IMG/VR virus record: IMGVR_UViG_3300017987_000006
Location: 96,001-160,000 of that record
Length of the DNA stretch: 64,000 bases
DNA from: a virus
Strand: one strand, 5' to 3'
Below, in pieces: positions 1 through 64,000 of this stretch. The translations under genes were made by a program, and so were the position numbers. The notes beneath the pieces were generated by a model, which was not told the origin of the DNA, made no database searches, and saw only the letters and a list, made by a program, of their open reading frames with translations. Each line of letters opens with the position of its first letter. Positions within the stretch are counted from its first letter, which is position 1.

Positions 1-11
1 TGGGATACGCC

Positions 12-3000
12 TTGGCCAAAAACGACGAGTACATGCAGGCCAGGATGGAGGCGAAGATCGCAAAGCCCGAGTTTGCGACATTTGTTCCTTCTGGCGGAAA
101 TGGCGATACCTACACCTTCAGCGGGGTAGATCTGTTCGTGGGCGCGGCGGACTATCTACCGGAAACGCAAGCCGTTCGCGACTCGTTGATCTCCGTTCTG
201 GACACAAGCTACAACGAGCTGCTTGACGCCAGCGGAGACCGTGTGGTCGTCAAGGAGATCAGAAACGTCGGCGATTTGTCCTCCATTGTGGGCGATACGG
301 CTGGAGCTGGCGGAGACGATGATGGGTTCTACGATAGTGGAGCGCTCATTCGTTTTGGAACAGTCGATCCCGTCACGGGCGCGGCAAACCCCGGGTACTA
401 CACGTTGCCAGACGCGGTGGGAGTTGTCTTTGTGCATGGCTTGGCCAGGACGATCGATAGCTTGGCCACGGGTGGGTCAGAGCACTTGCTGCGGGATGGA
501 TGGTTCAAGGGTGCGACGAGAGGAATCTCGGAGATTCATGCGGGGACGTTTCTGAAGGACGGCAGCCGACTAGCCACCGGCAATTTCGACATGAACAGCA
601 AGAAGCTGTTGAATGTGGATGAAGCTAGAGGTGCCTCCGGCGCGGACATGCTTCTACATTCGCAGCAAGATCTCAACTTGCAAGATCAATATCTCACCGT
701 CCCTCTTTCCGAGGCCGGTGATACCTCGGTGGTCGGCGGTAAGAGCTCGGTGGTCGGCGCGGTCAACAACAACACATATTTGACGAATGCGTTATCCGGA
801 AACAGGTGCGTTGCTGGTGGGGCACTCACATTTGATCCAGGCGGCGCGTCGATAACAGTCCCGGCCGGGACTGTCGTGTCGCTTAACGGAACTGCGACTC
901 CCAAGAGCGGAGTTCACACCGTGGTAGGGTTGGGGTCAAACCTTGTTTTGGTAGTGGATGCGAGTGGGGCGTTCCAGGAGCGAGTAGTTGGCGGTGTCCT
1001 ATCAACGGATGCACCGATAGCTATATTTAATAGCACCGGGGCGGCCTTCGATCTGGAAATCGATGCGCGGTGGTTGGCCTCCCGAAACTCCTCTACTGAT
1101 GAGATCACTGTTGGCGATCGTCAGGGATGTGATTTTGTAGACCTGCAGGGTGCGCTGGACTTGGCCTACGCCGCATCTCTCATCACTGCAACTGGTACGG
1201 TAATGTCCGGGATTCCTACTATCCGTGTGCGTGGGACCGTCCCCGTGGCGAGCACGCTGTCTGTCCGTTGCGACGTCCGTATCATTGGAGATCCTGGTGC
1301 GTTGTTGGAGTCCGACGCCGCGTTTGACGTCGACACGAATTTCATCGAGTGCCCTACGACTGCTCATAAGATCATCATGGAGAACTTGTTAATCAAGTGG
1401 AGCGGATCATCTGCGCAGAACGCGGCCAACTCCATGATCGTCAACTGCGCTACAGGCAGCGTCTTTCTCGACCTCGACATCTATGGTGTGAACAGCACAA
1501 ACGGATTCGGCAGAGGATTCTTTTGGTCTTTGGCCGGTCAGGAACACATCGCTCTTCGGCGTTGTCGTTTTCGCCACCTGCAGAACAGCGTACTCAACAC
1601 CAACTCCAATGTGGACTACATGTCCATGCACAACATCCGCATCAGCGACTGCGATGGATCTAGCGATATCGGCCTGGCGTTGCTGGGAGAGGGGCACACG
1701 CTGGACCGCATACGGTTCGAGGATGATTCGTACGGAAGCGCAGTGAAGATCGGCCCAGGAAGTGAAATTAGGGAATCACATCTTCAGGGGGTTGGTCCGG
1801 TTGTGGAGTTTGATGACTCTAGCTCGACTCGCAAGGACTTCTTGATCGATGGGTGTACAATCTCTGCTACCACTCAATACGGTGTCTACACCGCGTTGGC
1901 GGCCAGCTATGAGATCCGGTGTACGATCAGGAACAGCGATATTTCTGGTAGTAGAGCACTTCAGATCGACAACGCCTCTAGTCCAGACAGAAGCACTCGC
2001 TACCATGTCGAAAACTGCAAGCTGTATGGCGACTCGACCTATATTGCGTACTTCTCGAACGCCAGGGACGTGCTCCTGACCAGCACCTACATCAAAGACG
2101 ACACAGGACTCAGCTCGGTTTACGCAACGGGTGATACTTCCCTGCGGGTCAAGTCCAGCACGTTCGAGGGAAACGCCGCGACAGAGCATATCGAGATGGA
2201 CAGCCCGACGGATGCACTGCTCGAGGGAAACCACTTCCTTAGCGGCAAGTATCAGATAAGCGGTACCGCGAGTCATATCCGTATTATAGGGAACTATCAC
2301 TATTACGGGGAGGAGGCTGCGATATATCTGTCCGGGGCGTCGGATGGGATCAAGATCATTGGCAACCACTTCGTCGGCAACAACTACTACTCGATCAGAA
2401 TTGATCATACATCAGCACTGCGTCCGATCATTTCAGAAAACGAGTTTTATCAGTGTGAGGCCCAGCCGGTTAGTGGAGACAACGGATTCGTAGTCCGGAT
2501 CCATGGAGCGACGGACTCGCACGCCAAGATCATCAACAATTCGTTCTACGAGTGCGGTGATTCAAGCGCCACGGACAACCGAGTGACATACATAGTGGAA
2601 ACAGGTGGGAGGAGTGAGGTTCGCGGGAATACGTTTGTCCAGGCATTGGGTCAGAATACACCCAGCATCTCTGACGAAGTGCGGTTTGTGGTGGTAGGGA
2701 ATTACTCCACTGTGGCAGACAACGAATTTCACCACGACTTTACGGTTGCGGATAGCGCACAACCGGAGAATATGATCGGGATCATTCCGGGAACATACAA
2801 CCGTGTTTCTGGAAACAGGTTCTATTGGCTCGGAACACACCCGGAGACCGCATCGCAGATGGTGGTTGTACGCGGGGTAGATCTGGCCAACGACCACTGT
2901 ACGCTGGAGAGCAACTTCATGGGGGCACACACTATGTCCCCGGTCACCTACCTCATTTACGCAGGAACGAACAACAGCATCGTCGCGCGGAACCAGTCCA

Positions 3001-3434
3001 TCGACGGTAGTATACTATCTACTGGTAATTACAACATGTTCCTCAGCAACGTAGTGGAGAACGACGATCTCAATGCTGGGGGGGATACTGATGACAACAA
3101 CGTTCTCATCGGAAACATCTCTGTTGGTAATGGGGATATAATGTGTGAGGGCGATAACTGCGTATTCGTCGGAAACGCGGCCTACGGAAACGGGGACATA
3201 TCTGCCGGCGTGACGCAAGAGACAGACGGAAACGAGAACGTTGTCATTGGGCAGCTGATGGGAGGGACGGGGACGTTGTATGCGCGGGGGCAGGATGTGA
3301 TCACTTTGGGTAACCAGAACACTGGAGCAGCAACGCTGTCATTCAACGTGAGCGCCGCCAGCGCAGCCAAGCCGCACAACGACACCATTACCAACCTCGG
3401 GGCACAGAACCTCAGAGATCAAATGAACGGATAG
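12..3434 (+). CDS. Tail fibre/tailspike-like protein with right-handed parallel beta-helix (pectin-lyase-like) region
   Basis: 1140 aa; C-terminal half has many short repeats such as IxGNHF, IxxNxF, VxGNxF, FxGNxA typical of beta-helix rungs; next to lysis-like genes; TTG start. Confidence 0.65.
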   Translation: MAKNDEYMQARMEAKIAKPEFATFVPSGGNGDTYTFSGVDLFVGAADYLPETQAVRDSLISVLDTSYNELLDASGDRVVVKEIRNVGDLSSIVGDTAGAGGDDDGFYDSGALIRFGTVDPVTGAANPGYYTLPDAVGVVFVHGLARTIDSLATGGSEHLLRDGWFKGATRGISEIHAGTFLKDGSRLATGNFDMNSKKLLNVDEARGASGADMLLHSQQDLNLQDQYLTVPLSEAGDTSVVGGKSSVVGAVNNNTYLTNALSGNRCVAGGALTFDPGGASITVPAGTVVSLNGTATPKSGVHTVVGLGSNLVLVVDASGAFQERVVGGVLSTDAPIAIFNSTGAAFDLEIDARWLASRNSSTDEITVGDRQGCDFVDLQGALDLAYAASLITATGTVMSGIPTIRVRGTVPVASTLSVRCDVRIIGDPGALLESDAAFDVDTNFIECPTTAHKIIMENLLIKWSGSSAQNAANSMIVNCATGSVFLDLDIYGVNSTNGFGRGFFWSLAGQEHIALRRCRFRHLQNSVLNTNSNVDYMSMHNIRISDCDGSSDIGLALLGEGHTLDRIRFEDDSYGSAVKIGPGSEIRESHLQGVGPVVEFDDSSSTRKDFLIDGCTISATTQYGVYTALAASYEIRCTIRNSDISGSRALQIDNASSPDRSTRYHVENCKLYGDSTYIAYFSNARDVLLTSTYIKDDTGLSSVYATGDTSLRVKSSTFEGNAATEHIEMDSPTDALLEGNHFLSGKYQISGTASHIRIIGNYHYYGEEAAIYLSGASDGIKIIGNHFVGNNYYSIRIDHTSALRPIISENEFYQCEAQPVSGDNGFVVRIHGATDSHAKIINNSFYECGDSSATDNRVTYIVETGGRSEVRGNTFVQALGQNTPSISDEVRFVVVGNYSTVADNEFHHDFTVADSAQPENMIGIIPGTYNRVSGNRFYWLGTHPETASQMVVVRGVDLANDHCTLESNFMGAHTMSPVTYLIYAGTNNSIVARNQSIDGSILSTGNYNMFLSNVVENDDLNAGGDTDDNNVLIGNISVGNGDIMCEGDNCVFVGNAAYGNGDISAGVTQETDGNENVVIGQLMGGTGTLYARGQDVITLGNQNTGAATLSFNVSAASAAKPHNDTITNLGAQNLRDQMNG

Positions 3435-3443
3435 GAGAGGGAC

Positions 3444-3812
3444 ATGGAAAAGATCACTGCGGTCATGGCGAGCTGGGAGGCCTTCCTTTTGGCGTTCGCC
3501 GCCTTCGCGATCATTGGAGTCATCAGGCGAGCCGGCACGAAGAAGGACAAGGACGGAAATGTGGTCGGGGGTTGGGCGCAGAGCAAGCCGTTCAGCATGT
3601 TCATGGACTTCTACCCTTACATCTTCTGCGGCGGGATGGTGTTCGTACCAGGGATCCCATTACCAGAGAAGCTGGAAGCGACAATCGGGGCCAAGGTCTT
3701 GTACGCTATCTACTGTGGGTGGCTCTCTGACAAGTCCTTTGCCATCGTCAAACGCGTGCTGGAGAAGGGGCTCGGCATGAAGTTCGGGGCGGACAAGAAC
3801 GGCAAGAAGTGA
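3444..3812 (+). CDS. Small membrane protein, holin-like
   Basis: 122 aa, 2-3 hydrophobic segments, basic C-terminus, good RBS (GAGAGG); position after tail fibre. Confidence 0.4.
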   Translation: MEKITAVMASWEAFLLAFAAFAIIGVIRRAGTKKDKDGNVVGGWAQSKPFSMFMDFYPYIFCGGMVFVPGIPLPEKLEATIGAKVLYAIYCGWLSDKSFAIVKRVLEKGLGMKFGADKNGKK

Positions 3813-4135
3813 TGTCCAAGACCTGGTCCTGGCTGAAGAAGAACTGGATGTGGTTGATCGCCCCCGTGACGATCGCCGTCCTCGTCATCCTCTACCTCAT
3901 GGGGTGGAGACCAGAGAAGAAGGACGACGTGGACTCCGTCACCCCGGACGATGCCGCCGACCAGGCCGTGGAGGACACCAACACGGCGCACGATGAGCGG
4001 GAGAAGGCCATCAAGGAGCTGGAGGCGGAGCATCGCGAGAAGCTCAGCGAGATGACGGAGGAGCAGCTCGAGGAGTTCGAGGAAGTCAAGAAGAAGCCCA
4101 TAGACGAGGTAGCTGCATGGATAGACAGTCTGTAG
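3809..4135 (+). CDS. Membrane-anchored acidic coiled-coil protein (inner spanin/Rz-like candidate)
   Basis: N-terminal TM (WMWLIAPVTIAVLVILYLMGW) followed by charged helical region; overlaps the previous stop. Confidence 0.4.
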   Translation: MMSKTWSWLKKNWMWLIAPVTIAVLVILYLMGWRPEKKDDVDSVTPDDAADQAVEDTNTAHDEREKAIKELEAEHREKLSEMTEEQLEEFEEVKKKPIDEVAAWIDSL

Positions 4136-4596
4136 CATCTTTCCTGGATGAGCTAGAAAAGATCGGTGCCACCGTCTTGATGAAGAGCTTGTCCCCTGCG
4201 GCCAAGCGCCTCATGCGCAAGGCAACGGGATTTACCGGATTGGCGGAAAAGGCGCAACCGGCGGCGGCCGCACAGATGCGGAGGGCCTTGGCGGGCCAGG
4301 GTCTTCACACTGAGGCCAGCATTCGTGCCGGTGGAGCTGGTCGGATAGCCAAGCGTCAAAGCCGTCGAGCGTACGATGAGGTCTTGAAGAGGCAGGGCCG
4401 GGTGTATCAAGGTACGCCGGGGTTGCAACAGCAGCTCGCGGCGATTCCTGGGCATCCGGGAACCATCACCAGAACACCGGCACGTATCGTTCCGCGCAGC
4501 GGTGTTTCGACCGTTAAACCTTCAGACGCGACTAGATCTGTAGCAGTTCCAAGACCTCAGCTGGCAGATCCATACGCTGCCACCGTTCTGGCGTAG
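4117..4596 (+). CDS. Basic hypothetical protein with ELEK leader (putative head-packaged protein)
   Basis: N-terminus MDRQSVASFLDELEKIG matches the leader shared by several ORFs. Confidence 0.6.
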   Translation: MDRQSVASFLDELEKIGATVLMKSLSPAAKRLMRKATGFTGLAEKAQPAAAAQMRRALAGQGLHTEASIRAGGAGRIAKRQSRRAYDEVLKRQGRVYQGTPGLQQQLAAIPGHPGTITRTPARIVPRSGVSTVKPSDATRSVAVPRPQLADPYAATVLA

Positions 4597-4599
4597 ATC

Positions 4600-6012
4600 A
4601 TGAATCGGAGAACTTTAAGATCGCTGTGGGAGGAGCTGGAGAAGTGCGCGGCTAAGCTAAAGACGGAACTTCTGCCGCACCAAGAGCGTGTGGTGCAGAA
4701 GATCAAGGGTCAGCGCGGACTTGTCGTCGCCCACGGTCTCGGTTCCGGAAAGACTCTTTCCTCCGTCGCCGCCGCGGTACAGCTCAAGCCCGATAGTACC
4801 AAGGTGCTCGTCCCCGCATCCCTGCAGGAGAACTACAAGAAGGAGATGCGGAAGCACGTCAAGGGCAGGCTGCCAGGCAAGCTGAAGGTGGAGAGCCTGC
4901 AGAACTACGCTTCCAAGGGCCTGATACCAAACAGCGATCTCCTCGTTGTAGATGAGGCGCACCGCGCACGCAACCCCGCGTCGAAGACCTATCAGATCTT
5001 GCATGACGCGGACAACAAGAAGCGACTGCTGCTGACGGCCTCCCCAACCTACAACCGGCCGGCGGACGTGGCGACGTTGGTGAACCTGGCGGCGGGGGAC
5101 AAGGTCCTGCCGGCGGGGGCTGAGTTCGACAAGAGGTACATCGCCAAGCCGGCCAAGGGTGTCTGGTCTCTGCTCCCATTCACTCGCAAACGTCCGGGGC
5201 TGGTCCGCAAACACGAGCTGAAGAAGCCGTTGCAGAAGTGGGTCGACTACCACAAGGCGGAGGGGGCGGACTTCCCGGACACCAGTGAGGAGCGGGTGGT
5301 CACCAGGATGTCCAAGCGGCAGACGCAGCTGCACGATCATGCTTGGGGCAAGCTGCCGCTGATGACTAGGATCAGATTGAGGCGCGGTCTCCCTCCTGGT
5401 AAGGAAGACCTGCCCAAGATGAACTTCTTCATGGGGCAGTCGCGCCAGATCGCGAGCACGGAATCACCCTTCACCAAGGGACAGGCCGAGACATCGCCCA
5501 AGCTCGTCCGCGCGGTGGACGATCTATCAGCGAGGACCGCCGAGAACCCACGGCATCGGGGTTTGGTGTACTCCAACTACCTGGGCACGCTACGTGACTA
5601 CTCGCGAGAGCTGGAGAAGCGGAAGATCCCGCATGCAGCGTTCACGGGAGCACAGTCCCAGAAAACACGCAAGCAGCTGGTCCGGGACTACAACAAGGGC
5701 AAGCTGAAGGCGTTGCTGGTATCCTCCGCCGGAGGCGAGGGGCTCGATCTGAAGGGTACTCGGCAGGTGCAGGTGCTCGAGCCGCACTGGAATGAGGAGA
5801 AGCTGAAGCAGGTCATCGGTCGAGCAGTGCGGCATGGATCTCACAGCCACTTGCCCGCAGAGGAGAGACATGTCAACATCCAGAGGTTCGAGGCAAAACC
5901 ACGTCACGGTGGGCGAGGAGTCGAGCAGGTGCTGTATGATACGGCAGAGGACAAGGAACGCTTGAACCAGGAGCTGCGTGGGTTGATCACCAAGGGACAA
6001 CGTCATGGGTAG
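4600..6012 (+). CDS. SF2 (SNF2-like) helicase/ATPase with ELEK leader
   Basis: Motifs AHGLGSGKT (I), VVDEAH (II), LLTASP (III), SSAGGEGLDL (V), QVIGRAVR (VI); N-terminal SLWEELEKCA. Confidence 0.9.
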   Translation: MNRRTLRSLWEELEKCAAKLKTELLPHQERVVQKIKGQRGLVVAHGLGSGKTLSSVAAAVQLKPDSTKVLVPASLQENYKKEMRKHVKGRLPGKLKVESLQNYASKGLIPNSDLLVVDEAHRARNPASKTYQILHDADNKKRLLLTASPTYNRPADVATLVNLAAGDKVLPAGAEFDKRYIAKPAKGVWSLLPFTRKRPGLVRKHELKKPLQKWVDYHKAEGADFPDTSEERVVTRMSKRQTQLHDHAWGKLPLMTRIRLRRGLPPGKEDLPKMNFFMGQSRQIASTESPFTKGQAETSPKLVRAVDDLSARTAENPRHRGLVYSNYLGTLRDYSRELEKRKIPHAAFTGAQSQKTRKQLVRDYNKGKLKALLVSSAGGEGLDLKGTRQVQVLEPHWNEEKLKQVIGRAVRHGSHSHLPAEERHVNIQRFEAKPRHGGRGVEQVLYDTAEDKERLNQELRGLITKGQRHG

Positions 6013-6250
6013 ACGATCTATGAGAGCGTTCTGGGGGGAGCTGGAGAGCCTGGAGAAGCAAGCGGAGACCCACAAGCTAGGTGCTATGTACCACGGCTCT
6101 CCGCGCAAGTTGGGCATACTGAAGCCTCGAGACGAGCATGGAGACCCACGCGTTGTAAAGCAGCGGCGGTGGTCAGAGAAGGATGATCGGGGGGACCTGG
6201 AACTGGAGCGAGGCGCGTGTGCCTCTGGCTATGGCGCAGCAAGCTCGTAA
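6005..6250 (+). CDS. Short ELEK-leader protein with YHGS motif (possible truncated ADP-ribosyltransferase-like domain)
   Basis: MGRRSMRAFWGELESLEKQA followed by MYHGSPRKLGILKP; start overlaps the helicase stop. Confidence 0.45.
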   Translation: MGRRSMRAFWGELESLEKQAETHKLGAMYHGSPRKLGILKPRDEHGDPRVVKQRRWSEKDDRGDLELERGACASGYGAASS

Positions 6251-7058
6251 GCGGAGCCTCAACATCGATGAGGCTCTGTGGGAGCTGGAGAAGAAGGCGC
6301 GGTGCATCGTGAAGTCGGAATACCTTGCCTGGAAGAAAAAGCGTGAGAAGCAGCTTGGTAGACCAATGACCTTCAAAGAGCTGGACACGGAGTTGTACAC
6401 CAGCCGTACGCCTCCTTGGGAGAAGAGGGCCTACAAGCTCCAAGGCAAGACCGAAGTCCAGGGCATCCCAATCTCCATTGAGAACCGCAAGGGCTCTGTC
6501 CGAAAGGGCACGGACTCGGACGGTAACGAGTGGAAGACTAAGATGCTCCTACCGTACGGATACGTCCGCGGCACGCGCGGAGCGGATGGCGAGCCGGTAG
6601 ACGCCTACGTCGGCCCGGACAAGGAAGCTCCGGACGCCTACGTTGTACACCAGAGGGATAAAGAGACCGGGAAGTACGACGAGGACAAGATCTTTTTTGG
6701 CATGAAATCCAAGAAGGATGTCAAGGAGGCGTTCTTGAAACACTACGACAGTCCAAAGTTCCTTGGGCCGATATCCCGTGTTCCTGTCGAGCGGCTAAAG
6801 GAGCTCATCACCTCCAAGCGCCGCCTCGTGAAAATCTCCGCGGCCAAAGATCAAAAGAACAAGGCCCTCCACTTCGCCCGCAAGGCAGGCCCTGGCCTCG
6901 GCGGCCTGGCCGGCCTGGGCATCGGCGCGGTCCTGGGAGCCCGCCGCGGAAAGCTCCTTAAGGGAGCCATCGCGGGTCTGGGAACCGGGGCAACACTGGG
7001 GTGGGTGCCGGACATGGCCGCCAACGCCCGCGAGGCCATCAGGAAGGTGAGTAAATGA
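6183..7058 (+). CDS. Protein with inorganic-pyrophosphatase-like domain (polyvalent-protein type) and Gly-rich hydrophobic tail
   Basis: GIPISIENRKGSVRKG...PYGYVRGTRGADGEPVDAYVGP...YDEDKIFFG matches the phage PPase-like domain; start uncertain (ATG at 6231 is an alternative). Confidence 0.7.
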   Translation: MIGGTWNWSEARVPLAMAQQARKRSLNIDEALWELEKKARCIVKSEYLAWKKKREKQLGRPMTFKELDTELYTSRTPPWEKRAYKLQGKTEVQGIPISIENRKGSVRKGTDSDGNEWKTKMLLPYGYVRGTRGADGEPVDAYVGPDKEAPDAYVVHQRDKETGKYDEDKIFFGMKSKKDVKEAFLKHYDSPKFLGPISRVPVERLKELITSKRRLVKISAAKDQKNKALHFARKAGPGLGGLAGLGIGAVLGARRGKLLKGAIAGLGTGATLGWVPDMAANAREAIRKVSK

Positions 7059-7585
7059 TCGCCTCGTTCTTCGATGAGCTGGAGAAGATAGCGCTGAGCC
7101 AGGGCTTACTCACCAGGGCGTACACCAAGGCCACACATCTGGCGGAGCGGTACGGTCGGCAGGGTGATAAATGGCGGCAGCGTAAAGGGTTCCCGAAGAA
7201 GAAGCTCAAAGACCCCCAGCGCTCGGAGAAGGCGTATAAGAAGGCGCGTAGGTACAGCGGCATAGGTCAGGCGATCAAGAAGAAGCTCGAGGAGGAGCCG
7301 CGTTCTCTGAAGCTGCGGAACGTCAGCCGCGGAGAGCACAAACACTTCCGCCAGATCTTCGAGACGCGCCAAGCGGTGAAGCAGAAGGCTGAACAAGAGG
7401 CGAAGAGGAAGATGAGAGCAGAAGTCGAGCGCCAGGTTCAGAAGAGACTCCTCCGCGAAACAAATCCTCGGGAGTACGCGTACCAGTTGTGGCGCGGCCC
7501 ACATACTCCAGACGATGCGATCTCCAAGAAGATGTTTGCGAAAAGGATGAAGCACCACGACGCTTCGATAAAGGCTACTAAATGA
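7055..7585 (+). CDS. Highly basic hypothetical protein with ELEK leader
   Basis: MIASFFDELEKIA then K/R-rich sequence. Confidence 0.6.
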   Translation: MIASFFDELEKIALSQGLLTRAYTKATHLAERYGRQGDKWRQRKGFPKKKLKDPQRSEKAYKKARRYSGIGQAIKKKLEEEPRSLKLRNVSRGEHKHFRQIFETRQAVKQKAEQEAKRKMRAEVERQVQKRLLRETNPREYAYQLWRGPHTPDDAISKKMFAKRMKHHDASIKATK

Positions 7586-8130
7586 GGGTCCTAATTATCT
7601 GCGCGCTAAGCCTCCTCAGCGCCCCTGTGAGCGCCCGGACCCCCTGCACCATCCAGGACTACTCCGACCCCTCCAAAGCGCCCGATTTCGGCTGCCCAGG
7701 CCCCCAGGAGCCCGCCCTGGTGCCCGAGCTGAGGCCCAAACCCTCAATGGGGATTGAAAACGGCGCGACGGTCCTAATTAAGAAGAAAAAGATTCCGGTA
7801 CTTTATGACGCCGTTCTGATGGACAAGCTGAAGGTCATCGAGCTGGGCTTGAAAATCAAGGGGTTACGAAGGCTGCGCTGGCTCGAGCGCCACAAGGGGG
7901 AGAAGCTCCTCGCGGTGGAGCGGAAGTACGTGGGCCAGCGCTACCAAGCCCAGCTGAAGCTCGAGCAGGAGCGGGTCAAGACCGCCAGGGGTCAGCGGGA
8001 TGACGCCAGGCAGGAGAGGGACGATTCGCGGAAGTGGTATAGGTCCTTTTCCTTCGGCTTCACCGTGGGGGCTGGGACCGTGGTCGTTGTCACGGCCGGC
8101 ATCGTCATCGCTGTCCTCGCCGCGCGATAG
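7582..8130 (+). CDS. Exported coiled-coil protein with C-terminal TM anchor (spanin-like candidate)
   Basis: Signal peptide (MRVLIICALSLLSAPVSA), coiled coil, C-terminal hydrophobic helix. Confidence 0.5.
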   Translation: MRVLIICALSLLSAPVSARTPCTIQDYSDPSKAPDFGCPGPQEPALVPELRPKPSMGIENGATVLIKKKKIPVLYDAVLMDKLKVIELGLKIKGLRRLRWLERHKGEKLLAVERKYVGQRYQAQLKLEQERVKTARGQRDDARQERDDSRKWYRSFSFGFTVGAGTVVVVTAGIVIAVLAAR

Positions 8131-8132
8131 CT

Positions 8133-8158
8133 AAGAAAAGATCCCGTGTGGTGGATCT
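8133..8158 (-). terminator. Putative intrinsic terminator
   Basis: Minus strand AGATCC-ACCACACG-GGATCT-TTTCTT. Confidence 0.45.
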
Positions 8159-8462
8159 GATCTGCAAGGGCCTTTTCGCTTCCGTTTCCGAAAGCCCGTA
8201 GCGACACGGATGATGCGGGACGTTAGCGCCCGACCCCTTGCCCGGACTCCAATTTCCTTCCTCACTACTTCGCTTTGACATCGCCCTCTGCTTCCACACA
8301 AGCAGGAGATCTGCCACCGACTGGTTAGGCCGGAGTCCGGCGTGCGGACCCCTACGAAAATGGAGAGATTGACCACTACCTCGGTTTCCCAACACGTGGC
8401 CAATGTTGGGGCCGGCAGGGAATGAAGGACACCTCCAGAGAAGAAGTTACGTTCCTCCCTGC
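8135..8462 (-). ncRNA. Candidate structured non-coding RNA 1 (unknown family)
   Basis: Intergenic, between an ATAAG motif and a terminator; several perfect 6-9 bp inverted repeats; no convincing ORF with RBS. Confidence 0.4.
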
Positions 8463-8466
8463 ACTT

Positions 8467-8487
8467 TTCTTATGACGCTTTTTGATC
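8467..8487 (-). promoter_or_regulatory. ATAAG-type putative phage promoter
   Basis: Minus strand GATCAAAAAGCGTCATAAGAA; near-identical architecture at 49665-49686. Confidence 0.5.
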
Positions 8488-8520
8488 GTCGTTTGTAGAC
8501 TAAAGACGGTATAGGGATTG

Positions 8521-8550
8521 AAAAGGACCGCCCCGGAGAAGGGGCGGCCC
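8521..8550 (-). terminator. Intrinsic terminator closing the replication operon
   Basis: Minus strand GGGCCGCCCC-TTCTCC-GGGGCGGTCC-TTTT just after the last leftward reading frame. Confidence 0.7.
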
Positions 8551-8554
8551 CTTA

Positions 8555-8743
8555 TTAGGTGATGAACTCTGCGTCGTTCAGTAGGCGGGTTCTGGCCTGC
8601 TCCATCGTCGTACAACCCTGGAGGCTGACGCCGATGCGATCGGCCAGCTTCTGTAGCTCGTCTGGACCGAGCTGGTAGAATGGGTCTTTGAGAACTTCAA
8701 CGAACTCCTCATCCGTGGGCGAGACAGTGGCTCGGCGACTTAC
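8555..8743 (-). other. Open frame without canonical start codon (possible frameshift extension or small gene)
   Basis: Encodes ...PTDEEFVEVLKDPFYQLGPDELQKLADRIGVSLQGCTTMEQARTRLLNDAEFIT*; protein-like, ends just before the terminator. Confidence 0.35.
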
Positions 8744-9327
8744 TCGTCGCCCTCGTCTTCCCCCGAGTCACCCTCGTTGATCTCCGTCTCAATCTTCTCC
8801 TGCAGCTCCTCGAAGCCCAAGCCCTCCGGGGCGACCTTGGCACGCATCACGTTGTCCTCCTCGAGCCAGGTGCCGAGGTGGATGAGGTTACGCAAGATCT
8901 TGTAGTTCTCACTCAGGACGTTGTTGATGGCGTCCTCGATCGAAGACCGAAGCTCGGCGAGCTCCTCCTTGAGATCTGCGAACCCATCGTCCACGGTCTT
9001 CCCCAACGTATCAACTCGATCTTCTATATCTCCTCCAGACCGACTGGACTTGGGAGGCTTCTTTTCCTCCTCCTTCCTGGATTTGGCCTTGGTCTCGGTC
9101 TTGTCCTTGCCCTTAGTGCTAGATCTGCTCTTGCCCTTTTTCGAGCTGCCCCCATCTTCCCCGGCCCCCTCCTGCTTCGCGTAGAGCCACTCGACAACAT
9201 CATCGAAGTCCATCTCCGCACACTCTTGAACGTCCAGGTCGAGTTCCTTCGCGATGCGGCGGACCTCCAACCTGTTCATGTCGTGCAACTCTTCCTTCGT
9301 GTAGAATTTGTGTTCGTCCCTTGCCAT
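8740..9327 (-). CDS. Hypothetical protein (small helical N-domain, K/S-rich linker, coiled coil)
   Basis: 195 aa; RBS GGAGG; consistent codon usage. Confidence 0.7.
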   Translation of the reverse strand: MARDEHKFYTKEELHDMNRLEVRRIAKELDLDVQECAEMDFDDVVEWLYAKQEGAGEDGGSSKKGKSRSSTKGKDKTETKAKSRKEEEKKPPKSSRSGGDIEDRVDTLGKTVDDGFADLKEELAELRSSIEDAINNVLSENYKILRNLIHLGTWLEEDNVMRAKVAPEGLGFEELQEKIETEINEGDSGEDEGDE

Positions 9328-9331
9328 CTGG

Positions 9332-9544
9332 TTACCTCCTGGTTGTTGGTGGCGGTTTTATTAGCATCGCTTTGAGCGCACGTGAACCCGCCAACCCACG
9401 TGCTCGAATTCTCGCTGTTTTATCCGAAAGTGTGGCTTCTTCCCACGCACCACACCCACAATCATTCTCCAGCATTTTGAGTGTCGCATCCGGGCATTTT
9501 CCCAGAAGTGAGCACGTCAAACACATTTTTCGTTCCCCGCTCAT
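9332..9544 (-). CDS. Small Cys-rich hypothetical protein
   Basis: CxxC...C...CxCxxW; tightly packed in the operon. Confidence 0.55.
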   Translation of the reverse strand: MSGERKMCLTCSLLGKCPDATLKMLENDCGCGAWEEATLSDKTARIRARGLAGSRALKAMLIKPPPTTRR

Positions 9545-10065
9545 GACCTCTCCTCTGCTGTCAAGAGGGCGTGGTTTTCCAGCTCACATTCCAGCGCCTT
9601 CACATCCGAACACTCCCAGCAGTACGTACTGCATTGGATCTGAGAATTGATGTACTTCCACTCGTTGTAGAACATGTTCTGCAGTCTGCATCTAGCCCGG
9701 TGCGTTGGATTGTTGTCCAGGTCCTTCGCTGCTTCGATTCCTTCTATGATCAACGCTATCAGCGTTGTTCTAGGAAGATGCCTGCCGACCACGCGCCACA
9801 TCGTCGTGCCCTTCCTCGATGCCGGATGATGTCCGTAGCGGCGCTTGTCTGACAGCAAGAACGTGTAGGCGCACAGCTCGACCAGTTCAGTGTTGTTCAG
9901 ATCGTCCCACGGAATGAAGGTCGACTTGAACTTGATCGGGTCTGCTTTCTTCCGCCTCCCCTTGTGCTTGATCCACTCGATGTGGTTATAGAACCTGTCA
10001 TCATGTGCGGGCTGCGGAATGTCGTCTTCTGGATCGATTACGATGGTTTCAGATCGATATTCCAT
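9541..10065 (-). CDS. Hypothetical protein with C-terminal Cys cluster
   Basis: IQCSTYCWECSDVKALEC; overlaps neighbours in operon style. Confidence 0.6.
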   Translation of the reverse strand: MEYRSETIVIDPEDDIPQPAHDDRFYNHIEWIKHKGRRKKADPIKFKSTFIPWDDLNNTELVELCAYTFLLSDKRRYGHHPASRKGTTMWRVVGRHLPRTTLIALIIEGIEAAKDLDNNPTHRARCRLQNMFYNEWKYINSQIQCSTYCWECSDVKALECELENHALLTAEERS

Positions 10066-10517
10066 TGAGCCCTCCCGGCCACCTCAGCCAGAGTAATTTC
10101 CAGCCGAGGGTTTTCTGGGTCGCAGTCTTTGATCAACACGTGGAAGAATGTCGCGCAATCGTCCACACCGGTTACGATCTTCACCGTGTCCTCCGCCAGC
10201 TTCACCCTGTTGGACGTGTCAATCTTCTTCCACTTCGTCTCAGCCTTGCGCTGGCCTTTCTTGATCCCACGCGTGTAAAACTCATTCCACCCCTTGTTGA
10301 TCACACGCTCAAAATAGAAATGCAGGACCAAGAAGTACATCTGGTTTGGATCAAGAGCCTTTAGGAAGCCGAGATTTGCTTGCCGCGTCAACTCTTTGAC
10401 AGATCGCGTCCTCCACGTTCTGGCTTCGGACGACAACATCCGACCTCCACCGGGACGCTTGATGTAGATGTTGTTGCTTGTTGGAGGCATCGTCAGTGTA
10501 CCCTCGACCTTCCTCAC
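10038..10517 (-). CDS. rusA: RusA-like Holliday junction resolvase
   Basis: PPTSNN N-terminus and DTSNRVKLAEDTV...GVDD pattern resembling RusA DxDNxxKxxxD...DD. Confidence 0.7.
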   Translation of the reverse strand: MRKVEGTLTMPPTSNNIYIKRPGGGRMLSSEARTWRTRSVKELTRQANLGFLKALDPNQMYFLVLHFYFERVINKGWNEFYTRGIKKGQRKAETKWKKIDTSNRVKLAEDTVKIVTGVDDCATFFHVLIKDCDPENPRLEITLAEVAGRAQWNIDLKPS

Positions 10518-11266
10518 AGCTTCCTCCTGCGCGGAGGCTTGATGGACGGCCGTCTTGTTCCCCTACGTTCCTCTGGCATCTCCGCCTCTTGGTCCAGCGT
10601 CTCCTCGTCCTCGAGCTCCAGGAAGTACCCGGATGGAATCTTACGAGAATCGATGGACCCGGAGCGCATCGCTGTCTTGATTTTCTGATCGCGTAGGCTG
10701 ATGTGCCTGGACAGCATCTTGAGGTCCGTTTCCAGGCCCTTTGCGACTTTCGTCATCAGCCTACTGAGGCAACGGAGTTCCAGCTCTTTGGCATCGGCCA
10801 GCACGAACCGTCGGTCCGTGGTCATCAGGTTGGTCTTGTCTGTCTGCTTGCCGTCTTTACCCAGCCGCACCTTTGCTGCGATGAATTCCTTCTGCTTTTT
10901 GGCCTCATCATACTGGTTTTCGATGAGGCCGAGCTGCTCGTTGACGTATGTGGCGTAGCTGCCAACGATGTGAAAAAGATCTCCCAAATCGTCATTTTCG
11001 AGGTCGACAACTCTCCCTGGTATTCTGGGGACGCCGTCATCGTCCAAGTACTGAGACTCGAACGGTGGGGGCCATTCCCTGGGATGGATACCAAGGTTGA
11101 TCAACCCGTCGTAGGCCGACTCCGCCACCCTGTATGCGTCCTCCCCCTCCTGCGTCTCCATTTGCAGCGAGCCGATGGCACGCGGCGGGACATATGTCTT
11201 CGGCATCTCTGGGTCTTGCCGTTTCTTCTTTCGTATCCTCGGCATCTTGGGAGGTTTCTTTGCCAT
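10514..11266 (-). CDS. UvsY-like recombination mediator (tentative)
   Basis: Helical core ending KMLSRHISLR resembling UvsY-like proteins; located near RecA/UvsX. Confidence 0.4.
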   Translation of the reverse strand: MAKKPPKMPRIRKKKRQDPEMPKTYVPPRAIGSLQMETQEGEDAYRVAESAYDGLINLGIHPREWPPPFESQYLDDDGVPRIPGRVVDLENDDLGDLFHIVGSYATYVNEQLGLIENQYDEAKKQKEFIAAKVRLGKDGKQTDKTNLMTTDRRFVLADAKELELRCLSRLMTKVAKGLETDLKMLSRHISLRDQKIKTAMRSGSIDSRKIPSGYFLELEDEETLDQEAEMPEERRGTRRPSIKPPRRRKL

Positions 11267-11267
11267 C

Positions 11268-12110
11268 CTATCTTCCTCCGTTCATTGTTAGAGATCCATG
11301 TCGGCTGCCACGCCGCCCGCGCCTGGGAGGCTTGCAGACATGGGCGTACCGGCACGTACGGCAGTGAAAGCCGTCCTCCCTGGGAGGTTCTTCTCCATCG
11401 ACGGCGTGGCGGCGCACAAAGTAGATCTTCTGCTTGATCGCTTCCCAGTGATCTTTATCGAACGTGATGAAGTACTCCGCCATGATCGAATCGTTCTTGT
11501 TGTAGTATAGGATGCACATCATCGGCAGGTCCAGACAACCCATGTAGACCTGTGCCTGGGTGATAACTTCCGGGCCGGGGCCGTTGAGCTTGTCGAACAG
11601 CTCCTTCTTCATCGATTTGATCTCCAGTCCCACACGGATCTCGTCGCCTTCTGCTCTGACTGCCCAAATACCGTCTGTAGTGGAGTCAATGTCCAGATCC
11701 ATCGCCGGGCCTGGGGTCCTCTCGTCAAAGTGGACCTCATCGACGAACACCTCTGTGTCCTCTGAGGCGCGGGCGACCTTGTGTAGATAGCCTTGGAGCT
11801 GTTCGTGAATCTTGGTCCCGGTGTTGAAGATCATCCGCAGTCGAGGATCGATGTTCTGTTTCGGCTCGACCCCGCAATATCGGTAGTACATCACCCGTGC
11901 ACATCCCATCACGTACTTCCCGCACAGCGACTTCCCTCCCTTGCTCCCGATATCGGACGCGCTGAACACCCCCATGCGCTTCGAGTGCGGCTTCAGGTTC
12001 AGATCGTCGAGGTGGGAAAAGATGCGAGGTATGACCTGTGCCTTGGTGATTGCCCGCCTGATGGTCTCTTCATCTGCGTCTTCTAGGTCTTTGATCGTCT
12101 GTATCTTCAT
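11268..12110 (-). CDS. Cas4-like PD-(D/E)XK exonuclease
   Basis: SASDIG..C..CAR, GTKIHEQLQ, DG...EIKS, QAQVYM, C-terminal CRTCRYAHVC. Confidence 0.8.
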   Translation of the reverse strand: MKIQTIKDLEDADEETIRRAITKAQVIPRIFSHLDDLNLKPHSKRMGVFSASDIGSKGGKSLCGKYVMGCARVMYYRYCGVEPKQNIDPRLRMIFNTGTKIHEQLQGYLHKVARASEDTEVFVDEVHFDERTPGPAMDLDIDSTTDGIWAVRAEGDEIRVGLEIKSMKKELFDKLNGPGPEVITQAQVYMGCLDLPMMCILYYNKNDSIMAEYFITFDKDHWEAIKQKIYFVRRHAVDGEEPPREDGFHCRTCRYAHVCKPPRRGRRGSRHGSLTMNGGR

Positions 12111-12639
12111 TAATCATCTCCAGGAAAAGTGAGAGAGGGAGGATTGCAAAACGTTCCCCGATCTTGCGGAATTCCAGCACCAGCGCCGGCATCTCGTTGG
12201 CCTCCATCGCGATGGAGGTGATGCGGGCTAGATCGACCAGCTTCAGGGAGTAGTTGGCCAGTGAGTCAGTAAACTTGTGCTCAACGCGCCAGCTACCTAG
12301 CTTACGTATGTCTCCCTTATACCCACTAAGGCGCGTATTTCCGGAGCCGGGCTGACGGCGTCCACCCATCTTCTTGGCCAGCTCCCTCTCGAGCTTCTGG
12401 GACTGTTTGATACGCCGCTTGGAGTTCCTGCTCTTCTCTGGGTCCGGCCCGGCATCCACATGAACGTCAGCCTCGACGATCTCCTCCAGCAGGCACTTTT
12501 CGCAGAGACGTATCTCGCGGATTGGATCTCCGTCACGAATCAGACTGAACGAGAATGTCTTTCTGACTCTTTTGCAGCTGTTGCAGGTTTTCCCGTGAGG
12601 CAGGGCCTCGGTTCGTAGCACCAGCGGAACATAGCTCAA
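12070..12639 (-). CDS. Zn-finger plus Hjc-type PD-(D/E)XK resolvase/endonuclease
   Basis: CNSC...CEKC then ERELAKKMGGRRQPGSG...KGDI...VEHK; likely TTG start at 12639 overlapping the RecA stop. Confidence 0.7.
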   Translation of the reverse strand: MSYVPLVLRTEALPHGKTCNSCKRVRKTFSFSLIRDGDPIREIRLCEKCLLEEIVEADVHVDAGPDPEKSRNSKRRIKQSQKLERELAKKMGGRRQPGSGNTRLSGYKGDIRKLGSWRVEHKFTDSLANYSLKLVDLARITSIAMEANEMPALVLEFRKIGERFAILPLSLFLEMINEDTDDQRPRRRR

Positions 12640-14015
12640 CGGAACCTCACGTGAGAAAGACCTGCCTTGATGTAGACCAGCTCGCTGATCGACTGTTGTA
12701 GATCTGGCTCCCGTTCGATCAGATCGATCATGCTGTTCTTTCCGTGGACATCTTCCATGTCGATGTCGGGTATCGAGTACCAACCGCCGTCACGCTTCTT
12801 GATGACTCCGAAGATTTCCGCCTGGGCGAATAGGTCCCCGATGGTATCCACCTCGAGCGGGTCGAAGTAGAGAACGAACTGACCAGTCTGGCCCTCACGA
12901 GCTCCAGCCTTCGCCTTGGTGACCTCCCAGTTGACCTCTTTGCCGATCTTCTTGCCGCTCTTGTTTGTCAGGAAGGCACCCGGGTTAGCAGAGACGCGGG
13001 CGTGATTGAGGTGCTTGAGTGAGTGCGCGCCCTTCGCTTCGTATGGCCGCCCGAACTGACGCTTTCCGGTTGTTTGGATCTTAGCCCGAACCTGGCGGAT
13101 ACAGTAGACCGAAGTCTCGTTGACCTCGACTGCTGGATCGTCACCGCTCCACCCACACCCGCCGGCTCCCTTCTCAGTGGGGCAGACGTACTTGAAGTTC
13201 ATCTTCGCTTCGCTCGTGACCCTCTTGGTCAAGGGAGCGAACCCACACTCCGGGCACCGGAATACTGGGTTGAATGCATCCAGCACCTTCTTGCTGAAGC
13301 GAGTCTGTACCGTGGCGGGAGACGCAACCTGTGGAATTTCCTCAATGGACTTCTCGTCTTCTTGGATCGTGATCATTGCATCCCATGAGTCCACCCCGAT
13401 GAGCTGGTAGGCGTTGGCCTCCACGGCGTAGACAATGCCGTCCAGCACCTTTTCAGATGGGCCCTCAAAGATGTGGAACGCTCCCACGTCCTTGCAGGAT
13501 AGGGCTTCGTCGATCTCCTCCTCCGTCAGCAGCTCCTCTCCGCGGTTGAGCCGTGCTCGCTGAGAGACCTCGATGTCGTAAGGGGACATGGCGATCTTGC
13601 AGCCACAGAGCTGCGCGAAGTGCTTGTCCACGAACGACTCGAAGCAGGCCATGGCCAAACACGTGTCCTCGCCGTAGTGCTTCTGCACGTTGGCGAAGAA
13701 CCGGTAGAGCAGATAGTTCTTGCCTATGCCCTCGGGGCCGTCGAACTGGTGCACCTTCCCGGCGATGAGGCCGCCGCCCAGGGCGACGTCCAGGCTGGTG
13801 ATACCACACGGCCGGCGTAGATCTGATGCGTCCCACGCCTCGTTGGCCGGGCGAATGATCGGACCCGTATTGCCGAACTTCATGTTGATGTCTCGTACGA
13901 TCATCTCCGGCGGACGCTTGGGAAAGCTCCGCCAGAGAAGGGACTTGTCCGACTTGTTGAGCTTCTTCGTGGCCTTCTTTTTGGCCGTCTTCTTCGTGGC
14001 CTTCTTCTTAGCCAT
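12636..14015 (-). CDS. recA: RecA/UvsX-like recombinase with Zn-ribbon insertion
   Basis: GITSLDVALGGGL..GK, Walker A GPEGIGKN, GVDSW, CIRQVR; likely start MAKKK at 14015. Confidence 0.85.
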   Translation of the reverse strand: MAKKKATKKTAKKKATKKLNKSDKSLLWRSFPKRPPEMIVRDINMKFGNTGPIIRPANEAWDASDLRRPCGITSLDVALGGGLIAGKVHQFDGPEGIGKNYLLYRFFANVQKHYGEDTCLAMACFESFVDKHFAQLCGCKIAMSPYDIEVSQRARLNRGEELLTEEEIDEALSCKDVGAFHIFEGPSEKVLDGIVYAVEANAYQLIGVDSWDAMITIQEDEKSIEEIPQVASPATVQTRFSKKVLDAFNPVFRCPECGFAPLTKRVTSEAKMNFKYVCPTEKGAGGCGWSGDDPAVEVNETSVYCIRQVRAKIQTTGKRQFGRPYEAKGAHSLKHLNHARVSANPGAFLTNKSGKKIGKEVNWEVTKAKAGAREGQTGQFVLYFDPLEVDTIGDLFAQAEIFGVIKKRDGGWYSIPDIDMEDVHGKNSMIDLIEREPDLQQSISELVYIKAGLSHVRFR

Positions 14016-14529
14016 CCTCAGGGTTCTCCTCGTAGGGCTCGGTGCCCAGATCGGGGTCCTTGGGGACGTTGACGTTTGGATCGTCAATGCCTTTAGGCTT
14101 CTCCCCGGACGCGCCCCGCTTTTCCTTCTCCGTCTTCTTCGGATCGATCTTTACTCCGTACTTTTCCATGAATGCCTCTCTTTCATCCATTGTGAATAGA
14201 TGCTCGTGACGATAAAAGAAGTACTGCGCACGCGCCGCCTTCAACATGTCCAGATAGATTAAGTCCTTGATGATCGCACGCAAGGGAGACTCACTATATC
14301 CTTTGGCGCTCCCGCTCACGTACCCCTCTGCGGGAGGCGGAGGAAGCTCGAAGCAGCGCTTGAGCGTCTTCTCCATGTGCTGCTGGTCCAAATCGATGTG
14401 GGTGATCTTCCCAACGATCTGTCCACCAGCGACAACTCGCACGCCGTTGAAGTCATCCTTGTTCTCGTTCAGCTTGGGGTTCCTGATGGGAGGCCCCTTC
14501 GTTCCGCGTGGTTTCCAGTTTCTACTCAT
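14008..14529 (-). CDS. Hypothetical protein
   Basis: Likely start MSRNWK at 14529 directly after the PolA stop. Confidence 0.6.
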   Translation of the reverse strand: MSRNWKPRGTKGPPIRNPKLNENKDDFNGVRVVAGGQIVGKITHIDLDQQHMEKTLKRCFELPPPPAEGYVSGSAKGYSESPLRAIIKDLIYLDMLKAARAQYFFYRHEHLFTMDEREAFMEKYGVKIDPKKTEKEKRGASGEKPKGIDDPNVNVPKDPDLGTEPYEENPEDG

Positions 14530-14530
14530 A

Positions 14531-16534
14531 TTAGTGCGCCTCCATCCAGGATGTACCCGTGCCGAGGTCCACGTCCAGCGGGACAGACAACTCACGTATC
14601 GGAACCCCCAGCATCTCTGGAATCTCTTCCAGCGGATGCTCCATTAGGTCCTTGATCCTGCTACAGCATTCCTTGAGGTTCTCGTCCGGGATCTCGAACA
14701 AGATCTCATCGTGGATCTGCAGCAGCTGCTCTGCACCGAGATCGCGCAGGACGGGGTCGTTCTCACAGCGGAGCTGGGCTAGTTTGGCGATGACGGCAGC
14801 GCCGCCCTGAATCCTGGAGTTGACGTCCTGGCGGAGAGCCCGCGCAGCCAGCTTACCAGGTCGCTCTGGGACGTAGCGCCGCTGCTTGGGACTCCAGTAT
14901 CCCGGCTGCCAGTCGTGATTCGCGTCTGGTAGTCGGCGCTTGTGTCCGAGGAAGCCCTGAACGTATTTGTTCTTGCGAACGAAGTCGTGTGTATCGGCGA
15001 TGAAATCCCTGACTCTGGGGTAGGGTTTGAAGTACTTTTCCTTCCTGGCTCGTGCTTCATCCACGGTGATCCCTAACTTCGCGGCCAACGCCCAATCACC
15101 TTCTCCGTAGTTGATACCGAAGCCGATGGACTTTGCGGTCTGCCTCAAGCCCATCAGCTCAGTGATCCATCCTGGCCACTCTTCGAAACGAACCTTCTCT
15201 GCTTCAAGCCACCCGGCCATGAACTTGGCTTCCTGTATGCGATCGTACTCAACACCGTACATCACAGAGGCGGTGCCCATGTGGATGTCCCAGCCGCGCC
15301 GGATGACGTTCCGCATGTTCTCGTCGCCGGACTCGTGTGCTAGGATTCTCATCTCCAGTTGAGCGTAGTCGGCAGCCGCCATCGTGTATCCGTAACGCGG
15401 CATGAACATCCCCCGCAGATTCCAAACGTCATCGTCGGGTCGCGGGATATTGTGCAGGTTCGGGTCCGTCGATGAAAGTCTGCCGGTTACGACCTTGTGC
15501 TGTGTCAACTTGGGGTGGATCCTGCCGTCCGAGCTGGTACGCTTGATCATACCTTCGACGTACGTGCCGCGAACCTTGTCCAACGACCTGTAGTCGACGA
15601 TCAGCTTGGCGACCTCGTGACCCTGTTTGGCCCAGGCTTGTAGCGTTGTTACGTCCACTGACGGCTGCTTGTTTCCGCTAGATCCGCCTGATGTCCATCG
15701 AAGTGGTACGAGCTTTTGGTCATGCACGAAGTAGTCGATCAGCTGTTTCGGCGAGCGGATGTTGATCTCCTTGCCGACCTTCTTGTTGATCTTGAACTGG
15801 ATGCGCTTCAACGCCTCGCCGATGGGTTTAGCGATGTCGTGCAGGTATCCCACGTCTACTGCTACTCCGCGGCGGATGTTGTGGTAAAGAACGCGCCCGT
15901 AAGGGGCCTCGAACTTCTCGAACAGGTCCCACATCGTCAGGCCGTGAGCAGCTTCCTCGCGTTCGAGCTTTCGCTTTAGATCTTGGTAGACAGCCAGCGA
16001 GGCGAAGGCGTCGAGTGAGGCATAGTCGATGGCGTCGTCTGGGTTCTGCTCCATCATTCGGAACAGAACATCCTGGTAGGTTTCTCCCTTCTGTTTCTTG
16101 AAGACCTTCTTGAACTCCCGCATGTTCAGCCCAAGGTGCTCGAGAGCAGTCTCCTTGAGGCCGTGCTTGCGACGGTTTTCATCGTGTAACCAGTCCATGA
16201 CGAGCGTGCAGTGGATGGGGCCAGGCATCAACGGAATGCCGGAGTTGGCCAGCATGCAGTTGTCGAAGTTCATGTTGGTCATGACCCAGGTGATGTCCGG
16301 GTTCTTGGAGATCTCCTTCTTGAAGACCGGGAGCATCAGCCTGTCCAGGCAGTATCGGACCCCGAGGTGTGGACAGAGCGACCAGATGATGATGTGTTCT
16401 TTCGTCCAATCATCCTTTCCGGTGGTCTCTGTATCAAGCGCACAGATGCCTGTGTCCTTGATCTCTCGGCAAACCTCGATGGTCCTTTCCGGCGTATCTA
16501 TCCACTCTGGCGTGGGCACTTTGATGTACGCCAA
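14531..16534 (-). CDS. polA: DNA polymerase family A with 3'-5' exonuclease
   Basis: Exo ALDTETTG, NMNFD, YASLDA; Pol motifs ADYAQLEMRILAH, RQTAKSIGFGINYG, QIHDEI; likely TTG start at 16534 (RBS GGAGG). Confidence 0.95.
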   Translation of the reverse strand: MAYIKVPTPEWIDTPERTIEVCREIKDTGICALDTETTGKDDWTKEHIIIWSLCPHLGVRYCLDRLMLPVFKKEISKNPDITWVMTNMNFDNCMLANSGIPLMPGPIHCTLVMDWLHDENRRKHGLKETALEHLGLNMREFKKVFKKQKGETYQDVLFRMMEQNPDDAIDYASLDAFASLAVYQDLKRKLEREEAAHGLTMWDLFEKFEAPYGRVLYHNIRRGVAVDVGYLHDIAKPIGEALKRIQFKINKKVGKEINIRSPKQLIDYFVHDQKLVPLRWTSGGSSGNKQPSVDVTTLQAWAKQGHEVAKLIVDYRSLDKVRGTYVEGMIKRTSSDGRIHPKLTQHKVVTGRLSSTDPNLHNIPRPDDDVWNLRGMFMPRYGYTMAAADYAQLEMRILAHESGDENMRNVIRRGWDIHMGTASVMYGVEYDRIQEAKFMAGWLEAEKVRFEEWPGWITELMGLRQTAKSIGFGINYGEGDWALAAKLGITVDEARARKEKYFKPYPRVRDFIADTHDFVRKNKYVQGFLGHKRRLPDANHDWQPGYWSPKQRRYVPERPGKLAARALRQDVNSRIQGGAAVIAKLAQLRCENDPVLRDLGAEQLLQIHDEILFEIPDENLKECCSRIKDLMEHPLEEIPEMLGVPIRELSVPLDVDLGTGTSWMEAH

Positions 16535-16595
16535 CAAAGACCTCCTATTGAAGGCCGTCCAGGAGCACACGCTCCCGGACGGCGGTTAGGTGTTG

Positions 16596-17729
16596 CTAGA
16601 ACGGAATGTCCTCGTCGTCGGCGGGGTCATCCTTGGTGTCGTCGCGGTCCTGGAGGTGACGACGGCTATCGTCGTCCGACCACGGGTTGCGCACCTTCAT
16701 GACCTTGGCCTGATTCTCGATCGGGTCAGGGGCGAAGATGCGGTGCAGTGTCGGTCTCTCAGGTACGAGCTTCTCGCACCGCTCGTCCAGGTCGCACACG
16801 CGGTGCTTGTGGAACGAGAGGGTGGTGCGGCGTTCGTCCTGGCCTCCCTGGCGGGAGACCTGCAGATCGACGTCCCAGATGCGGACGGGTTTGGGGCTCT
16901 TGCAGCTGTCGCAGTCGCGAACAGGGAGCAGAGGGGCCGCCGTGTCGCACTTCTTGCAGTGGTAGGGGCGGCTAGTGATGGACTTGAGCTGTTTCTTGCT
17001 CAAGTCGAAGTCGCTGGCCTCCGTATCGATGACCTCGCGGCCACACCCACGACACTCCCAGATGGGGGTGCTGATGGCTCCTCCGCAGTGGCACTCGCCT
17101 TGCAGCTCGTTGACCTTGCCGATGAGTTGGCGGAAGTGATCGGAGCCCAGGCTCCAGTGCAGGCGGTGGCCGAAGACGCGCTCCCAGCCCTCGCGCTCCA
17201 TCTGGCGCTTGCTGAACTTGTCCATCAGCTCTTCCTCCAGCACCTTCTCGAGTATCGGGTCTCCACGATTGGCCCACTTGGTGTCGCGCTCGTGGAATTG
17301 CGGACGACCGTCCCTGTCCGTTGCCTGAACCAGGCGGTACCACGCGAGATGGATGATCGAGAAAGCCGATAGACGGCGGAAGCTGATGTGGTTCGCACCG
17401 TCATCGATGAGGTAGCACGAGATGCACTTGCCACTGCCGTGCAGCTCTCCGTCGTTATCCTCCTTCCAGATCTTCGAGCACACGTGCGACCGCTTGACGG
17501 TGGAGTTGTAGTGCTCGATGCGCTCGTGGTGCGGAGCGTTCCGTCCTCGGAAGTCCTTGTGCACCTCAAGTAGGATGCGGATCCAGTCAGGATCGTTGAG
17601 GGGTGGTTTGAAGCGGCGGCGGAAGCGCTGACTTAGCCAGGGCTTGATCTTGCCTTTCCTCTTATCGAGTTCGGGTCCGTAATTCTGCAGGTAATCTAGT
17701 CCTGCGTCGAAGTCGAAGTCTTCGCTCAT
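16596..17729 (-). CDS. Putative single-stranded DNA-binding protein with Zn ribbons
   Basis: Acidic C-terminus ending DDEDIPF; multiple CxxC; between primase and PolA. Confidence 0.6.
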   Translation of the reverse strand: MSEDFDFDAGLDYLQNYGPELDKRKGKIKPWLSQRFRRRFKPPLNDPDWIRILLEVHKDFRGRNAPHHERIEHYNSTVKRSHVCSKIWKEDNDGELHGSGKCISCYLIDDGANHISFRRLSAFSIIHLAWYRLVQATDRDGRPQFHERDTKWANRGDPILEKVLEEELMDKFSKRQMEREGWERVFGHRLHWSLGSDHFRQLIGKVNELQGECHCGGAISTPIWECRGCGREVIDTEASDFDLSKKQLKSITSRPYHCKKCDTAAPLLPVRDCDSCKSPKPVRIWDVDLQVSRQGGQDERRTTLSFHKHRVCDLDERCEKLVPERPTLHRIFAPDPIENQAKVMKVRNPWSDDDSRRHLQDRDDTKDDPADDEDIPF

Positions 17730-18720
17730 AGCTTACTCTCCAGTTGCTGAAAGTTTCTGCTGTTCTTGCTGTTGTCTCAAGTTCATCTGCTGTCATGTCG
17801 TCTGGTTGAGCGTTGTCTGGTAGATGCCTTGGGTACTCACACACACGTACGCGGTGGCTTCGTGAGAGAACCTTTCCTGCTGCACACACTCCATCTCTGG
17901 CCTGCTCCGTGTTATCGAGGAAGATGTAGATCGTTGCGGCAAGCCGTTGCAACAATCTCCTCTGCATGAACGACAGGTATGTCCCCATCAGGGCCACGGT
18001 GTACTCATAGCCGTGTTGGATCAGCCACAGAGCTGCCTTGAAACCCTCCACGATGAAAACGTCAATCTTCCCGCAACTCTCATCCCGCATCAAGGGGTAA
18101 ACACGATGCATGTTCCACAGGTAGTTTTTCTTCTGAAAATCGTACCCTTTGTAGTCCTCGGAGTACTTGATCAGGTCCGGTTCCTTGTAGAACTTGTACC
18201 GCGGCACCTCATCGATCACCGTCCTTCCGGATATCCCCACCAGCGCACCGAGATGATTCCTGATCGGAAACGTGATACGCATCTCTTCCTTATCGAACCC
18301 CACCTCGTATTCTTGCAGCACCTTCTTATCGAAGCCGGCATCCACCAAATCTACCGGGTGATAGTCGAAGATTCCCAGGAGCCCCTCGTTCAGCACCATC
18401 TGCTCACGAATCGGATCGGACCTGCCAATCTTCTCGTCTTTTCTGGTGCGCTTGGTAAGCTCTGGGCCGGCGCGATCCATGATGACGGCTCTCAGCTTTC
18501 TGGGCGCTCCAATTTCCTTCAGGAAGGTGTACAGAGATCCCTTGATCTGACAGCCGTGACAGATGAACATTCCAGTCTCGGTGGACATGTAGAACGCACC
18601 CTCCGTCTTCTCGACGTGGAACGGGCACGCGCCATAAATGTTCCGCCCATCGCTAGTGGTCTTCCACCACTTCAAGTACCGTGTGCCTACATCCTCAATC
18701 AGCTTCTTCAGATCGCTCAT
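17662..18720 (-). CDS. dnaG: DNA primase (CHC2 Zn finger + TOPRIM)
   Basis: CPFH...CHGC; FPIRNHLGALVGISGR; IVEGF; FLDN; likely start MSDLKK at 18720. Confidence 0.9.
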   Translation of the reverse strand: MSDLKKLIEDVGTRYLKWWKTTSDGRNIYGACPFHVEKTEGAFYMSTETGMFICHGCQIKGSLYTFLKEIGAPRKLRAVIMDRAGPELTKRTRKDEKIGRSDPIREQMVLNEGLLGIFDYHPVDLVDAGFDKKVLQEYEVGFDKEEMRITFPIRNHLGALVGISGRTVIDEVPRYKFYKEPDLIKYSEDYKGYDFQKKNYLWNMHRVYPLMRDESCGKIDVFIVEGFKAALWLIQHGYEYTVALMGTYLSFMQRRLLQRLAATIYIFLDNTEQARDGVCAAGKVLSRSHRVRVCEYPRHLPDNAQPDDMTADELETTARTAETFSNWRVSYERRLRLRRRTRLPAELRTRTR

Positions 18721-20173
18721 CTTCCTTCTCTTTCTCAAGGCTGAGTTGGCGGCCTCTTTGCTTGAAGGCGCGCTCTTCTTCCTTGGCTTGAGCAATTTCT
18801 TCAGCTCGGAAACGTGCGAGTACTTGCCGATGTGACTCGAAGATCTGAGTCATCTGAAATTTGACGGCAGGGACGGCCACAAGCTCGAACCCAGCCATTT
18901 TGATCTCTCTCGCTCCAGAAATGATTACCGATAGGAGTGTGTCTCCGTCATCGCTCTCAGTTTTGATCACACGTAGGGCCAGATCACACGCCTGAGCGAA
19001 GGCGTCACTGTATGCGATCTCCGCCATCGTAGACCCTTTGGTTTCCTCCCCAAGCCGGTTGGCCTGGGAAGTCGCCAGCAAAGGGATCTTGTACTCGCGG
19101 GCTATCTCTTTCAGTCCGTAGGCGATCTCGCCCTTGTCCTGGTACATCACGCCCGATCCCTTCTTGACAGCCTGGATCAAGTAAACGGAATCGGCGCATA
19201 CGATGTCCGGCTCGAACTCCTCGATCTTGGCCCGCAGCTCCATCAATCCGCTCGCGGAGCTATTGCCCCACCCGCTGGTGAACAGCACAGACCGATTACG
19301 GTTCTTCTGCTTGAAGATCCGTGTCTCCTCCTCCTTCAGGTGCTGCACCGTGTCGACCAGCGTGGCCTCGTCCTCAGCAGACAGCTTTCCATTGCGAAAG
19401 GCCTGGTAGTCTACTCCGATCATGCGTGCCACGAAACGTGTCCGTAGCTGCTGCGGTGCCATCTCCTTGGTGAAGACAAGGACGCGACAATTGTGGTGAA
19501 GGTAACACTCCACGGCCACGTCCATGAGCAACCACGTCTTTAGGCTCTTCGGCCTGCCGTACAGCAGGATGAACTCCGTGTTCAGCATGCCCCTGGTCTG
19601 TTCGTTCAACGGGTGAAACTGCTGACCCGTCTTCTTTGAGACCTTTGGCTTGCCGCTCTTCGTGTGGTACCCCCACCCCATCGGGTATGGAATACCCAGA
19701 TACCCAAGTTGATCTTTCGCCTGGTAGTACTCTCGCAGGATGTCACCGCTGGAGTCCGCGAGGATTTCATCGTCTCCGACCTCGCTGCCGGCGGCTATGG
19801 ACTTCGCATCCTGGTACATGCACTGGACGGCCCCTCGCGGGTCATCCTCGTACATGTCCTTGATCTTATCGTTGATCTCTTCCACCCTCCCCCGGACCCA
19901 TTCGTCCCGAACCTCCTGACACAGGGCCTCGATGGTCATGTGCTCTGGAGGGTCCGGGAGGTCGAGTGTGGGGTACTGGTTCAATACCATGTCCAGGGTC
20001 GGAACTGAGTTCCTGGTCTTCTTACCCTGAAAGTAGTCGATCAAGTAGTTGTAGAGAAGCCGCCCGTCATCGGTGCGGAACATCTCATACCTGATCCCCT
20101 CGTGCATCATGGTCTTCATGCCGCCGGTCTCGATGACCTTCGACAGAAGGAGAAGCTCGTAGTGACTTGCCAA
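18695..20173 (-). CDS. dnaB: Replicative DnaB-like helicase
   Basis: Walker A GRPKSLKT, EM..QQL..R, ADSVYLI, ATSQANR, IAYSDAFAQACD. Confidence 0.85.
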   Translation of the reverse strand: MASHYELLLLSKVIETGGMKTMMHEGIRYEMFRTDDGRLLYNYLIDYFQGKKTRNSVPTLDMVLNQYPTLDLPDPPEHMTIEALCQEVRDEWVRGRVEEINDKIKDMYEDDPRGAVQCMYQDAKSIAAGSEVGDDEILADSSGDILREYYQAKDQLGYLGIPYPMGWGYHTKSGKPKVSKKTGQQFHPLNEQTRGMLNTEFILLYGRPKSLKTWLLMDVAVECYLHHNCRVLVFTKEMAPQQLRTRFVARMIGVDYQAFRNGKLSAEDEATLVDTVQHLKEEETRIFKQKNRNRSVLFTSGWGNSSASGLMELRAKIEEFEPDIVCADSVYLIQAVKKGSGVMYQDKGEIAYGLKEIAREYKIPLLATSQANRLGEETKGSTMAEIAYSDAFAQACDLALRVIKTESDDGDTLLSVIISGAREIKMAGFELVAVPAVKFQMTQIFESHRQVLARFRAEEIAQAKEEERAFKQRGRQLSLEKEKEDERSEEAD

Positions 20174-20182
20174 CGGCTCCTC

Positions 20183-20506
20183 CTATGCGGGGCTCAGGTA
20201 TTCGATTTTCCCTTTGTTGTAGACCCGGGGAGTTCCGTCCACCTCTACACCGAGGGTGTAGCGATCGGTGTAGAGCAGCTTCCCGACGATCGGCTCTGAC
20301 AGAGAGTCCGGTAGGAATTCTACCTCCCTGCCGATCCAGCCCTTCACCCGGCTGTGCCAGTTGTCGTCCACCTGGAGGATGTCCCGCAGCTTGTGGACCA
20401 CGACCTTCAACTGCGAGACCGACTCCCTCAGATTTTTGAACTCGTTGTAGAAGTGCCCGATGTTGATCTTGGGCGGCCTTCTCTTCTGACCATTATTCTC
20501 GGTCAT
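20183..20506 (-). CDS. Sm/Hfq-like fold protein with N-terminal coiled coil
   Basis: C-terminal IVGKLLYTDRYTLGVEVDGTPRVYNKGKIEYLSP aligns by eye to Hfq LQGQIESFDQFVILL...MVYKHAISTVVP. Confidence 0.55.
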   Translation of the reverse strand: MTENNGQKRRPPKINIGHFYNEFKNLRESVSQLKVVVHKLRDILQVDDNWHSRVKGWIGREVEFLPDSLSEPIVGKLLYTDRYTLGVEVDGTPRVYNKGKIEYLSPA

Positions 20507-20517
20507 GCTGCACCTCC

Positions 20518-21720
20518 TTACGCGGCGCGAGCCATGTACTCTCCAGCCAGCTGCTCCAGCTCGAACCGCTTGTCCATGTCCTTTTCCTCTTGCGAAGCTC
20601 GGGAGATGGCTTGGAAGATGCCGTAGCGGTTGTGCAGGGGCTCGATGGCGAAGACCTCCTTGGCTCGGTCCTGGAATGTCTGCGTTGTCTTCTTCCGGTT
20701 CAGGAACTTCAGCATCTCAGCTTCGGGATCTTCCACGGGTTGGTCCTGCAGCGCAACCATCATCTTCTGGTTCTTGGAGATGACGGTCGGGAGCTTGCTG
20801 AGAGAATCGTCCAGCAGCGTGTCGATGGCGTCATCGCTGATGCCGCGGTGCATCCGGTAGAGGATGCGACCATCTGACACCGTCACGATGGCACCGTTCA
20901 AGCAGACCAACCTGAACGTTGAGGCGTCGATCGTGACGGCCGTGTACCCCACCTCAGAGTTACGCAGGTGGAATCCTTGGTGGACGATGTCGTTCTCCGG
21001 CAGCAGGCCCTCAGCTTCGGCCGCGTTGTAGAAGCGGCGCACCTGCTCGTTGGGATGGTTCCTGTCGATAGGTCCCAGGTTGGTCTCTTTCGTCACTACC
21101 GTGTAGTGGCTGGACTTGTCGCAGTGAAAGCCCGTGCCGAATCGGTTCTTCATGAACCGCATCTCGTTGGTGTTGATCCGCTTGTTGCGGCTCATCCGGT
21201 CGAAGATTCGAACATCGTCGATGGCCGAGTACGTTGGGCTCAGGATGGCCCTGACGAACCCGTTCGCGTCGCCGTTGCCGGGGTCGTCCTTGTCGTACCG
21301 ACGCGCTCTGATCTTTCTCGTATCGTGGGTGCGGGAAAACCGTCGGTGCAGCTCCTGCTGGATCTCCTCTGCCTTGATGTGCTCCGGGTCGAACCACTTG
21401 CCCCAGTTCACGCCCAGAATCGATCCGAGCTGGCGTTGCGCCCAGTCGGTCATCGAGAGGCGGCCCAGCTTTGGGACTTCCATGTGAACGCTCGGGAAAA
21501 CCGTGTTTCCATCGGGGACGATGCGAACGTCCTCCAGGTCGACAACCTTGTCCTCGTAGTTGCGCTCGTGCAAGCGGGTGATCATGTTGAACACCGCGCT
21601 AAACTTGAGCATCTTCTTCCGCTTCATCAGCAAGTCCTGTGGGTTCATGAAGGCCCTCTTTTTTTCCTTCGGCCGTGGCCGGTTGTTGGTTGAAAATTGT
21701 TGCTGCCACATCACTCTCAA
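20518..21720 (-). CDS. DUF932-like protein
   Basis: LRNSEVGYTAVTIDASTFRLVCLNG motif; LSPTYSAIDD. Confidence 0.7.
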   Translation of the reverse strand: MRVMWQQQFSTNNRPRPKEKKRAFMNPQDLLMKRKKMLKFSAVFNMITRLHERNYEDKVVDLEDVRIVPDGNTVFPSVHMEVPKLGRLSMTDWAQRQLGSILGVNWGKWFDPEHIKAEEIQQELHRRFSRTHDTRKIRARRYDKDDPGNGDANGFVRAILSPTYSAIDDVRIFDRMSRNKRINTNEMRFMKNRFGTGFHCDKSSHYTVVTKETNLGPIDRNHPNEQVRRFYNAAEAEGLLPENDIVHQGFHLRNSEVGYTAVTIDASTFRLVCLNGAIVTVSDGRILYRMHRGISDDAIDTLLDDSLSKLPTVISKNQKMMVALQDQPVEDPEAEMLKFLNRKKTTQTFQDRAKEVFAIEPLHNRYGIFQAISRASQEEKDMDKRFELEQLAGEYMARAA

Positions 21721-21928
21721 GCAGATCGATGAACTTGGTCATCGCCTCCTGCGTCTCCTTGCTTGCTACTTCGTGCGCCGACATCTTGATCGCCCCGTAT
21801 GGGGTGGACGTCTTCGTGTCCAGGTACTGTGCTGTCAGCTTGATCGTCACACCGATGCCCGTCCTGTTCAGCTCTGCGCTGACGATGGAGACAGCATCAA
21901 ACCGAGGACTCCCTTCGATCTTCTTCAC
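21599..21928 (-). CDS. Hypothetical protein
   Basis: 109 aa, operon-coupled start; its 3' overlap with the next ORF suggests the 20518 ORF may start later. Confidence 0.55.
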   Translation of the reverse strand: MKKIEGSPRFDAVSIVSAELNRTGIGVTIKLTAQYLDTKTSTPYGAIKMSAHEVASKETQEAMTKFIDLLESDVAATIFNQQPATAEGKKEGLHEPTGLADEAEEDAQV

Positions 21929-22287
21929 TTCTTCTTTCCTTCCAGGTATTCACGCAGATACTTGTTCAGGTTTCGTGCGAGGAACTTGTGCGCTAGGTGC
22001 GCAGCACTCTCGTTGGCCACTTCAATCTCCGCTACGGACTGTCCACACGACAGCTTGATGAAGCATGTCGATTCGATGGACATCCCCTTGTCTTCTCCGA
22101 GCCTCCAAGGTTTGACGCCCAGCGTGACACCGACTTCGGCCGGGCCGGGGGAGATGTCGAAGTGCTCCCAGTCCGTCTTCCGATCATCTAGGACAACCTC
22201 TCCGTTCTTCTTGACCGTTGTGTGCTGCTGCGCTGGTCCAAGTTGCCGCCGCTTGAACTTTCTCATAGCACCAGCGCCTTCGGGCAT
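21925..22287 (-). CDS. Hypothetical protein
   Basis: 120 aa in the operon; start may be the internal ATG (MRKFK). Confidence 0.6.
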   Translation of the reverse strand: MPEGAGAMRKFKRRQLGPAQQHTTVKKNGEVVLDDRKTDWEHFDISPGPAEVGVTLGVKPWRLGEDKGMSIESTCFIKLSCGQSVAEIEVANESAAHLAHKFLARNLNKYLREYLEGKKK

Positions 22288-22727
22288 CCTGCGATGAGCG
22301 AGAGCGTCGGCGGCTTCTCGCTGTAGGCTTTGAAGGCCTTGTCACGGTCCAGCTCGCCCTGCCGGATCATTTGATCGAGCCTCTCCTCATCCACAAGGTA
22401 CGTGACCTTCTCCGTCAAGAAGTGCTGAGAGATCCTAGCCGGAAACAGCCGTGCCAGCTCGGTCCCATCCCAGACCTGGGTACGCTTCTTGAGTGCCCCC
22501 AGCGGCCCGATGATGAGCTTCTTCTTGTCCGAGTTCTTCAGCTCCGCCTTGATGGAGGTCGTTGCCTCCTTGAGCGAGACGTTGTAGTCGTCCACGAGAG
22601 AGCGCAGCTCGTCCATGAAGTCGTCGTTGTCATCCATGAACTCGTGCAGCGCGTCTCGTGCTTTCTCGAAACGCTTGACCGCCCCTTTGGCGGTCTCGGC
22701 TCTACGCCGATTCGGTCGTTTTCTCAT
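22263..22727 (-). CDS. Hypothetical coiled-coil protein
   Basis: Likely start MRKRP at 22727, overlapping the UDG stop (ATGA). Confidence 0.6.
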   Translation of the reverse strand: MRKRPNRRRAETAKGAVKRFEKARDALHEFMDDNDDFMDELRSLVDDYNVSLKEATTSIKAELKNSDKKKLIIGPLGALKKRTQVWDGTELARLFPARISQHFLTEKVTYLVDEERLDQMIRQGELDRDKAFKAYSEKPPTLSLIAGCPKALVL

Positions 22728-23491
22728 GTGAGCAGTCCTCCTTGCACTAGAAACATATCGCGCATTTTGTATCCTCGATCGGGCATGGGAGTGTCCCAGT
22801 ATACCTGCCGAAGTTTGTCTAGCAGGTAGGCCGCGCGCCTCCACGCAACCAGGGCCTGGCCCCATACTCCTATCTTTCTCTTGTCCCCGCTCCGCGCGAG
22901 AAAAGCGGGGTGATACATCGACATCACCGGGTAGGTGACGTCGGTCGCCTTGCCGCGGATAACGCAGTGCTGCACCTGTCCTTGGACGTTCCGCATCGTG
23001 ACTGAGCGCTGACCCGTCACCTCGAGCACGGCGGGCTTACCCATCGCCACTACCAACAGTGGATCAATCTCGTACAGGACCTCCTCCCAGAACGGCCGAC
23101 AAGCAGCCCGCTCCTTACTGGACGGGTCCCTGTTCTCTTCTCGCTTACGACCAGATCTCTCATCGGTGGAGATGGAGAACGGACGACACTGGACAATGTT
23201 CATCACGAACACGCTTCTGCGATCTATCTTCACGGCCTCCAGGTACTCATTGAGGATGTCTCCCGAAGGTCCTATGAAGGGAGCGCCTTCGAGATCTTCT
23301 TCCTCCCCCGGGCCGATGCCGATGATGACCATGTCCGCATCGACGTTTCCATCCGGCATTACGATTCTTCCAGCAGTGCCGTCCGTTTTGAGTTTCTTTT
23401 GCTCTCGCAGCTCTCCAAGTCCGCACTTTGTACACCCGCGCCATTTCCTAAAAATGGAGAGCACCCTCTGCTCTCTTTCGGTTGGGCTCAT
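22724..23491 (-). CDS. udg: Uracil-DNA glycosylase family 4-like
   Basis: CTKCGL, GxGPG..ED..G.PFIGPSG, NIVQCRP, NRDP, AC, YHPAFLAR. Confidence 0.85.
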   Translation of the reverse strand: MSPTEREQRVLSIFRKWRGCTKCGLGELREQKKLKTDGTAGRIVMPDGNVDADMVIIGIGPGEEEDLEGAPFIGPSGDILNEYLEAVKIDRRSVFVMNIVQCRPFSISTDERSGRKREENRDPSSKERAACRPFWEEVLYEIDPLLVVAMGKPAVLEVTGQRSVTMRNVQGQVQHCVIRGKATDVTYPVMSMYHPAFLARSGDKRKIGVWGQALVAWRRAAYLLDKLRQVYWDTPMPDRGYKMRDMFLVQGGLLT

Positions 23492-25350
23492 TCTTGGTCT
23501 CTCCGAGGCTTGAGCGTTTTGAATTCATACGGGCCGCCTTCATCCGACGGCCAGCGCCTCAGCTGCAGCTTCAGTTTGTTGCACATCCTGTGGAAGAGAT
23601 AGATATAGACATCGTCGTAGATCACCACGAGCGGATTCTTCATCCCTTCGTGGTGGCGATACCCCTGGATCCGCCCCATCCCCTGCTGCAGCGCGTTCTT
23701 TCCTCCTTCCGGGTGTTGTGAGCCGAATGGCGTCATCCAGAACAACGTGTCCAGGCTGTCTTCGTCGATGGCCTCCATCACCAGCTGGTGTGTTCCAAAG
23801 ATCAGCTGCTTCGTTCGGAGCGCTTCCCACCTCTCTTTCACCTTCACTGAGCCTGTGCAGATACCTGTTGAATATCCCTCCTCCAAGAACTTGGCGTGCA
23901 TCAGACGAAGGTGGTCTACGCTGTGACTCAGCGCCAGCACCTTTCGTCCTGCCGCGATAGCATCTCGCAGGTCTTTGGCGATGTACTCGTTGCGTTCTTC
24001 CATCCTGCCGACGTATGATCGCAGCAGTCCTATGTTGGGCTTTCCGGCCTTGTCGATGACGTACTCGTTGTAGTCTGCTGGGGATATCTGAAATAGCGTT
24101 TGACGGAAACGGATGTCTGTGGGGACGTCCTGTGACAGGTCTTTGTGGAATGGTTCGCCGAGGTGGTAGTTGTAGACCACCTCGGTGCCGTCTTCGCGGT
24201 TCACCGTAGCGCTGAGCCCGAACCTCCGACCGCAGAACATTGTCGCGGTGATACAGAAGTACGGGGCCGCTAAATGATGACAGTTGTGGACTACTACATT
24301 GGACGAGCTTACTTGGTAGGTAGGGGTTCCGCCGATTTGGAGATTGTATACAAGACCGTTTGGACAACGTCCTCCAAATGTTCCATCGGGCGTAGAGTCT
24401 ACCCGCCGGACAGCCTTCACCTTTTGCTTCTGCGCAGAGCACAGCACCGTGTCATCGCTGCTTAAAGCCAAAGCAGGGACCCACCCTCTGGCGGTCCAGA
24501 ACGGGTGCTTTGGCGTACAAACGATCTCTACTCCGTCTATGAGGACAGAGACCAGTGCGTGTGGACGCGATACGAAGATCCTTTCAATAGGCCGCTTCGA
24601 GAACAATCCCATGTGTTCATCAAACGACCAAACTAGATCTCCCACTCTTCGCCTCTCTATTGGCACACCATCAACCAGAGTCCCGGCTACAAAGCACTCA
24701 TCCCATATGATAGTCCCAAACCATCTACGCATCTCTGGAGTTACCTGATCGGCATACTTTGCCAGTGTGTGCAGCGTGGCGACAACGATTGGCCGTTTCC
24801 AAGTCCACCTGCTGGGACTCCCACGGATCAATCCGATTCCGCCATCGAACTCCAAAAATTCCCTGATCTTCTCTTCCCACTGATCAAGTATCGTCGTCTG
24901 GTTTACGATGACTAGGGCGTTGTGCCCGAAGTGGGCGATGGCGTGCAACGCGATTGTTGTTTTTCCTTTCCCACAATTTAGGTTCAGCAGCCCGTTGTCC
25001 GCCTTGATGAATGCGGCGAACGCTTTGCGCTGCGTGTCCTTGTCCGGCTGCAGCTTGTCCAGGACGACGTTGCTCTTGAACACCGCCCGCGGGAAATTCC
25101 CTGGCGTGATGTCTACGATGGGGAATGTCAGCTGGCCGTACGTGTCGGGAGGAACATACTCTCGCGGCACAGCGATGTGGTGTGGGCTGTCCTCCCAGAG
25201 CTGAAGGAACTCCATCCCCTCTTCTCCGCTGACCTCGAACTCCAAACTGGCCTTGATCGATATCGTGTTGACGTGCTTCTTAGGAAGCCACATCCGTGTC
25301 CCCAGGTACGCCCTTTCGGGGTCCCTGACGATGAATTTGAAACCTTCCAT
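23488..25350 (-). CDS. SF2 DExH helicase containing a mini-intein
   Basis: LNCGKGKT, WDE|CHH, GLSATVNRED, QQGMGRIQ; likely start MEGFK at 25350 (RBS GGAGG); ORF track start is 25422. Confidence 0.85.
   Translation of the reverse strand: MEGFKFIVRDPERAYLGTRMWLPKKHVNTISIKASLEFEVSGEEGMEFLQLWEDSPHHIAVPREYVPPDTYGQLTFPIVDITPGNFPRAVFKSNVVLDKLQPDKDTQRKAFAAFIKADNGLLNLNCGKGKTTIALHAIAHFGHNALVIVNQTTILDQWEEKIREFLEFDGGIGLIRGSPSRWTWKRPIVVATLHTLAKYADQVTPEMRRWFGTIIWDECFVAGTLVDGVPIERRRVGDLVWSFDEHMGLFSKRPIERIFVSRPHALVSVLIDGVEIVCTPKHPFWTARGWVPALALSSDDTVLCSAQKQKVKAVRRVDSTPDGTFGGRCPNGLVYNLQIGGTPTYQVSSSNVVVHNCHHLAAPYFCITATMFCGRRFGLSATVNREDGTEVVYNYHLGEPFHKDLSQDVPTDIRFRQTLFQISPADYNEYVIDKAGKPNIGLLRSYVGRMEERNEYIAKDLRDAIAAGRKVLALSHSVDHLRLMHAKFLEEGYSTGICTGSVKVKERWEALRTKQLIFGTHQLVMEAIDEDSLDTLFWMTPFGSQHPEGGKNALQQGMGRIQGYRHHEGMKNPLVVIYDDVYIYLFHRMCNKLKLQLRRWPSDEGGPYEFKTLKPRRDQE
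24283..24696 (-). mobile_element. Mini-intein (138 aa, no endonuclease) in the helicase DExH motif
   Basis: CFVAGTLV...CTPKHPFWT...VYNLQI...VVVHN|C; extein reads WDE-CHH. Confidence 0.9.
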
Positions 25351-25366
25351 CCGGCCTCCAGGTGCT

Positions 25367-25404
25367 CTCCCCAGGTCTGGAGAATACTCCCCAGGTCTGG
25401 GGAG
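25367..25404. repeat. Tandem 14-nt direct repeat CTCCCCAGGTCTGG; second copy extends into a hairpin
   Basis: Copies at 25367-25380 and 25387-25400; CTCCCCA-GGTC-TGGGGAG at 25387-25404. Confidence 0.8.
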
Positions 25405-25432
25405 AGCTATCCGTTCTTCCAAGTCCCTGAAA

Positions 25433-25774
25433 TTAGAAGCGCCACCAGCTGAAGAAGTCCTCGATCTCTCTACCGGCCTCCCTACATGCTCCTGTAGCGA
25501 TCATGCAGAACAGGTGCTTCGCCGGGCTCCTTCCTTCTGGGATCTCCCGCGGTCGCTCGATATTATCGTATCTGCGTCTGGAATGCTCCATCCTGGGTTC
25601 ACTCCGCTGTACCGGAATGCTTGTTCCTCGTCTCTTCTCTCGGACCTTTTCGCCGCACGACCTGAAATAGTCACACCGCTGACAGTCGTAGGACCCGGGA
25701 TCAAAATACTGGTCCCTACCGTAGCAGTCCAGCTCCCTCTCGGCCGGGTATCGATCGCTGTATCTCAGTCCCAT
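25433..25774 (-). CDS. Small Cys-rich (Zn-binding) hypothetical protein, first gene of the leftward operon
   Basis: CYG...CQRCDYFRSC; RBS GGAGG. Confidence 0.65.
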   Translation of the reverse strand: MGLRYSDRYPAERELDCYGRDQYFDPGSYDCQRCDYFRSCGEKVREKRRGTSIPVQRSEPRMEHSRRRYDNIERPREIPEGRSPAKHLFCMIATGACREAGREIEDFFSWWRF

Positions 25775-25801
25775 TCTTCCTCCTAGAAGTAGTTGATTCA
25801 G

Positions 25802-25834
25802 TGTCGGAAGCCTTATACCGACATTTTCTAGTTT
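25802..25834 (-). promoter_or_regulatory. ATAAG-type putative phage promoter inside an inverted repeat
   Basis: Minus strand CTAGAAAATGTCGGTATAAGG, about 38 nt before the 25774 start; TGTCGG/CCGACA inverted repeat at 25802-25823. Confidence 0.5.
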
Positions 25835-25845
25835 CTTTTGGCTTC

Positions 25846-25875
25846 TTGACGTTTTAGATCTAGGGCGGTTAGGAT
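25846..25875 (+). promoter_or_regulatory. Sigma70-like promoter
   Basis: TTGACG-18-TAGGAT upstream of 25908. Confidence 0.5.
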
Positions 25876-25907
25876 GTAGGGCATCGCCTCAGACCAGGAG
25901 CTTTAGA

Positions 25908-27140
25908 ATGATCAACGCCCTGCTGGATATGTACGACGACCCCTCCGGCATCGTTCTCAAAGAGAAGGTCGCTTCGCTGGAGGATGTACCGGAGTTTATC
26001 AAGCAGGCTGAGCGCCTGGACCGAGAGACGCTGGACAAGCTACCTGATGACGTCTTCGCCCTGGTCATGCTGGACAGCGGAGACAAGATGCGTAAGTACG
26101 CCTGCACCGACAAGGGAAACACCGCCCTCTCAGTGCTCTACTTCATGGAGACCAAGAACAACCTTCCGGCGGAGGCTCAGAAGACAGCGGCGAAGAATCT
26201 GATGGAGGCCTGTCGATGGTACAGCATGGAGCCCCCCGCCGAACTTGAGAAGACCGCCCTTCTCGGCCCGGCGATGGGAGCAGTAACCCTTGGCATGGGG
26301 GCAATGGAAGGCAACCGCCGATACAAGCAGCGCAAGGCGGCGCTTCAGCAGGGTGCAACGGGGTCGCAGATCATGAAGATGAGCGAGATGGGAGCCAACA
26401 TCATGCCCAAGACCAAGGTACCTGAGAAGACGGCCTCCCTGAAGCCCCACGTCGACATCACGGGCAAGCACCCACCGCAGCAAGTAACCCAGGAGACCGG
26501 AAGGTTCTACGCGCTCACCAAGGAGGGTGGGGCCCGATACCCAATCGACACCATGGGTCAAGTCCAGAAGGCGATCACGTATTTCGAGAAGTACGCCGAG
26601 CGCTTCACACCTCCTGATCGCCACCTCTTCTGTGCGAACGTGTCTCGGAGGGCGGACGAGCTCGGCGTACCCGTGACTGAGAAGATCGCCAAGTACGGAG
26701 CGTCCACCATGGCCCAGGATGCCCCCGTAGCGATTTATCAGCGCCAGAGGATGTTCCGTGAGGGGACCAGCGAGCACGGCCTACTGCAAGAGATGCGCGA
26801 GAAGTGTGCCTCGATCAAGCCCGAGTTCCTGGCGGTCACGCTGGAGAACTTTGATAAGCAGGCGGGGCTGGACAGGCTGTGGGACAACGGTCTGCCAGAT
26901 CCGTACTACTCGATCTTCGGTGTGGAGAAGCGAGCTGAGTACAGCTTCACCACCGCGAACGACACGATCAACGAAACACGCTTGAAACGCTGCGCCAAGG
27001 AGTGTAAGAAGCAGGTCCAAGATCTGTTCAACGAGGATGTGGCGGAGGAATTTTCCAAGGACCCGGTGCAGATTTTCGATTCCCTTCCCCTGGACCAAAA
27101 GCGTATTATCATGCGACTGGCATCCCAGGTCGAAGAATAA
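25908..27140 (+). CDS. Virion morphogenesis protein with two YP(I/x)D-type small domains and KxA motifs
   Basis: LDKLPDDVFALV..RKYACTD and ARYPIDTMGQVQKAITYF resemble the domain in 62913..63899. Confidence 0.65.
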   Translation: MINALLDMYDDPSGIVLKEKVASLEDVPEFIKQAERLDRETLDKLPDDVFALVMLDSGDKMRKYACTDKGNTALSVLYFMETKNNLPAEAQKTAAKNLMEACRWYSMEPPAELEKTALLGPAMGAVTLGMGAMEGNRRYKQRKAALQQGATGSQIMKMSEMGANIMPKTKVPEKTASLKPHVDITGKHPPQQVTQETGRFYALTKEGGARYPIDTMGQVQKAITYFEKYAERFTPPDRHLFCANVSRRADELGVPVTEKIAKYGASTMAQDAPVAIYQRQRMFREGTSEHGLLQEMREKCASIKPEFLAVTLENFDKQAGLDRLWDNGLPDPYYSIFGVEKRAEYSFTTANDTINETRLKRCAKECKKQVQDLFNEDVAEEFSKDPVQIFDSLPLDQKRIIMRLASQVEE

Positions 27141-27153
27141 AGGAGAGATCACG

Positions 27154-27900
27154 ATGACAAAAGAGAGCAAGGCATTCGGTACGCAGCGCGCCAACAAGCA
27201 GCACCTCGTGCTGGGTAAGGGCGGCGTGGCTGGTGAGGTCGCAGATCTCCGCCGCGACGTGGAAGAGGGCTTTCAGAACAACGAGGAGCGCGCGGGCTTC
27301 CCCGAGGTCGACTGGGTCGATGGCGGCGCGATGTCCGTGGACGGCGGAGACGACTTCGTCATCAAGGGATCGAACCTGCTGCAAGATCAGGAGTTCGACT
27401 CGGTGACGCTGGGCACCGGCAACGCGGCCGTCACCTTCTCGGCGTTGAAGCCGGGCGAGGGCAGCGGGCTCTCCGTAGTCATCGAGCAGGGTGTTGGGGC
27501 TCTGGCGGTCGATCTGACAGACGGGCTTCTGACCGTCACGCTCGCCGCGGCGAACAGTACGGCCACCGAGGTAGCTGCGGCCGTCAACGCCGACTCCGAT
27601 TGTATCGGGGTGATCCTGGCCGTCGCCGGTGGAACCGGTGCGGATGACGTCGTGGTAGCGACCGAGACCGAGTTGACCGGCGGCGTCGGCACCTACGCCG
27701 AGAACAAGGTCCTCATCTCTGGCGTGGAGGCGCTGCCGAAGCAGGAGGCCGACTCGTGGGGCGACGACTCGATCACCGTGAAGACGCCAGATCTGACGGC
27801 TGAGACCGATGCTCGAGCGGAGGGCGACCTGGCCACCATCCGTGTTATGGTGGACGGTAAGCTGTCGCTTCAGGCGACCATGGCGCTGGGCGCGGCATAA
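27154..27900 (+). CDS. Structural protein, acidic and beta-rich (Ig-like/sheath-like segments)
   Basis: Start MTKES at 27154 with RBS AGGAG; TATEVAAAVNA and SWGDDSITVKTP segments. Confidence 0.6.
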   Translation: MTKESKAFGTQRANKQHLVLGKGGVAGEVADLRRDVEEGFQNNEERAGFPEVDWVDGGAMSVDGGDDFVIKGSNLLQDQEFDSVTLGTGNAAVTFSALKPGEGSGLSVVIEQGVGALAVDLTDGLLTVTLAAANSTATEVAAAVNADSDCIGVILAVAGGTGADDVVVATETELTGGVGTYAENKVLISGVEALPKQEADSWGDDSITVKTPDLTAETDARAEGDLATIRVMVDGKLSLQATMALGAA

Positions 27901-27912
27901 CAGCGAGATCTG

Positions 27913-28719
27913 GTGTCCCGGGACTACGAAGCTGAGCTCCGGGAGGTCCTGGAAAAGACGGGTCAGTCAGCCGGCATCACCAACACGACGGACGAGTCGG
28001 CCGAACACGTCGAAACCACGTCTCCGGAGACAGAGCACACGGAGGCGGAGAAGGTTGTTGTTACGCCCTTCTCCGCCGCCAAGCTCTTTGTGCACCACGA
28101 CACACATCCTCTGGTCTTGGACATCAAGCTGATGGATCAGTATGGGCTCTCGTGGTTCGAGTGGGAGCCCACGACGTTGTGGCGAGAGATCATGGACGAT
28201 TTTCGGACGCCCTCGATCTCGGACCACGTCAAGAGCAAGATCCAAGCCCTACGTACGACGCACATCACAGATAAGGCGTTCGCGAAGTGGGAGACGTTCT
28301 CCGTCATCACGCAGGCACTGAACAACAACATTCCAGACTTCGAGATCATGCGGAGGCCCACCATCTCCCAGCTGTTTGCGGCAGTGGACATGATGACTAT
28401 GGTTCGCAACGATGTCCCGTTCAGCGAGGAGATCGAGTACTGGTGCGGGGCCGCACTGCTGGATGCGGGGGTGGTGTGTGCCCCCCAGCCCATCGCTTTC
28501 TGCCAAGACGCAATCCTGGAGATTCAGGAAGAATTGGGAGTAGAGGTTGACCCAGCTCCCGTAAAGGAGAAATATAGACTATTGCTGTCTGTCCCCGCGG
28601 AGGAGGTGGAGCTCAGGGAGAACCCGGTGGACATCCAGGTGATGAAGCTGATCATTGCCAGGGACTACCTTTCTTTGCGTCGCGGCCAGATGAAAGAACA
28701 GCTGAGGGCCCTACGATGA
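27913..28719 (+). CDS. Hypothetical protein in the morphogenesis block
   Basis: 268 aa, coupled to neighbours. Confidence 0.65.
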   Translation: MSRDYEAELREVLEKTGQSAGITNTTDESAEHVETTSPETEHTEAEKVVVTPFSAAKLFVHHDTHPLVLDIKLMDQYGLSWFEWEPTTLWREIMDDFRTPSISDHVKSKIQALRTTHITDKAFAKWETFSVITQALNNNIPDFEIMRRPTISQLFAAVDMMTMVRNDVPFSEEIEYWCGAALLDAGVVCAPQPIAFCQDAILEIQEELGVEVDPAPVKEKYRLLLSVPAEEVELRENPVDIQVMKLIIARDYLSLRRGQMKEQLRALR

Positions 28720-29597
28720 ATGCATACAAGACCCTGGCCTTTGTAGACGAGCTGGAGAAGCTGGCCCTCGCACCTTCGTTGGTCCAGCGGGCCCTACGGT
28801 CTGGTGTCGGCCGTGCTGTCGTCAGCAACGTCCCGAAGGTCTGGGGCTCTGGTTTCGGGCGCGCGGCAGCGGGAGCCCTGCCTGGGGCGGCCATAGGTGC
28901 TGTGGCAGACCCGCAGGACAGTGTTCGGGGGGCAGTCCTGGGCGGTCTTGCTGGAGCTGGAGCTGGCTATGCATCACCCCTGCTCACGGCTGGGGGTCGC
29001 GCTCGTGCTAGAGAGGCCCTGAAGCAGTGGGGCAGGGAACAGAAGCACTCCTTCGTTGGTGGTGAACTCCCCATCAAAAAAAGCATGAAGCCGGAAGAAA
29101 TCGCGAAACTTCGATCTGCGGAGAAGGCCGGGCTGACTAGTCTGCCGGGCGTAGTCAAGGGGATGGCAAAGAGGCCGCTACAGACGATGAAGGCTGGTTG
29201 GCAACACGCTGGAGGTCTGGGCAAGGCTATGATCGTGGGGGATGTGGCGCTGCAGGCTCCGGGCCTTGTAGACCCAACCACCCCAGAAGGAACGGGGGAG
29301 AAGGCCCTGCGGATGCTCGGAGGGACAGCAGGATTTCTTGCCGGAGGAAAGCTGCCGATGTTGGCTAGCCTGGCCCCCATGGCCGGGCTGGCGTACCTCG
29401 GCGGGAAGGCTGGTCGCGGGATCGATGTGTTGACAGGCGAGAGAGCAAAGAAAAAGAAGATGATGACTGCGGCGCAGCAGGCCGAAGCCGACAAGTTTTT
29501 GCGGGTCAGGCCTACTACTGCTCTCGCTCAGCGGGAGGCGCGGAAACTCGTCCCGGCCGGGTACATCCCGGCTGGGTACGGACCGGGGGTTGTCTGA
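28716..29597 (+). CDS. Gly/Ala-rich basic protein with ELEK leader (glycine-zipper-like)
   Basis: MNAYKTLAFVDELEKLA; GxxxG repeats. Confidence 0.65.
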   Translation: MNAYKTLAFVDELEKLALAPSLVQRALRSGVGRAVVSNVPKVWGSGFGRAAAGALPGAAIGAVADPQDSVRGAVLGGLAGAGAGYASPLLTAGGRARAREALKQWGREQKHSFVGGELPIKKSMKPEEIAKLRSAEKAGLTSLPGVVKGMAKRPLQTMKAGWQHAGGLGKAMIVGDVALQAPGLVDPTTPEGTGEKALRMLGGTAGFLAGGKLPMLASLAPMAGLAYLGGKAGRGIDVLTGERAKKKKMMTAAQQAEADKFLRVRPTTALAQREARKLVPAGYIPAGYGPGVV

Positions 29598-30772
29598 TGG
29601 ACCTCGGAACAGTTGGCGCTACACGCTTCTCCAGATCTCGCGGCAGGATAACTGGATCTGGAACCAGCGGCATCAGCTATCCGAGCCCGTTCTTCGATAT
29701 CGGGCATACGTACCTGCCCACCACCGTCAAGCAGATGTTCAGGTGGTGTCGGTACTACTTTTTAGTTCACCCGCTGATCAACTCGATCATCTTCAAGATG
29801 GCCCAGTATCCGATCACGGACCTGGTCTATCACACCGACGATCCGCACTTGAAGGACCGGTGGAGGGAGATCTTCGAGGACGTTCTCAAGTACCGCTGCT
29901 TCCAGATGGAGATCGGTCTCGACTTCAACACGTACGGCAACGGGTTTGTCTCAATGTTCTTTCCGTTCCGGAAGATCATTGAGTGCACGAACTGTCATAA
30001 CAGCGAGGCCGCAAAGGACGCCAGGTACTACTTCCGCAACTTCCAGTTCTATTGGAAGTGCCCACGCTGTGGGCACCACGGGCCGACCAAGGTCTATGAT
30101 CGGTACATCAAGTCGACGCGGGGAATCCGCCTCTTGAGGTGGAACCCGGAGGACATCGACGTTCGATACAACGATCTGAACGGCCAGTACACCTACTTCT
30201 ACGACATTCCCGTGAAGTTGAAGAACGACATCATCATGGGGCGGAGACATATCGTGGAGGAGGTGCCGCAGGTCTTCATCGAAGCGCTTCGACGGAAGAA
30301 GGCTATCGTCTTCAACAACGACAACATCTACCACTTCCGACGCCCGACACTGGCTGGCAAAGATCGAGGGTGGGGAATCCCATTGATCTTGCCGGTGCTG
30401 AAGGACGCCTTCTACCTGCAAATACTGAAAAAATCTCAAGAATGTGTGTCTTTAACCAGCGAGCTGGAGACATCGGGCGGGCTGGTGCAGGCGGACGATG
30501 TTAGGGTTGGGGACCTCGTGAGAACTCATACGGGCGCGTGGAAATCCGTGGAGAAGAAGTGGTATCGGGACGCCCGAGAAGAAGAGGTCGGCAGGAAGAT
30601 CACTCTCACGAGTCTTCGTGGGTATCCGACAACGTATTCTCCACAACATCCAATCTTTACGATCCGCAGAAACGGGATTAATAGACGGACGGACACGAGA
30701 GAAGCTCCACGCTCCTCAATAATTTTGAGCAGGCCGCATCTTTATGAGGAGGTCCTTTGTCCGGCAGAGTAG
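29597..30772 (+). CDS. Portal protein, N-part (extein with Zn ribbon + intein N-region), ends at in-frame TAG
   Basis: YPSPFFD, HPLINSII, RGWGIPLILPVLK portal-like motifs; CTNC...CPRCG insertion; intein starts SQE|CVSL. Confidence 0.7.
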   Translation: MDLGTVGATRFSRSRGRITGSGTSGISYPSPFFDIGHTYLPTTVKQMFRWCRYYFLVHPLINSIIFKMAQYPITDLVYHTDDPHLKDRWREIFEDVLKYRCFQMEIGLDFNTYGNGFVSMFFPFRKIIECTNCHNSEAAKDARYYFRNFQFYWKCPRCGHHGPTKVYDRYIKSTRGIRLLRWNPEDIDVRYNDLNGQYTYFYDIPVKLKNDIIMGRRHIVEEVPQVFIEALRRKKAIVFNNDNIYHFRRPTLAGKDRGWGIPLILPVLKDAFYLQILKKSQECVSLTSELETSGGLVQADDVRVGDLVRTHTGAWKSVEKKWYRDAREEEVGRKITLTSLRGYPTTYSPQHPIFTIRRNGINRRTDTREAPRSSIILSRPHLYEEVLCPAE

Positions 30773-31723
30773 TTGGGTATCGGGGAGTACGTCCTCTATC
30801 CGCGGTATCTCCCCGTGCAGGAGACAACCTACGTTGACGTTGCTTTAAGGACCGGGTTGGTGAGTACTGACGGGTTCGTCTATAGTGGGTGCTGTGAGGA
30901 CACCGCTGTCGCTTTCGAATCTTTGGAGCGGGGAGAAAGGGTACCACACGACAACCCGGGGCGAGTAGCGAAGAGGGCGATTCGTGATGGGCGCACTCCG
31001 AAGAGAATGCCCAGGATCATTCCCATGACGGACGACCTGGCTTACATCCTCGGTTGGTATGCTGGTGATGGGAGCTGCAATGCCAGAAGTGTATTTTTCA
31101 GCCTTGGGAAAGGGGATGATTCCCTTTCTCTCATCGGGGCTATTCAGCGAGAGTTCGGGGTTACACCCACCGTGGAGGAGGGAAAATCTGTGAACACGGT
31201 GGTACTGTCCGACGTCATCGTACGTCATTTGATCAAGGGCCTAGTACCCGGGACAGCTCGACATAAAAAAGCCCCAGAAGAGGTGCTCAACGCCCCAAAC
31301 AGCATGAAACTTTCATACCTGCGTGGGTTGTGGGAGGCAGACGGGTCAGCAGGCGAAAAGAGTATATGCATCACCTCCACCAGTCGAAACCAAGCATATG
31401 ACGTATATAGGATCGCGATCCATGTTGGCTGTATCGCTTCCATCGGAAAATCGAAGCCGAGCGTTAGCGTAATTGATGGAAGAGAGGTACGAAGCAAAGG
31501 ATCGTACAATGTGACCGTATGCAATGCGTCGGCCGATCGTCTGCGTTCTTTGTGGGAGTGCGGGGAGGGCCCTGATATTACATCAGGGAAAAGCGGGTTC
31601 TTTTGGGGTGACTACTTTGCCACCAGGATCTGCGCAATTGAAGAGGTTGAGGAGGCACAGTATATAGACTTCAAGGTAGCCGATGACACCACGTTCTGTG
31701 TCCCGGGTACGGCCACAAAGAAT
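30443..31723 (+). mobile_element. LAGLIDADG intein in the portal, interrupted by TAG at 30770-30772
   Basis: CVSLTSEL..., TYSPQHPIF, YILGWYAGDGS, YLRGLWEADGS, YIDFKV...TATKN|S; rejoined extein ILKKSQE-SIALDHIVP. Confidence 0.85.
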
Positions 31724-32911
31724 AGCATTGCGCTCGATCATATCGTCCCACTTCGCGTGATGTTCCCGCAGACCGGCTCGGCAACCGCCGACCCATTCTC
31801 GATGGTCAACCTCTCGGAATGGAAAGATCAAATCGCTGAGGAGATTCAGCGTTGGAGGCTCGATAATAACTACATTCCGATCCTCCCGCTCCCCATCGGT
31901 AATCAGACCATCGGAGGCGATGGTCGGGCGTTGTTGCTCGGGCAAGAGATCAGAGTGTGGTCGGAGCAGATCGTCACCGGGCTGGGGATCCCAATCGAGC
32001 TCATCTTCGGCGGCCTGTCCTACAGCGGTAGCAATGTATCGCTGCGTATGCTCGAGAACATGTTCATCAACTATATGCACGATCATATCGACCTGACGAA
32101 GTGGGTGGTGCGTAAGATCTCTTCTTACATGGACTGGCCATCGATAACGATCAAGTTCAAGCCGTTCAAGATGGCGGACGACTTGCAGCGTAAGGCGTTC
32201 AACCTGCAGCTCTCCCAGGTCGGAAAAATCTCTGACGATTCCCTGCTGTCTGATGCAGATTTCGATCCGGACCACGAGGACAAACAGATCGAGAACGAGA
32301 CCAACCGGCGAGCGGAGGCACAGAAAAAGGCCAGGCTGGCGCAGGCCGAGATCGAAGGCGCGAGTCAAATGATCATGATGCGCTATCAGATGAAGGCGCA
32401 GCAAGAACAGATGCAGATGCAGATGCAGGGAGCTCCGGCTCCCGGGGAGCCGGGAGCAGAGGCGCACGGCGTCGCGGAGGAGAGTGGGATGCAGCCGCAG
32501 CAGCCCCCGCCAGAGCAAGGTGGACCTGGGACTGCTCCGCTTCCTCAACAGATGATGGCTGCGCAGGCGCTGCCACCAATTCCGGCCCAGGCCCGCGCCG
32601 AGCTACCGCCAGCAATGTCGGAGATGGAGTCACCGCTGAACATGGCGCAGCAAGTGGGTCAGGTTAATCAAGACCAGGCTGGCCAGATGAACGTGGATCT
32701 CATAGCGCAAGCTCAGATGGTGGCGGGGCAGCTGATGCGGATGGACGAGAACAGCCGGACGATGGTGCTGATGAACTTGAGACAGCAGTCGCCTGAGTTC
32801 TACCAGGTCGTGTTGGGGCTAATGCAGAGCATGGTGGCCGGCGGCCCCACCGCAGAACCGCCGCCCGAGCAGCAGGCTCCACAGCGGGGCCGCGAGGCCG
32901 CCGCAGTCTAG
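30773..32911 (+). CDS. Portal protein, C-part (intein endonuclease and C-region + portal C-extein with Q/P-rich tail)
   Basis: Same frame as 29597..30772; extein SIALDHIVPLRVMFP...GLGIPIELIFGGLSYSG. Confidence 0.7.
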   Translation: MGIGEYVLYPRYLPVQETTYVDVALRTGLVSTDGFVYSGCCEDTAVAFESLERGERVPHDNPGRVAKRAIRDGRTPKRMPRIIPMTDDLAYILGWYAGDGSCNARSVFFSLGKGDDSLSLIGAIQREFGVTPTVEEGKSVNTVVLSDVIVRHLIKGLVPGTARHKKAPEEVLNAPNSMKLSYLRGLWEADGSAGEKSICITSTSRNQAYDVYRIAIHVGCIASIGKSKPSVSVIDGREVRSKGSYNVTVCNASADRLRSLWECGEGPDITSGKSGFFWGDYFATRICAIEEVEEAQYIDFKVADDTTFCVPGTATKNSIALDHIVPLRVMFPQTGSATADPFSMVNLSEWKDQIAEEIQRWRLDNNYIPILPLPIGNQTIGGDGRALLLGQEIRVWSEQIVTGLGIPIELIFGGLSYSGSNVSLRMLENMFINYMHDHIDLTKWVVRKISSYMDWPSITIKFKPFKMADDLQRKAFNLQLSQVGKISDDSLLSDADFDPDHEDKQIENETNRRAEAQKKARLAQAEIEGASQMIMMRYQMKAQQEQMQMQMQGAPAPGEPGAEAHGVAEESGMQPQQPPPEQGGPGTAPLPQQMMAAQALPPIPAQARAELPPAMSEMESPLNMAQQVGQVNQDQAGQMNVDLIAQAQMVAGQLMRMDENSRTMVLMNLRQQSPEFYQVVLGLMQSMVAGGPTAEPPPEQQAPQRGREAAAV

Positions 32912-33450
32912 GTCAGGCTGACTCGTTTCAAGGTCGGCCATGACGGTATCTTCTCCTCCTCGTCTTCTTCAACTCCTGGATCTGGGAAATCGTCCTCAAA
33001 CCCTAACAGCCTGGTGAGCGCCCAACCGTCGTATTCACGGACCCGCATCTCTAAACAATCAGAGCACATGTTGATACGTAATACTCTGGAGCGACCATCA
33101 AAGAACTCCTGGATATCTTCGCACCAGACCGTGTCCGGCCCGTGAATCTCGAATCTTCCGGCCTCAATCTCGTAACAAGACTCCTCTCCGATGAGGTCCT
33201 CGGGGCAAAACCCGCAGTCTGTGTGATCGTCCCCAACCTCTTCGAACCCAAGACCGATCTCCTCCAAACACCCCAGGTGCGCCCATCTTACGTCTTCCCC
33301 GTCTTGGTAACACCTGGGATGAAAGTACCATTCATTATGCTTGCGGCTTCGTCGAAGCCTCCCCACGCGGATGCAAAAGGCTTCAACGTCCAGGCCGATC
33401 TTATTTTCGCATATAACGCAGCTTGGGCTTTCGTCTCGTTCTCTTCCCAT
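32908..33450 (-). CDS. Cys-rich acidic hypothetical protein
   Basis: CVIC, CGFC, CSDC; RBS GGAGG. Confidence 0.6.
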   Translation of the reverse strand: MGRERDESPSCVICENKIGLDVEAFCIRVGRLRRSRKHNEWYFHPRCYQDGEDVRWAHLGCLEEIGLGFEEVGDDHTDCGFCPEDLIGEESCYEIEAGRFEIHGPDTVWCEDIQEFFDGRSRVLRINMCSDCLEMRVREYDGWALTRLLGFEDDFPDPGVEEDEEEKIPSWPTLKRVSLT

Positions 33451-33556
33451 CCTGGTCCTCCTTCGCCTTCTTTAGTTTTCTGACGACGCTTCTCAGCGTT
33501 TCATGGAGTGCCATGAGAAGACCCACAACAAAACCACTTTCGAACATCTCTCGCAT
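33401..33556 (-). CDS. Small hypothetical protein (51 aa, absent from ORF track)
   Basis: MREMFESGFVVGLLMALHETLRSVVRKLKK...; ATG overlaps upstream TGA. Confidence 0.4.
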   Translation of the reverse strand: MREMFESGFVVGLLMALHETLRSVVRKLKKAKEDQDGKRTRRKPKLRYMRK

Positions 33557-33687
33557 CAGTCATCCTCGTCGTCTGCATCTTCATTCTTGTCTTCGTCATC
33601 TTCGGCCTGCCCGCTATTCGGATCTAGCGCATCATCCAACCAGTCCTCCGCCTCTTTGAGCTGTGATTGATCTTCGTCTTCGGGCAT
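33556..33687 (-). CDS. Small very acidic protein
   Basis: MPEDEDQSQLKEAEDWLDDALDP...; RBS AGGAGA; ATAAG motif 40 nt upstream. Confidence 0.5.
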   Translation of the reverse strand: MPEDEDQSQLKEAEDWLDDALDPNSGQAEDDEDKNEDADDEDD

Positions 33688-33724
33688 GGTTTCTCCTGTG
33701 TAAAAGTTACTGACCATCTTAGTC

Positions 33725-33740
33725 TTCTTATATCGACGAA
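33725..33740 (-). promoter_or_regulatory. ATAAG-type putative phage promoter
   Basis: Minus strand TCGTCGATATAAGAA, 40 nt before the 33687 start. Confidence 0.4.
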
Positions 33741-33750
33741 TTCGATTGTT

Positions 33751-33779
33751 TTGACTCGCAAAATGTGGGCTGCTATGAT
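33751..33779 (+). promoter_or_regulatory. Strong sigma70-like promoter of the RNAP gene
   Basis: TTGACT-17-TATGAT with extended -10 TG. Confidence 0.7.
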
Positions 33780-33806
33780 CTTCGTCGTATACACAGGAGT
33801 CATCTA

Positions 33807-36800
33807 ATGGCGAGGCTCGCACCTGAAGAGGGGTTCGCCCTCCTCAAAGACCAGGTAGCGGAGACTGTCAAGGAGATCTTCCCGATCAAGGGAACCAAAC
33901 ACACTCTCCGCCTGGACGACATCGAAGTCAAAGACAACAAGGACATCGAGGACATCCGCTCCCAAAAGAAGGCGCGGCTAGAAGGCCGCACCTGGTCCGT
34001 TCCGGTCAACGGTAAGTTGTCTCTCGTTGATAACAAGACCGGGAAGGTGGTCGATCGGCGGACTCAGAGGATCATGAGCTTGCCCAAGGTGACCAACAGG
34101 CACTCCTACATCGTGGATGGTCAGGAGTACCAGATGGACAACCAGTGGCAGCTCAAGCCCGGCGTCTATTCCAGGCGTGATGAGAGGGGCGAGCTGGAGT
34201 CCATGTTCAACCTGAAGGGTAAGCACGCCTTCAAGGTGAAGTTCGACCCAAAGACAGCCAAGTTCTCCATGCTCAAGGGGACCACCAACGTTCCGCTCTA
34301 CCCCATTATGCGCGAGCTCGGGGTGACGGACGAGGACCTCGAAAAGTCGTGGGGCAAGCAGATCTTGCAGTCCAACAAGGTCAAGTCTTCAGACGCTGCG
34401 CTCGAGCGGTTCTACAAAGCCGTAAACAGAGAAAAGCCCTCGGACCCGCGCCAGGCCAGGGAGTTTTTGCAGGAGTTCATGGACGGGGCGAAGATGGACC
34501 CCGACGTCGCCCGCATCACGTTGGGCGATAAGCATGACACTGTCGGCGGAAAGACGATCCAGCTCGCCTCGCAGAAGCTGTTGGGCATCAGCCGCGGTGA
34601 CGTGAAACCAGATGCACGCGACAGCCTGATGTTCAAGAACTTCCGCTCGACAGAGGACTTCGCACGCGAAGCGCTTCAGACCAGGAGTGGAGAGATCTTA
34701 CGGCGCGTCGGAAATAACCTGGACCGGAAAGGAAAGATCCAGGAGATCGTCGGGCCGGACATTTTCAACCGTCCCATCAATGCGCTGTTCAAGAAGGCCA
34801 ACCTGTCCAACCGACCAGACCAGACCAACCCGCTAGAAATGATCTCCGGAGCGATGAAGACGACGATCATGGGTGAGGGTGGTATCACGAGCGAGCATAA
34901 GATCACTGAGGATGCAAAGCTCATCGATCCTTCCCACCTCGGTTTTCTCGATCCGATCCATACTCCTGAATCGGCGCGAACAGGCGTGTCGTTGCATCTT
35001 CCTCTTGGGGCGCGAAAGAAGGGGAACAAGCTCGTCACCAAGATGTACAACATCAAGACGGGTAAGATGGAGGATGTCGATCCCGAGACGGCGTACAACG
35101 CCAATATCGTCTTGCCAGATCAGGTGAAGTGGAGGGATGGAAAGCCCGTCCCAATCGGCAAGACCGTCAAGTTCAGCGGCCAGGAAAACGAAATCACAAC
35201 GGGCAGTATGAAGGGGGCGGACTACGTAATGCCGGCCCCGGCACAGCTCTTCTCTGTCGCCTCCAATATGATCCCCTTCCTTCAGAACGACTCCGGGAAC
35301 AGGGCAACGTACGCCAGCAAGCAGATGGAGCAGGCCATCCCACTGAAGCATCGAGAGTCTCCGTTGGTGCAGACCGTCATCGCCGCAGGGAAGAAAGAGA
35401 CCAGCCTCAACAAGTTCATGGGGAAGATCAATTCCCATACGACTCCAATTGATGGAGAGGTTGTGCAGGTCAAAAGCGATAGCGTGGTGATCAAGGGAGC
35501 GGACGGGAAGCGCAAGGAGGTTCAGACTTACGACCACTTCCCGTTGAATGACGACAAGAGCTTCTTGCACTCGACGCCGCTGGTGAAGGTTGGCGATAAG
35601 GTCAAGAAGGGGCAGACCGTAGCCGACACGAATTTTACCAAAAAGGGAGATCTGGCACTCGGATCGAACTTGACGACGGCGTATGTCCCGTTCCACGGGT
35701 ACAACTACGAAGATGGTGTGGTGATCTCCGAGTCCGGGGCGAAGCAGCTCACGAGCGAGCACATGCACCGTAAGGGCCTGGACGTCGGCAAGGAGCACAC
35801 GCTCAGCAAGGACGCGTTCCTCAAGCACTACGGGATGACGCTCAAAAAAGACCAAGCTGACAAGCTGGACGACGCGGGCGTGATCAAAAAGGGACAGAGG
35901 GTTGGTCCGGGAGACACCCTGGTAGCGGCCTTGCGGCATCGGGAAGAGACGGACGAGGACAAGATCCGTAGGCGGATGCACAAGTCGTTGGTCAAACCAT
36001 ACGACAACGTCTCCGTCACCTGGGACAACGATCATCCAGGCGTCGTGACGAACGTGGTGAAGCGAGGCAAACGCGCAGAGGTTCATGTCAGGACTGAGGA
36101 GCCGGCGGAAATCGGCGATAAGATCAGCGGCAGGCATGGGGACAAGGGCATTATCACCCGCATCGTCCCAGATCACGAGATGCCCACAACCAAGGACGGG
36201 AAGCGTGTTCATCTGGCGCTGAACCCGGCGGGGGTTGCTGGACGTATCAATTTGGGACAGGTCCTTGAGGCAGCGGCCGGGAAGATCGCCGAGAAGACTG
36301 GAAAGCCATACCGCGTGCAGAATTTTGACGGCACTGAGGATATGACCGAGCGTGTCCAGAAAGAGCTCAAAGAGCACGGTCTGTCCGACAAGGAAGAGCT
36401 CATCGACCCCAAGACCGGCAAGACGATGGGGAGGGCTTTGGTGGGGCCGCGGTACATGCACAAGCTTAGACACCAGGTCGGAAAGAAGCTCGTAGCCCGT
36501 GCTGGAGGACCGGACTACGCCTACGATATGAATCGCATTCCGAAGCGTGGCGGTCCGCACGGGGCGCAGGCGTTGGACTCTTTGGGGGTCTACGCGATGT
36601 TGGCTTCCGGAGCCAAGGCGAATCTTCGTGAGATGCAGACTTACAAGAGCAACGCGGAGAACAACGATGAGCTGTGGTCTGCGGTTCAGACTGGAGATCC
36701 ACTCCCAGCTCCCAGGCCCTCATTCGCCTACAACAAGTTCGTCGGCATGCTCAAGACTATCGGCGTCAACACGGTCAAGCAAGGCAACACACTGAACCTG

Positions 36801-39800
36801 ATGCCGCTGACGGACAAGCAAGTCAGGGAGATGAGTGAGGGTAGGACGATCAAGGACGCCGGGAAGATGGTCCTCGGGAAGAACCTCAAAGAGGAGAAGG
36901 GAGGCATCTTCGATAAGGACGCGACGGGCGGGCTGAACGGGACCAAGTGGTCCCATATCGAGCTGCCCGAGCGGATGCCGAATCCGATCTTCGAGAAGGC
37001 CATTGTCAGCCTCACCGGCATCAAGAAAAAAGATCTCGGCGCGCTGATGGACGGCAGCAAGGCCCTCAACACCAAGACGGGTCAGTTCACGTCGCCGGAG
37101 GAAGGGGTCTCGGCGGGAAAGGCTGTCGAGCACCTGCTGAAAAAGATCGATGTGGACGCGGAGCTCGCCTCCGCACAAAAGCAGATCCAAAACCCAAGCC
37201 TGAAAGGAGACAGGCTGGACAAGGTTAACAAGAAGATCAAATATCTGCGCTCGTTGAAGAAGCTGGGAATGACGCCGACGGAGGCGTACATGACCAAGAC
37301 CGTGCCTGTCCTCCCGCCATCCATGCGTCCTCTGGCCGTGCGCCCCAACGGAGAGCTCGGTGTCGAAGATCTGAATGGGATGTACAAAGGTCTTGGCATC
37401 GCCATCAACAAGATGAAGGATGCCAGCCCGCTGCAGCTACCGGAAAAGATCAACAAGAGACGAGCGGCGATCTATGATGCGATGAAGGGTCTGGCCGGGA
37501 CTGGGGGGTACCTCAACCGAGACTACCGCGGGGTACTCGACATCATCGCCGGGAAGAAAGCGCAGGGTCCGGAGGGAAAGCCTGGGAGTCCGCGGGAGAG
37601 TTACTTCCAGTCCAAGTTGATCAAACGGAAGCAAGATCTGTCGATGCGGTCCACCATCATCCCCGAGCCTGAGCTCGGCCTGGATGAGGTTGGGATCCCT
37701 CGCAAGGCTGCGATGGAAATGTACAAGCCGTTCATCGTCAGGGAGTTGGGGAACTTTGCTGGGCTGAGCCCACTGGCGGCGCAGCAAGCCATCAAGGACA
37801 GGGACCCGCTGGCCGCGCGTGCGCTGGAACGTGTGGTCAAAGAACGTCCGGTGATGTTGAAGCGCGATCCGGTCCTCCATAAGTACGGAGTACAAGCATT
37901 CAAGCCGGTGCTCACTAGCGGCAAGGCGATCAAGATCCATCCCCTGGTGACTGGCGGATTCAACGCCGACTTTGACGGCAATTGTGTTGACGGCTGCTCC
38001 GAATTGGTGATAAGGTGTTCTGGTCTTGCGAGGGAGCACTTTATGAAATTCGGAGCAGAGTCTTTGACAGTGGCGAGAGATCCTGCGCTTGGGATCAATG
38101 CCGACCGTATTATGATCAAGAACTTTCCACGGGAGGAAGAACCACACAGGTACGATCGAAATGGCGCTGCCGTCTACCGTGTCCCGGACGGATTGCAGGT
38201 CCTTTCGTACGATCACTTCTTGGGTGAGTCGACGTTCGAGGACGTCACTGAGCTAACCATCGAGGAGGACTGTCCTGTAGTCGAAGTGCGTTATGCGTCT
38301 GGACACAAGGTTACTGCTTCTACTAATGAGTCTTTGTGTGTCTATGACCACGAGACGGGAATGCTGCGCAAGGCACGGCCGGAGGAATCTGTAGGGGCAC
38401 TAAGCCCTGTCATCTCGTCTCCTCCCGGTGATAAGCACGACAAGTTTTTCGGGTGGATGGTAGGCGCTTTTGTGTCTGATGGATTCTTCACCAACGGGCG
38501 CATCGGAATCACCAAAGTCGATGACGAGTTCCGCTCAACGTTTGGGGATGCTCTAAGAACGTTCGGCGATGTGTACGCAAGCAACACATACCGCAGAGAA
38601 AAAAAGGCACCGACCGATTTCTCAGAGCATAGCGTCAAAGATCACTACACCGTGGGGGGAGAGATCAAAGACCTGTTCATGAGGTGCTACACCGTAGAGT
38701 ACAGATCTTATCTACGGGATGGAACGCGGAGCGGCGAATTAAAGAATAAGCGGGCAGCACTATACAAGCGCCTACCACAGGACATCGGCGACTATTCCAG
38801 AGATGCCTTGCTCGGTGTATTGTCCGGCTTGTTGGATGGGGATGGGACACTTTCCTGGAGCAGGTCTAAAACGAAGGAGCAGTTCCTGGCTTCGTATTCC
38901 ACCAGCTCCCACCAGCTGATGGAAGACGTCCGATATTTGTGTCACTTGCTAAATGTTCGCTGCTCTGTGTCACCAGTCTACCCCCGTGCGAATAGGGCGC
39001 AGAGGCACATCAACTATGTCATCTCATTCAGCACCGTAGATATTGAGAAGCTGGCTGGGGAGTTGCGCCTCGCTGCTTACTCGGATACGTTGATCAAACT
39101 GGCAGCGAACCCGCTGTCCAAGGATGATCGGGACGTGGTTCCTGTGCCGATATCGATCTTACGCGGCATGATCAGTAAGAAGAGTGTGGTGTTCAAAAAA
39201 GACCCAAAGCTCTGTAGATCGCTGGCTACGTTGGCGTCAAAAAATAAGAGACGTCCGAGGGTCTCCAGAGACACGGCGCTCAGAATGGTCCCCTATCTGA
39301 ATTTGGAAAACGCACTGGAAGCATATTGGTCATCCTTAGTGAAATCTGATGTCCGATGGTCTTACGTGAAAGAAGTCGAAGATAAGGGAAAGACGACCGT
39401 ATACGATTTGGTCGTGCCTACTACCAAGATCTTCGCGGTCAATGGTGGGCTGGTGGTGTGGGACACCATGGCGGCATTCGTTCCTCTGACCTCCGAGGCG
39501 GTGGACGAGGCGCGGAAGATGTATCCATCCAGGAACCTTTTCAGTCCCGCTACCGGAAGCTTGATGTACAAGCCGACGAAGGAGAGTCAACTTGGGCTCT
39601 ACAAGCTGACCCAGCAGGGCAAGCGGACGGACAAGGCGTTCAAGACCGTGGCCGAAGCTGCGAGGGCTGCCTCAGCAGGATCCGTGGGGATGACTGATGT
39701 GGTCAAGATTGGCGGACAGCAGACCACCATTGGGCGCGCTCTGGTAGCCAACGCGCTACCTCAATCCATGCGCGGCGGTGTGATGAGCGGGAAGACCCCA

Positions 39801-41507
39801 CTGGACGGGAAGGGGCAGACGGAGCTGCTGACTCGCTTGGCGAAAGATCACAAGGGGTCATTCGGCGAAGTCGTCAACAAGATCAAAGACCTCGGAAACA
39901 GCTACGCCACGCAGACCGCTTCTTCGCTTGGCCTCGAAGATCTCCGCGCCGACAAGAAGCTGCGGGACCGCATCCTAAAGTCCGCGGACGCCAAGGTGAA
40001 GGAGATCATGTCGGGGAAGGGGACGAAGGAGCAAAAGCAGAAGAAGGCGATCCAGATCTACGACAAAGCATCGGAGGCAATGATCAAGGCTGCCGAAATC
40101 GACCACGCCAAAAACCCTACTGAGCTATTTCAAATGTTGAAGGCGGGGATCAAACCGCAGATGGGCGCGTACCGTCAAATCACCATGGCTCCGATGCTGA
40201 TGATGAACGCCAAGGGCAAGGTCATTCCAGATCCAATCCGCAAGTCCTACTCTGAGGGCATCGATGTGGGCGACTACTGGACGCAGATGTCCGGGGCGCG
40301 CAAGGGCGTTGTACAGAAGGTCCAGTCTGTCCAGGAGCCTGGGTACTTTACCAAGCAGGTAATCAACTCGGTGATGAACAACGCCATCGGGGAGCAGGAC
40401 TGCGGGACCAAGAAGGGGATCACACTCCCTATAGAAGAGCGCGACGTGCTAGATCGATACCTGGCAAAGGACACCAAGTCAGGACGCAAGACCTTCAAGG
40501 CAGGGACCTTGATCACTCCCGGTGTTCGCGACAGTCTCAGGAACAACCGCGTCGGCCGTGTCGTCGTTCGTTCTCCGCTCCGATGTGAGCACAGCGGAAC
40601 GGGGATTTGTGCTCGGTGTTATGGTAACGATGAGGATGGGGCTCCCCCACCCACCGGCCGGAACGTCGGCATCATCAGCGCCCAAGCCATCGGCGAGCGG
40701 GCAACTCAGCTCGCCATGCGGACCTTCCACGAAGGCGGGGTGGCCCCTGTCGGCGCGGCGGGGAAGCAGAAGGCCGCACTGACGGACGAGTTCAACCGGG
40801 TGCAGCAGCTCGTTCAGATGCACCAGAACATCCCTGGGTCTGCTCCTCTCAGCTCAGTCAACGGGAGGATAACCAAGATCCAAAAAGATCCTGCTGGCGG
40901 GAGCAACGTGTTCATCTCGGCGGGAGATAAAGAAGTACGCCACTATGTCCCACAAAACCGGGGCGAGCCGCTGACGTTTGTGGGGGACAGGGCCAGAAAG
41001 CTGACGCGTGGTATGCAGATCCAAAAGGGTGCTCCCCTCTCGGCCGGTCCGATAAACCCGAACGAGCTGTTGCCCCTGGCGGGAGTGAACAAGGTGCAGG
41101 GATACCTGGCCGGACAGATGTACGATCTGTACAAGCAGCAGGGGATACGTCGGAGGAACATCGAGACCGTCGTCAAGAGTATGACGAACCTGACCAAGGT
41201 TTCTGACCCGGGCGGACAGTCGGACTTCATTCGAGGCGACTTCGCCCCTACGTCCAAGCTCCAAGCGCTCAACAAGAAGCTGGTCGCGCAGGGAAAGAAG
41301 CCTATCGCACACAGGCCGGTGTTGAAGGGGGTCAAAACGTTGCCGCTCGACATGCAGACAGACTGGATGGCAAGATTGAACCATGAGCAGCTTGCTGGTA
41401 CAGTCGTCGATGCGGCGAACCAAGGATGGAGCAGCAATATCCACGGAGAGCATCCGATCCCAGCGCTTGCCTACGCAGCTGAATTCGGAAAGAAGAAACC
41501 ATACTAG
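33807..41507 (+). CDS. Single-chain two-barrel RNA polymerase (beta-beta' fusion) with intein
   Basis: Beta motifs DQTNPL, DPIHTPE, IPFLQND..NRA, GYNYEDG, GDKISGRHGDKG, LNPAGVAGRINLGQ; beta' motifs VPVLPP, RDPVLH, NADFDG, GARKG, CEH...CARCYG, AQAIGERATQLAMRTFH; start MARL at 33807 (RBS AGGAG). Confidence 0.95.
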   Translation: MARLAPEEGFALLKDQVAETVKEIFPIKGTKHTLRLDDIEVKDNKDIEDIRSQKKARLEGRTWSVPVNGKLSLVDNKTGKVVDRRTQRIMSLPKVTNRHSYIVDGQEYQMDNQWQLKPGVYSRRDERGELESMFNLKGKHAFKVKFDPKTAKFSMLKGTTNVPLYPIMRELGVTDEDLEKSWGKQILQSNKVKSSDAALERFYKAVNREKPSDPRQAREFLQEFMDGAKMDPDVARITLGDKHDTVGGKTIQLASQKLLGISRGDVKPDARDSLMFKNFRSTEDFAREALQTRSGEILRRVGNNLDRKGKIQEIVGPDIFNRPINALFKKANLSNRPDQTNPLEMISGAMKTTIMGEGGITSEHKITEDAKLIDPSHLGFLDPIHTPESARTGVSLHLPLGARKKGNKLVTKMYNIKTGKMEDVDPETAYNANIVLPDQVKWRDGKPVPIGKTVKFSGQENEITTGSMKGADYVMPAPAQLFSVASNMIPFLQNDSGNRATYASKQMEQAIPLKHRESPLVQTVIAAGKKETSLNKFMGKINSHTTPIDGEVVQVKSDSVVIKGADGKRKEVQTYDHFPLNDDKSFLHSTPLVKVGDKVKKGQTVADTNFTKKGDLALGSNLTTAYVPFHGYNYEDGVVISESGAKQLTSEHMHRKGLDVGKEHTLSKDAFLKHYGMTLKKDQADKLDDAGVIKKGQRVGPGDTLVAALRHREETDEDKIRRRMHKSLVKPYDNVSVTWDNDHPGVVTNVVKRGKRAEVHVRTEEPAEIGDKISGRHGDKGIITRIVPDHEMPTTKDGKRVHLALNPAGVAGRINLGQVLEAAAGKIAEKTGKPYRVQNFDGTEDMTERVQKELKEHGLSDKEELIDPKTGKTMGRALVGPRYMHKLRHQVGKKLVARAGGPDYAYDMNRIPKRGGPHGAQALDSLGVYAMLASGAKANLREMQTYKSNAENNDELWSAVQTGDPLPAPRPSFAYNKFVGMLKTIGVNTVKQGNTLNLMPLTDKQVREMSEGRTIKDAGKMVLGKNLKEEKGGIFDKDATGGLNGTKWSHIELPERMPNPIFEKAIVSLTGIKKKDLGALMDGSKALNTKTGQFTSPEEGVSAGKAVEHLLKKIDVDAELASAQKQIQNPSLKGDRLDKVNKKIKYLRSLKKLGMTPTEAYMTKTVPVLPPSMRPLAVRPNGELGVEDLNGMYKGLGIAINKMKDASPLQLPEKINKRRAAIYDAMKGLAGTGGYLNRDYRGVLDIIAGKKAQGPEGKPGSPRESYFQSKLIKRKQDLSMRSTIIPEPELGLDEVGIPRKAAMEMYKPFIVRELGNFAGLSPLAAQQAIKDRDPLAARALERVVKERPVMLKRDPVLHKYGVQAFKPVLTSGKAIKIHPLVTGGFNADFDGNCVDGCSELVIRCSGLAREHFMKFGAESLTVARDPALGINADRIMIKNFPREEEPHRYDRNGAAVYRVPDGLQVLSYDHFLGESTFEDVTELTIEEDCPVVEVRYASGHKVTASTNESLCVYDHETGMLRKARPEESVGALSPVISSPPGDKHDKFFGWMVGAFVSDGFFTNGRIGITKVDDEFRSTFGDALRTFGDVYASNTYRREKKAPTDFSEHSVKDHYTVGGEIKDLFMRCYTVEYRSYLRDGTRSGELKNKRAALYKRLPQDIGDYSRDALLGVLSGLLDGDGTLSWSRSKTKEQFLASYSTSSHQLMEDVRYLCHLLNVRCSVSPVYPRANRAQRHINYVISFSTVDIEKLAGELRLAAYSDTLIKLAANPLSKDDRDVVPVPISILRGMISKKSVVFKKDPKLCRSLATLASKNKRRPRVSRDTALRMVPYLNLENALEAYWSSLVKSDVRWSYVKEVEDKGKTTVYDLVVPTTKIFAVNGGLVVWDTMAAFVPLTSEAVDEARKMYPSRNLFSPATGSLMYKPTKESQLGLYKLTQQGKRTDKAFKTVAEAARAASAGSVGMTDVVKIGGQQTTIGRALVANALPQSMRGGVMSGKTPLDGKGQTELLTRLAKDHKGSFGEVVNKIKDLGNSYATQTASSLGLEDLRADKKLRDRILKSADAKVKEIMSGKGTKEQKQKKAIQIYDKASEAMIKAAEIDHAKNPTELFQMLKAGIKPQMGAYRQITMAPMLMMNAKGKVIPDPIRKSYSEGIDVGDYWTQMSGARKGVVQKVQSVQEPGYFTKQVINSVMNNAIGEQDCGTKKGITLPIEERDVLDRYLAKDTKSGRKTFKAGTLITPGVRDSLRNNRVGRVVVRSPLRCEHSGTGICARCYGNDEDGAPPPTGRNVGIISAQAIGERATQLAMRTFHEGGVAPVGAAGKQKAALTDEFNRVQQLVQMHQNIPGSAPLSSVNGRITKIQKDPAGGSNVFISAGDKEVRHYVPQNRGEPLTFVGDRARKLTRGMQIQKGAPLSAGPINPNELLPLAGVNKVQGYLAGQMYDLYKQQGIRRRNIETVVKSMTNLTKVSDPGGQSDFIRGDFAPTSKLQALNKKLVAQGKKPIAHRPVLKGVKTLPLDMQTDWMARLNHEQLAGTVVDAANQGWSSNIHGEHPIPALAYAAEFGKKKPY
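37983..39464 (+). mobile_element. LAGLIDADG intein (494 aa) in the RNAP catalytic motif, atypical C-terminal Asp
   Basis: Starts CVDG; VTASTNESL; FFGWMVGAFVSDG; VLSGLLDGDG; VYDLVV...VNGGLVVWD|T. Confidence 0.85.
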
Positions 41508-41516
41508 GAGACCGAG

Positions 41517-41897
41517 ATGAATCAAGAACACATGACCAAGATGGCGACGGCGTTCCTCAGCGAGCTGTCAGAAATCGAGAAGCAGGGCTTTGCCCCGCTC
41601 CGCTTCCTGGCCGGTGGTGTGCGCCGACTTGGGGTCGGCATGGCCAACGTTGGCCGGCAGGGTGGATTCCTCGGTGCCATTGGAGGAGCAGGGGCTCGCC
41701 GCGCTGGGGGGGTAAGCAGACACATCAAGCAGATCTATCGATCTGGCGCAAAGCCCGTCGCAGTGAAAGGCGTCGAAGGCGGTGGCAATATGTTCGGCGG
41801 GCTGAAGGCCCTCGCTCGATCACCATACGGCCAGATGGCAGCAGTCCCGGCGTTGGCCGCGGGCGGGCTGTACGCCGGCAAGAAGCTGTTGGGGTGA
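41517..41897 (+). CDS. Gly-rich basic protein with ELEK-type leader
   Basis: TAFLSELSEIEKQG followed by an amphipathic Gly/Arg-rich sequence. Confidence 0.6.
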   Translation: MNQEHMTKMATAFLSELSEIEKQGFAPLRFLAGGVRRLGVGMANVGRQGGFLGAIGGAGARRAGGVSRHIKQIYRSGAKPVAVKGVEGGGNMFGGLKALARSPYGQMAAVPALAAGGLYAGKKLLG

Positions 41898-41900
41898 TTT

Positions 41901-43127
41901 GTGGCGGAGGTTCTCGGTCCCCCCCGCATGGTGAGTACTGACAACTCACCGACCACGGCAGAACACGGACCCGCGTGGATCCATAAAGCCGCCGTCACCA
42001 ATGTCAACCTACGTAACTGGACTGTCGATGTACTGACCGAGCAGGACAACGAATACCACACCGAACTGCAGGTGGCCTCTCCGTACTTCCACACAGAGAA
42101 CGGGGAGGGTATCTATGCAATGCCCGAGGTCGGATCGATTTGTCTACTGGCAAAGCTGTCTGACGAAGCCACCCCATTCATCCTTGCGTTTTTGGGATCG
42201 TTTGAACTCGAGGGAGCACAACTCGACAATCTCACAGACCGGGCTGGGGAAGCGGCGAACGCTGAGGAGGAGACGGGGACGACGCCGACCACTTCAATGT
42301 CGACGGGGGCCGGGCAGACGACGAACTCAGCTTCGGCCAGAGGAGGCAGGCCGTTTCTGAATCCCGGGGACATCATGCTTCGTACCCGGGACAAAAACTT
42401 CATCGTGCTGAAACGCGGTGGAGTAATCCAGATTGGCTCTACCCCGACATGTCAGACGGTCTACGTCCCCATCCTCAACTGCCTCCGCCAGTTTTGTGAA
42501 AACTACGAGATGATAACGCCCGGCGGGCTAACCACCTGGGCCGTTCAACGCCAGCAGAATGACCCGGCCGGTCTCGCTCCTATCTTGTATCGAATGACGA
42601 TCAGAGACAAGGCTCAGAATGATAAGGCTGACGTCCAGATTAAGGTGGGTCACATCTCGGATACGGTGCGATACGAGATGGAGATCGCTCCGCAGGGAAT
42701 CCAGGTCAATGATGGTGCTGTTACTGGATCTAAGCTGAAGATGACCATTGATGTGAACGGGAATCAGACGTTCACGATGGAGGGAAGCCTCAGCTATACC
42801 ATCCAAGGCGGCAGGAGCTACACAGTCCAAGGTACGGATACACTCAGCGTGACAGGCGCTAGATCGGTCGAGGCGAACAGCATTCAGGAACGATCAAGGA
42901 CTACACACACGCTGAATGCGCTATCGAGCTTGGAGGACATAACGGGAACAAAGACGATTAAGGCGGCCATGGTCATGCTCGGAAAAGCCCCGTCGGAACC
43001 AGCTGTGCTGGGCGTCAAACTGTTGACGTGGCTGGCAAGCCATACGCATCCTGCACCAAGGGCCCCATCTGAGCAGGCACCACAACTGGCCACAATACTC
43101 TCTTCTAAGGTAGTGTTGACACCATGA
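41901..43127 (+). CDS. Baseplate spike/hub (gpV/gp5-like) protein
   Basis: OB-fold-like N-terminus (EGIYAMPEVG), beta-strand repeats, C-terminal SHTHP HxH tip motif. Confidence 0.7.
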   Translation: MAEVLGPPRMVSTDNSPTTAEHGPAWIHKAAVTNVNLRNWTVDVLTEQDNEYHTELQVASPYFHTENGEGIYAMPEVGSICLLAKLSDEATPFILAFLGSFELEGAQLDNLTDRAGEAANAEEETGTTPTTSMSTGAGQTTNSASARGGRPFLNPGDIMLRTRDKNFIVLKRGGVIQIGSTPTCQTVYVPILNCLRQFCENYEMITPGGLTTWAVQRQQNDPAGLAPILYRMTIRDKAQNDKADVQIKVGHISDTVRYEMEIAPQGIQVNDGAVTGSKLKMTIDVNGNQTFTMEGSLSYTIQGGRSYTVQGTDTLSVTGARSVEANSIQERSRTTHTLNALSSLEDITGTKTIKAAMVMLGKAPSEPAVLGVKLLTWLASHTHPAPRAPSEQAPQLATILSSKVVLTP

Positions 43128-43483
43128 AGGTATCACAGCAGGGCCTGGAGGACGCGCTAAAGAAGTATCTCCAGGAGCTCGAGCCGGTGGCCAAGAGCGT
43201 GGCCACGAAGAACGAGGTGAAGCAAGAGCCTCGGCAGGGAGGTGGGACGGATGTATCTGTCGTGCAGACCAAGGGTGACGTGTATATGGACAGGCAGAAC
43301 GCCACGGCACTGGCAAAATCTATTGCCAAATCGGTGCATGAACATGTAGTAGGATACATGGACGACCCAATGGTGACGAAGCTCAACGAGCTGATAGCGC
43401 AGTACAATCAGCTCAGATCTGACTTCGTCACGGGCGGGGGATCGACGACATCAACAGCCGTAGACCAGATTCCCACGAGCTGA
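43124..43483 (+). CDS. Hypothetical protein
   Basis: 119 aa, coupled to the spike gene. Confidence 0.55.
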   Translation: MKVSQQGLEDALKKYLQELEPVAKSVATKNEVKQEPRQGGGTDVSVVQTKGDVYMDRQNATALAKSIAKSVHEHVVGYMDDPMVTKLNELIAQYNQLRSDFVTGGGSTTSTAVDQIPTS

Positions 43484-43485
43484 TC

Positions 43486-43514
43486 GTGACAAACCGGCGC
43501 GGAAGTTGTAGACT
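43486..43514 (+). promoter_or_regulatory. Sigma70-like promoter
   Basis: GTGACA-17-TAGACT upstream of 43536. Confidence 0.45.
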
Positions 43515-43535
43515 CGCGCCTAGGAGATAGGAACA

Positions 43536-45542
43536 ATGGAACTTTTCCTGGATGATCCAAATGGCCTACCCAAGTTTGCTGCGGCCTTTACCAGGCTGTC
43601 CGAGAACCCGGACGAGTGGCAGGCGGAAATCGTCAACGAGCTGTTTCGTCAGGCCCCGTACGCCGGTGAGTTCACGGCCAAGGTCATCATGAACGAACTG
43701 GACCCGGAACGTAGGTATGGGATGGGAGCCGTCGAGCTGAAGACCCGCCAGGCCGTGGGCCCCCAGGACCACTCTGTCCCGGAGTATGTCCAGGGCGTGA
43801 ACAAGGTGTTGATCCCGGTTGTTATCAAGGAGGGCAAACTTTCCCCTCTGGACGTCTTCCTGAGCAGCGGCAAAGCTATGCCACTGACCGAGCACCGCCT
43901 CCGCAAGGCCATGTTCCGGCCACAGCTGTTCGAGGCCGTGGCCAAACGGCCAGGCGACCAGGACATGATGAACACGCTGTTCCCACCGTACCGTTCGGGG
44001 GGATTCGGCCTGGGCGGGAACAGCCGCGTGGGCACGATGGAGCAGGGCAAGACCGCCTCGGCAAACATCCCGCTCGTGGACGCAATCCACAACACCATCA
44101 AGGAGGCGGACGTAAAGCGTGTGGAAGATCAACTCAACGCTGACCCTACGCTGCAAGCCGCCATCCTCAGAAACGAGGCGACCGCGGGCTTCATGGCAAA
44201 GCTGGCGCGACCACGTAAAGCTCTGTCGGACAGGCAGCTGACCAAGATAGCGATGGGGCTCGTTCGGCCGAAGGTGATCCAGGTATCCAAGTCGCGCGGC
44301 GGGTTCATGATTAAGACCGCCGCGCCAGACACTCTCGCCCCAGAGGAAAACGAGGTCACCCGTCCGGATGCGGAGTCCATCGTCGGCAAGGACGTCGTCA
44401 AGAACGTTGAGCGGGACGGGACCGTTACTATCTCCACCGACCCGGTCGTCCGCGACTCGTTGTCCGATGCTAAGATCAAGGTCGTCGATGAGTTCGGCGA
44501 GTATAAGGTCAGGACCAAGGACGGCAAGGAGCTCGTGGGGTGGGTCTTTCCACGCTGCGTCGATCTGGGGGGCGTCAACCTGGCGCTTGCCATCTTCTCC
44601 AACGGGTCCCAGTCAGGTGTGCAGGAGAACATCGCCGCCAGCCCGGTAGGCAAGGGCACAAATCTGATCGATGGCGAGCCGGAGGGATTCGGTTGTTTCT
44701 ACCTGGCACGCCAGGGTGGGGCCGTGGCCATCGTCCCGATGGACATCAAGGGGCACGGCGTTGGGCCGGATGGAACAGACGAGTTTCAGGTTTCCACGAT
44801 GTTGGGCGACGCTGCTCGCATCCGCAAGGTGGAAGGGCTGAACAAGGTCGCAGAGATCGGAGACGGGGTCTACGGCATTCCCCAAGACTGCGGGTGGCTG
44901 CCACTCAGGAACATGACCAAGCTGGCCGATAGTGCCGACGAGTTCACCAAGACGGCGCAGGTGCGCGGCTCGCTAGATCGGATCGAGGTGATGTACGATC
45001 AGTCTGGCGTTTACAGCATGCGTGGCAAGCCGATGGAGAAGTTGGCCAGCGCTGGGGTCCGACACCAGTACGTCGACCAAGATCAGACCGTGTTTAACAT
45101 GGCACTTCTGGGGGTCCATCCATCCACAGCAAAAGAAAAGCTCGCGGAGGCCCGCAAGGCTTCGCGATGGTGTTCAATCGAAGGAGTGAGGCCGGTCACT
45201 CTAGCATCTGAGAAGTACGCTGCGGCGAAGGCGGAGGCCCGCACGTTCATCGAGAACATGCCTCGTATCAAGTCCCTGCTACTGAAGGAAGCAGCGGCCT
45301 TGGACGATCCCATGTCGGTAGACAAAGTGCTGTCGGTAGGGTTCCTGAACCCAGAGAACATCAGCACCTTCGTATCCTACCTGCCCGAGTTCGAGGACGT
45401 ACTCAGCAAGCTCAGCGAGCTGTTGATCGCTTCAAGGCTCGGTCTGTCGACAGTGGACACTGGGGCTCTCGAGCGCGTCGTGCAGCACTTGGATAAGGTG
45501 ACTGGCGGGCTCAGAGAGTTAAACCAGCATCCACAGGCATGA
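43536..45542 (+). CDS. Large head-associated protein with repeated KxA motifs
   Basis: KFA, KTA, KIA, KTA, KTA, KLA, KEA at domain-like boundaries. Confidence 0.65.
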   Translation: MELFLDDPNGLPKFAAAFTRLSENPDEWQAEIVNELFRQAPYAGEFTAKVIMNELDPERRYGMGAVELKTRQAVGPQDHSVPEYVQGVNKVLIPVVIKEGKLSPLDVFLSSGKAMPLTEHRLRKAMFRPQLFEAVAKRPGDQDMMNTLFPPYRSGGFGLGGNSRVGTMEQGKTASANIPLVDAIHNTIKEADVKRVEDQLNADPTLQAAILRNEATAGFMAKLARPRKALSDRQLTKIAMGLVRPKVIQVSKSRGGFMIKTAAPDTLAPEENEVTRPDAESIVGKDVVKNVERDGTVTISTDPVVRDSLSDAKIKVVDEFGEYKVRTKDGKELVGWVFPRCVDLGGVNLALAIFSNGSQSGVQENIAASPVGKGTNLIDGEPEGFGCFYLARQGGAVAIVPMDIKGHGVGPDGTDEFQVSTMLGDAARIRKVEGLNKVAEIGDGVYGIPQDCGWLPLRNMTKLADSADEFTKTAQVRGSLDRIEVMYDQSGVYSMRGKPMEKLASAGVRHQYVDQDQTVFNMALLGVHPSTAKEKLAEARKASRWCSIEGVRPVTLASEKYAAAKAEARTFIENMPRIKSLLLKEAAALDDPMSVDKVLSVGFLNPENISTFVSYLPEFEDVLSKLSELLIASRLGLSTVDTGALERVVQHLDKVTGGLRELNQHPQA

Positions 45543-46414
45543 TTGAAGAGTACCGTAGCCCCAGCGAGTTCTTCATCCGCTTCTTGTTCTCGGCACAAGA
45601 AGATCCGGACGTGGATGAAGTGCGGGCCAAGTTGATCAACTTGGGTCTGGACTGTGTCGATATATCCTACCTCGAGTCTCTGTCACAGACGATGGAGCCC
45701 AGGCCCGACGATTATCAGCCGGACAATCCACGCCACCGACCGACCAGGGAGTATTTGAAGAAGCATAAGATCTACGACATGTGGAATCCAACGCCGGCCG
45801 TCAAGGAGGCTCAGCTCATCCTCCTCGACGTTTTTTTACGTGAGAAGCTCGAGCCGATGCTTCTGTCCAGCATGCCTCATCACCAGATAGCCAACCGGTT
45901 GCGGAAGTACACCGCCATTGCATTGTCCGAACAGGGTGTCCTGGCCTACGCACACTACTTTTGGAACCGCTCATTGATGCCGCAGTCTCTTTGGGTTGAC
46001 TACCTAAAGCGCCGCTTTGGGAACTCCTACGTTCAAGGCGTGCAGACCCCCCGCGACTTGGCCTCAAAACACATGCCGTGGGTGGTGAACATCTCTGGTC
46101 CGTATGGTACGTTCAACACGGCCGAAGCATCGGCCAGGATCGGACAGATCGCATTCAAGCACGCCCTGGAGCTGGAGCACGAGAAGGCCACGGTCGAGAC
46201 GACGATGGCGCTCAAAAACTGTATGATCACTATCGAGAAAGCAGACGTAATCATGCGCCGCAGCGAGGTTGCACTGCGCGACGTGTTGCGGCAGTTCCAG
46301 CGGTTCCGTGTGAAGCTGGCTGACGCGAAGATCGTACCCATTCAACAGCTGACGGATGGGAACTACAGTAAGTCCGGAGAGGGTACGGACACGGACAACG
46401 AGGAAGACTTCTGA
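45539..46414 (+). CDS. Hypothetical protein (possible terminase small subunit)
   Basis: Helical protein upstream of TerL; function inferred from position only. Confidence 0.5.
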   Translation: MIEEYRSPSEFFIRFLFSAQEDPDVDEVRAKLINLGLDCVDISYLESLSQTMEPRPDDYQPDNPRHRPTREYLKKHKIYDMWNPTPAVKEAQLILLDVFLREKLEPMLLSSMPHHQIANRLRKYTAIALSEQGVLAYAHYFWNRSLMPQSLWVDYLKRRFGNSYVQGVQTPRDLASKHMPWVVNISGPYGTFNTAEASARIGQIAFKHALELEHEKATVETTMALKNCMITIEKADVIMRRSEVALRDVLRQFQRFRVKLADAKIVPIQQLTDGNYSKSGEGTDTDNEEDF

Positions 46415-46427
46415 TCAGGAGGCTAAG

Positions 46428-46940
46428 GTGAATGATCTACCGAGACCAGCTTTCAGTACTGTGGCTGAAATCGACAACGGCATTGACGTAGTAGGCAACG
46501 CTTCGGATACCACGGTGGAGAACGTGGAAAAGGCGGTCCCCGCGTGGACGCTCGTGTCTGACAGCAACATCGCCTGCGTCCGGTACCTCAAGTCGGGGGA
46601 CGATTTGATCTACTGCATCTTTCGTGGAGCCGAGGTTCCTGAACGCTTCTGGGGAACGGGGGAGTTCGGGCTGTGCGTGTTGAGCGCCGTAGAAAGTAGT
46701 TGGCCGTACGACGACCCGAAGGTCGAGTTCATCCCGGCGCTATTTCGAGAAGAGGGCGTGGCTGACGATCCCCGCAGCGGTCCAGCGAAATATCCGGACT
46801 ACTTCTACGGCGGGTACAGAGTGGAGGTGAAGAACGCGTTGAAGAAGCCGGTGTTGACGGAGGAGAAGATCGAGAAGCTGTCAGTCCGACTGGAGGAGGC
46901 AGCAGACGCCGCCATAGCTAAATGGTCGAACGGGAGCTAA
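46428..46940 (+). CDS. Hypothetical protein
   Basis: GTG start at 46428 with RBS AGGAGG. Confidence 0.6.
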   Translation: MNDLPRPAFSTVAEIDNGIDVVGNASDTTVENVEKAVPAWTLVSDSNIACVRYLKSGDDLIYCIFRGAEVPERFWGTGEFGLCVLSAVESSWPYDDPKVEFIPALFREEGVADDPRSGPAKYPDYFYGGYRVEVKNALKKPVLTEEKIEKLSVRLEEAADAAIAKWSNGS

Positions 46941-46941
46941 A

Positions 46942-47285
46942 GGGGGGTGCGGCCCGCAGGCCGCCCACCATTGATCGACAAAGACGCACCGAGGCACAAC
47001 ATCCGCCTCGAATGGATGCGCGCTTTGCATCCTTCAGTGCGTCCTTGCCGAGCAGGCATGTAGGCACTAAGTTGATCCAGCAAGGAGAAAACACCGTTGG
47101 TGTAAAACGCTCGGACGCGTTGGTACAGTCGTCCGTAGGACCGGTGCCCAATGAGCGAGGCGAACGACTCGGATGATGAACGTCGCTCGAACTTCAACTA
47201 GAGACGAACGTCTCGCTACGGCTGGTGAGGCCGCCTCCCTCTGTAGGGCCGGCAGGGAGGTGGAAACGCTAAGCGTGTTTCCATC
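46942..47285 (-). ncRNA. Candidate structured non-coding RNA 2 (unknown family)
   Basis: Intergenic; eight or more perfect 5-7 bp stems including a 3-way junction; ATAAG motif upstream; 3' cUGCGg hairpin. Confidence 0.45.
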
Positions 47286-47289
47286 AAAG

Positions 47290-47303
47290 ACCTTATACCG
47301 AAC
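47290..47303 (-). promoter_or_regulatory. ATAAG-type putative phage promoter
   Basis: CCTTATACCGA on the plus strand, identical to 25811-25821. Confidence 0.5.
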
Positions 47304-47315
47304 AATGGACCATTA

Positions 47316-49196
47316 TTGATGCTTGTCGACCTTGCCAAAAAACGCCGTATCGAGGCCAACAGGATCGTCCCTGTGTCTTATGTGGCCCAGGTCGGGGCCG
47401 ATGGTAAGACCTACTCTGAGCCGTACCTCGATTACGCTGACGGCCCAGATGGAGAATACGGGGCCGGGGAAGAGGAGTACTACGACTTCGATGATGAGCC
47501 TCGTGACCCAACCGCAGAGGAGTTCGCGGCAGGTAACTTTATCTACAATGTGTCCCCGTCCGAGTTCACAGAGACGGCAATCAAGATCGCTACCAGCGGC
47601 AAGGCGTCTAACTTCTCCTTCACCGAGCGCCCCTACCTGGCCCGCATCTACAACACTAACTCCCCGAGAACATTACTAAAATTCGCGCGACAGACTGAAA
47701 AGAGCACGACGCTCGGCAACAAAATGATCTGCTACGCCTGTTTGATCAACCACTTTCGGGCGCTCTATGTAGCGCCGTCGGCGGAGCAGGCCAAGACGTT
47801 TTCCAATGACCGTATCGCAGATGTGATCAATCTGTCTCCGTTAGTCAAGGCGTACACCAACACATATCTGACCAACGCAGTCTTCCAGAAGAAGTTCATC
47901 AACTACTCCAACATCCGACTCCGTTACGCCTACTTAACGGCCGACCGTGTGAGAGGAATCCCTGCGGACAAGATCGATATTGACGAGCTGCAGGACATCC
48001 TGGTCGACAACATTCCCGTCATCGAGGAGTGTGCATCGCACTCGGAGTGGAAGATCTTCACCTATTCCGGGACGCCCAAGTCGCTTGACAACACCATCGA
48101 GCACTACTGGTCAAACTTCTCCACGCAGAACGAGTGGGTCGTTCCCTGTGATCGTCACGGTACGCCAAATAATCCTTCGTCGTGGCACTGGAATATTTTA
48201 GACGAGGACAACATCGGCAAGGATGGACTCGTCTGCGACAGGTGCCACGAGCCCATCGACCCGAACCATCCGATGGCGCAGTGGGCCGCCATGCAGCCGA
48301 TGACGGACGCCAACAAGGACAAGGTTACCTACGAGGGGTACCGCATTCCTCAGATCATGGTGCCGTGGATCTTGAACAAAAAGGACGGCTGGGCAAGCGT
48401 CCTGGAGAGACAGGAGCGGTACAGCCGGCAGAAGTTCTACAACGAGGTCCTAGGTATCAGCTATGATTCAGGAACACGTCCCATTACCAAGGCACAGCTC
48501 AAAGCGTGCTGTAGGCCGGAGATTAGACCTGGAGACTACGAGCACTTCAGGTCTGTCACCGCGGGAACTGAGGTCTTCGCTGGATTGGATTGGGGTACGG
48601 GAGAGCAATCCTACACAGTGATCTCCCTTGGCGCATACATGGGAACTGGCAACTTTACGATCTTTTGGATCCATCGCTTCACCGGAAAAGACCTGGAGCC
48701 TCCGGCACAGCTAGATCGTATCTGTACGATCTTAACCCAGTTCAATGTCAAGCTGTGTGGCTGTGACTACGGCGGCGGGTTTGATCGCAACGATCACCTC
48801 ATCAGAGCCTTTGGCCCGCAGAAGGTGTTCAAGTTTCAATACAACAATAACCAAAAGAAGGGGAAGGTGTACTGGGAGGAACGCCTGCGAAGATTCGCTG
48901 TGCACCGCACAGAGGTGATGAGCGATGTATTCGGGGCGCTGGTAAGGAAGCAGATCGACCTGCCGAACTGGGATGACTTCATAGAGCCGTACGGTCAGGA
49001 CATCTTGAATATCTTCAGCGAGTACAATGAGACGACCAGGATGACCAAGTTCAACCACGCGCCGGGAACGACGGACGATTCGTTCCACTCGATCTTGTAC
49101 TGCTTCCTCGCCTCTATGATCAGATTCCCGCGCCCAGACATTATGGCCGAGATGCAGGACACAGGGGAAGACGACTATCCAAAGCGGAGGCGGTAG
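47316..49196 (+). CDS. terL: Terminase large subunit (lambda gpA-like)
   Basis: FARQTEKST, YVAPS, DIDELQD, YSGTP, Cys cluster, nuclease AGLDWG and TDDSFHS. Confidence 0.85.
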   Translation: MMLVDLAKKRRIEANRIVPVSYVAQVGADGKTYSEPYLDYADGPDGEYGAGEEEYYDFDDEPRDPTAEEFAAGNFIYNVSPSEFTETAIKIATSGKASNFSFTERPYLARIYNTNSPRTLLKFARQTEKSTTLGNKMICYACLINHFRALYVAPSAEQAKTFSNDRIADVINLSPLVKAYTNTYLTNAVFQKKFINYSNIRLRYAYLTADRVRGIPADKIDIDELQDILVDNIPVIEECASHSEWKIFTYSGTPKSLDNTIEHYWSNFSTQNEWVVPCDRHGTPNNPSSWHWNILDEDNIGKDGLVCDRCHEPIDPNHPMAQWAAMQPMTDANKDKVTYEGYRIPQIMVPWILNKKDGWASVLERQERYSRQKFYNEVLGISYDSGTRPITKAQLKACCRPEIRPGDYEHFRSVTAGTEVFAGLDWGTGEQSYTVISLGAYMGTGNFTIFWIHRFTGKDLEPPAQLDRICTILTQFNVKLCGCDYGGGFDRNDHLIRAFGPQKVFKFQYNNNQKKGKVYWEERLRRFAVHRTEVMSDVFGALVRKQIDLPNWDDFIEPYGQDILNIFSEYNETTRMTKFNHAPGTTDDSFHSILYCFLASMIRFPRPDIMAEMQDTGEDDYPKRRR

Positions 49197-49202
49197 AGCT
49201 AA

Positions 49203-49243
49203 GGGGGTTTCTACGCCCCCCAACGCCCCCGCCGAAGCGGGGG
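49203..49243. terminator. Hairpin pair between convergent genes
   Basis: CCCCCGC-CGAA-GCGGGGG at 49226-49243 (cUUCGg on the minus strand); GGGGG..CCCCC hairpin just upstream on plus. Confidence 0.5.
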
Positions 49244-49248
49244 ACGCT

Positions 49249-49623
49249 CTAGCCGAGCCACTTCTCGGCGAACCTCGTGACGAGTCTGGTGCGCTCCCAG
49301 CCCGCCATCCTGCTGATTCCTTCGAGGGCGAACGCGCCGCCTCCGGCGAAGCCGGCGACAGCCGCGATGGCCGTCAGCTTCGACTTCTTGTTCCCGCCCC
49401 ACAGGGCAGACAGGATCTCACTGAACCCCTCCGGCTGCTGGCCGACGAGGAACCAGGCCTCGATCTTCCGGTAGTCCTTCTCGGACAACTTCGCCTTGGC
49501 CTCTTTGAGGAGGGAGTTTACGGTGATCTCCTCCTCCTCCAGCCCCTTTAGCACCTCGGGGAACTCCTCGACCATCTGCTCCAGCAGCGGCTTCTGATTT
49601 TTTCGCTCTTTCCTGGTGGGCAT
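49249..49623 (-). CDS. Small protein with C-terminal hydrophobic helix
   Basis: Start MPTRK at 49623 with RBS AGGAG. Confidence 0.6.
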   Translation of the reverse strand: MPTRKERKNQKPLLEQMVEEFPEVLKGLEEEEITVNSLLKEAKAKLSEKDYRKIEAWFLVGQQPEGFSEILSALWGGNKKSKLTAIAAVAGFAGGGAFALEGISRMAGWERTRLVTRFAEKWLG

Positions 49624-49664
49624 GCCTCTTCTCCTTGTTAAAGTTTTGGGATTCCCAGACACTA

Positions 49665-49686
49665 TTCTTATCCCAGTTTTTTGATC
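49665..49686 (-). promoter_or_regulatory. ATAAG-type putative phage promoter
   Basis: Minus strand GATCAAAAAACTGGGATAAGAA, 44 nt before the start. Confidence 0.55.
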
Positions 49687-50429
49687 CGATTTGCACCAGA
49701 TGGGTGTTGGATCTCAGAGGCGATGTAGCGATCTAGGGAATCCTCGGACTCTCCGAAGGAGGCGATGTGGCGCATTCGTACTGGCCCCACCCTTGCTGCG
49801 TGATTCTCCGATAGGATGAGCGCTGCTCTGGACAGGCTCTTGCGAGCTTTCTCAAGTACGCGGTACGCCTGCTGCTGCTCTGGGTTGCCGGAGAAACCCT
49901 TGCGGCGGCGGAGGGCGGACATGAGGCCCAGGCAGAGCTCGTGGAATGGGTGCCACGGCTCGTGGTCCTGGGTGGGGCCGACCATCCTCTCCAACTCTAT
50001 CTCGCTGAGCTGCAGAAAGACGTCTGCCCAGTCCCGCATCTTATCAAGGGGGACCTGCGTTAGATCTATGTCGAGATAGTCCGCGGCCTCATCGTACAAT
50101 TCTATCAGCTCAGCTGTGCTGGAATCACGAAGCCCGGAAACATTCAAATCGGCTACGCGCATGAGGAAGTCTAGCCGGTCTTCCATGCTCTGGAGTTTGA
50201 CCTTTACTCCGTGAAGTAGATCCCACAGATCGGATAAGTTGAGCTTTTTCTGGCCCGCTTCTTTGAGAGCGCGCAGGTCTGCCTTTCTGATCCACCACTT
50301 TTTGCCGTGGCCTCTGATCTTGCGTACTCTCAAAATGCCTGCCGAGATGTAGTTCTCGACAGTCCTGGTGGTCTTGTTCAAGAACTTGGCGGAATCGACC
50401 ACAGTCAAGTACTCTTGGACACTTCCCAT
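49668..50429 (-). CDS. HTH (excisionase/MerR-like) DNA-binding regulator
   Basis: YLTVVDSAKFLNKTTRTVENYISAGIL...W; start MGSV at 50429 (RBS GGAGG). Confidence 0.7.
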   Translation of the reverse strand: MGSVQEYLTVVDSAKFLNKTTRTVENYISAGILRVRKIRGHGKKWWIRKADLRALKEAGQKKLNLSDLWDLLHGVKVKLQSMEDRLDFLMRVADLNVSGLRDSSTAELIELYDEAADYLDIDLTQVPLDKMRDWADVFLQLSEIELERMVGPTQDHEPWHPFHELCLGLMSALRRRKGFSGNPEQQQAYRVLEKARKSLSRAALILSENHAARVGPVRMRHIASFGESEDSLDRYIASEIQHPSGANRIKKLG

Positions 50430-50487
50430 CGGTTTCCTCCACATGCTACTCTCCATAAGTACCAACTGGACCGAATCGCGGCAAGAA

Positions 50488-50516
50488 TTGACCGATCTGT
50501 TTTTGGGGCGTAGTAT
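50488..50516 (+). promoter_or_regulatory. Sigma70-like promoter of the head operon
   Basis: TTGACC-17-TAGTAT. Confidence 0.6.
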
Positions 50517-50536
50517 TTGCTCCTTGAGAGGTGAAC

Positions 50537-51697
50537 ATGCCAAGCACCAGGGATGAGGGCTCGATCCCCCAGGGTATTCTCGAGCAGGCGTCAGCCAAAA
50601 GTGTTGATCCCGCTCATCTTCAGTTTCTAGGCAAGCAGGCCGCCGCGCTCTACGCCGAAAACAAGACGAAGCTGTCCGAGGCCGTCGTCAACGTCATCGG
50701 TAGAGAGGACCTCGGCCCCGAACACACACGCCGTGTGTGCGAGTTCGCCAACCAAGCCGCCTTCCAGAACGAGTGGGAAAAGGGCGGCTCCGTGCGTAAC
50801 ATCGAGTTCGAGGGCGGGGTGGCAGATCCATCCGAGGTCTTGAAAGAGATGCACGATGGGGCCAGGGACGATGCCGTCCGCGTGAGCTCGGACTACGATG
50901 CTCCGCCCCCGGCACGTGAGCGGGCGGACAGCTCGGTGGAGAATGAGATCTTCGGCAAGTACGCGCAGGCCAGCGTGCATCCATCGGAGGTCCCCTCCGG
51001 CATGCCGGACCTGTACGCTCTGCGGACGTCAATCAATGGGGCACAAGATCACATCCACTCCAAGATCTCAGGCCTCGAGGTCACCAAGGAGGCCGTGGAA
51101 CGCGACCTGGGCGATGAGGTCTGCAACGCGGTCTTGAATGGCTCCAGCCTGTACAAGATCGGCAGCGCCTGGACGAACTACACCGATCGGCCGGAGGTTT
51201 TTGAGGATGCCATGTCCGTTTCGATCTCCAGGATGGCCGAGCGCGGCGTGACCAAGAACACTCAAGAGGTCGAGAAGCTGGCCTCCCCGTCCGCTGTCGG
51301 TACGCTCCCGAACCCGAAGCACCCCGTCATCTCCCGCTTCGTGGAGTTCGTGAAGATCGCTACGGAGCTACACAAGCTCAAGGGCGCTCAGGACGTCCTC
51401 AGTGAAAAGACAGTCGAGGTGAACGAGGCAATCAAAGAGGCGGAGGGAGGAAAGGGCGGGCTACTCAAGGGACTGTATGCCGCGGGGAAGGGCGCACACA
51501 AGGCGTACTGGGGAGCGGGCAAGAAGATGTCCCAGGAGATGGCCAAGGCTGGTATCGAGAGCCCGACGGCGCACCTGTTAGCGAAGGCTGCGCCCACCGC
51601 GGGGGCAGTGGTCGCTGGGAAGGCGGCGTACGATTCTCCAACCGGTCAGCGCATCCGGTGGAAGATCCAAGATGCGGAATACCAAGATGCGGAATAG
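50537..51697 (+). CDS. Head morphogenesis protein with KxA motifs
   Basis: KYA, KLA, KIA, KEA; basic Gly/Ala-rich module after the last KEA. Confidence 0.65.
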   Translation: MPSTRDEGSIPQGILEQASAKSVDPAHLQFLGKQAAALYAENKTKLSEAVVNVIGREDLGPEHTRRVCEFANQAAFQNEWEKGGSVRNIEFEGGVADPSEVLKEMHDGARDDAVRVSSDYDAPPPARERADSSVENEIFGKYAQASVHPSEVPSGMPDLYALRTSINGAQDHIHSKISGLEVTKEAVERDLGDEVCNAVLNGSSLYKIGSAWTNYTDRPEVFEDAMSVSISRMAERGVTKNTQEVEKLASPSAVGTLPNPKHPVISRFVEFVKIATELHKLKGAQDVLSEKTVEVNEAIKEAEGGKGGLLKGLYAAGKGAHKAYWGAGKKMSQEMAKAGIESPTAHLLAKAAPTAGAVVAGKAAYDSPTGQRIRWKIQDAEYQDAE

Positions 51698-51706
51698 AGG
51701 CGAACC

Positions 51707-52303
51707 ATGGAAGACGACGTCAGGTCAGCCCTACGGGGCTTGAATGAAGAGCGGGCCAAGGTGGCCTCTACCAAGGCTGCCAGCCTGTGGCAGGGGTTCA
51801 AAGCCGCGCTCACTCCCGTGCTCAAGGACACTGCCGCTTCAGCCACAGCTGCGGCCGCCATCACGGCAGCCGGATACGGGGCGAAGAAAGGCTTCGATGC
51901 CATCCACGAGCGTGTCATGAAGCCCCGGGCGTTTCGCACCATGGTGGAAGAAAATCCGTTCCTGAAGAAGAGGAACCAAAAAGACGTTCAGCGCACGTTC
52001 AACACGCTGTACGCGCTGAATCCGAAGATGGCGAAAGACCCGCTCATCGCCGGCGGGTTTGTCGGCAAGCATACCGAGCGAACCGAAGTCGAGGACATGG
52101 GAGCCTATGTCGATCCACGCTCGGCCTCTCTTATGGCCGACATCGGTGGACGTCGCAAGGAACCTGTCTTCGAGGCGTTCACCGCCAGGGCGGTAAAGCC
52201 GCGCGAGCCGAAAGAAGGACACTACTGGTCCAAACAACCGGTCCAGCCGGCGGGACCCAAGAAGGTCTTCATGACCAGGAACGATCGACGCGGCCGAAGG
52301 TAG
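51707..52303 (+). CDS. Hypothetical head-module protein
   Basis: KVA/KAA near the N-terminus, then a basic amphipathic region. Confidence 0.6.
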   Translation: MEDDVRSALRGLNEERAKVASTKAASLWQGFKAALTPVLKDTAASATAAAAITAAGYGAKKGFDAIHERVMKPRAFRTMVEENPFLKKRNQKDVQRTFNTLYALNPKMAKDPLIAGGFVGKHTERTEVEDMGAYVDPRSASLMADIGGRRKEPVFEAFTARAVKPREPKEGHYWSKQPVQPAGPKKVFMTRNDRRGRR

Positions 52304-54175
52304 ATGAACTCGCTCCACCCATTGCTCGATAACGAGCCGGGCCTGATCAAAGTCTGTCAGTACCCGGCTATCGATGAGCACGGACAGCAGCTCGTCGAGT
52401 TCCTCCACCATCCAGACCAGCTGCACCACAGCTACATGGATAAGGTGGCGGCCCCGTTTCTTCCGGCAGTAAGGGAGTATATTGATCGGCTGAAGCCCGA
52501 TGCGAACAGCATCTACGCTCTGGTCAACGCGCTTGGCGCGTACGAGTACTGGAGTAGCAATACGAATGGCGACGCATTTGAAGAAGAGATGCTGATTCAT
52601 CGTGGACCTGTTTGGGGATACGAAACGTTTCAGATTTATGCGCGGCCATTCATGCACCACGCAAATAAGCAACCCAACGCTCGAGCCTTCGGGTCAGTGG
52701 AGCTGTCAGCGTGGAACCCCAACATGCACCGCATCGAGCTGGTCTGTCGCCTCGATCGTAAAGAAGCGGTGAAGGTAAACGCCACGCGCGTCATCGACAA
52801 GATCGATCACGGCGAGCTTCCTGAAACCAGCATGGGAACCAAAGTCCCCTACGATTTGTCATCCATAACCACAGACTGGGAGACCTACCGCAAGGCCCTG
52901 GCCACGTTTGATCCCGGCAGGCATAGGCATCCAGGCGTCGCCGCGTTGATCTATCATAAGACAGTGCGGCCGATCAGAGGTCTATCCATCACCAGGGACG
53001 ACTACGACGAGTACTGCCAGAACAGGATGAACGAGATCTTACCGGATGGCCGGAAGGTCTTCGTCTACAACCCGTTCCCGCGATTCTTCGATATCTCCTT
53101 CGTCTTTATTGGCGCGGAGAAGCAGTCGAAGATGATGGCAAAGCTGGCCTCGGCCATGGGGCGGGCAATGATCGCCGTACCAGCCAACTACACCAGCACT
53201 GAGATAGATCAACCGAGAACTCATAAGGGGTTTGAGAAGGTGGCCGGGGTCGACTTCCAGCGATCTCGCGAGCGGCTCAGAAGCCTACGTGAAAAAAAGG
53301 CTTCCCAAAAGAAGCTCGCGGAGATTATAAAGGACGTCGTGCCTTCGCAATTCATGTCCAGAGCCGTTCCGATATTGGAGGATAGAGAGCCGGACTTGTC
53401 GCGAGAGGCACTTGATCGGATGTCGGAATGTTCACTGAACGAATCCTTGTCAACGCCCACCATGATGGGAATCACGCTGAAGCCGCGGGAGTTTCAGCGT
53501 ATCGTGGTCTGCCGCCTCGGGAGGGGGGACATGGCGGACAGGCTGGACCAGGAGGGGAAGATCTTCCGGGACGTGGACGATGTGGACAAATCGATCTCGA
53601 TCGGACCGGGATTCATCAACAGGCTGTTGGCTGGCTTGTTGAAGGGATATGTGGGGGACCGGAGCGCCTTTGGTCCGCCTTTGGCGCGCCGTATGATGCG
53701 GATTACCATTGTGGGCAAGCCGGCAGCAGACGAGTCTCCAGCGGAAGAACTGGAAGACAAGTTGCTAGACAAGGTCGCGGCTGCTTATAATGGCTATCGT
53801 GAGCAGGTGATCGAGAAGATCGCCGAGATGAGCAACGAACTTGAGCGGTACCCAGACGTAAAAGCTGAGGTACTCGGAAGGGACGAGACGGACATATTCG
53901 CTGGCCGGGAAAAGCTCGCTGCCGGGATCAACCCCAAGTTGTTGGTGGGGGCGATTCCGGCCACGTACCTTCTCTCGGCGCTGGCACGCAGAAAGGTCAG
54001 AAGCTCGGCGTGGACGGGCAAAGCCCCTGGGCTCCTCACGGAGTTCTTGGGCGACCATCCACACCTTGCGGCGACCGCGGTTGGTTTGACAGCACTGAAG
54101 GCGTCCGGATCGAAGATCCCTGACAAGATACTGAAAGGAGCACTCGACCTCGGAAAGAGGTTAGCCACAGGTTGA
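52304..54175 (+). CDS. Putative prohead (capsid maturation) serine protease
   Basis: NTNGDAF, PFMHHANK...AFGSV, RIELVCRLD, IDHGELPETSMG pattern resembling HK97/herpes-type prohead protease His and Ser motifs; upstream of scaffold and capsid genes. Confidence 0.55.
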   Translation: MNSLHPLLDNEPGLIKVCQYPAIDEHGQQLVEFLHHPDQLHHSYMDKVAAPFLPAVREYIDRLKPDANSIYALVNALGAYEYWSSNTNGDAFEEEMLIHRGPVWGYETFQIYARPFMHHANKQPNARAFGSVELSAWNPNMHRIELVCRLDRKEAVKVNATRVIDKIDHGELPETSMGTKVPYDLSSITTDWETYRKALATFDPGRHRHPGVAALIYHKTVRPIRGLSITRDDYDEYCQNRMNEILPDGRKVFVYNPFPRFFDISFVFIGAEKQSKMMAKLASAMGRAMIAVPANYTSTEIDQPRTHKGFEKVAGVDFQRSRERLRSLREKKASQKKLAEIIKDVVPSQFMSRAVPILEDREPDLSREALDRMSECSLNESLSTPTMMGITLKPREFQRIVVCRLGRGDMADRLDQEGKIFRDVDDVDKSISIGPGFINRLLAGLLKGYVGDRSAFGPPLARRMMRITIVGKPAADESPAEELEDKLLDKVAAAYNGYREQVIEKIAEMSNELERYPDVKAEVLGRDETDIFAGREKLAAGINPKLLVGAIPATYLLSALARRKVRSSAWTGKAPGLLTEFLGDHPHLAATAVGLTALKASGSKIPDKILKGALDLGKRLATG

Positions 54176-54253
54176 CGTGAGAGGCTTCGTACCTTGATGA
54201 CTTCGTCGCCGTTTGGAGAAGTAACAGACATCTGATCCAACAGGAGAAAGAAA

Positions 54254-55054
54254 ATGAACGAATTCCTGGCCGAACTGTACGGCACGAACGAAATCATCAA
54301 TGACGAGCCCGATCTCGAGAAGACCGCCGCGGAGGAGTTTCTGGTGAAGCTGGCCGCGGAGGAGGGCGTGGACCTGGACGATCTGAGCGACGAGCAGATC
54401 GGCGAGCTGCTCGAGGGCATCGAGGGCGAGATGGGCAAGCAGGCTTCGGCCGAGACCGATGTCGAAGACGAGGCCCAGGAGAAGCTGGCCGAGGCCGACT
54501 TCATGGGTCGCGCGATGGCGCACGCCTACGTGAACGAGCTGGCCGAGATCGAGAAGCAGGCCGGGCTGGCCAGCCACCTGTCGAATGTCGTCAAGGAGAA
54601 GGGCGTCGGAGAAGCCATCAAGGAGCTGGGGCGCAGCCAGAAGCAAGCGCTGGTATCCGGTGCCCGCTCCGGTAAGGCCTTGGTCACCGGCAAGCTCCCA
54701 GACAAAGCCGCTAAAAGAGGCGGAAAGTATCTGGGTGTTGGCATCAAGCGCCGCAAGGATGAAGGGGTGCGGGGCATGGCACTCCGCGCTCTCGGTCGTT
54801 CGGCTCAAACGGCAGCCCCGACCTTAGCAGCCGGTACAGCAGGGATCGGCGCTGCAGGATACGGCTTGTCCAGCATGGGCAAGAACAAGAAGGCGTCCGA
54901 TGAGGACTTCGAGCAGCTCGCGCAGCAGCGCGCCTATGAGATGCTCGAAGAAGCCGGCTACGACGTCGAGAAGCAGGCTGAGGCTGACACCGCAGCGGCC
55001 ATCGATGCGCGGGCGCTCGAGATGCTCGAGGCCGCGGGTTACCCCGTCGAGTAG
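54254..55054 (+). CDS. Acidic scaffold-like protein with KxA-bounded basic insert
   Basis: EKTA, KLA, KQA repeats; tandem RAxEMLExAGYxVE repeats at the C-terminus. Confidence 0.6.
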   Translation: MNEFLAELYGTNEIINDEPDLEKTAAEEFLVKLAAEEGVDLDDLSDEQIGELLEGIEGEMGKQASAETDVEDEAQEKLAEADFMGRAMAHAYVNELAEIEKQAGLASHLSNVVKEKGVGEAIKELGRSQKQALVSGARSGKALVTGKLPDKAAKRGGKYLGVGIKRRKDEGVRGMALRALGRSAQTAAPTLAAGTAGIGAAGYGLSSMGKNKKASDEDFEQLAQQRAYEMLEEAGYDVEKQAEADTAAAIDARALEMLEAAGYPVE

Positions 55055-55069
55055 CACCTGATCGTGGGG

Positions 55070-55090
55070 GGCCTGCGGGTCCCCCGCGGT
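55070..55090 (+). terminator. GC-rich hairpin (cUGCGg loop) between head genes
   Basis: GGGGGGCC-TGCG-GGTCCCCC; no strong U-tract. Confidence 0.35.
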
Positions 55091-55111
55091 TAGTGCTCTT
55101 GGTCTTGGACT

Positions 55112-55363
55112 GTGGACCCGGCTGTGCTTACAGCGTTCTATGACGAGCTCGAGAAGATTGGGGCGGACGAGTCTGCGCCGAAGAAGACGTTCGAGTTCAA
55201 GCCTCCGGTCGCGCCACAACAGCTCAAGCCCAAGAGCATTAACCCAAGGACGAGAACTGGATCGGGCATGGGTTACACCAGGTCCAATGTGGAGGCCCCG
55301 GGAACGGACGTGTCGATAACGATGCAACAGAAGACGTTACCGCCACCATCGGCCCGGGCATAA
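55112..55363 (+). CDS. Small protein with ELEK leader
   Basis: MDPAVLTAFYDELEKIG. Confidence 0.6.
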   Translation: MDPAVLTAFYDELEKIGADESAPKKTFEFKPPVAPQQLKPKSINPRTRTGSGMGYTRSNVEAPGTDVSITMQQKTLPPPSARA

Positions 55364-55376
55364 AAAGGAGAACGAC

Positions 55377-56477
55377 ATGCGTCTTACCCTGCAGGAAATG
55401 ATCTCTGGGGCTATCGCGGAGGCCACCGAGAGGGAGAAGCTGGCGCAGGCCGGCGAGGAAGTCTCCGAGGAGGAGAAGAAAAAGGCCGAGGAGAAGAAAA
55501 AGGCCGAGGAGGCCAAAAAGGCGGCAATGGAGGGAGAGCCGAAGGAGAGCGCGGGGTACAAGTGCGCGTCGGTCTCCACCGAGCTGGTGGAGAAGTTGGC
55601 CTCGGCCCAGGAGTACATCAACTCCAACCTGTCCGCCGTCGAGTGGGACAAGGTAGCGGTCGGTGAGGGCCTCGGGACACAGGCTGGCAATGCCCCGGCC
55701 CCGCAGGTTGGCCCGGGCACCGGCCCCGGATCGGACCTGCAGACCAACATGGAGTCCCCCGTGGCGGGACTCCAGTCGACCCAGACGGGTCAGGCGAAGA
55801 ACAACCAGCCCGAGCCTGATGGCGCTACCGACAATGCGTCCAAGGCGGATGGTCAGACCAACGCCGCCACGGCGATGCAGACCGACATGACCGATGTGCC
55901 TGGGGGCACCGGCATGCAGCCCCAGCTGCAGGAGAAGTCCGCGGCTGTGAAGCGGGCGCGTGCCCTGTGGAGCCGTGTCAAGACGGCGGCGGACGCGGAG
56001 AACCCCGCGAAGATCGACGCGGGCAGCGAGCCGCTCGAGAACCCCAACGCCTCGGCTTCGGAGGAGGGTGTCCCCTCTCAGCCGGCGGCGGCGACCAGTC
56101 AAAGCAAGATGGTGGCTTCTAACGAGGCGGCCACCAACTACACCAAAGGAGATGCGAAGGCGGAGCCCAAAAAGCAGATGGGTGAGGTGATCACCGAGCC
56201 AGCCCAGAAGAAGTCAACGGATCCGGTCCTTCAGGAGAACCTGGCGGCAACCTCTCAGGCGGGTGTGAAGATCGCAGCCGTCAAGGCGGCGGCACGCCGG
56301 GCATATCTGCGCAAGATCGCGCAGGCCGGGGAAGCGGAAGATGCGACTCCGGAAGAGAAGGAAAAGGCCCAGAAGCTCAAGGAAGCTCTGGCCAAGAAGC
56401 AGGCCGAAGGTAAGGAGAAGGAGAGTCAGATGATGCCTCCGACTCCGATGCCGTCGCCCACCACCCCCATGATGTAA
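55377..56477 (+). CDS. Scaffold/core-like low-complexity protein with KxA motifs
   Basis: KLA, KCA, KVA, KSA, KTA, KIA; A/E/Q/P-rich. Confidence 0.65.
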   Translation: MRLTLQEMISGAIAEATEREKLAQAGEEVSEEEKKKAEEKKKAEEAKKAAMEGEPKESAGYKCASVSTELVEKLASAQEYINSNLSAVEWDKVAVGEGLGTQAGNAPAPQVGPGTGPGSDLQTNMESPVAGLQSTQTGQAKNNQPEPDGATDNASKADGQTNAATAMQTDMTDVPGGTGMQPQLQEKSAAVKRARALWSRVKTAADAENPAKIDAGSEPLENPNASASEEGVPSQPAAATSQSKMVASNEAATNYTKGDAKAEPKKQMGEVITEPAQKKSTDPVLQENLAATSQAGVKIAAVKAAARRAYLRKIAQAGEAEDATPEEKEKAQKLKEALAKKQAEGKEKESQMMPPTPMPSPTTPMM

Positions 56478-56495
56478 CCGGGAAGGAGATCAACG

Positions 56496-56882
56496 ATGGA
56501 GAAGATCAGTTCACAGAAGGTCGCAGCCGTCATGGCCACCATCCCGGGCGTCTTGCGGTCTCTCGCCAAGGAGCGCGACGAGCTCCTGGAGAAGAACGCA
56601 GCTCTGCAGAGCAAGGTCGTCGACTATGAGCGTCGAGCTCGAGTAGACGGTCTGGCCAAGATGGCCTCGGACAAGCATCTCGATTCGCTCGGGGAGACCC
56701 ACGAGGAGAAGATCGCGACGATCGAGACCGCCATCGAGCAGGGCAAATCCCTGGATGTCATGGAGGAGGCCGTGAAGATGTCGGCCGCCCACATGTCACT
56801 CGGGGAGGTGAGCGGGGACGAAATCTCCGCAGGTGGTGGCGACTCGCAGCTGGAGGCCTATCTTCGCGGCGAGATCGACTGA
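56496..56882 (+). CDS. Coiled-coil scaffold-like protein
   Basis: Helical, immediately upstream of the capsid genes. Confidence 0.55.
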   Translation: MEKISSQKVAAVMATIPGVLRSLAKERDELLEKNAALQSKVVDYERRARVDGLAKMASDKHLDSLGETHEEKIATIETAIEQGKSLDVMEEAVKMSAAHMSLGEVSGDEISAGGGDSQLEAYLRGEID

Positions 56883-56934
56883 AGACGGAAGGGCACAAAA
56901 CGAACGTTGACACAAACTCAGAAGGAGAAGGCAA

Positions 56935-57393
56935 ATGGCAGTTGAGAACTTCAGGCTCCACTCTCCCGTAGAGAAGCTGGAGCGCCGAGACATGCCGCTG
57001 GCCGACACCACGCTGACCAACCCCAACAACGCGAACCCGCTGCTGATGGGGGAGTTCATGGAGCTCGACTCGACCAACCCGAAGAAGGTCGTGAGGGCGT
57101 CCGGGGACTACCTCTGCTGGGCGCTGTTCTCGGAGAGGGGTCGGACGGACGTGCAGGCGGCGCGGAAGGTCCCCCTGTTGTACATGGGGACCTACGAAGC
57201 AGACACCCTGATCTTCGACGACACGGCTCTGACCCACGGGGCGGCGCTGATGGTGACGGACGTGACCATCGCCACCCTGACCAAGTCGGGCCTGAAGCTG
57301 CACGGCGGCGGCACCGAGCTGATCGTGGGATACGTCATGCGTCTCCCGTCGGTCAACGGCGACAAGCTCCGCTTCATGCAGACGCTGGTGTAA
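56935..57393 (+). CDS. Putative capsid decoration/stabilising protein
   Basis: 152 aa beta-rich protein directly before the MCP; strong C/G3 codon bias. Confidence 0.55.
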   Translation: MAVENFRLHSPVEKLERRDMPLADTTLTNPNNANPLLMGEFMELDSTNPKKVVRASGDYLCWALFSERGRTDVQAARKVPLLYMGTYEADTLIFDDTALTHGAALMVTDVTIATLTKSGLKLHGGGTELIVGYVMRLPSVNGDKLRFMQTLV

Positions 57394-57405
57394 AGGAGGA
57401 GAACG

Positions 57406-58533
57406 ATGTCAGCACAAGCACAAGCGATCACCGAACTCTTCTCCCAGCGACTCGAGTCCACCGAAGGCCGCGAGAAGATCGCCGAGTACGGCGGCAACTA
57501 CATCCGCGACCGTCTGCGCGAGGTCAGCTTTGCGCGGAAGGTCATCCCCACCCAACCCGTCACCCGCACCGACTGCCAGCGCAGCGTGAACCACGACACG
57601 CTGGTGAAGATCGTCGATGTGGAGCCCAAGAGCCGCGCGATGGCGATGACCTTCCGGGGTCAGCCTTCCGCGAATCTGATCAGCGCGCCGCGCGCCGAGA
57701 TCCCCTTCCTGACGATCAGCTCGGAGAAGTTCGAGAAGTTCGAGCAGGAGCTCCTGGCCTACGAGATGCCGATCACCAAGGTGATCGAGGACAACTCGGT
57801 CAAGGACATCCAGGAGATCGAGGACCGCGAGTTCCTGATCCACATCGAGGCCGCCGTGCAGGCGCTGCAGGCCGAGGCCAACAGTGCCGCCACCGCACCC
57901 GCCCTCAACGCCACCGCCCTGCAGGGCGCGACGCCGCCGGTGGAGTTCTCGGTGCGCAAGGGCGAGCTCGCCCGCGCTTCGACCACCGACACCGCCGTGC
58001 CGCTGCCGCTGCAGCGTCCGGACATCGTCCAGCTGTACAAGCTGCTCGACGGCAACCGCCTCCGCGCCGAGATGACCCTGTTGACCGAGGTCGACTGGGA
58101 CGACATCCTGATGTGGACGGTGGAGGACTTCGGCGATCGGATCCAGAGCGAGACCACGACCGACGGGTACAAGTACAACACCCTGCTCGGCCGTGCCTAC
58201 GTGCGGACGATCAAGACCGATCTCCTGCGCCCCGGCAACCTGTACACCTTCACCAAGCCGGAGTTCTTCGGGCGTTTCTACGTCCTGAACAACACGAAGT
58301 TCTACATCGACAAGATCGCGAACCTGATCACCTGGCAGAGCTGGGAGGACATCGCGATCGGCATCGTGAACATCGCGGCCGTCCGGAAGGTGGAGCTCTA
58401 TAGTGGTGACGCCACCGTGAACGACACCGACAGCATCCTCTCTTCGGTCATCCCGTCGGACGAGGAGGACCTCGGTGCCGTGAACAACCGCGTCGCGGAG
58501 GGTCTGCACTACCCGGCGGTGGAGCAGTTCTAG
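57406..58533 (+). CDS. Major capsid protein (HK97-like fold)
   Basis: 375 aa, extreme C/G3 codon bias, strong RBS, followed by a large hairpin; position after protease and scaffolds. Confidence 0.75.
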   Translation: MSAQAQAITELFSQRLESTEGREKIAEYGGNYIRDRLREVSFARKVIPTQPVTRTDCQRSVNHDTLVKIVDVEPKSRAMAMTFRGQPSANLISAPRAEIPFLTISSEKFEKFEQELLAYEMPITKVIEDNSVKDIQEIEDREFLIHIEAAVQALQAEANSAATAPALNATALQGATPPVEFSVRKGELARASTTDTAVPLPLQRPDIVQLYKLLDGNRLRAEMTLLTEVDWDDILMWTVEDFGDRIQSETTTDGYKYNTLLGRAYVRTIKTDLLRPGNLYTFTKPEFFGRFYVLNNTKFYIDKIANLITWQSWEDIAIGIVNIAAVRKVELYSGDATVNDTDSILSSVIPSDEEDLGAVNNRVAEGLHYPAVEQF

Positions 58534-58548
58534 CGCACTCAACCCCAC

Positions 58549-58580
58549 GGGAGGGGGAGGAGTCTCCCCCTCCCTTCCCC
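58549..58580 (+). terminator. Strong hairpin after the MCP (terminator or stability element)
   Basis: GGGAGGGGGAG-GAGT-CTCCCCCTCCC, perfect 11-bp stem. Confidence 0.6.
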
Positions 58581-58682
58581 AGCTACTTGGTCGGTCGTGC
58601 CCGCGATCCCCTGGCTGGTGAAAAGATGCTTCTCATGGAGCTCAACAATCGGGTACGATAACCTGTCACGGAGGGAACTCAT

Positions 58683-59417
58683 ATGACAGATGAACAAGTC
58701 CAGACCGAACAGGAAGATCTGGATAAACAAATCCCTGCTGAGCAGGAAGCTCTGAAGGTTCCCGTCCGCGATGGGCGGGCCGCCGGTGCTTTAAAGCCCG
58801 GAAACCACTACATCATCAAAAACGTGGTGCGCCGCGTCCAGTCTCGTCTGAGGCGGTATGCGGGTCCGACCAGACTCAAGTTCAAACAGTTTGTGGCGGG
58901 CCGTCGCCTGCTGCGGAACCAGAGCATGCCGCTCGACGCGGAGACTTTCGGAAAGTACTCCAAGGAGATCTTGGAGGGCGTCCGTGCGGGCGCGCTCGAG
59001 GTCATCGATCCAGACGGGTGGCGGTACTTTGCTGATGTCCACGGTTCAGTAAGCCGGTCTCGTGGAATGGAGGTCGTCTCGCTGGAGCCAAAGAAGGCAC
59101 AGGCGGGAGAGCCTCCGCATCCGCCACCGGCCGAGCCCACGGGAGATGTGGATGCTCCAAATCCACCGACCACGGGAGAGGCCCCGTTGGAAGAGACTGA
59201 TACTGCAGAGGAAACCGTCTCGGGGGAGGTAGAGCCGGACGACTTGACCGAGTTGCCCGGTGTTGGCTCAGGCCGCGCCAAGAAGCTCGTGGAAGCAGGT
59301 GTAGTCAGCTTCTCTCAGATCGCCGCAATGGAGCCGGAGTCACTGGCCGAGCTCCTGGGCGTGACGGAGGAGGTGGCCGAGAACATCATCGAGGCTGCCG
59401 ACCAGGAGGAGGTGTGA
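58683..59417 (+). CDS. Protein with C-terminal helix-hairpin-helix domain
   Basis: DDLTELPGVGSGRAKKLVEAGVVSFSQIA. Confidence 0.7.
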   Translation: MTDEQVQTEQEDLDKQIPAEQEALKVPVRDGRAAGALKPGNHYIIKNVVRRVQSRLRRYAGPTRLKFKQFVAGRRLLRNQSMPLDAETFGKYSKEILEGVRAGALEVIDPDGWRYFADVHGSVSRSRGMEVVSLEPKKAQAGEPPHPPPAEPTGDVDAPNPPTTGEAPLEETDTAEETVSGEVEPDDLTELPGVGSGRAKKLVEAGVVSFSQIAAMEPESLAELLGVTEEVAENIIEAADQEEV

Positions 59418-59418
59418 G

Positions 59419-59853
59419 ATGGCCAAGGTCCCCGTCAAGAACACTTTCACCAAGGCGATCCGTATCGGTCATGACGTCATCCAGCGTAAGCAGGTGATGT
59501 CGATCGAGGAAACCCTGCTCTACTCTCCGCGGGTTCAACGGCTCAAAGAGTCTGGGAAGCTGGATTTTCCCTACTATCCCCTGGAGAAGGCCCAGACCGA
59601 GGGCCAAAATCAAAATCCCGCGTCGGGGGTTGGCGGCGAGGTCGTGGAGGTCGTGGAAGTCGTGGAAGAGGACAATCTGAAGGTGCTCCCGCACATCGGA
59701 GACAGCCGTGCTGCCAAGCTCGAGTCCGTGGGCATTGAGAGCTTCGCGGATCTAGCATCAATGGATGCCGGGGTGCTGGACGGTCTGTTGGAAATCACCC
59801 ACAGCCAGGCGGAGGAGATAATCGCCGCCGCGAAGGAGCTGCTGGGTGGCTGA
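59419..59853 (+). CDS. Protein with C-terminal helix-hairpin-helix domain (paralogous tail)
   Basis: DNLKVLPHIGDSRAAKLESVGIESFADLA. Confidence 0.7.
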   Translation: MAKVPVKNTFTKAIRIGHDVIQRKQVMSIEETLLYSPRVQRLKESGKLDFPYYPLEKAQTEGQNQNPASGVGGEVVEVVEVVEEDNLKVLPHIGDSRAAKLESVGIESFADLASMDAGVLDGLLEITHSQAEEIIAAAKELLGG

Positions 59854-60361
59854 ACTCCAGGGCATGGGGGACATCCCTGGTCTATCTGACGAGTTCAACG
59901 GGTTCATCCACATGATGCGCCTGTGGATGCGAGATCATCCACAACTCAACCGATTGATCAGGGGCGTCGAACACTCGAACAGGTTGATCGCCTGGGCGGT
60001 ACTGGACTTCGTATCCGATTTCAACCAGACCCCTCCTCCGCTTGGCTTGTACTCACTCGAGCAGCTGTTGCGTCTCGGGTATACAAGTCTGGCGCGGAGG
60101 GGGACGGCCATCGCCCTGTTCGAATCCACCTCTGTTCTGCAGATCAGAAACCAGCTCAACTTTTCGGATGGCGGGATCAATGTTGCAGTGTCGGACAAAG
60201 CCCCCCAGCTTCAGTCCTGGCTTGCCATGTTCCAGAGCAAGTACGAGCAGGATAAGACGAAGATCAAGATCTCACTCAACATCCACTCGATCTTGGGCGA
60301 GTTCGGTCAGCACAGTGAATACGCGCTGATCAATTCATTTTACGGCGCTCTATTCACGTAG
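59846..60361 (+). CDS. Putative head-tail adaptor/head completion protein
   Basis: Helical 171-aa protein downstream of the MCP; assignment mostly positional. Confidence 0.5.
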   Translation: MAELQGMGDIPGLSDEFNGFIHMMRLWMRDHPQLNRLIRGVEHSNRLIAWAVLDFVSDFNQTPPPLGLYSLEQLLRLGYTSLARRGTAIALFESTSVLQIRNQLNFSDGGINVAVSDKAPQLQSWLAMFQSKYEQDKTKIKISLNIHSILGEFGQHSEYALINSFYGALFT

Positions 60362-60370
60362 GAGAAGCCG

Positions 60371-60811
60371 ATGCTTTACGTCAGAGAGTTTGGATCACGA
60401 AAAGAGTTGGAGCTTTTCATCCAGGACAAAATCTTGGGAGGGAAGGTCTTTCCGGCCCTGGGGGACAACATCAACGTCAGAGCCAAGACCTTGACGTTCA
60501 CCACGCCCCTGGTAACCATCACCTTCCCCGATACCTCAGCGTTCGAGACGGCGACTCCGGCGGAGATCCAGGCGGAGGCGGACAGCCAATCTTCAGGACG
60601 ACTCTCGTTGGTGAAGGCTCCGGCCGGGCCTGCCGGGAACTTCCTTTTTGCGCTGCTCACCGATGGCAACGTCTTCACCGGAGGAACGGCGGCGGCCGTC
60701 CTTGGGCTTGCCGCGGGAACAGTCGGGGCAAATAAGCTCGCAGTGGCCGATGTGGTCAACGTCTACTACGTGGAGAAGTCCGCGCAGTACGGCATCGTCT
60801 ACGACGCGTAG
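60371..60811 (+). CDS. Hypothetical structural protein
   Basis: 146 aa, T/A/G-rich, RBS present. Confidence 0.55.
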   Translation: MLYVREFGSRKELELFIQDKILGGKVFPALGDNINVRAKTLTFTTPLVTITFPDTSAFETATPAEIQAEADSQSSGRLSLVKAPAGPAGNFLFALLTDGNVFTGGTAAAVLGLAAGTVGANKLAVADVVNVYYVEKSAQYGIVYDA

Positions 60812-60825
60812 GAGGACCAAATCCC

Positions 60826-62916
60826 ATGGACAAGCTCTCAAGATACCTCAGCGCCGAAGAGACCCACGATATCCCGTGGGCGAAAGCCTCGGCGTTCTTT
60901 CTCACCATCAAAGAGCAGACCAAGGAGGCCGAGTCGCCGTCCCGATCTCTGACGCCTGAACAGAGAGCGCGCATCAATCGCGCCGCATTCGCTCAGGACG
61001 CACAGCAGGCAAAGTACAAAGGGCTGATGTCTGGTATCCGCTCGTCTGCAGCCGCGGACGTGCGAGAGGCGGAGAAGACCAAGCGGCAACGCGGGAAGCG
61101 TGTTGGCGGTGAGGTCGGGACCGTCGGCGGGGCCGCCGCGGGGTACATGGCTGGCCGCAAGGCTGGCATCGCCGGTAAGATCGGTGGAACGGCCATTGGG
61201 GCGCTGATGGGCCGCGGCTTGGGGAAGACGGTAGGGGAGGAGATCGATCGGAAGCGGACGATCAAAAAGTACAACAAAGAATCGGCGAGCCCAGGCACCA
61301 ACAAAAAGGCTGAGATGGAGAAGTGGACCACCAAAACCGCCTCCATCTCTCGCGTCCGGGAAATGTGGAAGCTGGCCGATGGGATTCCCGAGGGCGAGGC
61401 CCTTCCTGGCGGCGCGGACAACGAGCCTGTCGTTGTCGAACCTGAAGTGGCGAGTGAGGCCAAGCCCAGCACGATGGCCGAGGAGAAGATGACGCCCGAC
61501 GTGCTGGAGCGACAACGCGCCGAGCAGCTCCTGGCCGAAGAAGCCATGGCAGATCAAATGTCCGAGGTGAACGAGGCCGAGTACTACCGCCAGGTCGCTC
61601 AGGAGGCGATGCAGGGTCTGGAAGAGATGCAGGCGATGTTGCAGCAGACGCAGGCTGCGGCCGAACAAGCGGGACAGCAGGCGCAGATGTCCCAGATGCA
61701 GGCAGATCAAGCTGTGCAGCAGGCGACGCAGCAGAGCCAAGATCAGGCCATGCAGAACCAGCAGCTCACCGCGCAGTTGGAGGCACAGTCACAGGAGCTC
61801 GCTGGCAGTAAGCAGGCGATCATGCAGATGCGGCAGGCCATGCAGAACTACCGCGAGCATCTACAGGACTTGGCGCTGCAAGATCCAACGGCCGCTGCTG
61901 GTCCGTCTCCAGAGGAGCAGGGGATGATGGAGCAGGAAGCCGCAGCGCGGGAGGAGGCCCAGGCCGCAGAGGCAGGTGCCGGAGCCCCAATGAGCGGCGA
62001 GTCCGCCAAGCAGGTGGAGGAAGCGCAGCAGGCACAGGAGGAGGCTGGTAAGCAGACGGCTCAGGCTGAGCGGGCTACGGCTAAAGACCAGGCCAAGCAG
62101 GAGGCGAAGGACGCGGGTGTGACGGTGAACGTCGGCGGTCAAACCAAGACGGCCTTTTCCAGGGAGGATGCGTTACTCGCCGTAGTGCTTCATGATCTGA
62201 GGCGTGGGAAGGCGATCGGAGCAACGAAAGCCCAACAAAAAAGGGAGTACCGCCAGCTCAAAAAGAGGGGGAAGGTCATAAGTGGGCCGGGGAGACCGGC
62301 AGTGGTGGCCCTGAGACAAAAGACGGCGGCCGACAAATCCACGAAGCGGAATGCAGCCATCGCAGCTGGAATCGCCGGGACGGCGATCGGAGGCGGGCTC
62401 TTGCTGCGGAAGGCCGCGAAGAGCGGAAAGCTGAGAGAGCTTATCGCGCGGACCACCAACAGGGCCAAGAAGACCGGAGATGTTCACCAGAGCAACATGA
62501 AGAAGTTGGAGGAGCTGACCGATCGTACCGGGAAGGTGAGAGACGAGCTCAAGGACCTCAACGCCTGGATGAGCAAGCAGGCCGATTGGTCCTCGCGTGC
62601 CGTCGGAGCAGGCATCGGAGCCGCCGGGGCCGCCGGGCTGCAGAGCGCATCCGACAGAGTGGGTCCGAAAGGGATCTCAGAGAAGGAGCGCATCCTGCGC
62701 GCCAAGCTCCGCCACTACCAGCAGAAAAAGGACAAGGGGGCTCTGGACAAGTACAAGGTCGTGATGACCAGAGCGCTGGCCGACACGGCAAAGATCAACC
62801 GTGAAGATCCACGCGCGGCCGCGGTGATAGCGGCGCTGGGTGGTGCGACAGCGGGAGCAGCTGCAGCTCCTGCGGTGGCTCGTCTAGGCAAGCGCATTCT
62901 AAGGAGAGGGAGATGA
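60826..62916 (+). CDS. Modular KxA-delimited protein (Q/E-rich coiled coil plus Gly-zipper modules)
   Basis: KEA, KTA (x3), KLA, KQA separate basic Gly-rich and acidic Q-rich blocks. Confidence 0.65.
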   Translation: MDKLSRYLSAEETHDIPWAKASAFFLTIKEQTKEAESPSRSLTPEQRARINRAAFAQDAQQAKYKGLMSGIRSSAAADVREAEKTKRQRGKRVGGEVGTVGGAAAGYMAGRKAGIAGKIGGTAIGALMGRGLGKTVGEEIDRKRTIKKYNKESASPGTNKKAEMEKWTTKTASISRVREMWKLADGIPEGEALPGGADNEPVVVEPEVASEAKPSTMAEEKMTPDVLERQRAEQLLAEEAMADQMSEVNEAEYYRQVAQEAMQGLEEMQAMLQQTQAAAEQAGQQAQMSQMQADQAVQQATQQSQDQAMQNQQLTAQLEAQSQELAGSKQAIMQMRQAMQNYREHLQDLALQDPTAAAGPSPEEQGMMEQEAAAREEAQAAEAGAGAPMSGESAKQVEEAQQAQEEAGKQTAQAERATAKDQAKQEAKDAGVTVNVGGQTKTAFSREDALLAVVLHDLRRGKAIGATKAQQKREYRQLKKRGKVISGPGRPAVVALRQKTAADKSTKRNAAIAAGIAGTAIGGGLLLRKAAKSGKLRELIARTTNRAKKTGDVHQSNMKKLEELTDRTGKVRDELKDLNAWMSKQADWSSRAVGAGIGAAGAAGLQSASDRVGPKGISEKERILRAKLRHYQQKKDKGALDKYKVVMTRALADTAKINREDPRAAAVIAALGGATAGAAAAPAVARLGKRILRRGR

Positions 62917-63899
62917 ATCTCGATCAGTGGCTGAAGGAAGTCTACGATGAAGAGAACGTATCCAAGGAAGCATCTGGTCTGGAGGCGATGCTAGACCAGA
63001 TGAGCCTGGGAGATCTGCGCGACCTATCACTTGGCCGCACAACGCTCGAGAAGGTGGCGGCGAAGATGACGCAGACGAAGCGTGAGGCGTTGCCGTCTAA
63101 GTCGTTCGCCGTGCCTCAGAGCAAAGCGAAGAAGATAGGGGTGGCGGGGGAGATCAAGGGAGAGGCCAAGGGGAAGTACCCCATCCCGGACGTGAAGCAT
63201 GCCCGCAACGCACTGGCCCGAGTTTCGCAGTTCGGCAGTCCAGCTGAGCGGGAAGCGGTGAGGAGCAAGGTCTACGGCAAGTTCCCGCATCTCAAGGCAG
63301 GATTCGAGCAGCGTCACGGGGAGAGCCCAACCTCGAAGGGGAACATCAAGAAGGTGGAGCAGGGCGGCATCGGCAAGTCTGCTGGCATGATGCGCCCGGA
63401 CCAGCCGCGAGCCAAAGATCTGGTCAGCGGGCGCGGCCCGGAGGCCAGGGCAGCCAGGATGGCCATTCGCGAGAAGCTGCGTGAGGGGTGCCCGGTTGGT
63501 GAGGAGATCGACAAGCAGCTTGGTATCAAGAAGGCCGCCTCGGCCCAGTTCGAGTTCATGGACAAGGTCGCCAGGCATCTGGCCCACGTCCACACGGAGG
63601 AGGCGGAGAAGCTAGCGGTGGGGGGACGCGTGGGTAAGTTTCTGACGAAGCACAAGAAGGTTGGTTTGGGGGCCGTGGCCACAGCTCCCATCGCCTACAT
63701 GGCGGGCGTGGCCAGCGGATACAAGCAGGGCAAGGGTATGGAGAAGCGCGACGAGTTCACCTCCCCGGAAGCGCAGGCCAAGGCCAAAGTGATGAGCCGC
63801 GCGCTCAAGTCCACGAAGGGTGCTCCGCCGAACGTTCGCAAGGGCGCGGTCAAGGTCGTGGCCAAGGAGATGCGGAAAGCCGCAGCAGCCTTGAGGTAG
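62913..63899 (+). CDS. Modular KxA-delimited protein with YPIPD..HARNAL domain
   Basis: REALPSKSFAVP...KYPIPDVKHARNALARVSQF domain starts just after EKVA. Confidence 0.65.
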   Translation: MNLDQWLKEVYDEENVSKEASGLEAMLDQMSLGDLRDLSLGRTTLEKVAAKMTQTKREALPSKSFAVPQSKAKKIGVAGEIKGEAKGKYPIPDVKHARNALARVSQFGSPAEREAVRSKVYGKFPHLKAGFEQRHGESPTSKGNIKKVEQGGIGKSAGMMRPDQPRAKDLVSGRGPEARAARMAIREKLREGCPVGEEIDKQLGIKKAASAQFEFMDKVARHLAHVHTEEAEKLAVGGRVGKFLTKHKKVGLGAVATAPIAYMAGVASGYKQGKGMEKRDEFTSPEAQAKAKVMSRALKSTKGAPPNVRKGAVKVVAKEMRKAAAALR

Positions 63900-64000
63900 A
63901 TGCTCAACGTCGAGTTCCAGAACCTCCTCGTCCGGTCCTTCACATTGGACTGGCTCGAGCTAAGCTGGGAGATCAAGAACACCACCCTCGATCCCCACGA
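63900..64000 (+). CDS. Partial CDS, runs off the window end
   Basis: ATG directly after the TAG at 63897-63899; MLNVEFQNLLVRSFTLDWLELSWEIK... Confidence 0.5.
   Translation, partial: MLNVEFQNLLVRSFTLDWLELSWEIKNTTLDPH

Follow-up and report, generated by a model that had tools for sequence, protein, structure and literature searches.

An acidic peptide of 10 residues, [AGS]-Φ-[FWY]-[DE]-E-L-E-K-[IL]-[AGS], heads 12 proteins of an uncultured 178-kb phage. We propose, with a probability of roughly 0.55, that this leader is a portable propeptide for virion cargo, which would be loaded into the head and then cut by the prohead protease. An address-and-cut label seems most likely because an acidic tag stands at the head of unrelated, strongly basic proteins and because the motif at its end is also found at conserved positions in the linkers of head proteins. 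Eight of the 12 leader proteins are encoded in the window, that is, the stretch of 64,000 nucleotides that we analyzed. Beyond those listed in the initial annotation of this DNA, the genome has four more copies outside the window (genome coordinates 60764, 75998, 160783, and 170421), and in related phages the leader is on at least 58 cargo families.

The leader and the genes that carry it

All nine of the leader peptides quoted in the initial annotation were present at the ORFs named. The leader is helix-like, amphipathic, and acidic, and most often occupies residues 8-17; some copies have an insert of 3 residues. The motif is real and is well above chance expectation. A PSSM whose training set consisted of relatives only gave 10 matches above 21 bits in the 178-kb genome, every one of them on the plus strand, while six-frame translations with shuffled amino acids, scored at a cutoff as low as 12 bits, gave about 0.15 matches per genome. 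The carriers all lie on the late/virion strand, with none in the replication block; the claim that the leader is missing from the minus-strand replication proteins thus held up (0 carriers among 87 minus-strand ORFs). Similarly, a looser regular expression, applied to the surroundings of the capsid gene in 80 relatives (1 Mb of DNA), gave 63 matches on the strand of the capsid gene versus none on the opposite strand.

The core motif was at most 17 residues from the start codon in 87 of 88 distinct ORFs. The distance to the upstream in-frame stop codon, which is independent of the choice of start codon, had a median of 27 codons in viral loci; where the peptide occurs in cellular genomes, it is internal, and the median is 213 codons. 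Of the 121 cellular matches, none was both preceded by [AGS]-Φ and located within 16 codons of a start codon. Conservation of the leader covers positions -4 to +5 and drops to background directly after the small residue. Selection acts on the protein rather than on the DNA, because the synonymous codons are all used (6/6 for leucine, 3/3 for isoleucine, 2/2 for aspartate, and 2/2 for phenylalanine).

Near the start of the window, gene 4117..4596 (+) encodes a protein of 159 amino acids whose leader is residues 1-17 (MDRQSVASFLDELEKIG; PSSM score of 36.7 bits); the rest of the protein is basic (pI 11.8) and does not belong to a known family. It is followed by a leader-tagged SWI2/SNF2-type helicase of 470 amino acids (4600..6012, +; leader in residues 1-17, ..SLWEELEKCA), which has the Pfam domains Helicase_C, SNF2-rel_dom, and ResIII and matches phrog_62. 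An 81-residue protein (6005..6250, +) has the leader with the 3-residue insert (AFWGELESLEKQA), and the 3' end of its gene overlaps the gene for an InPase-domain protein with a C-terminal glycine zipper (6183..7058, +; PF18823, E = 1.4e-41) and a diverged leader, ALWELEKKA. The initial annotation had described this copy and the one in ORF 54254 as internal. The copy in ORF 54254 is truly internal, but in ORF 6183 an ATG at 6231 gives MAQQARKRSLNIDEALWELEKKA and shrinks the overlap with the upstream ORF, so the InPase likely starts at 6231 with its leader (23 residues) at the N-terminus. The proteins of two relatives, L092 and L127, have the InPase domain fused straight to a canonical leader. 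In PHROG, the InPase gene matched entries described as minor head, virion structural, and DarB-like proteins. The next leader gene (7055..7585, +) encodes 176 amino acids, with the leader in residues 1-13 (MIASFFDELEKIA; 39.7 bits) and a very basic remainder (47 lysines and arginines, pI 10.7).

Further along, an acidic protein of 268 amino acids (27913..28719, +) might have a stretched variant of the leader at its N-terminus (YEAELREVLEKTG), which is a weak call. The adjoining gene (28716..29597, +; 293 amino acids) has the leader ..LAFVDELEKLA (27.1 bits), and its cargo is basic with many glycine zippers. Directly downstream of the gene for a 2,580-residue RNA polymerase, a protein of 126 amino acids (41517..41897, +) has the insert form (AFLSELSEIEKQG) on a cargo with a pI of 11.9 and 25% glycine. 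The virion RNA polymerase, which is the most obvious cargo, does not itself have a leader. The top PSSM match (40.8 bits) is ..TAFYDELEKIG in a protein of 83 amino acids (55112..55363, +). Many relatives have a small leader gene at this position, between the core-protein and scaffold genes, and the largest cluster of cargo proteins in the relatives (13 members) is the one that includes this protein.

A strictly N-terminal address is too simple a model, because the leader is also found internally or near a C-terminus. Besides ORF 54254, a homologue of genome ORF 61165 in locus L132 has a true internal copy, and related copies in which EK is replaced are internal or at a C-terminus (DELAKIVGG and DELKKIYAAAQ-stop). 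Leader genes also form tandem arrays in relatives (four in L093, three in L124, and three in L132). This family of uncultured phages is widespread (at least 299 contigs). Its nearest cultured relative is the orphan Salmonella phage Arash.

A short element shared with head proteins, and a putative protease that may recognize it

Several head proteins contain conserved islands that repeat the last five residues of the leader, Φ-E-K-x-A/G/S. The pattern [LIVMFWY]EK.[AGS] occurs at 34 sites in plus-strand proteins versus 10.1 ± 3.1 expected from composition-preserving shuffles, and at 3 sites on the minus strand versus 3.4 expected. The islands are conserved within otherwise variable linkers, and they are present on both sides of the protease domain, at the N-terminus of the capsid protein, in the scaffold, and in proteins of 128 and 388 amino acids.

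From an alignment, an AF2 model, and a structure search of the PDB, we assign gene 52304 (52304..54175, +; 623 amino acids) as the putative prohead (capsid-maturation) protease. The protease domain spans roughly residues 50-290, with a helical C-terminal domain downstream, and is flanked by Φ-[ED]-K-x-A islands (MDKVA at residues 45-49 and FEKVA at residues 310-314). There was no match to sequence families. The alignment of 20 sequences gives candidates for the catalytic His and Ser: H118, H119, S176 (within SMG), D184, and H218 are invariant, and the His-Ser spacing of 57-58 resembles that of T4 gp21. Among 48,161 PDB representatives, the AF2 model was most similar to the protease of VZV (Z = 7.7, rmsd 3.7, 119 residues aligned) and then to T4 gp21 (5jbl; Z = 7.3, rmsd 3.4, 136 of 165 residues aligned); Z scores of 7.3-7.7 are middling. 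The top matches from Foldseek were nearly all assemblins, and T4 gp21 was among them. By this match, gene 52304 has the fold of the gp21/assemblin proteases. It is homologous to gp222 of Arash (E = 1.9e-17) and lies upstream of the scaffold and capsid genes. The order protease, core protein, leader gene, scaffold, capsid protein is kept in dozens of relatives, and the order from protease to capsid is also found in Arash (gp222-gp226).

The genes that follow contain the short element as well. The first, 54254..55054 (+), encodes a polyprotein-like core/scaffold protein of 266 amino acids; an alignment of orthologues identifies four conserved Φ-E-K-x-A sites (near residues 22, 76, 100, and 239); at the third, the whole leader is present internally (AYVNELAEIEKQA), and a basic segment with a glycine zipper comes next. 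A scaffold-like protein of 366 amino acids (55377..56477, +) has a conserved VEKLASA site near residue 72, and a small head-module protein of 128 amino acids (56496..56882, +) has an IEKIA site that is kept in most relatives. The major capsid protein (57406..58533, +; 375 amino acids) was identified by homology to gp226, the major capsid protein of Arash, and its profile matches the major capsid protein in PDB entry 6wkk (E = 2.7e-6). Within its residues 20-30, the element EG(K/R)EKIA|EYGG is conserved in 44 of 45 orthologues and is a candidate N-terminal maturation site. From this distribution, we infer that the prohead protease of this phage cleaves at Φ-E-K-x-A/G/S.

Arash does not contain the full leader at all. 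It has 29 sites with the short element versus 12.0 ± 3.3 expected, and 16 of the 29 are in the head genes gp218-gp225, including the homologue of the protease. Because Arash shares the putative cut rule, the rule would be older than the leader.

Cargo proteins and the role of the leader

As the initial annotation stated, the leader-bearing proteins are otherwise unrelated: they differ in both sequence and fold. In the relatives, the mature parts of 84 leader proteins fell into 58 BLAST clusters, hence at least 58 cargo families. The Pfam domains on the cargo include InPase, SNF2 helicase, Zn_peptidase_2, HNH_3, DnaJ, and DUF6321, with at most one recognizable domain per leader protein, and many cargo proteins have glycine zippers. 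Once the leader is removed, the cargo is basic in 12 of 12 cases (pI 9.0-11.9), as compared to 29% of the other plus-strand proteins; in the relatives, 89% of 72 cargo proteins have a pI above 9. The capsid targeting sequence (CTS) of T4 loads basic, DNA-associated internal proteins. InPase and SWI2/SNF2 domains are typical of the polyvalent proteins of phages, which are predicted to be packaged and injected (PMC5512222).

The tagged helicase (4600..6012) is the orthologue of gp217 from Arash (37.6% identity, E = 1.6e-89), and the alignment begins at residue 23. In purified Arash virions, gp217 was detected with 1,148 spectra and 38 unique peptides, in a list of 116 proteins that, as its authors concede, includes probable contaminants such as ribonucleotide reductase (PMC10585845, Table 2). 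Arash gp217 does not have a leader. Since gp217 is packaged without one, and since Arash lacks the full leader, the leader is neither the only nor the ancestral route into the head in the wider clade. The initial annotation had interpreted the leader as a capsid-targeting tag. The restriction to the late/virion strand, the unrelated cargo, the K-x-A/G/S ending shared with head proteins, the gp21/assemblin-fold protease, and the abundance of the helicase's orthologue in Arash virions all favor this; the packaging of that orthologue without a leader does not.

In the mechanism that we propose, the late genes would yield basic cargo proteins bearing an acidic, amphipathic leader, which, by analogy with the CTS of T4, would draw the cargo into the core of the assembling prohead. 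There, the leader would probably bind to the scaffold and core proteins, which contain the same element and whose genes lie beside that of the protease. The protease would recognize the shared Φ-E-K-x-(A/G/S): it would release itself from its own extensions, trim the N-terminus of the capsid protein, chop the acidic scaffold into pieces, and take off the leaders. The leader would most likely be cut right after the small residue, because conservation ends there. The mature basic cargo, including the SNF2 helicase, the InPase, and glycine-zipper and DNA-binding-looking proteins, would remain with the DNA and enter the host at infection. That the leader itself causes encapsidation is suggested by the analogy to T4, and its removal and the scissile bond are predicted from conserved sequence.

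Alternatively, the leader might be merely a propeptide that the protease removes (it might, for instance, hold the cargo in an inert or soluble state up to its arrival in the head), and entry would then depend on something else, for example positive charge, DNA binding, or binding to the RNA polymerase or the scaffold. The untagged helicase of Arash, the uniformly basic cargo, and the fact that the putative cut site is the sole part of the leader in common with head proteins would all fit. However, the prohead protease acts inside the shell, and its substrates are therefore already within. Also, most internal sites lack the six conserved residues that precede the cut element in the leader ([AGS]-Φ-Φ-[DE]-E-L), so that these residues need a separate role, and 10-17 residues is short for an inhibitory prodomain on unrelated folds. 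We consider this explanation unlikely.

Less probable still is an uncleaved docking helix that ties many proteins to one hub, such as the portal, an ejection or inner-body complex, a tail component, or a chaperone; the similarity to K-x-A sites in head proteins would then be a coincidence or a common binding motif. An amphipathic, acidic, helix-like leader is what one would expect of such a helix, the related copies with EK replaced would be accommodated, and glycine zippers are typical of membrane-active ejection proteins. Against this, the conservation of the leader stops sharply at the small residue, and the short element lies in disordered linkers by the protease domain and at the N-terminus of the capsid protein, where one expects sites of autoprocessing and maturation rather than docking helices. 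A recognition sequence for some other modifying enzyme, as in RiPPs, is very improbable: most genes in the genome have no assigned function, but there was no candidate enzyme among the proteins that were scanned against Pfam and PHROG, and the element is common to the protease, scaffold, and capsid proteins. Finally, a non-functional leader, for which only the shortness of the motif speaks, is hardly credible, as the shuffled controls reject chance, the freely varying synonymous codons reject a signal at the DNA or RNA level in the 5' part of the coding sequence, and the 58 unrelated cargo clusters with different Pfam folds reject a remnant of a single paralogous family.

Returning to the address-and-cut label, its fullest form is that the 10-residue peptide combines an address with the cut site of a gp21/assemblin-fold protease of undescribed specificity (Φ-E-K-x-A/G/S↓), that it works at the N-terminus, internally, and possibly at the C-terminus, that a widespread family of uncultured phages thereby loads dozens of unrelated basic proteins, and that the cut rule predates the leader. 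We hold this combined statement tentatively, at slightly under even odds.

Comparison with known systems

In T4, the CTS (MKTYQEFIAE) is found on the internal proteins IPI-III and on Alt and is removed by the prohead protease gp21. The leader resembles it in being a short N-terminal peptide on unrelated, mostly basic proteins and in ending in a (here putative) protease site; the predicted protease is of the same fold class as gp21; and the tandem arrays of leader genes recall the variable IP locus of T4. Unlike the CTS, to which it has no sequence similarity, the leader is also found at internal positions; Φ-E-K-x-A/G/S takes the place of L/I-x-E as the putative site rule; the lineage is not T4-like, being closest to Arash among cultured phages; and the cargo is far more varied, including enzymes of the polyvalent type.

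Gene 52304 is also organized like the UL26-type fusion of herpesviruses (assemblin), with a protease domain, a linker, and a helical C-terminal domain, and with conserved candidate release sites on either side of the protease. Assemblin prefers alanine at P1, and the motif here similarly ends in a small residue. The similarity of fold reaches a Z of only 7.7, however, and herpesviruses do not have a system of leader-tagged cargo. Encapsulin cargo-loading peptides likewise are short and send unrelated cargo into an HK97-fold shell, as we propose here, but they are usually C-terminal, have another sequence, and do not involve a protease.

In phiKZ-like giant phages such as SPN3US, head and ejection proteins undergo propeptide processing (PMC5694885, PMC7411985, PMC10052503). 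As proposed here, a gp21-type protease recognizes a short motif in many virion and ejection proteins and trims them there, and the virion contains an RNA polymerase; but the motif is S/A/G-x-E, and the propeptides are long and share no conserved leader. The polyvalent proteins of phages and conjugative elements (Iyer et al. 2017, PMC5512222) have the same domain repertoire (InPase lacking the hairpin class, SWI2/SNF2 ATPase, Zn-peptidase, and HNH) and the same predicted fate of being packaged and injected. A polyvalent protein combines at least two effector domains in a single chain or links them to MuF or portal domains, whereas no leader protein has two, and here the domains are separate genes with their own leaders. 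If our proposal is correct, this plug-in loading would amount to an "unbundled" arsenal of polyvalent proteins, with each module addressed separately.

Our best reading is thus a label like the CTS of T4. The initial annotation called it probably undescribed, which fits the leader sequence, as we found no paper in the literature that describes it, and does not fit the principle, which is textbook knowledge from T4. What would be new is the sequence and the cleavage rule, in a lineage that is not T4-like.

A leader peptide shared by otherwise unrelated proteins

The window covers bases 96,001-160,000 of a contig of 178,259 bp, which probably represents the whole genome of a phage, as its ends overlap by 123 bp. 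At 4117-7585 of the window, five overlapping or tightly packed ORFs each begin with the same motif, a short acidic leader (net charge -2; an example is SFFDELEKIALSQ), and every one of the peptides that were quoted in the initial annotation is present in the sequence. A genome-wide scan found four further copies outside the window. The supposedly internal copy in ORF 6183 does exist, but it is N-terminal if the ATG at 6231 is the start codon; the copy in ORF 54254, which encodes a 266-aa core or scaffold protein, is truly internal. If ORF 6183 is counted with its start at 6231, then the genome contains 12 genes with an N-terminal leader as well as the internal copy in ORF 54254.

The consensus of the leader is [AGS]-Φ-[FWY]-[DE]-E-L-E-K-[IL]-[AGS] (where Φ is a hydrophobic residue), and the median position of the E of ELEK is residue 12. 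Information content drops to background directly past the small residue. At the core positions, it is partly inflated by the way the set was collected. The hydrophobic spacing is retained in a variant that has three additional residues, ELxx[LI]EKx[AG]. The helical hydrophobic moment of the leader is high, yet only marginally above that of shuffles of the same residues.

The shared leader is non-random, N-terminal, and confined to the plus strand. We trained a position matrix on the relatives only and then scanned the phage genome in six frames, which gave 10 matches above 21 bits, all on the plus strand; shuffled translations gave about 0.15 matches per genome even at 12 bits. With a looser pattern, 1 Mb of sequence around the capsid gene from 80 relatives had 63 matches on the strand of the capsid gene versus 0 on the other strand. 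The core motif lies at most 17 residues from a start codon in 87 of 88 distinct ORFs. (Most leader genes are preceded by weak ribosome binding sites; the start codons rest on this position and on the distance to the upstream stop.) From the upstream in-frame stop to the peptide, a measure that is independent of the choice of start codon, the median is 27 codons in the viral loci versus 213 for the same peptide in cellular genomes.

In IMG/VR, 57 stretches matched a degenerate DNA pattern for FDELEKI[AG], versus an estimated 2-3 by chance. For 185,579 cellular genomes, the matches listed for a degenerate DNA pattern were only internal ones in housekeeping genes: 0 of 121 had the N-terminal context and none gave a hint of a prophage or a host. 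At almost every locus with an N-terminal copy, there are neighbors that are homologous to genes of this genome, as against none of the loci with internal chance matches.

Synonymous codons vary freely, which rules out an explanation at the level of DNA or RNA; therefore, the constraint acts on the peptide. A signal peptide was rejected by eye, as the leader is acidic and non-hydrophobic.

Cargo proteins and the arrangement of their genes

The 84 mature parts, or cargo, that remain once the leader is removed form 58 BLAST clusters. Pfam identifies InPase, SNF2 helicase, Zn-metallopeptidase, HNH, DnaJ, DUF6321, and glycine zippers among them; most cargo proteins have no family in Pfam or PHROGs. 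In PHROGs, the InPase gene matches entries that are annotated as minor head, virion structural, and DarB-like proteins. InPase and SWI2/SNF2 domains are characteristic of the polyvalent proteins of phages, for which packaging and injection are predicted (PMC5512222). Without the leader, each of the 12 cargo proteins of our phage is basic (pI 9.0-11.9), compared to 29% of the other plus-strand proteins, and 89% of the 72 cargo proteins from relatives are basic.

Some leader genes stand alone among virion genes, and others form tandem arrays. Three or four leader genes lie in tandem at L093 (IMGVR_UViG_3300025115_000078), L124, and L132, which are loci from relatives; the first 15-17 residues of these proteins are near-identical (for example, MNFQEAFFDELEKIA) and the cargo is different. 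In this respect, the arrays are similar to the hypervariable locus for internal proteins in T4-like phages. In our genome, an 81-aa leader ORF (window 6005-6250) and the InPase ORF (6183-7058) overlap by 68 nt in different frames; a start of InPase at 6231 would reduce the overlap to 20 nt. Past its leader, the 81-aa ORF reads ..MYHGSPRK.., so it could be what is left of a larger gene.

At the end of the same leader-gene operon, a 182-aa protein without the leader (window 7582-8130) has a signal-peptide-like N-terminal segment and a hydrophobic C-terminal segment; we consider it a possible lysis, spanin-like, or exclusion protein. Elsewhere in the genome, the leader gene at position 60764 is followed by two small genes (genome 61165-62318; L084:3165-4318) with diverged leader-like peptides, AGFVDELAKIVGG at an internal position and GAFSDELKKIYAAAQ at the extreme C-terminal end. 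In L132, the homologue of ORF 61165 has the canonical FFDELEKIG at the aligned internal position. A sigma-70-like factor (genome 62322-63113; L084:4322-5113; Pfam Sigma70_r3, 28.1 bits versus a cutoff of 25.3) directly follows this cluster.

The short element and the predicted prohead protease

The last five residues of the leader (Φ-E-K-x-A/G/S) also occur in head proteins. EGKEKIA|EYGG is found at the N-terminus of the capsid protein in 44 of 45 orthologues, and the short element is conserved in the scaffold-like protein, a 128-aa protein, and a 388-aa protein, and occurs four times in the 266-aa protein. The pattern [LIVMFWY]EK.[AGS] is present 34 times in plus-strand proteins versus 10.1 ± 3.1 in shuffles, and 3 times in minus-strand proteins versus 3.4 in shuffles. 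The Salmonella phage Arash, which is the closest cultured phage, has 29 such sites (versus 12.0 ± 3.3), 16 of them within the head genes gp218-gp225.

The predicted prohead protease (window 52304-54175, plus strand) is homologous to gp222 of Arash, and its gene immediately precedes those for the scaffold-like and capsid proteins, an arrangement that is shared by dozens of relatives. The protein has 623 amino acids, with an N-terminal domain at about residues 50-290 (pLDDT of 70-90 in the model). The best two of 48,161 PDB representatives for this domain were the varicella-zoster virus protease (Z = 7.7) and T4 gp21 (Z = 7.3, 136 of 165 residues). The fold assignment rests on these VIA-align ranks: Foldseek E-values were all at least 0.09, a profile search against PDB sequences gave nothing meaningful, and the protease, scaffold, and capsid proteins had no match in Pfam or PHROGs. 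(The AlphaFold model of the capsid protein, from a shallow alignment with 71-89% identity, had a mean pLDDT of 37.7 and was not used.) In an alignment of 20 protease homologues, His118, His119, Ser176, Asp184, and His218 are invariant, and two Φ-[ED]-K-x-A islands (residues 45-49 and 310-314) flank the protease domain in linkers that are otherwise unalignable and disordered. The second linker, with its conserved FEKVA island, leads to a long C-terminal helical domain (about residues 360-623), a layout that resembles the protease-scaffold fusion of herpesvirus UL26 with its release site.

From these sequence patterns, we take the short element to be the site that the prohead protease recognizes, and we consider the evidence for a link between leader and protease to be good. 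Modeling the protease domain together with a leader fragment of 40 residues, run without controls, gave a score of 0.00, which speaks neither for nor against this link. The putative cut is most simply placed just past the small residue because conservation stops there, but it may lie after the Glu, as in T4. Assemblins prefer Ala at P1, and a putative scissile bond directly after the small residue would parallel this preference.

Packaging in Arash and comparison with T4

The tagged helicase (window 4600-6012) is the orthologue of Arash gp217 (37.6% identity, E = 1.6e-89), and their alignment begins at residue 23, just beyond the leader. In purified Arash virions, gp217 was detected with 1148 spectra and 38 unique peptides, and is listed next to the RNA polymerase subunits and the capsid protein; this list is very inclusive (116 proteins), and the sigma factor gp10 was detected as well (PMC10585845). 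The leader is absent from gp217 and we found no full leader anywhere in Arash; therefore, the putative cut rule predates the leader, which would not be the sole way in. Four ORFs of Arash (OQ632216.1: 58195-58971, 120407-120562, 172528-172995, and 87304-87639, all on the minus strand) begin with M(M)EKx[AS] or MTPFEKAS, which could be a minimal leader; three or four minus-strand ORFs with the short element at the extreme N-terminus is only mildly above expectation.

The giant RNA polymerase of our phage lacks the leader. This single 2580-aa protein (window 33765-41507) matches two separate genes of Arash, gp206 and gp216 (130168-134679 and 139450-141237). The helicase gene gp217 is directly downstream of gp216 in Arash, whereas in our phage the leader-bearing helicase is 29 kb upstream of the polymerase gene.

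The initial annotation proposed that the leader, like the capsid targeting sequence (CTS) of T4, is an address that is cut off. This is largely right in kind. The evidence that the leader targets cargo into the head is circumstantial. If this reading is correct, then the proteins that a large family of uncultured environmental phages injects can be predicted from the genome alone by a sequence rule; these predicted proteins, which would be the first to meet the host, mostly have no known function. It would also bear on the evolution of capsid cargo systems, in which a leader would have joined a cut rule that existed before it, and modules with their own addresses would have taken the place of polyvalent proteins. 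The leader could also serve as a short portable tag for loading proteins into capsids.

The proposed system is the known principle of the T4 CTS in a non-T4 lineage; what is new is the motif and the large repertoire of cargo. If this is correct, the leader would be a second, sequence-independent example outside of the T4-like phages, with a different protease specificity.

Follow-up and report, generated by a model that had tools for sequence, protein, structure and literature searches.

A phage-encoded single-chain beta-beta' RNA polymerase with its own sigma-70-family factor: architecture, relatives and probable packaging

The phage genome represented by IMG/VR record IMGVR_UViG_3300017987_000006, a complete 178-kb sequence with terminal repeats, encodes a compact RNA polymerase core of bacterial type in which beta and beta' form one chain, together with a sigma-70-family factor. 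Its one multisubunit RNA polymerase locus lies at 33807-41507 of the window, by which we mean the whole 64,000-nt stretch that was analysed (positions 96,001 to 160,000 of the record). We consider the system as a whole best explained, at somewhat better than even confidence, by a phage-owned single-chain core that has its own sigma factor and is packaged and injected for early transcription. We infer core-sigma binding, packaging, timing and alpha-independence along the following lines. A LAGLIDADG intein in the Mg-binding loop would be spliced out to give the 2072-aa enzyme, and the covalent beta-beta' link would probably replace alpha as assembly scaffold. Promoters would most likely be recognized by the 263-aa phage sigma factor, inherited with the polymerase across the phage clade. 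As the case of Salmonella phage Arash suggests, the capsid would probably carry both core and sigma factor and inject them along with the DNA, which would let the earliest phage genes be transcribed without the host polymerase. The features of the locus are collected in Table 1.

Table 1. Features of the polymerase locus and its surroundings, in window coordinates (slashes in the intein entry mark the splice junctions)
Feature	Position	Strand	Description
Whole RNA polymerase gene	33807..41507	+	2566-aa precursor, 2072 aa mature; translation, Pfam beta and beta' domains
Beta module	33807..36770	+	Residues ~1-988; minimal bacterial beta without lineage-specific inserts
Beta' N-terminal part	36771..37982	+	Ends NADFDG-N; residues 1063-1392 align with beta' 142-464
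Intein	37983..39464	+	Residues 1393-1886, 494 aa; LAGLIDADG homing endonuclease; junctions GN/C...VVWD/T
Beta' C-terminal part	39465..41507	+	Bridge helix, trigger loop without insert, second Zn site
Portal gene	29597..32911	+	BLASTP to Arash Gp204 and D69 portal homologue; upstream of polymerase
gp5/gpV-like baseplate central spike	41901..43127	+	Downstream of polymerase after a 126-aa gene
Candidate sigma-70-type promoter of polymerase gene	33751..33779	+	TTGACT, 17 nt, TATGAT, TG upstream
TCGATATAAG copy of TCGGTATAAG promoter-like motif	33727..33736	-	Between portal and polymerase

The polymerase gene most likely starts at the ATG at 33807, which has AGGAG 8 nt upstream (the outermost start is a GTG at 33765), and its stop codon occupies 41505-41507. 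As the original prediction held, one open reading frame carries beta and then beta' motifs: Pfam detected Rpb2_3 and Rpb2_6 of beta within residues 338-902, followed by Rpb1_2, Rpb1_3 and Rpb1_5 of beta'. Rpb2_6, the double-psi barrel region of beta, scored 209 bits over residues 549-902, and the GRHG[ND]KG motif of beta is present in the translation as GDKISGRHGDKG. The junction of the two modules had been placed near 36770, correctly so because the alignment of the phage beta with its cyanobacterial counterpart runs from end to end (residues 56-989 against 68-1056 of 1104). Likewise, the expected mature length of about 2070 aa was computed as 2072 aa once the intein residues were removed. 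A search for T7-like RNA polymerase (PF00940) gave no match, but its control was also silent.

The fusion is compact, as had been proposed, since it is trimmed to the conserved core. Pairwise mapping of its beta module to Salmonella RpoB revealed a diverged flap-tip helix and an altered rifampicin pocket (Q513N, H526G, R529K, S531T and I572S in E. coli numbering), which leads us to predict a drug-insensitive enzyme. In beta', alignment to the Salmonella protein showed conserved clamp helices. The N-terminal zinc-binding domain is deleted, as seen from a Cys map and the alignment: residues 1-1392 hold no Cys, and about 30 residues are absent where E. coli has C70, C72, C85 and C88. The C-terminal part aligns with Thermus aquaticus beta' 485-1198, with the bridge helix and trigger loop conserved in comparison with the Taq and Salmonella proteins. 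Its second Zn site is kept, with four Cys at residues 2199, 2260, 2268 and 2271 of the open reading frame.

The predicted placement of the gene within the head and tail block, between portal and baseplate spike, was borne out by a portal matching Gp204 upstream and a gp5/gpV-like spike downstream. The profile of the latter matches the C-terminal beta-helix of T4 gp5 at 1.7e-7, weak Phage_base_V and Gp5_C matches occur in 7-8 of 10 members (Phage_base_V in 8/10), and its AlphaFold model has a mean pLDDT of 47. The order portal, polymerase, spike, terminase is the same in 11 IMG/VR loci, and all relatives, even those at ~32% identity, have the polymerase gene embedded between the portal and spike genes. 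PHROGs and Pfam gave almost no annotation for the neighbours of the polymerase and the genes around the sigma gene, and the ESM Atlas was of no help with the 668-aa gene at 43536. The portal gene has a LAGLIDADG intein of its own, identified by translation and Pfam, with an in-frame TAG at 30770-30772.

A virion proteome exists for Arash, whose polymerase and sigma proteins appear as entries of the proteome table (PMC10585845). In that virion preparation Gp206 gave the most spectra (3516), above the major capsid protein, while Gp216 gave 1210 and the sigma factor Gp10 gave 467 at 100% coverage (PMC10585845). The preparation was purified by sucrose gradient only, 116 of 272 proteins were detected, metabolic enzymes among them, and the authors allow for carry-over (PMC10585845). 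We infer packaging from the gene position combined with this low-specificity proteome of a relative that is ~32% identical, and on this analysis the polymerase and sigma factor are probably carried in the virus particle.

The alternative that survives best is a non-virion polymerase, comparable to T7 RNA polymerase or the non-virion enzyme of phiKZ. Its gene would be transcribed by the host during infection, the enzyme would then read middle and late genes with the phage sigma factor, and any presence in particles would be nil or incidental. We regard this as unlikely, though a serious contender. It draws on the carry-over that the Arash proteome allows, on the polymerase N-terminus, where no capsid-targeting leader is visible, and on the near-consensus, TG-extended candidate promoter of the polymerase gene, which fits host expression. 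This promoter lies 27 nt before the ATG and is the best-scoring site in 20 kb (10/12), and a -35 element, TTGAC[TA] or TTGCCA, is found at the matching place in relatives L008-L013. A sigma-70-type promoter does not decide the question of packaging, however, because the gene for the N4 virion RNA polymerase is also a late gene read by the host polymerase. That all relatives, even at ~32% identity, keep the gene between portal and central spike, and that Gp206 ranks as top-scoring protein of the Arash preparation, argue for the packaged enzyme instead.

Another promoter-like motif, TCGGTATAAG, occurs in 11 copies, all of them intergenic, and is conserved in relatives. Downstream of most copies, within some 25-55 nt and on the same strand, come a Shine-Dalgarno-like sequence and start codon, and one copy precedes an antisense RNA beside the terminase. 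The copy between portal and polymerase heads two small minus-strand genes (33687-33556 and 33450-32908). Counted in the window alone, the motif is not above chance (4 copies vs 1.5 expected; 9/100 shuffles). We rejected a reading of the motif as CTTATACCGA, a promoter common to the polymerase, terminase and head operons, because, in the TCGGTATAAG orientation, each of the 11 copies is followed on the same strand by a gene or RNA and because three copies have no plus-strand gene nearby. K-mer searches of the early and minus-strand blocks for further promoter classes yielded nothing convincing.

The observation that the window holds no alpha or sigma gene stands, but the phage is not sigma-less: a genome-wide search found a 263-aa sigma-70-family factor with regions 2, 3 and 4, encoded at genome positions 62322-63113, outside the window. 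Its profile matches SigA/RpoD regions 2-4 at 1.8e-18, with Sigma70_r3 above the Pfam cut-off. By contrast, alpha (PF01000, PF01193) and omega (PF01192) gave no match in the complete genome at E<=10, in a search whose positive controls were recovered in 14/14 genomes; host alpha could be recruited by the phage core. A 449-aa protein with Sigma70_r4 was considered as a second sigma factor and rejected, as it covers no more than regions 3.2-4 and lacks conservation among relatives.

The sigma factor accompanies the polymerase in 12/12 relatives whose genomes are complete or nearly so (at least 85% where a rating exists). Its orthologues were found in genome G001, in Arash (Gp10), in D69, and in L019 and L020, where they lie on the contigs that carry the polymerase. 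In the reverse test, which started from the sigma factor, the polymerase was present in all six IMG/VR records recovered with a completeness of at least 90%. Nine fragmentary contigs of relatives (5-40% complete) gave no match when searched for it. Both genes sit in structural-gene operons. Within a single phage lineage, such co-occurrence could simply reflect vertical descent. A complex prediction pairing the beta' clamp region (residues 1100-1392) with sigma region 2 (residues 30-140) scored 0.17, the mark being 0.32, on an alignment from which two rows of the phages collection were left out; this value weighs neither for nor against binding. Because the genome encodes a conserved sigma-70-family factor, the polymerase is most likely sigma-dependent, judging from sequence, and would use the phage factor rather than that of the host.

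The phage factor might instead redirect the host core, as T4 gp55, SPO1 gp28 and phiEco32 gp36 do, leaving the fused core to use another factor or none. This reading, which we judge improbable, is consistent with the ordinary sigma-70-family character of the factor, with the diverged flap-tip helix of the phage core and with the use of the host core by large phages that encode sigma factors (PMC7598289, PMC7824862). It is at odds with the joint presence of sigma and core in all 12 genomes though the core has diverged to ~32% identity, with the detection of both in the Arash virion preparation, and with the conservation of the beta' clamp helices, which are the main sigma dock. We favor a pairing of the phage sigma factor with the phage core.

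The intein is inserted in the catalytic NADFDGD loop of beta', after the third metal-ligand position. In Pfam it matches LAGLIDADG_3 at 33 bits and Intein_splicing at a sub-threshold 24.6 bits vs a cut-off of 35.8. It has Cys1, LAGLIDADG and Thr+1, and its C-terminal end is Trp-Asp, not the canonical class 1 His-Asn; a Trp-Asp or Tyr-Asp end is common to every typable allele of this polymerase intein type. Intein-free relatives read NADFDGD/TM, and the third position is Asp in all of them, whereas the Mg-binding triad here has NADFDG-N ahead of the intein. If the intein is excised canonically (Cys1 to terminal Asp, Thr+1), the expected product is NADFDGN, not NADFDGD; it is without the third Mg-binding Asp, which leaves the activity of the mature enzyme uncertain.

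A dead or crippled copy, in which the third catalytic Asp has become Asn or the non-canonical intein stays unspliced, would account for the GN/C...VVWD/T junction at a site where every intein-free relative has Asp, and for the Intein_splicing score below cut-off. We think it very unlikely. At least 14 alleles, 38-66% identical, retain the N/C...[WY]D/T junction; they have intact open reading frames of ~2550 aa or more and sit in otherwise normal phage contigs, and the gene is the only polymerase gene of a complete genome with terminal repeats. For a functional enzyme, these sequences suggest that either a cellular-type RNA polymerase may work with a DFDGN metal site or splicing chemistry of an undescribed kind may restore the Asp.

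More than 120 related single-chain proteins, of about 2045-2078 aa without inteins, are encoded on phage contigs of 165-209 kb, and this family forms one clade with the split polymerase that Arash and three Vibrio phages encode. We built trees with 29-40 bacteria of CPR, Bacillota, Pseudomonadota, Bacteroidota, Cyanobacteriota and Planctomycetota, a sample biased by the search pattern G[YF]NADFDG. The clade falls outside all sampled bacterial phyla, and the branch between it and the bacteria has a support of 100 and a length of 1.45 (FastTree) to 2.2 (IQ-TREE C20) substitutions per site. The original prediction that the enzyme remains close to bacterial RpoB/C was overstated, given an identity of 25-31% to any bacterium and the very long branch. 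Clustering within one host lineage, which had been named as a possible refutation, was not seen, because the polymerase clusters inside no bacterial lineage. By these comparisons the polymerase is phage-owned and no captured host gene. Bacterial rpoB-rpoC fusions exist, and MAG locus L033 has a single beta-beta' open reading frame, but recent capture of such a fusion, or an assembly error that joined bacterial DNA to a phage contig, is extremely improbable in view of the low identity, the position outside the sampled phyla, the conserved phage synteny, and the normal rpoB and rpoC that MAGs with a phage-type copy keep on other contigs.

With a single chain of 2072 aa and a sigma factor of ~240-260 aa, this is the simplest form yet seen for an enzyme of cellular type. 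If active without alpha and omega, it would offer a compact, possibly rifampicin-insensitive model of sigma-dependent initiation, bear on what alpha and omega are needed for, and be usable as an orthogonal transcription module. The depth and isolation of its branch matter for the question of viral versus cellular polymerase origin, and the intein junction allows the need for the third catalytic Asp to be tested directly. A self-contained minimal machine (one-chain core plus sigma factor, no alpha or omega, packaged and injected), taken together with the conserved Asn(-1)...Asp intein junction, is a tentative proposal that we hold to be rather doubtful. Were the packaged minimal machine true, a large and widespread group of phages of 165-210 kb would be free of the host polymerase from the first minute.

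Among known systems, the enzymes of Arash (Gp206 and Gp216, with sigma factor Gp10; PMC10585845) and of the Vibrio phages D69, D148 and D181 belong to the same deep clade. They share with our phage a polymerase directly after the portal, bacterial-type beta and beta' motifs and an orthologous sigma factor, and their genomes, at 180-187 kb, are similar in size. Identity is ~32-34% by BLASTP (Gp206 and the D69 homologue) and 30% by tblastn across the joined pieces. In Arash and D69 the polymerase consists of two proteins, beta with the N-terminal part of beta' (~1525 aa, cut ~105 aa after DYDGD) and the C-terminal part of beta' (~606 aa); our phage makes it as a single intein-containing chain. 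The phiKZ and AR9 polymerases are also phage-encoded double-psi beta-barrel enzymes without alpha and omega, and one set is packaged and injected (PMC7598289, PMC13282480). However, they comprise 4-5 polypeptides, with two sets per genome and no sigma-70-family factor, in contrast to the one fused core and sigma factor found here. They are also far more diverged: phage-annotated split beta and beta' genes, for example in YerA41, RP13 and the RHph_TM phages, show 24-28% identity over 17-39% of the polymerase query. Bacterial rpoB-rpoC fusions (Helicobacter, Wolbachia, MAG locus L033) likewise place beta before beta' in one polypeptide, but they are cellular enzymes of ~2900 aa that use alpha2, omega and a host sigma factor, and they branch with their own phyla, unlike the 2072-aa phage enzyme. 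N4 virion RNA polymerase and crAss-like gp66 are also single, very large polypeptides thought to be injected for early transcription; the former has a T7-like single-subunit fold, the latter has two barrels, a DxDxD motif and a strongly diverged sequence, and neither is known to use a sigma-70-family factor. Reviews up to 2026 describe large phages with strongly diverged, multiply split polymerases and no sigma factor, or with a sigma factor and no polymerase (PMC7598289, PMC7824862, PMC13282480), the sigma-encoding ones using the host core (PMC7598289, PMC7824862). A single-chain core with its own sigma factor combines both groups, an arrangement that is absent from the reviews of phage transcription.

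The polymerase gene of this phage, whose 178,259-bp IMG/VR record (the window covers 96001-160000 of it) has direct terminal repeats and a completeness rating of 100%, translates as one unbroken ORF of 2566 aa, with AGGAG 8 nt 5′ of the ATG at 33807. In Pfam searches, Rpb2_3 and Rpb2_6 (209 bits) represent beta, and Rpb1_2, Rpb1_3, and Rpb1_5, located after them, represent beta′; LAGLIDADG_3 and a sub-threshold Intein_splicing match fall between Rpb1_2 and Rpb1_3. In alignments, residues 56-989 correspond to nearly the entire cyanobacterial beta (8gzg_C residues 68-1056 of 1104), residues 1063-1392 to beta′ 142-464, and the final 680 residues to Thermus aquaticus beta′ 485-1198. The intein occupies residues 1393-1886, encoded by window 37983-39464, leaving a mature polymerase of 2072 aa. 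These results bear out the original prediction of a single ORF with beta preceding beta′, a junction near 36770 (the beta alignment runs to residue 989), and about 2070 aa after intein removal.

Judged by its sequence, the polymerase is the conserved bacterial core with little besides. The alignment shows conserved clamp helices, bridge helix, and trigger-loop helices; the trigger loop has no insert, beta has neither lineage-specific inserts nor an N-terminal extension relative to bacterial beta, and beta′ has lost its N-terminal zinc-binding domain. The mature protein contains just four Cys, which correspond precisely to the ligand set of the second beta′ zinc site. Given that the smallest bacterial beta and beta′ pairs in our sample, those of CPR bacteria, total ~2270-2320 aa (stop-to-stop frames), the enzyme does lie below the cellular minimum, but by ~10% rather than the 25% suggested by comparison with E. 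coli. The rifampicin pocket carries Q513N, H526G, R529K, S531T, and I572S (E. coli numbering), at the residues most frequently mutated in resistant bacteria, from which we infer that the polymerase would be insensitive to the drug. Among family proteins, precomputed Pfam lists place Peptidase_M23 (PF01551) within the polymerase ORFs of P0100, P0104, P0105, P0107, and P0112, where it may represent an additional insertion. In two related IMG/VR phages, the polymerase gene has in-frame TGA codons (one in G029:C1:88703-91093, two in G037:C1:46923-49307), which could be recoding, introns, or errors.

The intein interrupts the active site. All intein-free relatives read NADFDGD, then T, S, A, Q, or K, then M, and Asn never occupies the third Mg-ligand position in these alleles. 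The window polymerase reads NADFDGN/C...VVWD/TM (slashes mark splice points), so that canonical splicing would put Asn at the third Mg ligand. The junction could reflect a working DFDGN site, Asn conversion, or unusual splice chemistry; a sequencing slip is ruled out by the occurrence of N/C...[WY]D/T in at least 14 alleles that are 38-66% identical. Five further alleles with the same intein type read D/S or D/C...WD/T(C), a second type inserted there reads D/[QDA]...SN/T, and a third ends in ...RN/T. Across family proteins P0004-P0119, at least three types of intein occupy the NADFDGD/T site, most often the one with the conserved non-canonical junction Asn(-1)/Cys1...Trp/Tyr-Asp/Thr+1. On this reading of the sequence, the Asn is the chief reason to doubt that the polymerase is straightforwardly active.

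Among 5.8 billion proteins searched, fused beta-beta′ proteins made up more than 120 clusters; they measure 2045-2078 aa without inteins and up to 3966 aa with one to three, and lie on contigs up to 165-209 kb. Among isolated phages, Salmonella phage Arash and Vibrio phages D69, D148, and D181 come closest, at ~32-34% identity by BLASTP and 30% by tblastn over joined pieces. Two "bacterial" matches (44% and 37% identity) are phage-like contigs, L019 (CBDHHL010000046.1, 162 kb) and L020 (DAOQAF010000001.1, 204 kb), binned into a Leptolyngbyaceae (cyanobacterial) and a Bacteroidales MAG, respectively. Both MAGs are GTDB species representatives with their own ordinary rpoB and rpoC on different contigs, and the binning could point to a host or simply be contamination. 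In both trees of concatenated beta and beta′ (FastTree, 56 rows, 2170 columns; IQ-TREE LG+C20+F+G4 PMSF, 43 rows, 1936 columns), a branch with support 100 sets the fused family, Arash, and D69 apart from all sampled bacteria. Its length is 1.45 to 2.2 substitutions per site, too long for the attachment point among bacteria to be trusted. The trees are unrooted, and the search pattern skewed their bacterial sample to CPR and Bacillota. What they firmly show is that no host lineage encloses the clade; the clustering inside one host lineage that would have spoken against the original prediction therefore appears in neither tree. The accompanying claim that the enzyme remains close to bacterial RpoB/C does not hold, given an identity of 25-31% and the long separate branch. 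The RpoBC tree also contains L033 (CAZSLA010000031.1), where a single ORF encodes a fused bacterial beta-beta′; it branches among CPR/Patescibacteria with MAGs labelled 'uncultured Gammaproteobacteria' (L022, L023, L035, L055); the taxon labels therefore look wrong.

The genome contains a single multisubunit polymerase locus. No match to alpha N-terminal domains, nor to omega, was found in the complete genome, and the same searches were positive in 14 of 14 control genomes. The lack of sigma noted for the window, by contrast, does not extend to the whole genome, which encodes one: a 263-aa protein matches Sigma70_r3 above the Pfam cut-off and regions 2 and 4 weakly, and a profile of this protein with five orthologues covers regions 2-4 of SigA/RpoD (E = 1.8e-18). 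All large relatives examined have an orthologue: G001 (61% identity), L019 and L020 (on the polymerase-bearing contig itself), Arash (Gp10), and D69. In the reverse test, all six sigma-retrieved IMG/VR records at least 90% complete encode the polymerase; those without it are fragments, 30-77% complete. Residues 197-326 of a separate 449-aa protein closely match RpoD regions 3.2-4 (1e-23). The remainder of that protein, which is not conserved in relatives, matches nothing, and the protein may act on host transcription as a region-4 decoy or by binding -35 elements.

Coordinates of the polymerase, its neighbors, and related features in window or whole-genome numbering
Feature	Numbering	Position	Strand	Remark
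Portal gene	window	29597-32911		just upstream of polymerase; matches Arash Gp204 and D69 portal homologue
In-frame TAG of portal intein	window	30770-30772
Cys-rich 180-aa ORF with CxxC pairs	window	33450-32908	-	wedged between portal and polymerase
Acidic 43-aa ORF	window	33687-33556	-	wedged between portal and polymerase
TTGACT-17-TATGAT site	window	33751-33779		TG upstream
Polymerase gene	window	33807-41507	+
126-aa gene	window			directly downstream of polymerase, before spike gene
gp5/gpV-like central spike	window	41901-43127		profile matches T4 gp5 beta-helix at 1.7e-7
Four more conserved genes	window			between spike and large terminase
Large terminase	window	47316-49196
TCGGTATAAG copies	window	12325, 25821, 33736, 47301	-
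TCGGTATAAG copy	genome	6906	+
TCGGTATAAG copies	genome	50527, 108325, 121821, 129736, 143301, 168930, 169048, 170093, 173090, 175010	-
449-aa protein	genome	8461-9810		outside window
263-aa sigma	genome	62322-63113

The portal match upstream and the spike downstream confirm the predicted location of the gene within the morphogenesis block. Phage_base_V matches weakly in eight of ten spike family members, and relatives at 44-74% protein identity keep portal, polymerase, spike, and terminase in that order. Both minus-strand genes are kept in L008-L013, with a TATAAG motif at their head. The portal gene has its own LAGLIDADG intein (KKSQE/CVSLTSEL...ATKN/SIALDH), with an in-frame TAG ~108 residues past Cys1 and a same-frame TTG immediately after. 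The TAG could mark a naturally split intein (an N-intein, then endonuclease and C-intein, as two trans-splicing proteins), be read through, or be a nonsense variant.

Packaging of the polymerase in the virion is plausible, and we consider it somewhat more likely than not from gene position and the Arash proteome. The position between portal and spike is conserved, and the sigma gene also lies inside a long structural-gene operon. In the Arash proteome, the split-polymerase protein Gp206 has the most spectra of all proteins (3516), its partner Gp216 has 1210, and the sigma Gp10 has 467 with 100% coverage (PMC10585845). That preparation was purified by sucrose gradient only, its 116 detected proteins out of 272 include ribonucleotide reductases and RNA ligases, and its authors allow for carry-over (PMC10585845). 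Overall, the original observation is confirmed, and its interpretation as a virion-packaged, alpha-independent polymerase is partly supported: the enzyme is compact, of bacterial type, and encoded among morphogenesis genes, in a phage that lacks alpha and omega genes.

Within 20 kb, no sigma-70-type site scores higher than TTGACT-17-TATGAT, whose -10 hexamer ends 27 nt 5′ of the polymerase ATG; six relatives keep a -35 of TTGAC[TA] or TTGCCA at the equivalent location. The virion-polymerase gene of phage N4 is read by the host polymerase late in infection, and such a site is therefore no argument against packaging. The genome also has 11 copies of a promoter-like element, TCGGTATAAG, four of them in the window; all 11 are intergenic, with no -35 element evident. 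Most copies have a Shine-Dalgarno-like sequence and start codon ~25-55 nt downstream on their own strand, and one lies ~7 nt before an antisense RNA beside the terminase. The element heads opposite-strand "islands" of small genes as well as genome blocks 40612-50214 and 104740-121774, the latter taken to be replication genes; the copy at window 33736-33727, conserved in relatives, heads the minus-strand gene pair that separates portal from polymerase. We hypothesize that these copies could be early promoters for an injected holoenzyme.

According to reviews, multisubunit-polymerase phages have no sigma and sigma-bearing large phages have no polymerase (PMC7598289, PMC7824862, PMC13282480); the phage clade described here departs from both rules. 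With the exception of the Arash proteome table (PMC10585845), the combination of polymerase and sigma is undescribed in the literature searched. In Arash, D69, D148, and D181, the polymerase consists of two proteins, cut ~105 residues past DYDGD, whereas in the phage studied here it is one fused chain.

Follow-up and report, generated by a model that had tools for sequence, protein, structure and literature searches.

The window, a stretch of 64,000 nucleotides from a complete 178 kb phage genome (IMG/VR record IMGVR_UViG_3300017987_000006), carries a fused β-β' RNA polymerase gene with an intein in its catalytic loop (Table 1). The precursor comprises 2566 amino acids, as does its database copy (P0184), and about 2072 would remain once the intein was removed. 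An AGGAG motif lies 8 nt upstream of the ATG at 33807; the open frame itself reaches further upstream, to a GTG at 33765. This gene gave the sole match to Rpb2_6 and Rpb1_2 in the 178,259 bp record and is the only multisubunit RNA polymerase of the phage. A search of the genome for a T7-like polymerase returned no match, with a control that was unable to respond. Recoding of TAG was considered and rejected because TAG terminates 21 of the 66 long open frames. The C-extein is 66-72% identical to those of intein-free relatives (L005-L009).

Table 1. Coordinates of the polymerase gene, its intein and the junction residues within the window.
Feature	Position	Strand	Basis
Fused β-β' RNA polymerase gene	33807..41507	+	Pfam Rpb2_6, Rpb2_3, Rpb1_2, Rpb1_3, Rpb1_5
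N-extein part of the Mg-binding loop, N-A-D-F-D-G, with the first two Asp of the triad	37962..37979	+	Aligns to NADFDG of solved β' chains
AAT, Asn(-1) of the intein, where the triad has its third Asp	37980..37982	+	Asn in 85/85 N-type inteins
TGT, Cys1, N-terminal nucleophile opening block A (CVDGCSELVI)	37983..37985	+	Cys in 85/85 N-type inteins
Intein, 494 aa, HINT splicing domain with nested LAGLIDADG homing endonuclease	37983..39464	+	Pfam, AF2, Foldseek
GAG, Glu94	38262..38264	+	His in 31/31 of the sister clade
Block B, S113-T-N115-E116-S117; Glu116 in the place of the canonical His (TxxH), Asn115 for the sister-clade Asp	38319..38333	+	Family alignment
First LAGLIDADG motif (GWMVGAFVSDG), acidic Asp166	38445..38492	+	G157, W158, G161, D166 and G167 at least 95% conserved
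Second LAGLIDADG motif (LLGVLSGLLDGDG), Asp285 and Asp287	38805..38858	+	Pfam, conservation
Blocks F and G, TTVYDLVVPTTKIFAVNGGLVVWD	39393..39464	+	Family conservation
ACC, Thr+1, C-extein nucleophile	39465..39467	+	Thr/Ser in 116/116 intein-bearing genes
Rest of the β' C-extein (MAAFVPLT...), stop codon included	39468..41507	+	Aligns to DQMAxHVP... of solved β' chains

Codons 37962-37979 read AAC GCC GAC TTT GAC GGC (NADFDG), and a single open frame continues from them through the intein, which closes with TGG (Trp493, 39459-39461) and GAC (Asp494, 39462-39464), into the C-extein, where ATG (39468-39470) directly follows the Thr+1 codon. An earlier note on this DNA had placed an intein in the catalytic NADFDGD loop, with the junctions N/C...WD/T (slashes mark the ends of the intein). 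Both statements hold: the junctions are read from the codons, and the in-frame insert is missing from 10 viral relatives and from 103 of the 119 nearest polymerases. The extent that it gave, 37962-39470, does contain the intein, but the last intein codon ends at 39464, three bases before a literal reading would put it. Intein-free relatives read NADFDGD followed by Ser, Thr or Ala and then Met; the junction residues thus differ from those of a plain insertion after the Asp. Rather than the three Asp of NADFDGD, the gene encodes NADFDGN ahead of the intein, and the only Asp near this sequence is the last residue of the intein.

Pfam assigned LAGLIDADG_3 (PF14528) to the intein above its cut-off (E = 1.2e-9), while Intein_splicing scored 28.3 bits, below the cut-off of 35.8 bits. 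The AF2 model (pLDDT 86, pTM 0.82) predicts the HINT fold of a class 1 intein, and its best Foldseek matches were solved inteins: PI-PfuI (1dq3; E = 1.7e-18), the TliVMA intein (7qss) and PI-SceI. Cys1 and Thr+1, conserved in all 85 inteins of the same type (see below), supply the Cys, Ser or Thr expected at positions 1 and +1, and Asp475, present in 116/116, occupies position 4 of block F. Other signature residues are replaced. Block B reads Ser113-Thr-Asn-Glu116 instead of Thr-x-x-His, Lys482 stands at the block-F His position, Trp493 replaces the penultimate His, and Asp494 the terminal Asn. Class 3 inteins have no N-terminal nucleophile and are marked by Cys at block F position 4 and a Trp-Cys-Thr triplet (PMC4031507), whereas Cys1 and Asp475 are found here; nor does the combination of Ser1 with a motif-NX His occur, the residues being Cys1 and Glu94. 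Both putative LAGLIDADG motifs retain acidic residues. We read the element as an intact, mobile LAGLIDADG intein.

PI-PfuI (1dq3), TliVMA and PhoVMA (7qss, 7qst) and PI-SceI (1vde, 1ef0) likewise combine HINT with a nested two-motif LAGLIDADG endonuclease; they match the model with Foldseek E-values of 1.7e-18 to 1e-10 and have Cys1 and the block-F Asp in common with it, at only 9-14% sequence identity. The window's intein departs from them at the block-B His, which is Glu, at the block-F His, which is Lys, and at the terminal His-Asn, replaced by Trp-Asp; it also requires Asn in place of the host's catalytic Asp. Loss of the block-B His was known from only two inteins in 2014 (PMC4031507). 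Tko CDC21-1 and PolB16 OarG, like the present intein, dispense with this residue, and PolB16 OarG, which tolerates the loss, depends on another His close to Ser1 (PMC10189870). Non-Asn termini are found in inteins ending in Asp or Gln (e.g. the CIV ribonucleotide reductase intein), which are presumed to cyclise in step 3 and are taken to splice via the same four steps as others (PMC4031507). These have been described as scattered variants, whereas here the terminal Asp is invariant in 116 diverged members; in the window's intein it is also combined with the loss of all conserved histidines.

At E <= 1e-3 the intein had 534 homologues, almost all of them at this same site of an RNA polymerase gene. 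Among the best 150 of these matches, junctions were tallied for 85 inteins with Asn at -1 (N-type) and for 31 of a sister clade with Asp(-1); because sampling started from an N-type query, the ratio of 85 to 31 says nothing on relative abundance. The N-type inteins have diverged widely (median pairwise identity of 33%), and Asn(-1), Cys1, Asn115, Asp475 and Asp494 are nevertheless invariant in all 85. Position 116 is Glu or Asp in 79/85 and position 115 is Asn in 85/85; Lys482, variable in the sister clade, is found in 80/85. The 31 sister inteins occupy the same site and all end in Asp, yet they keep Asp(-1), together with His94 (31/31), Asp115 (31/31) and His116, the block-B His (29/31), which is absent from N-type inteins. 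Asn(-1) therefore covaries with Glu94, Asn115, Glu116 and Lys482, and Asp(-1) with His94, Asp115 and His116. Across both clades, Asp475 and Asp494 are present in 116/116 and +1 is Thr or Ser in 116/116 genes.

The sister clade bears on the claim of the earlier note that the two junction residues had been reciprocally swapped. That claim is not supported: all members of the family have the C-terminal Asp, including the 31/31 inteins that keep Asp(-1). The note had further asked whether the N...D pair is conserved in intein-bearing homologues; both residues are invariant in the 85, but the pair is uncoupled, since the sister clade combines Asp(-1) with Asp. The idea that Cys1 by itself forces Asn(-1) was likewise rejected, because Asp(-1) occurs naturally with Cys1 in three sister members (P0144, P0167 and L130) and in P0253, which reads NADFDGD/C and has a His-type block B. 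With Ser1, His94, His116 and Thr+1, the sister clade resembles cysteine-less Ser1 inteins that have a motif-NX His; its His94 is preceded by Ile or Val and the NX His by Arg or Lys, so the two may not be equivalent. From these inteins, and from those without the block-B His, the window's intein differs by Cys1 and by Glu at both positions.

Aligned with its relatives, the window's copy is the N-type form of a large lineage whose target is the Mg-binding loop (DxDGD) of two-barrel (β'-type) RNA polymerases of phages. A pattern search of viral_contigs found no intein relatives, and neither phmmer against PDB sequences nor tblastn against 50,697 GenBank phage records gave a match to the intein; given the latter, no cultured phage with the intein is at hand. 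Literature searches combining intein with NADFDGD, DFDGN or DFDGD, in a literature incompletely covered, yielded no description of the family, which is apparently undescribed.

Few residues in biology are as conserved as the third Asp of NADFDGD, and replacing a metal-binding Asp of a polymerase by Asn usually does severe harm (D537N and D812N in T7 RNA polymerase). The Asp triad has been described as invariant in multisubunit RNA polymerases (PMC5856549). Our survey of the nearest polymerases (the best 120 of 2276 relatives) agreed: the third place of the triad was Asp in 103/103 intein-free genes, and in IMG/VR the pattern NADFDGD-x-M occurred at least 120 times and NADFDGN-x-M 0 times. Intein-free homologues with DFDGN, which the earlier note had named as grounds for abandoning its reading, were thus not found. 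When IMG/VR was scanned with NADFDGN alone, the matches listed were dominated by an unrelated ATPase (NADFDGNVYFITGDNELGKST).

The intein tree is incongruent with the host tree, which points to mobility of the element. Compared with P0215, the window's intein is 70% identical and its exteins 57-61%; compared with P0002, the order is reversed (58% and 71-73%). Intein state changes at least nine times on the extein tree. Going by these phylogenies, the intein moves horizontally and takes the Asn codon along. Endonuclease-driven homing into Asp-bearing alleles would copy the Asn codon together with the intein. The Asn at -1 appears to be a functional part of the rewired, histidine-less N-junction site of the intein and not a host polymorphism.

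The record is a metagenome assembly, and the two unusual codons might be ascribed to assembly errors or to a dead intein and polymerase. We regard this explanation as scarcely credible: N/C...(W, Y or F)D/T junctions recur in 85 independent, diverged homologues from several sources and hence do not reflect chance or error, in keeping with the earlier note, which had doubted that two independent errors produced them. Sequencing error was rejected on the same ground. The 2566-codon frame is open, and the motifs of both endonuclease and polymerase are intact. D(-4), D(-2) and G(-1) of NADFDG do not vary among the 93 intein-bearing homologues that were aligned first, and the polymerase therefore stays under selection.

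Based on the conserved nucleophiles and on the host's other catalytic residues, we infer that the intein is excised and the exteins ligated. The proposed order of events is as follows: Cys1 would form a thioester at Asn(-1); next, the N-extein would pass to Thr+1; then Asp494 would cyclise and the intein would be released; finally, an O-to-N shift would yield ...NADFDGN-TMAAFVP..., the product that the earlier note had predicted for canonical splicing and that agrees with the encoded junction. The intein might instead only cut itself out, leaving a polymerase of two chains, ...DFDGN and TM..., in which the carboxylate of the new C terminus might be the third ligand. Natural splits are frequent in phage polymerases of this kind, and Asn or Asp at -1 can favour N-terminal cleavage (PMC11842431; for Minteer 2017, as its title indicates). 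The natural splits fall outside the loop, however, one gene each of Vibrio phage D69 and Salmonella phage Arash ending about 90 aa past it. In addition, the +1 site of intein-free relatives is T, A, Q, S or K, and Thr or Ser is fixed (116/116) only where an intein is present; ligation thus appears to be under selection, which is sensible only if the nucleophile is used for it. Cleavage without ligation is therefore improbable.

Still more improbable, in our judgement, is a permanent domain, in which everything from the Asn and Cys to the Trp was inserted after the Gly and ahead of the Asp and stays in the protein, the Asp before Thr being the third ligand. At the DNA level this is the most economical description. 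It needs no change of a host codon, and the family profile does align both the Asn and the last Asp of the intein to the same catalytic Asp of solved β' chains. Yet the Mg-binding loop lies at the buried centre of the polymerase, where a 55-kDa domain would block the enzyme. The family conserves Cys1, Thr+1, Asp475 and the terminal Asp in the way that splicing inteins do, and the same reading would give the sister clade two Asp.

Our preferred reading is that the mature polymerase keeps Asn and works on a D-D-N triad, probably with weaker Mg binding; we give this about an even chance. In this lineage the carboxylates appear to have shifted from Asp(-1) and Asp115 to Glu94 and Glu116, with which an Asp at -1 would clash; residues 94, 116 and 482 were placed at the junction because they correspond in sequence to blocks B and F. 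In many inteins, N-terminal cleavage sets in prematurely when residue -1 is Asp (PMC11842431). Any cost of an Asn-bearing polymerase may be offset by homing drive. A possible precedent, by analogy, is PolD, the family-D DNA polymerase of archaea, which works with an N-x-D-G-D loop. The intein of its PolII (DP2) subunit (Pyrococcus abyssi, Thermococcus sp. 9 degrees N) likewise interrupts a two-barrel polymerase at the homologous acidic loop and has Asn at -1; it is found between the Asn of NxDGD and the next Cys (N/CDGD), and PolD works with either Asn or Asp (PMC7708050; PMC4996933); this intein also ends in a non-Asn residue, Gln (PMC4031507). The precedent, however, concerns the first position of the triad and not the third, and PolD Asn is kept even in intein-free species, whereas in the window's family Asn is found only with the intein. 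Retention of Asn is also opposed by the lack of any intein-free gene, among 103, with Asn at the third place, and by the sister intein, which occupies the site without giving up Asp.

These objections lead to another reading, possible though rather unlikely, in which the encoded Asn(-1) becomes Asp in the course of splicing or immediately afterwards and the mature enzyme has the canonical DFDGD. Three routes may be imagined. In the first, Glu116, in the place of the block-B His that contacts the backbone nitrogen of residue 1, would help this nitrogen to attack the Asn side chain; a succinimide would form with release of NH3, and this imide would make the scissile bond more open to attack by Cys1 and would subsequently yield Asp. 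In the second, Cys1, Glu94, Glu116 and Lys482 would act like an amidase on the Asn carboxamide; in the third, Mg would assist hydrolysis in the polymerase active site after ligation. The strict retention of Asp in every intein-free gene surveyed favours conversion. So does the repeated toggling of the host gene between Asp and Asn as inteins are gained and lost, since an enzyme adapted to Asp must then cope immediately with invasion by an N-type intein. Asn side-chain cyclisation is ordinary intein chemistry (PMC4031507). The N-type-specific Cys, Glu, Glu and Lys are the same kinds of residue as the Glu-Glu-Lys-Cys tetrad of nitrilase-superfamily amidases, which convert carboxamide to acid through a thioester with release of NH3 (PMC7616060), but the likeness, drawn from sequence, is one of residue types only. 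Against conversion, the hydrolysis of a succinimide normally leads for the most part to isoAsp, a new Asp(-1) beside Glu94 and Glu116 would be unfavourable, and hydrogen-bond complementarity explains the covariation equally well. To our knowledge, no intein alters an extein residue, and conversion would be without precedent among known inteins.

The block-B His has been called the most conserved residue of inteins. Here a lineage of mobile inteins gives it up, and its host polymerase genes encode Asn for the third Asp of the triad. The question of what becomes of this Asn is directly testable by residue swaps because the two clades differ by a small set of residues: Asp/His/Asp/His in one and Asn/Glu/Asn/Glu plus Lys in the other. 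Either outcome, an enzyme that works with Asn or a conversion of Asn to Asp, would be new. If Asn is kept, these would be the first β'-type RNA polymerases shown to function on an incomplete Asp triad and a natural test of the purpose of the third carboxylate. If Asp is restored, the family would carry out a new protein-splicing reaction, as the first splicing element to turn one extein residue chemically into another; it would provide a way to mask the polymerase active site until maturation, and could serve traceless ligation at junctions with Asp, with which many inteins cope poorly.

The polymerase reading frame ran uninterrupted from a GTG at 33765 to 41507. The likely start of the gene is the ATG at 33807 rather than this GTG, because an AGGAG lies 8 nt upstream of the ATG and a start there agrees with the 2566-aa database copy of the protein, P0184. 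Pfam domains were ordered as beta (Rpb2_3, Rpb2_6) and then beta' (Rpb1_2, Rpb1_3, Rpb1_5), with a LAGLIDADG domain and a weak intein-splicing match between them; the Rpb2_6 and Rpb1_2 matches were the only ones in the source IMG/VR record (178,259 bp, with direct terminal repeats), of which the window covers bases 96001-160000. The closest cultured relatives, Vibrio phages D69, D148, and D181 and Salmonella phage Arash, were about 30-34% identical, and their catalytic loop reads AADYDGDA.

The 494-aa insert in the polymerase loop is an intein. It was absent from ten viral-contig relatives (C-extein identity 42-72%), where the loop reads NADFDGD[S/T/A]MSAF. Block A, CVDGCSELVI, starts at Cys1, and both LAGLIDADG motifs are intact; Pfam LAGLIDADG_3 scored above its cut-off, and Intein_splicing below (28.3 vs 35.8 bits). 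An AlphaFold2 model based on 41 sequences (pLDDT 86, pTM 0.82) had the intein-endonucleases PI-PfuI (E = 1.7e-18), TliVMA intein, and PI-SceI as its top PDB matches. The junction codons described in the earlier note, N/C at the start and WD/T at the end, were all confirmed in the window. The intein had no match in 50,697 GenBank phage records, and no published account of its family was found in the full-text literature, partially covered, on inteins with NADFDGD, DFDGN, or DFDGD.

Window positions of the intein junctions and of two neighboring features
Feature	Position
NADFDG, N-extein side of the loop	37962-79
AAT, Asn(-1)	37980-82
TGT, Cys1	37983-85
TGG, Trp, penultimate intein residue	39459-61
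GAC, Asp, last intein residue	39462-64
ACC, Thr+1, followed by ATG	39465-67
LAGLIDADG domain of the upstream gene's intein	31307-31453
Large terminase	47316-49196

Directly upstream lies a gene (29597-32911, plus strand) that is probably the portal, the gene found at this place in phage Arash. It contains a separate, more canonical intein, which starts with CVSLTSEL, has TYSPQHP as block B, and ends in TATKN/S. An in-frame TAG at 30770-72, an ordinary stop codon in this phage, interrupts that intein and leaves frames of 391 and 712 aa; the stop may mean that the intein is split, that the gene is broken, or that the assembly is wrong here.

When the polymerase intein was run with HMMER against 1.84 billion representative proteins, 534 hits were returned at E <= 1e-3, 129 of them at E <= 1e-30. 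Among the matches listed, nearly all that reached the junctions lay in RNA polymerase genes at the same insertion site, reading D-x-D-G-N/C at the start and [W/Y/F]-D/T at the end. The earlier suspicion that sequencing error was an unlikely origin was thus borne out: the junctions recur across a homologous family and are a family trait, and an artefact is hardly credible. Ten shorter proteins (P0017, P0039, P0043, P0065, P0073, P0079, P0080, P0085, P0110, and P0114; about 480-700 aa) start near intein residue 43 and extend into the C-extein; possible explanations are an atypical split of the intein, of which these would be the large halves, or truncated gene calls.

We aligned 93 complete inteins and added 23 from a second search seeded by another member and from two viral contigs, for a total of 116: 85 with Asn(-1) (N-type) and 31 with Asp(-1) (D-type). 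N-type inteins have Asn(-1), Cys1, Asn115, Asp494, and Thr or Ser at +1 in 85/85, Thr92 in 83/85, Glu or Asp at 94 in 84/85 and at 116 in 79/85, and Lys482 in 80/85. By eye against Mtu RecA block F, Lys482 presumably occupies the block-F His position. D-type inteins have Asp(-1), His94, Asp115, Asp494, and Thr+1 in 31/31, His116 in 29/31, Ser1 in 27/31, Cys1 in three, and a variable residue 482. Both types share invariant Asp475 and Trp459. Median pairwise identity was 33% within N-type, 30% within D-type, and 25% between them, and D-type formed a single clade (support 0.999); the types accordingly separated in a single ancient split, each state having since been maintained by selection.

The reciprocal residue swap proposed in the earlier note did not hold: the C-terminal Asp is found family-wide, including all 31 inteins with Asp(-1), and is not the counterpart of Asn(-1). 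Asn(-1) instead accompanies a rewiring within the intein at residues 94, 115, and 116. D-type block B, Ser113-x-Asp115-His116, is an ordinary Thr-x-x-His, whereas its N-type equivalent is Ser-x-Asn-Glu; the second D-type His (94) is likewise Glu in N-type. In effect, the two carboxylates at Asp(-1) and Asp115 have shifted, and are now at Glu94 and Glu116. The block-B His is located beside the backbone nitrogen of intein residue 1 (2014 review, PMC4031507). The demand for Asn(-1) does not come from Cys1 thioester chemistry alone, since Cys1 naturally occurs with Asp(-1) in the aligned D-type members P0144, P0167, and L130, and P0253 reads alike. The Glu-type site of the intein would be what forces Asn(-1).

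Host genes were compared across the 119 nearest polymerases (N-extein identity 51-73%). The 103 without an insert all encode Asp, followed by T (48), A (42), Q (8), S (3), or K (2); intein-free homologs that routinely read DFDGN, which would have made Asn unexceptional, were looked for and not found. In fourteen of the 119, an insert occupies this site; its junctions are N/C in three (the window's gene included), D/S in three, D/C in one, and D/Q or D/D in seven. These last seven (P0196, P0238, P0283, P0293, P0296, P0194, and P0281) are a third lineage at exactly the same site, reading NADFDGD/QQ or /DQ, lacking a nucleophile at position 1, and ending in LSN/TM with the canonical Asn. Other related polymerases (P0014, P0015, P0032, P0038, P0093, P0145, and others) bear additional LAGLIDADG inteins at conserved sites such as after GDKL in the beta part or within beta'; some contain two or three and reach 3000-4000 aa. 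In IMG/VR, NADFDGD-x-M matched at least 120 stretches and NADFDGN-x-M none. NADFDGN also occurs in an abundant unrelated phage ATPase (…EFNADFDGNVYFITGDNELGKST…; IMG/VR contigs L015-L126, mostly from sample 3300045988), where it is a chance copy.

Intein-bearing genes keep Cys1, Asp475, Asp494, and Thr+1; position +1 is invariably Thr or Ser in such genes alone, and the host's other two loop Asp and Gly are also conserved. From this conservation we infer splicing with ligation along the usual four-step pathway, Asp494 cyclizing in place of Asn, which would yield NADFDGN-TM. Cleavage without ligation is correspondingly improbable, and a permanent domain more so. Whether the mature polymerase retains Asn we judge an even question. 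Retention is credible because of a published precedent: PolD, like the window's enzyme a two-barrel polymerase, has an N-x-D-G-D motif, is active with Asn or Asp there, and carries an intein between this Asn and the following Cys in about half of PolD-encoding archaeal species (PMC7708050; PMC4996933). In many inteins, an Asp at -1 triggers N-terminal cleavage prematurely (PMC11842431). Against retention stand the complete lack of Asn in intein-free genes (103/103 Asp; in IMG/VR, none vs at least 120) and the reported invariance of the Asp triad (PMC5856549); moreover, every N-type invasion would have to be viable immediately. Conversion of Asn(-1) to Asp, restoring the triad, is a less probable outcome. 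The support for it is indirect, apart from one chemical likeness: amidases of the nitrilase superfamily have a tetrad composed of the same kinds of residue, Cys, Glu, Glu, and Lys (PMC7616060). The family profile puts both Asn(-1) and the final intein Asp on one catalytic Asp of solved beta' chains.

Intein and host histories differ. Compared with the window's gene, the polymerase P0002 is 71-73% identical in its exteins and just 58% in its intein, while P0215 is 57-61% identical in its exteins and 70% in its intein. On an extein tree of 16 N-type, 9 D-type, and 10 intein-free genes, junction residues excluded, the three states change at least 9 times (1000 label shuffles: mean 16.4, minimum 11), and the window's gene lies within a clade of support 1.00 containing five intein-free and two N-type genes. 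These changes and this mixed clade show that the polymerase gene alternates between Asp and Asn as inteins arrive and leave; the Asn codon, adjoining the insertion point, moves along with the element.
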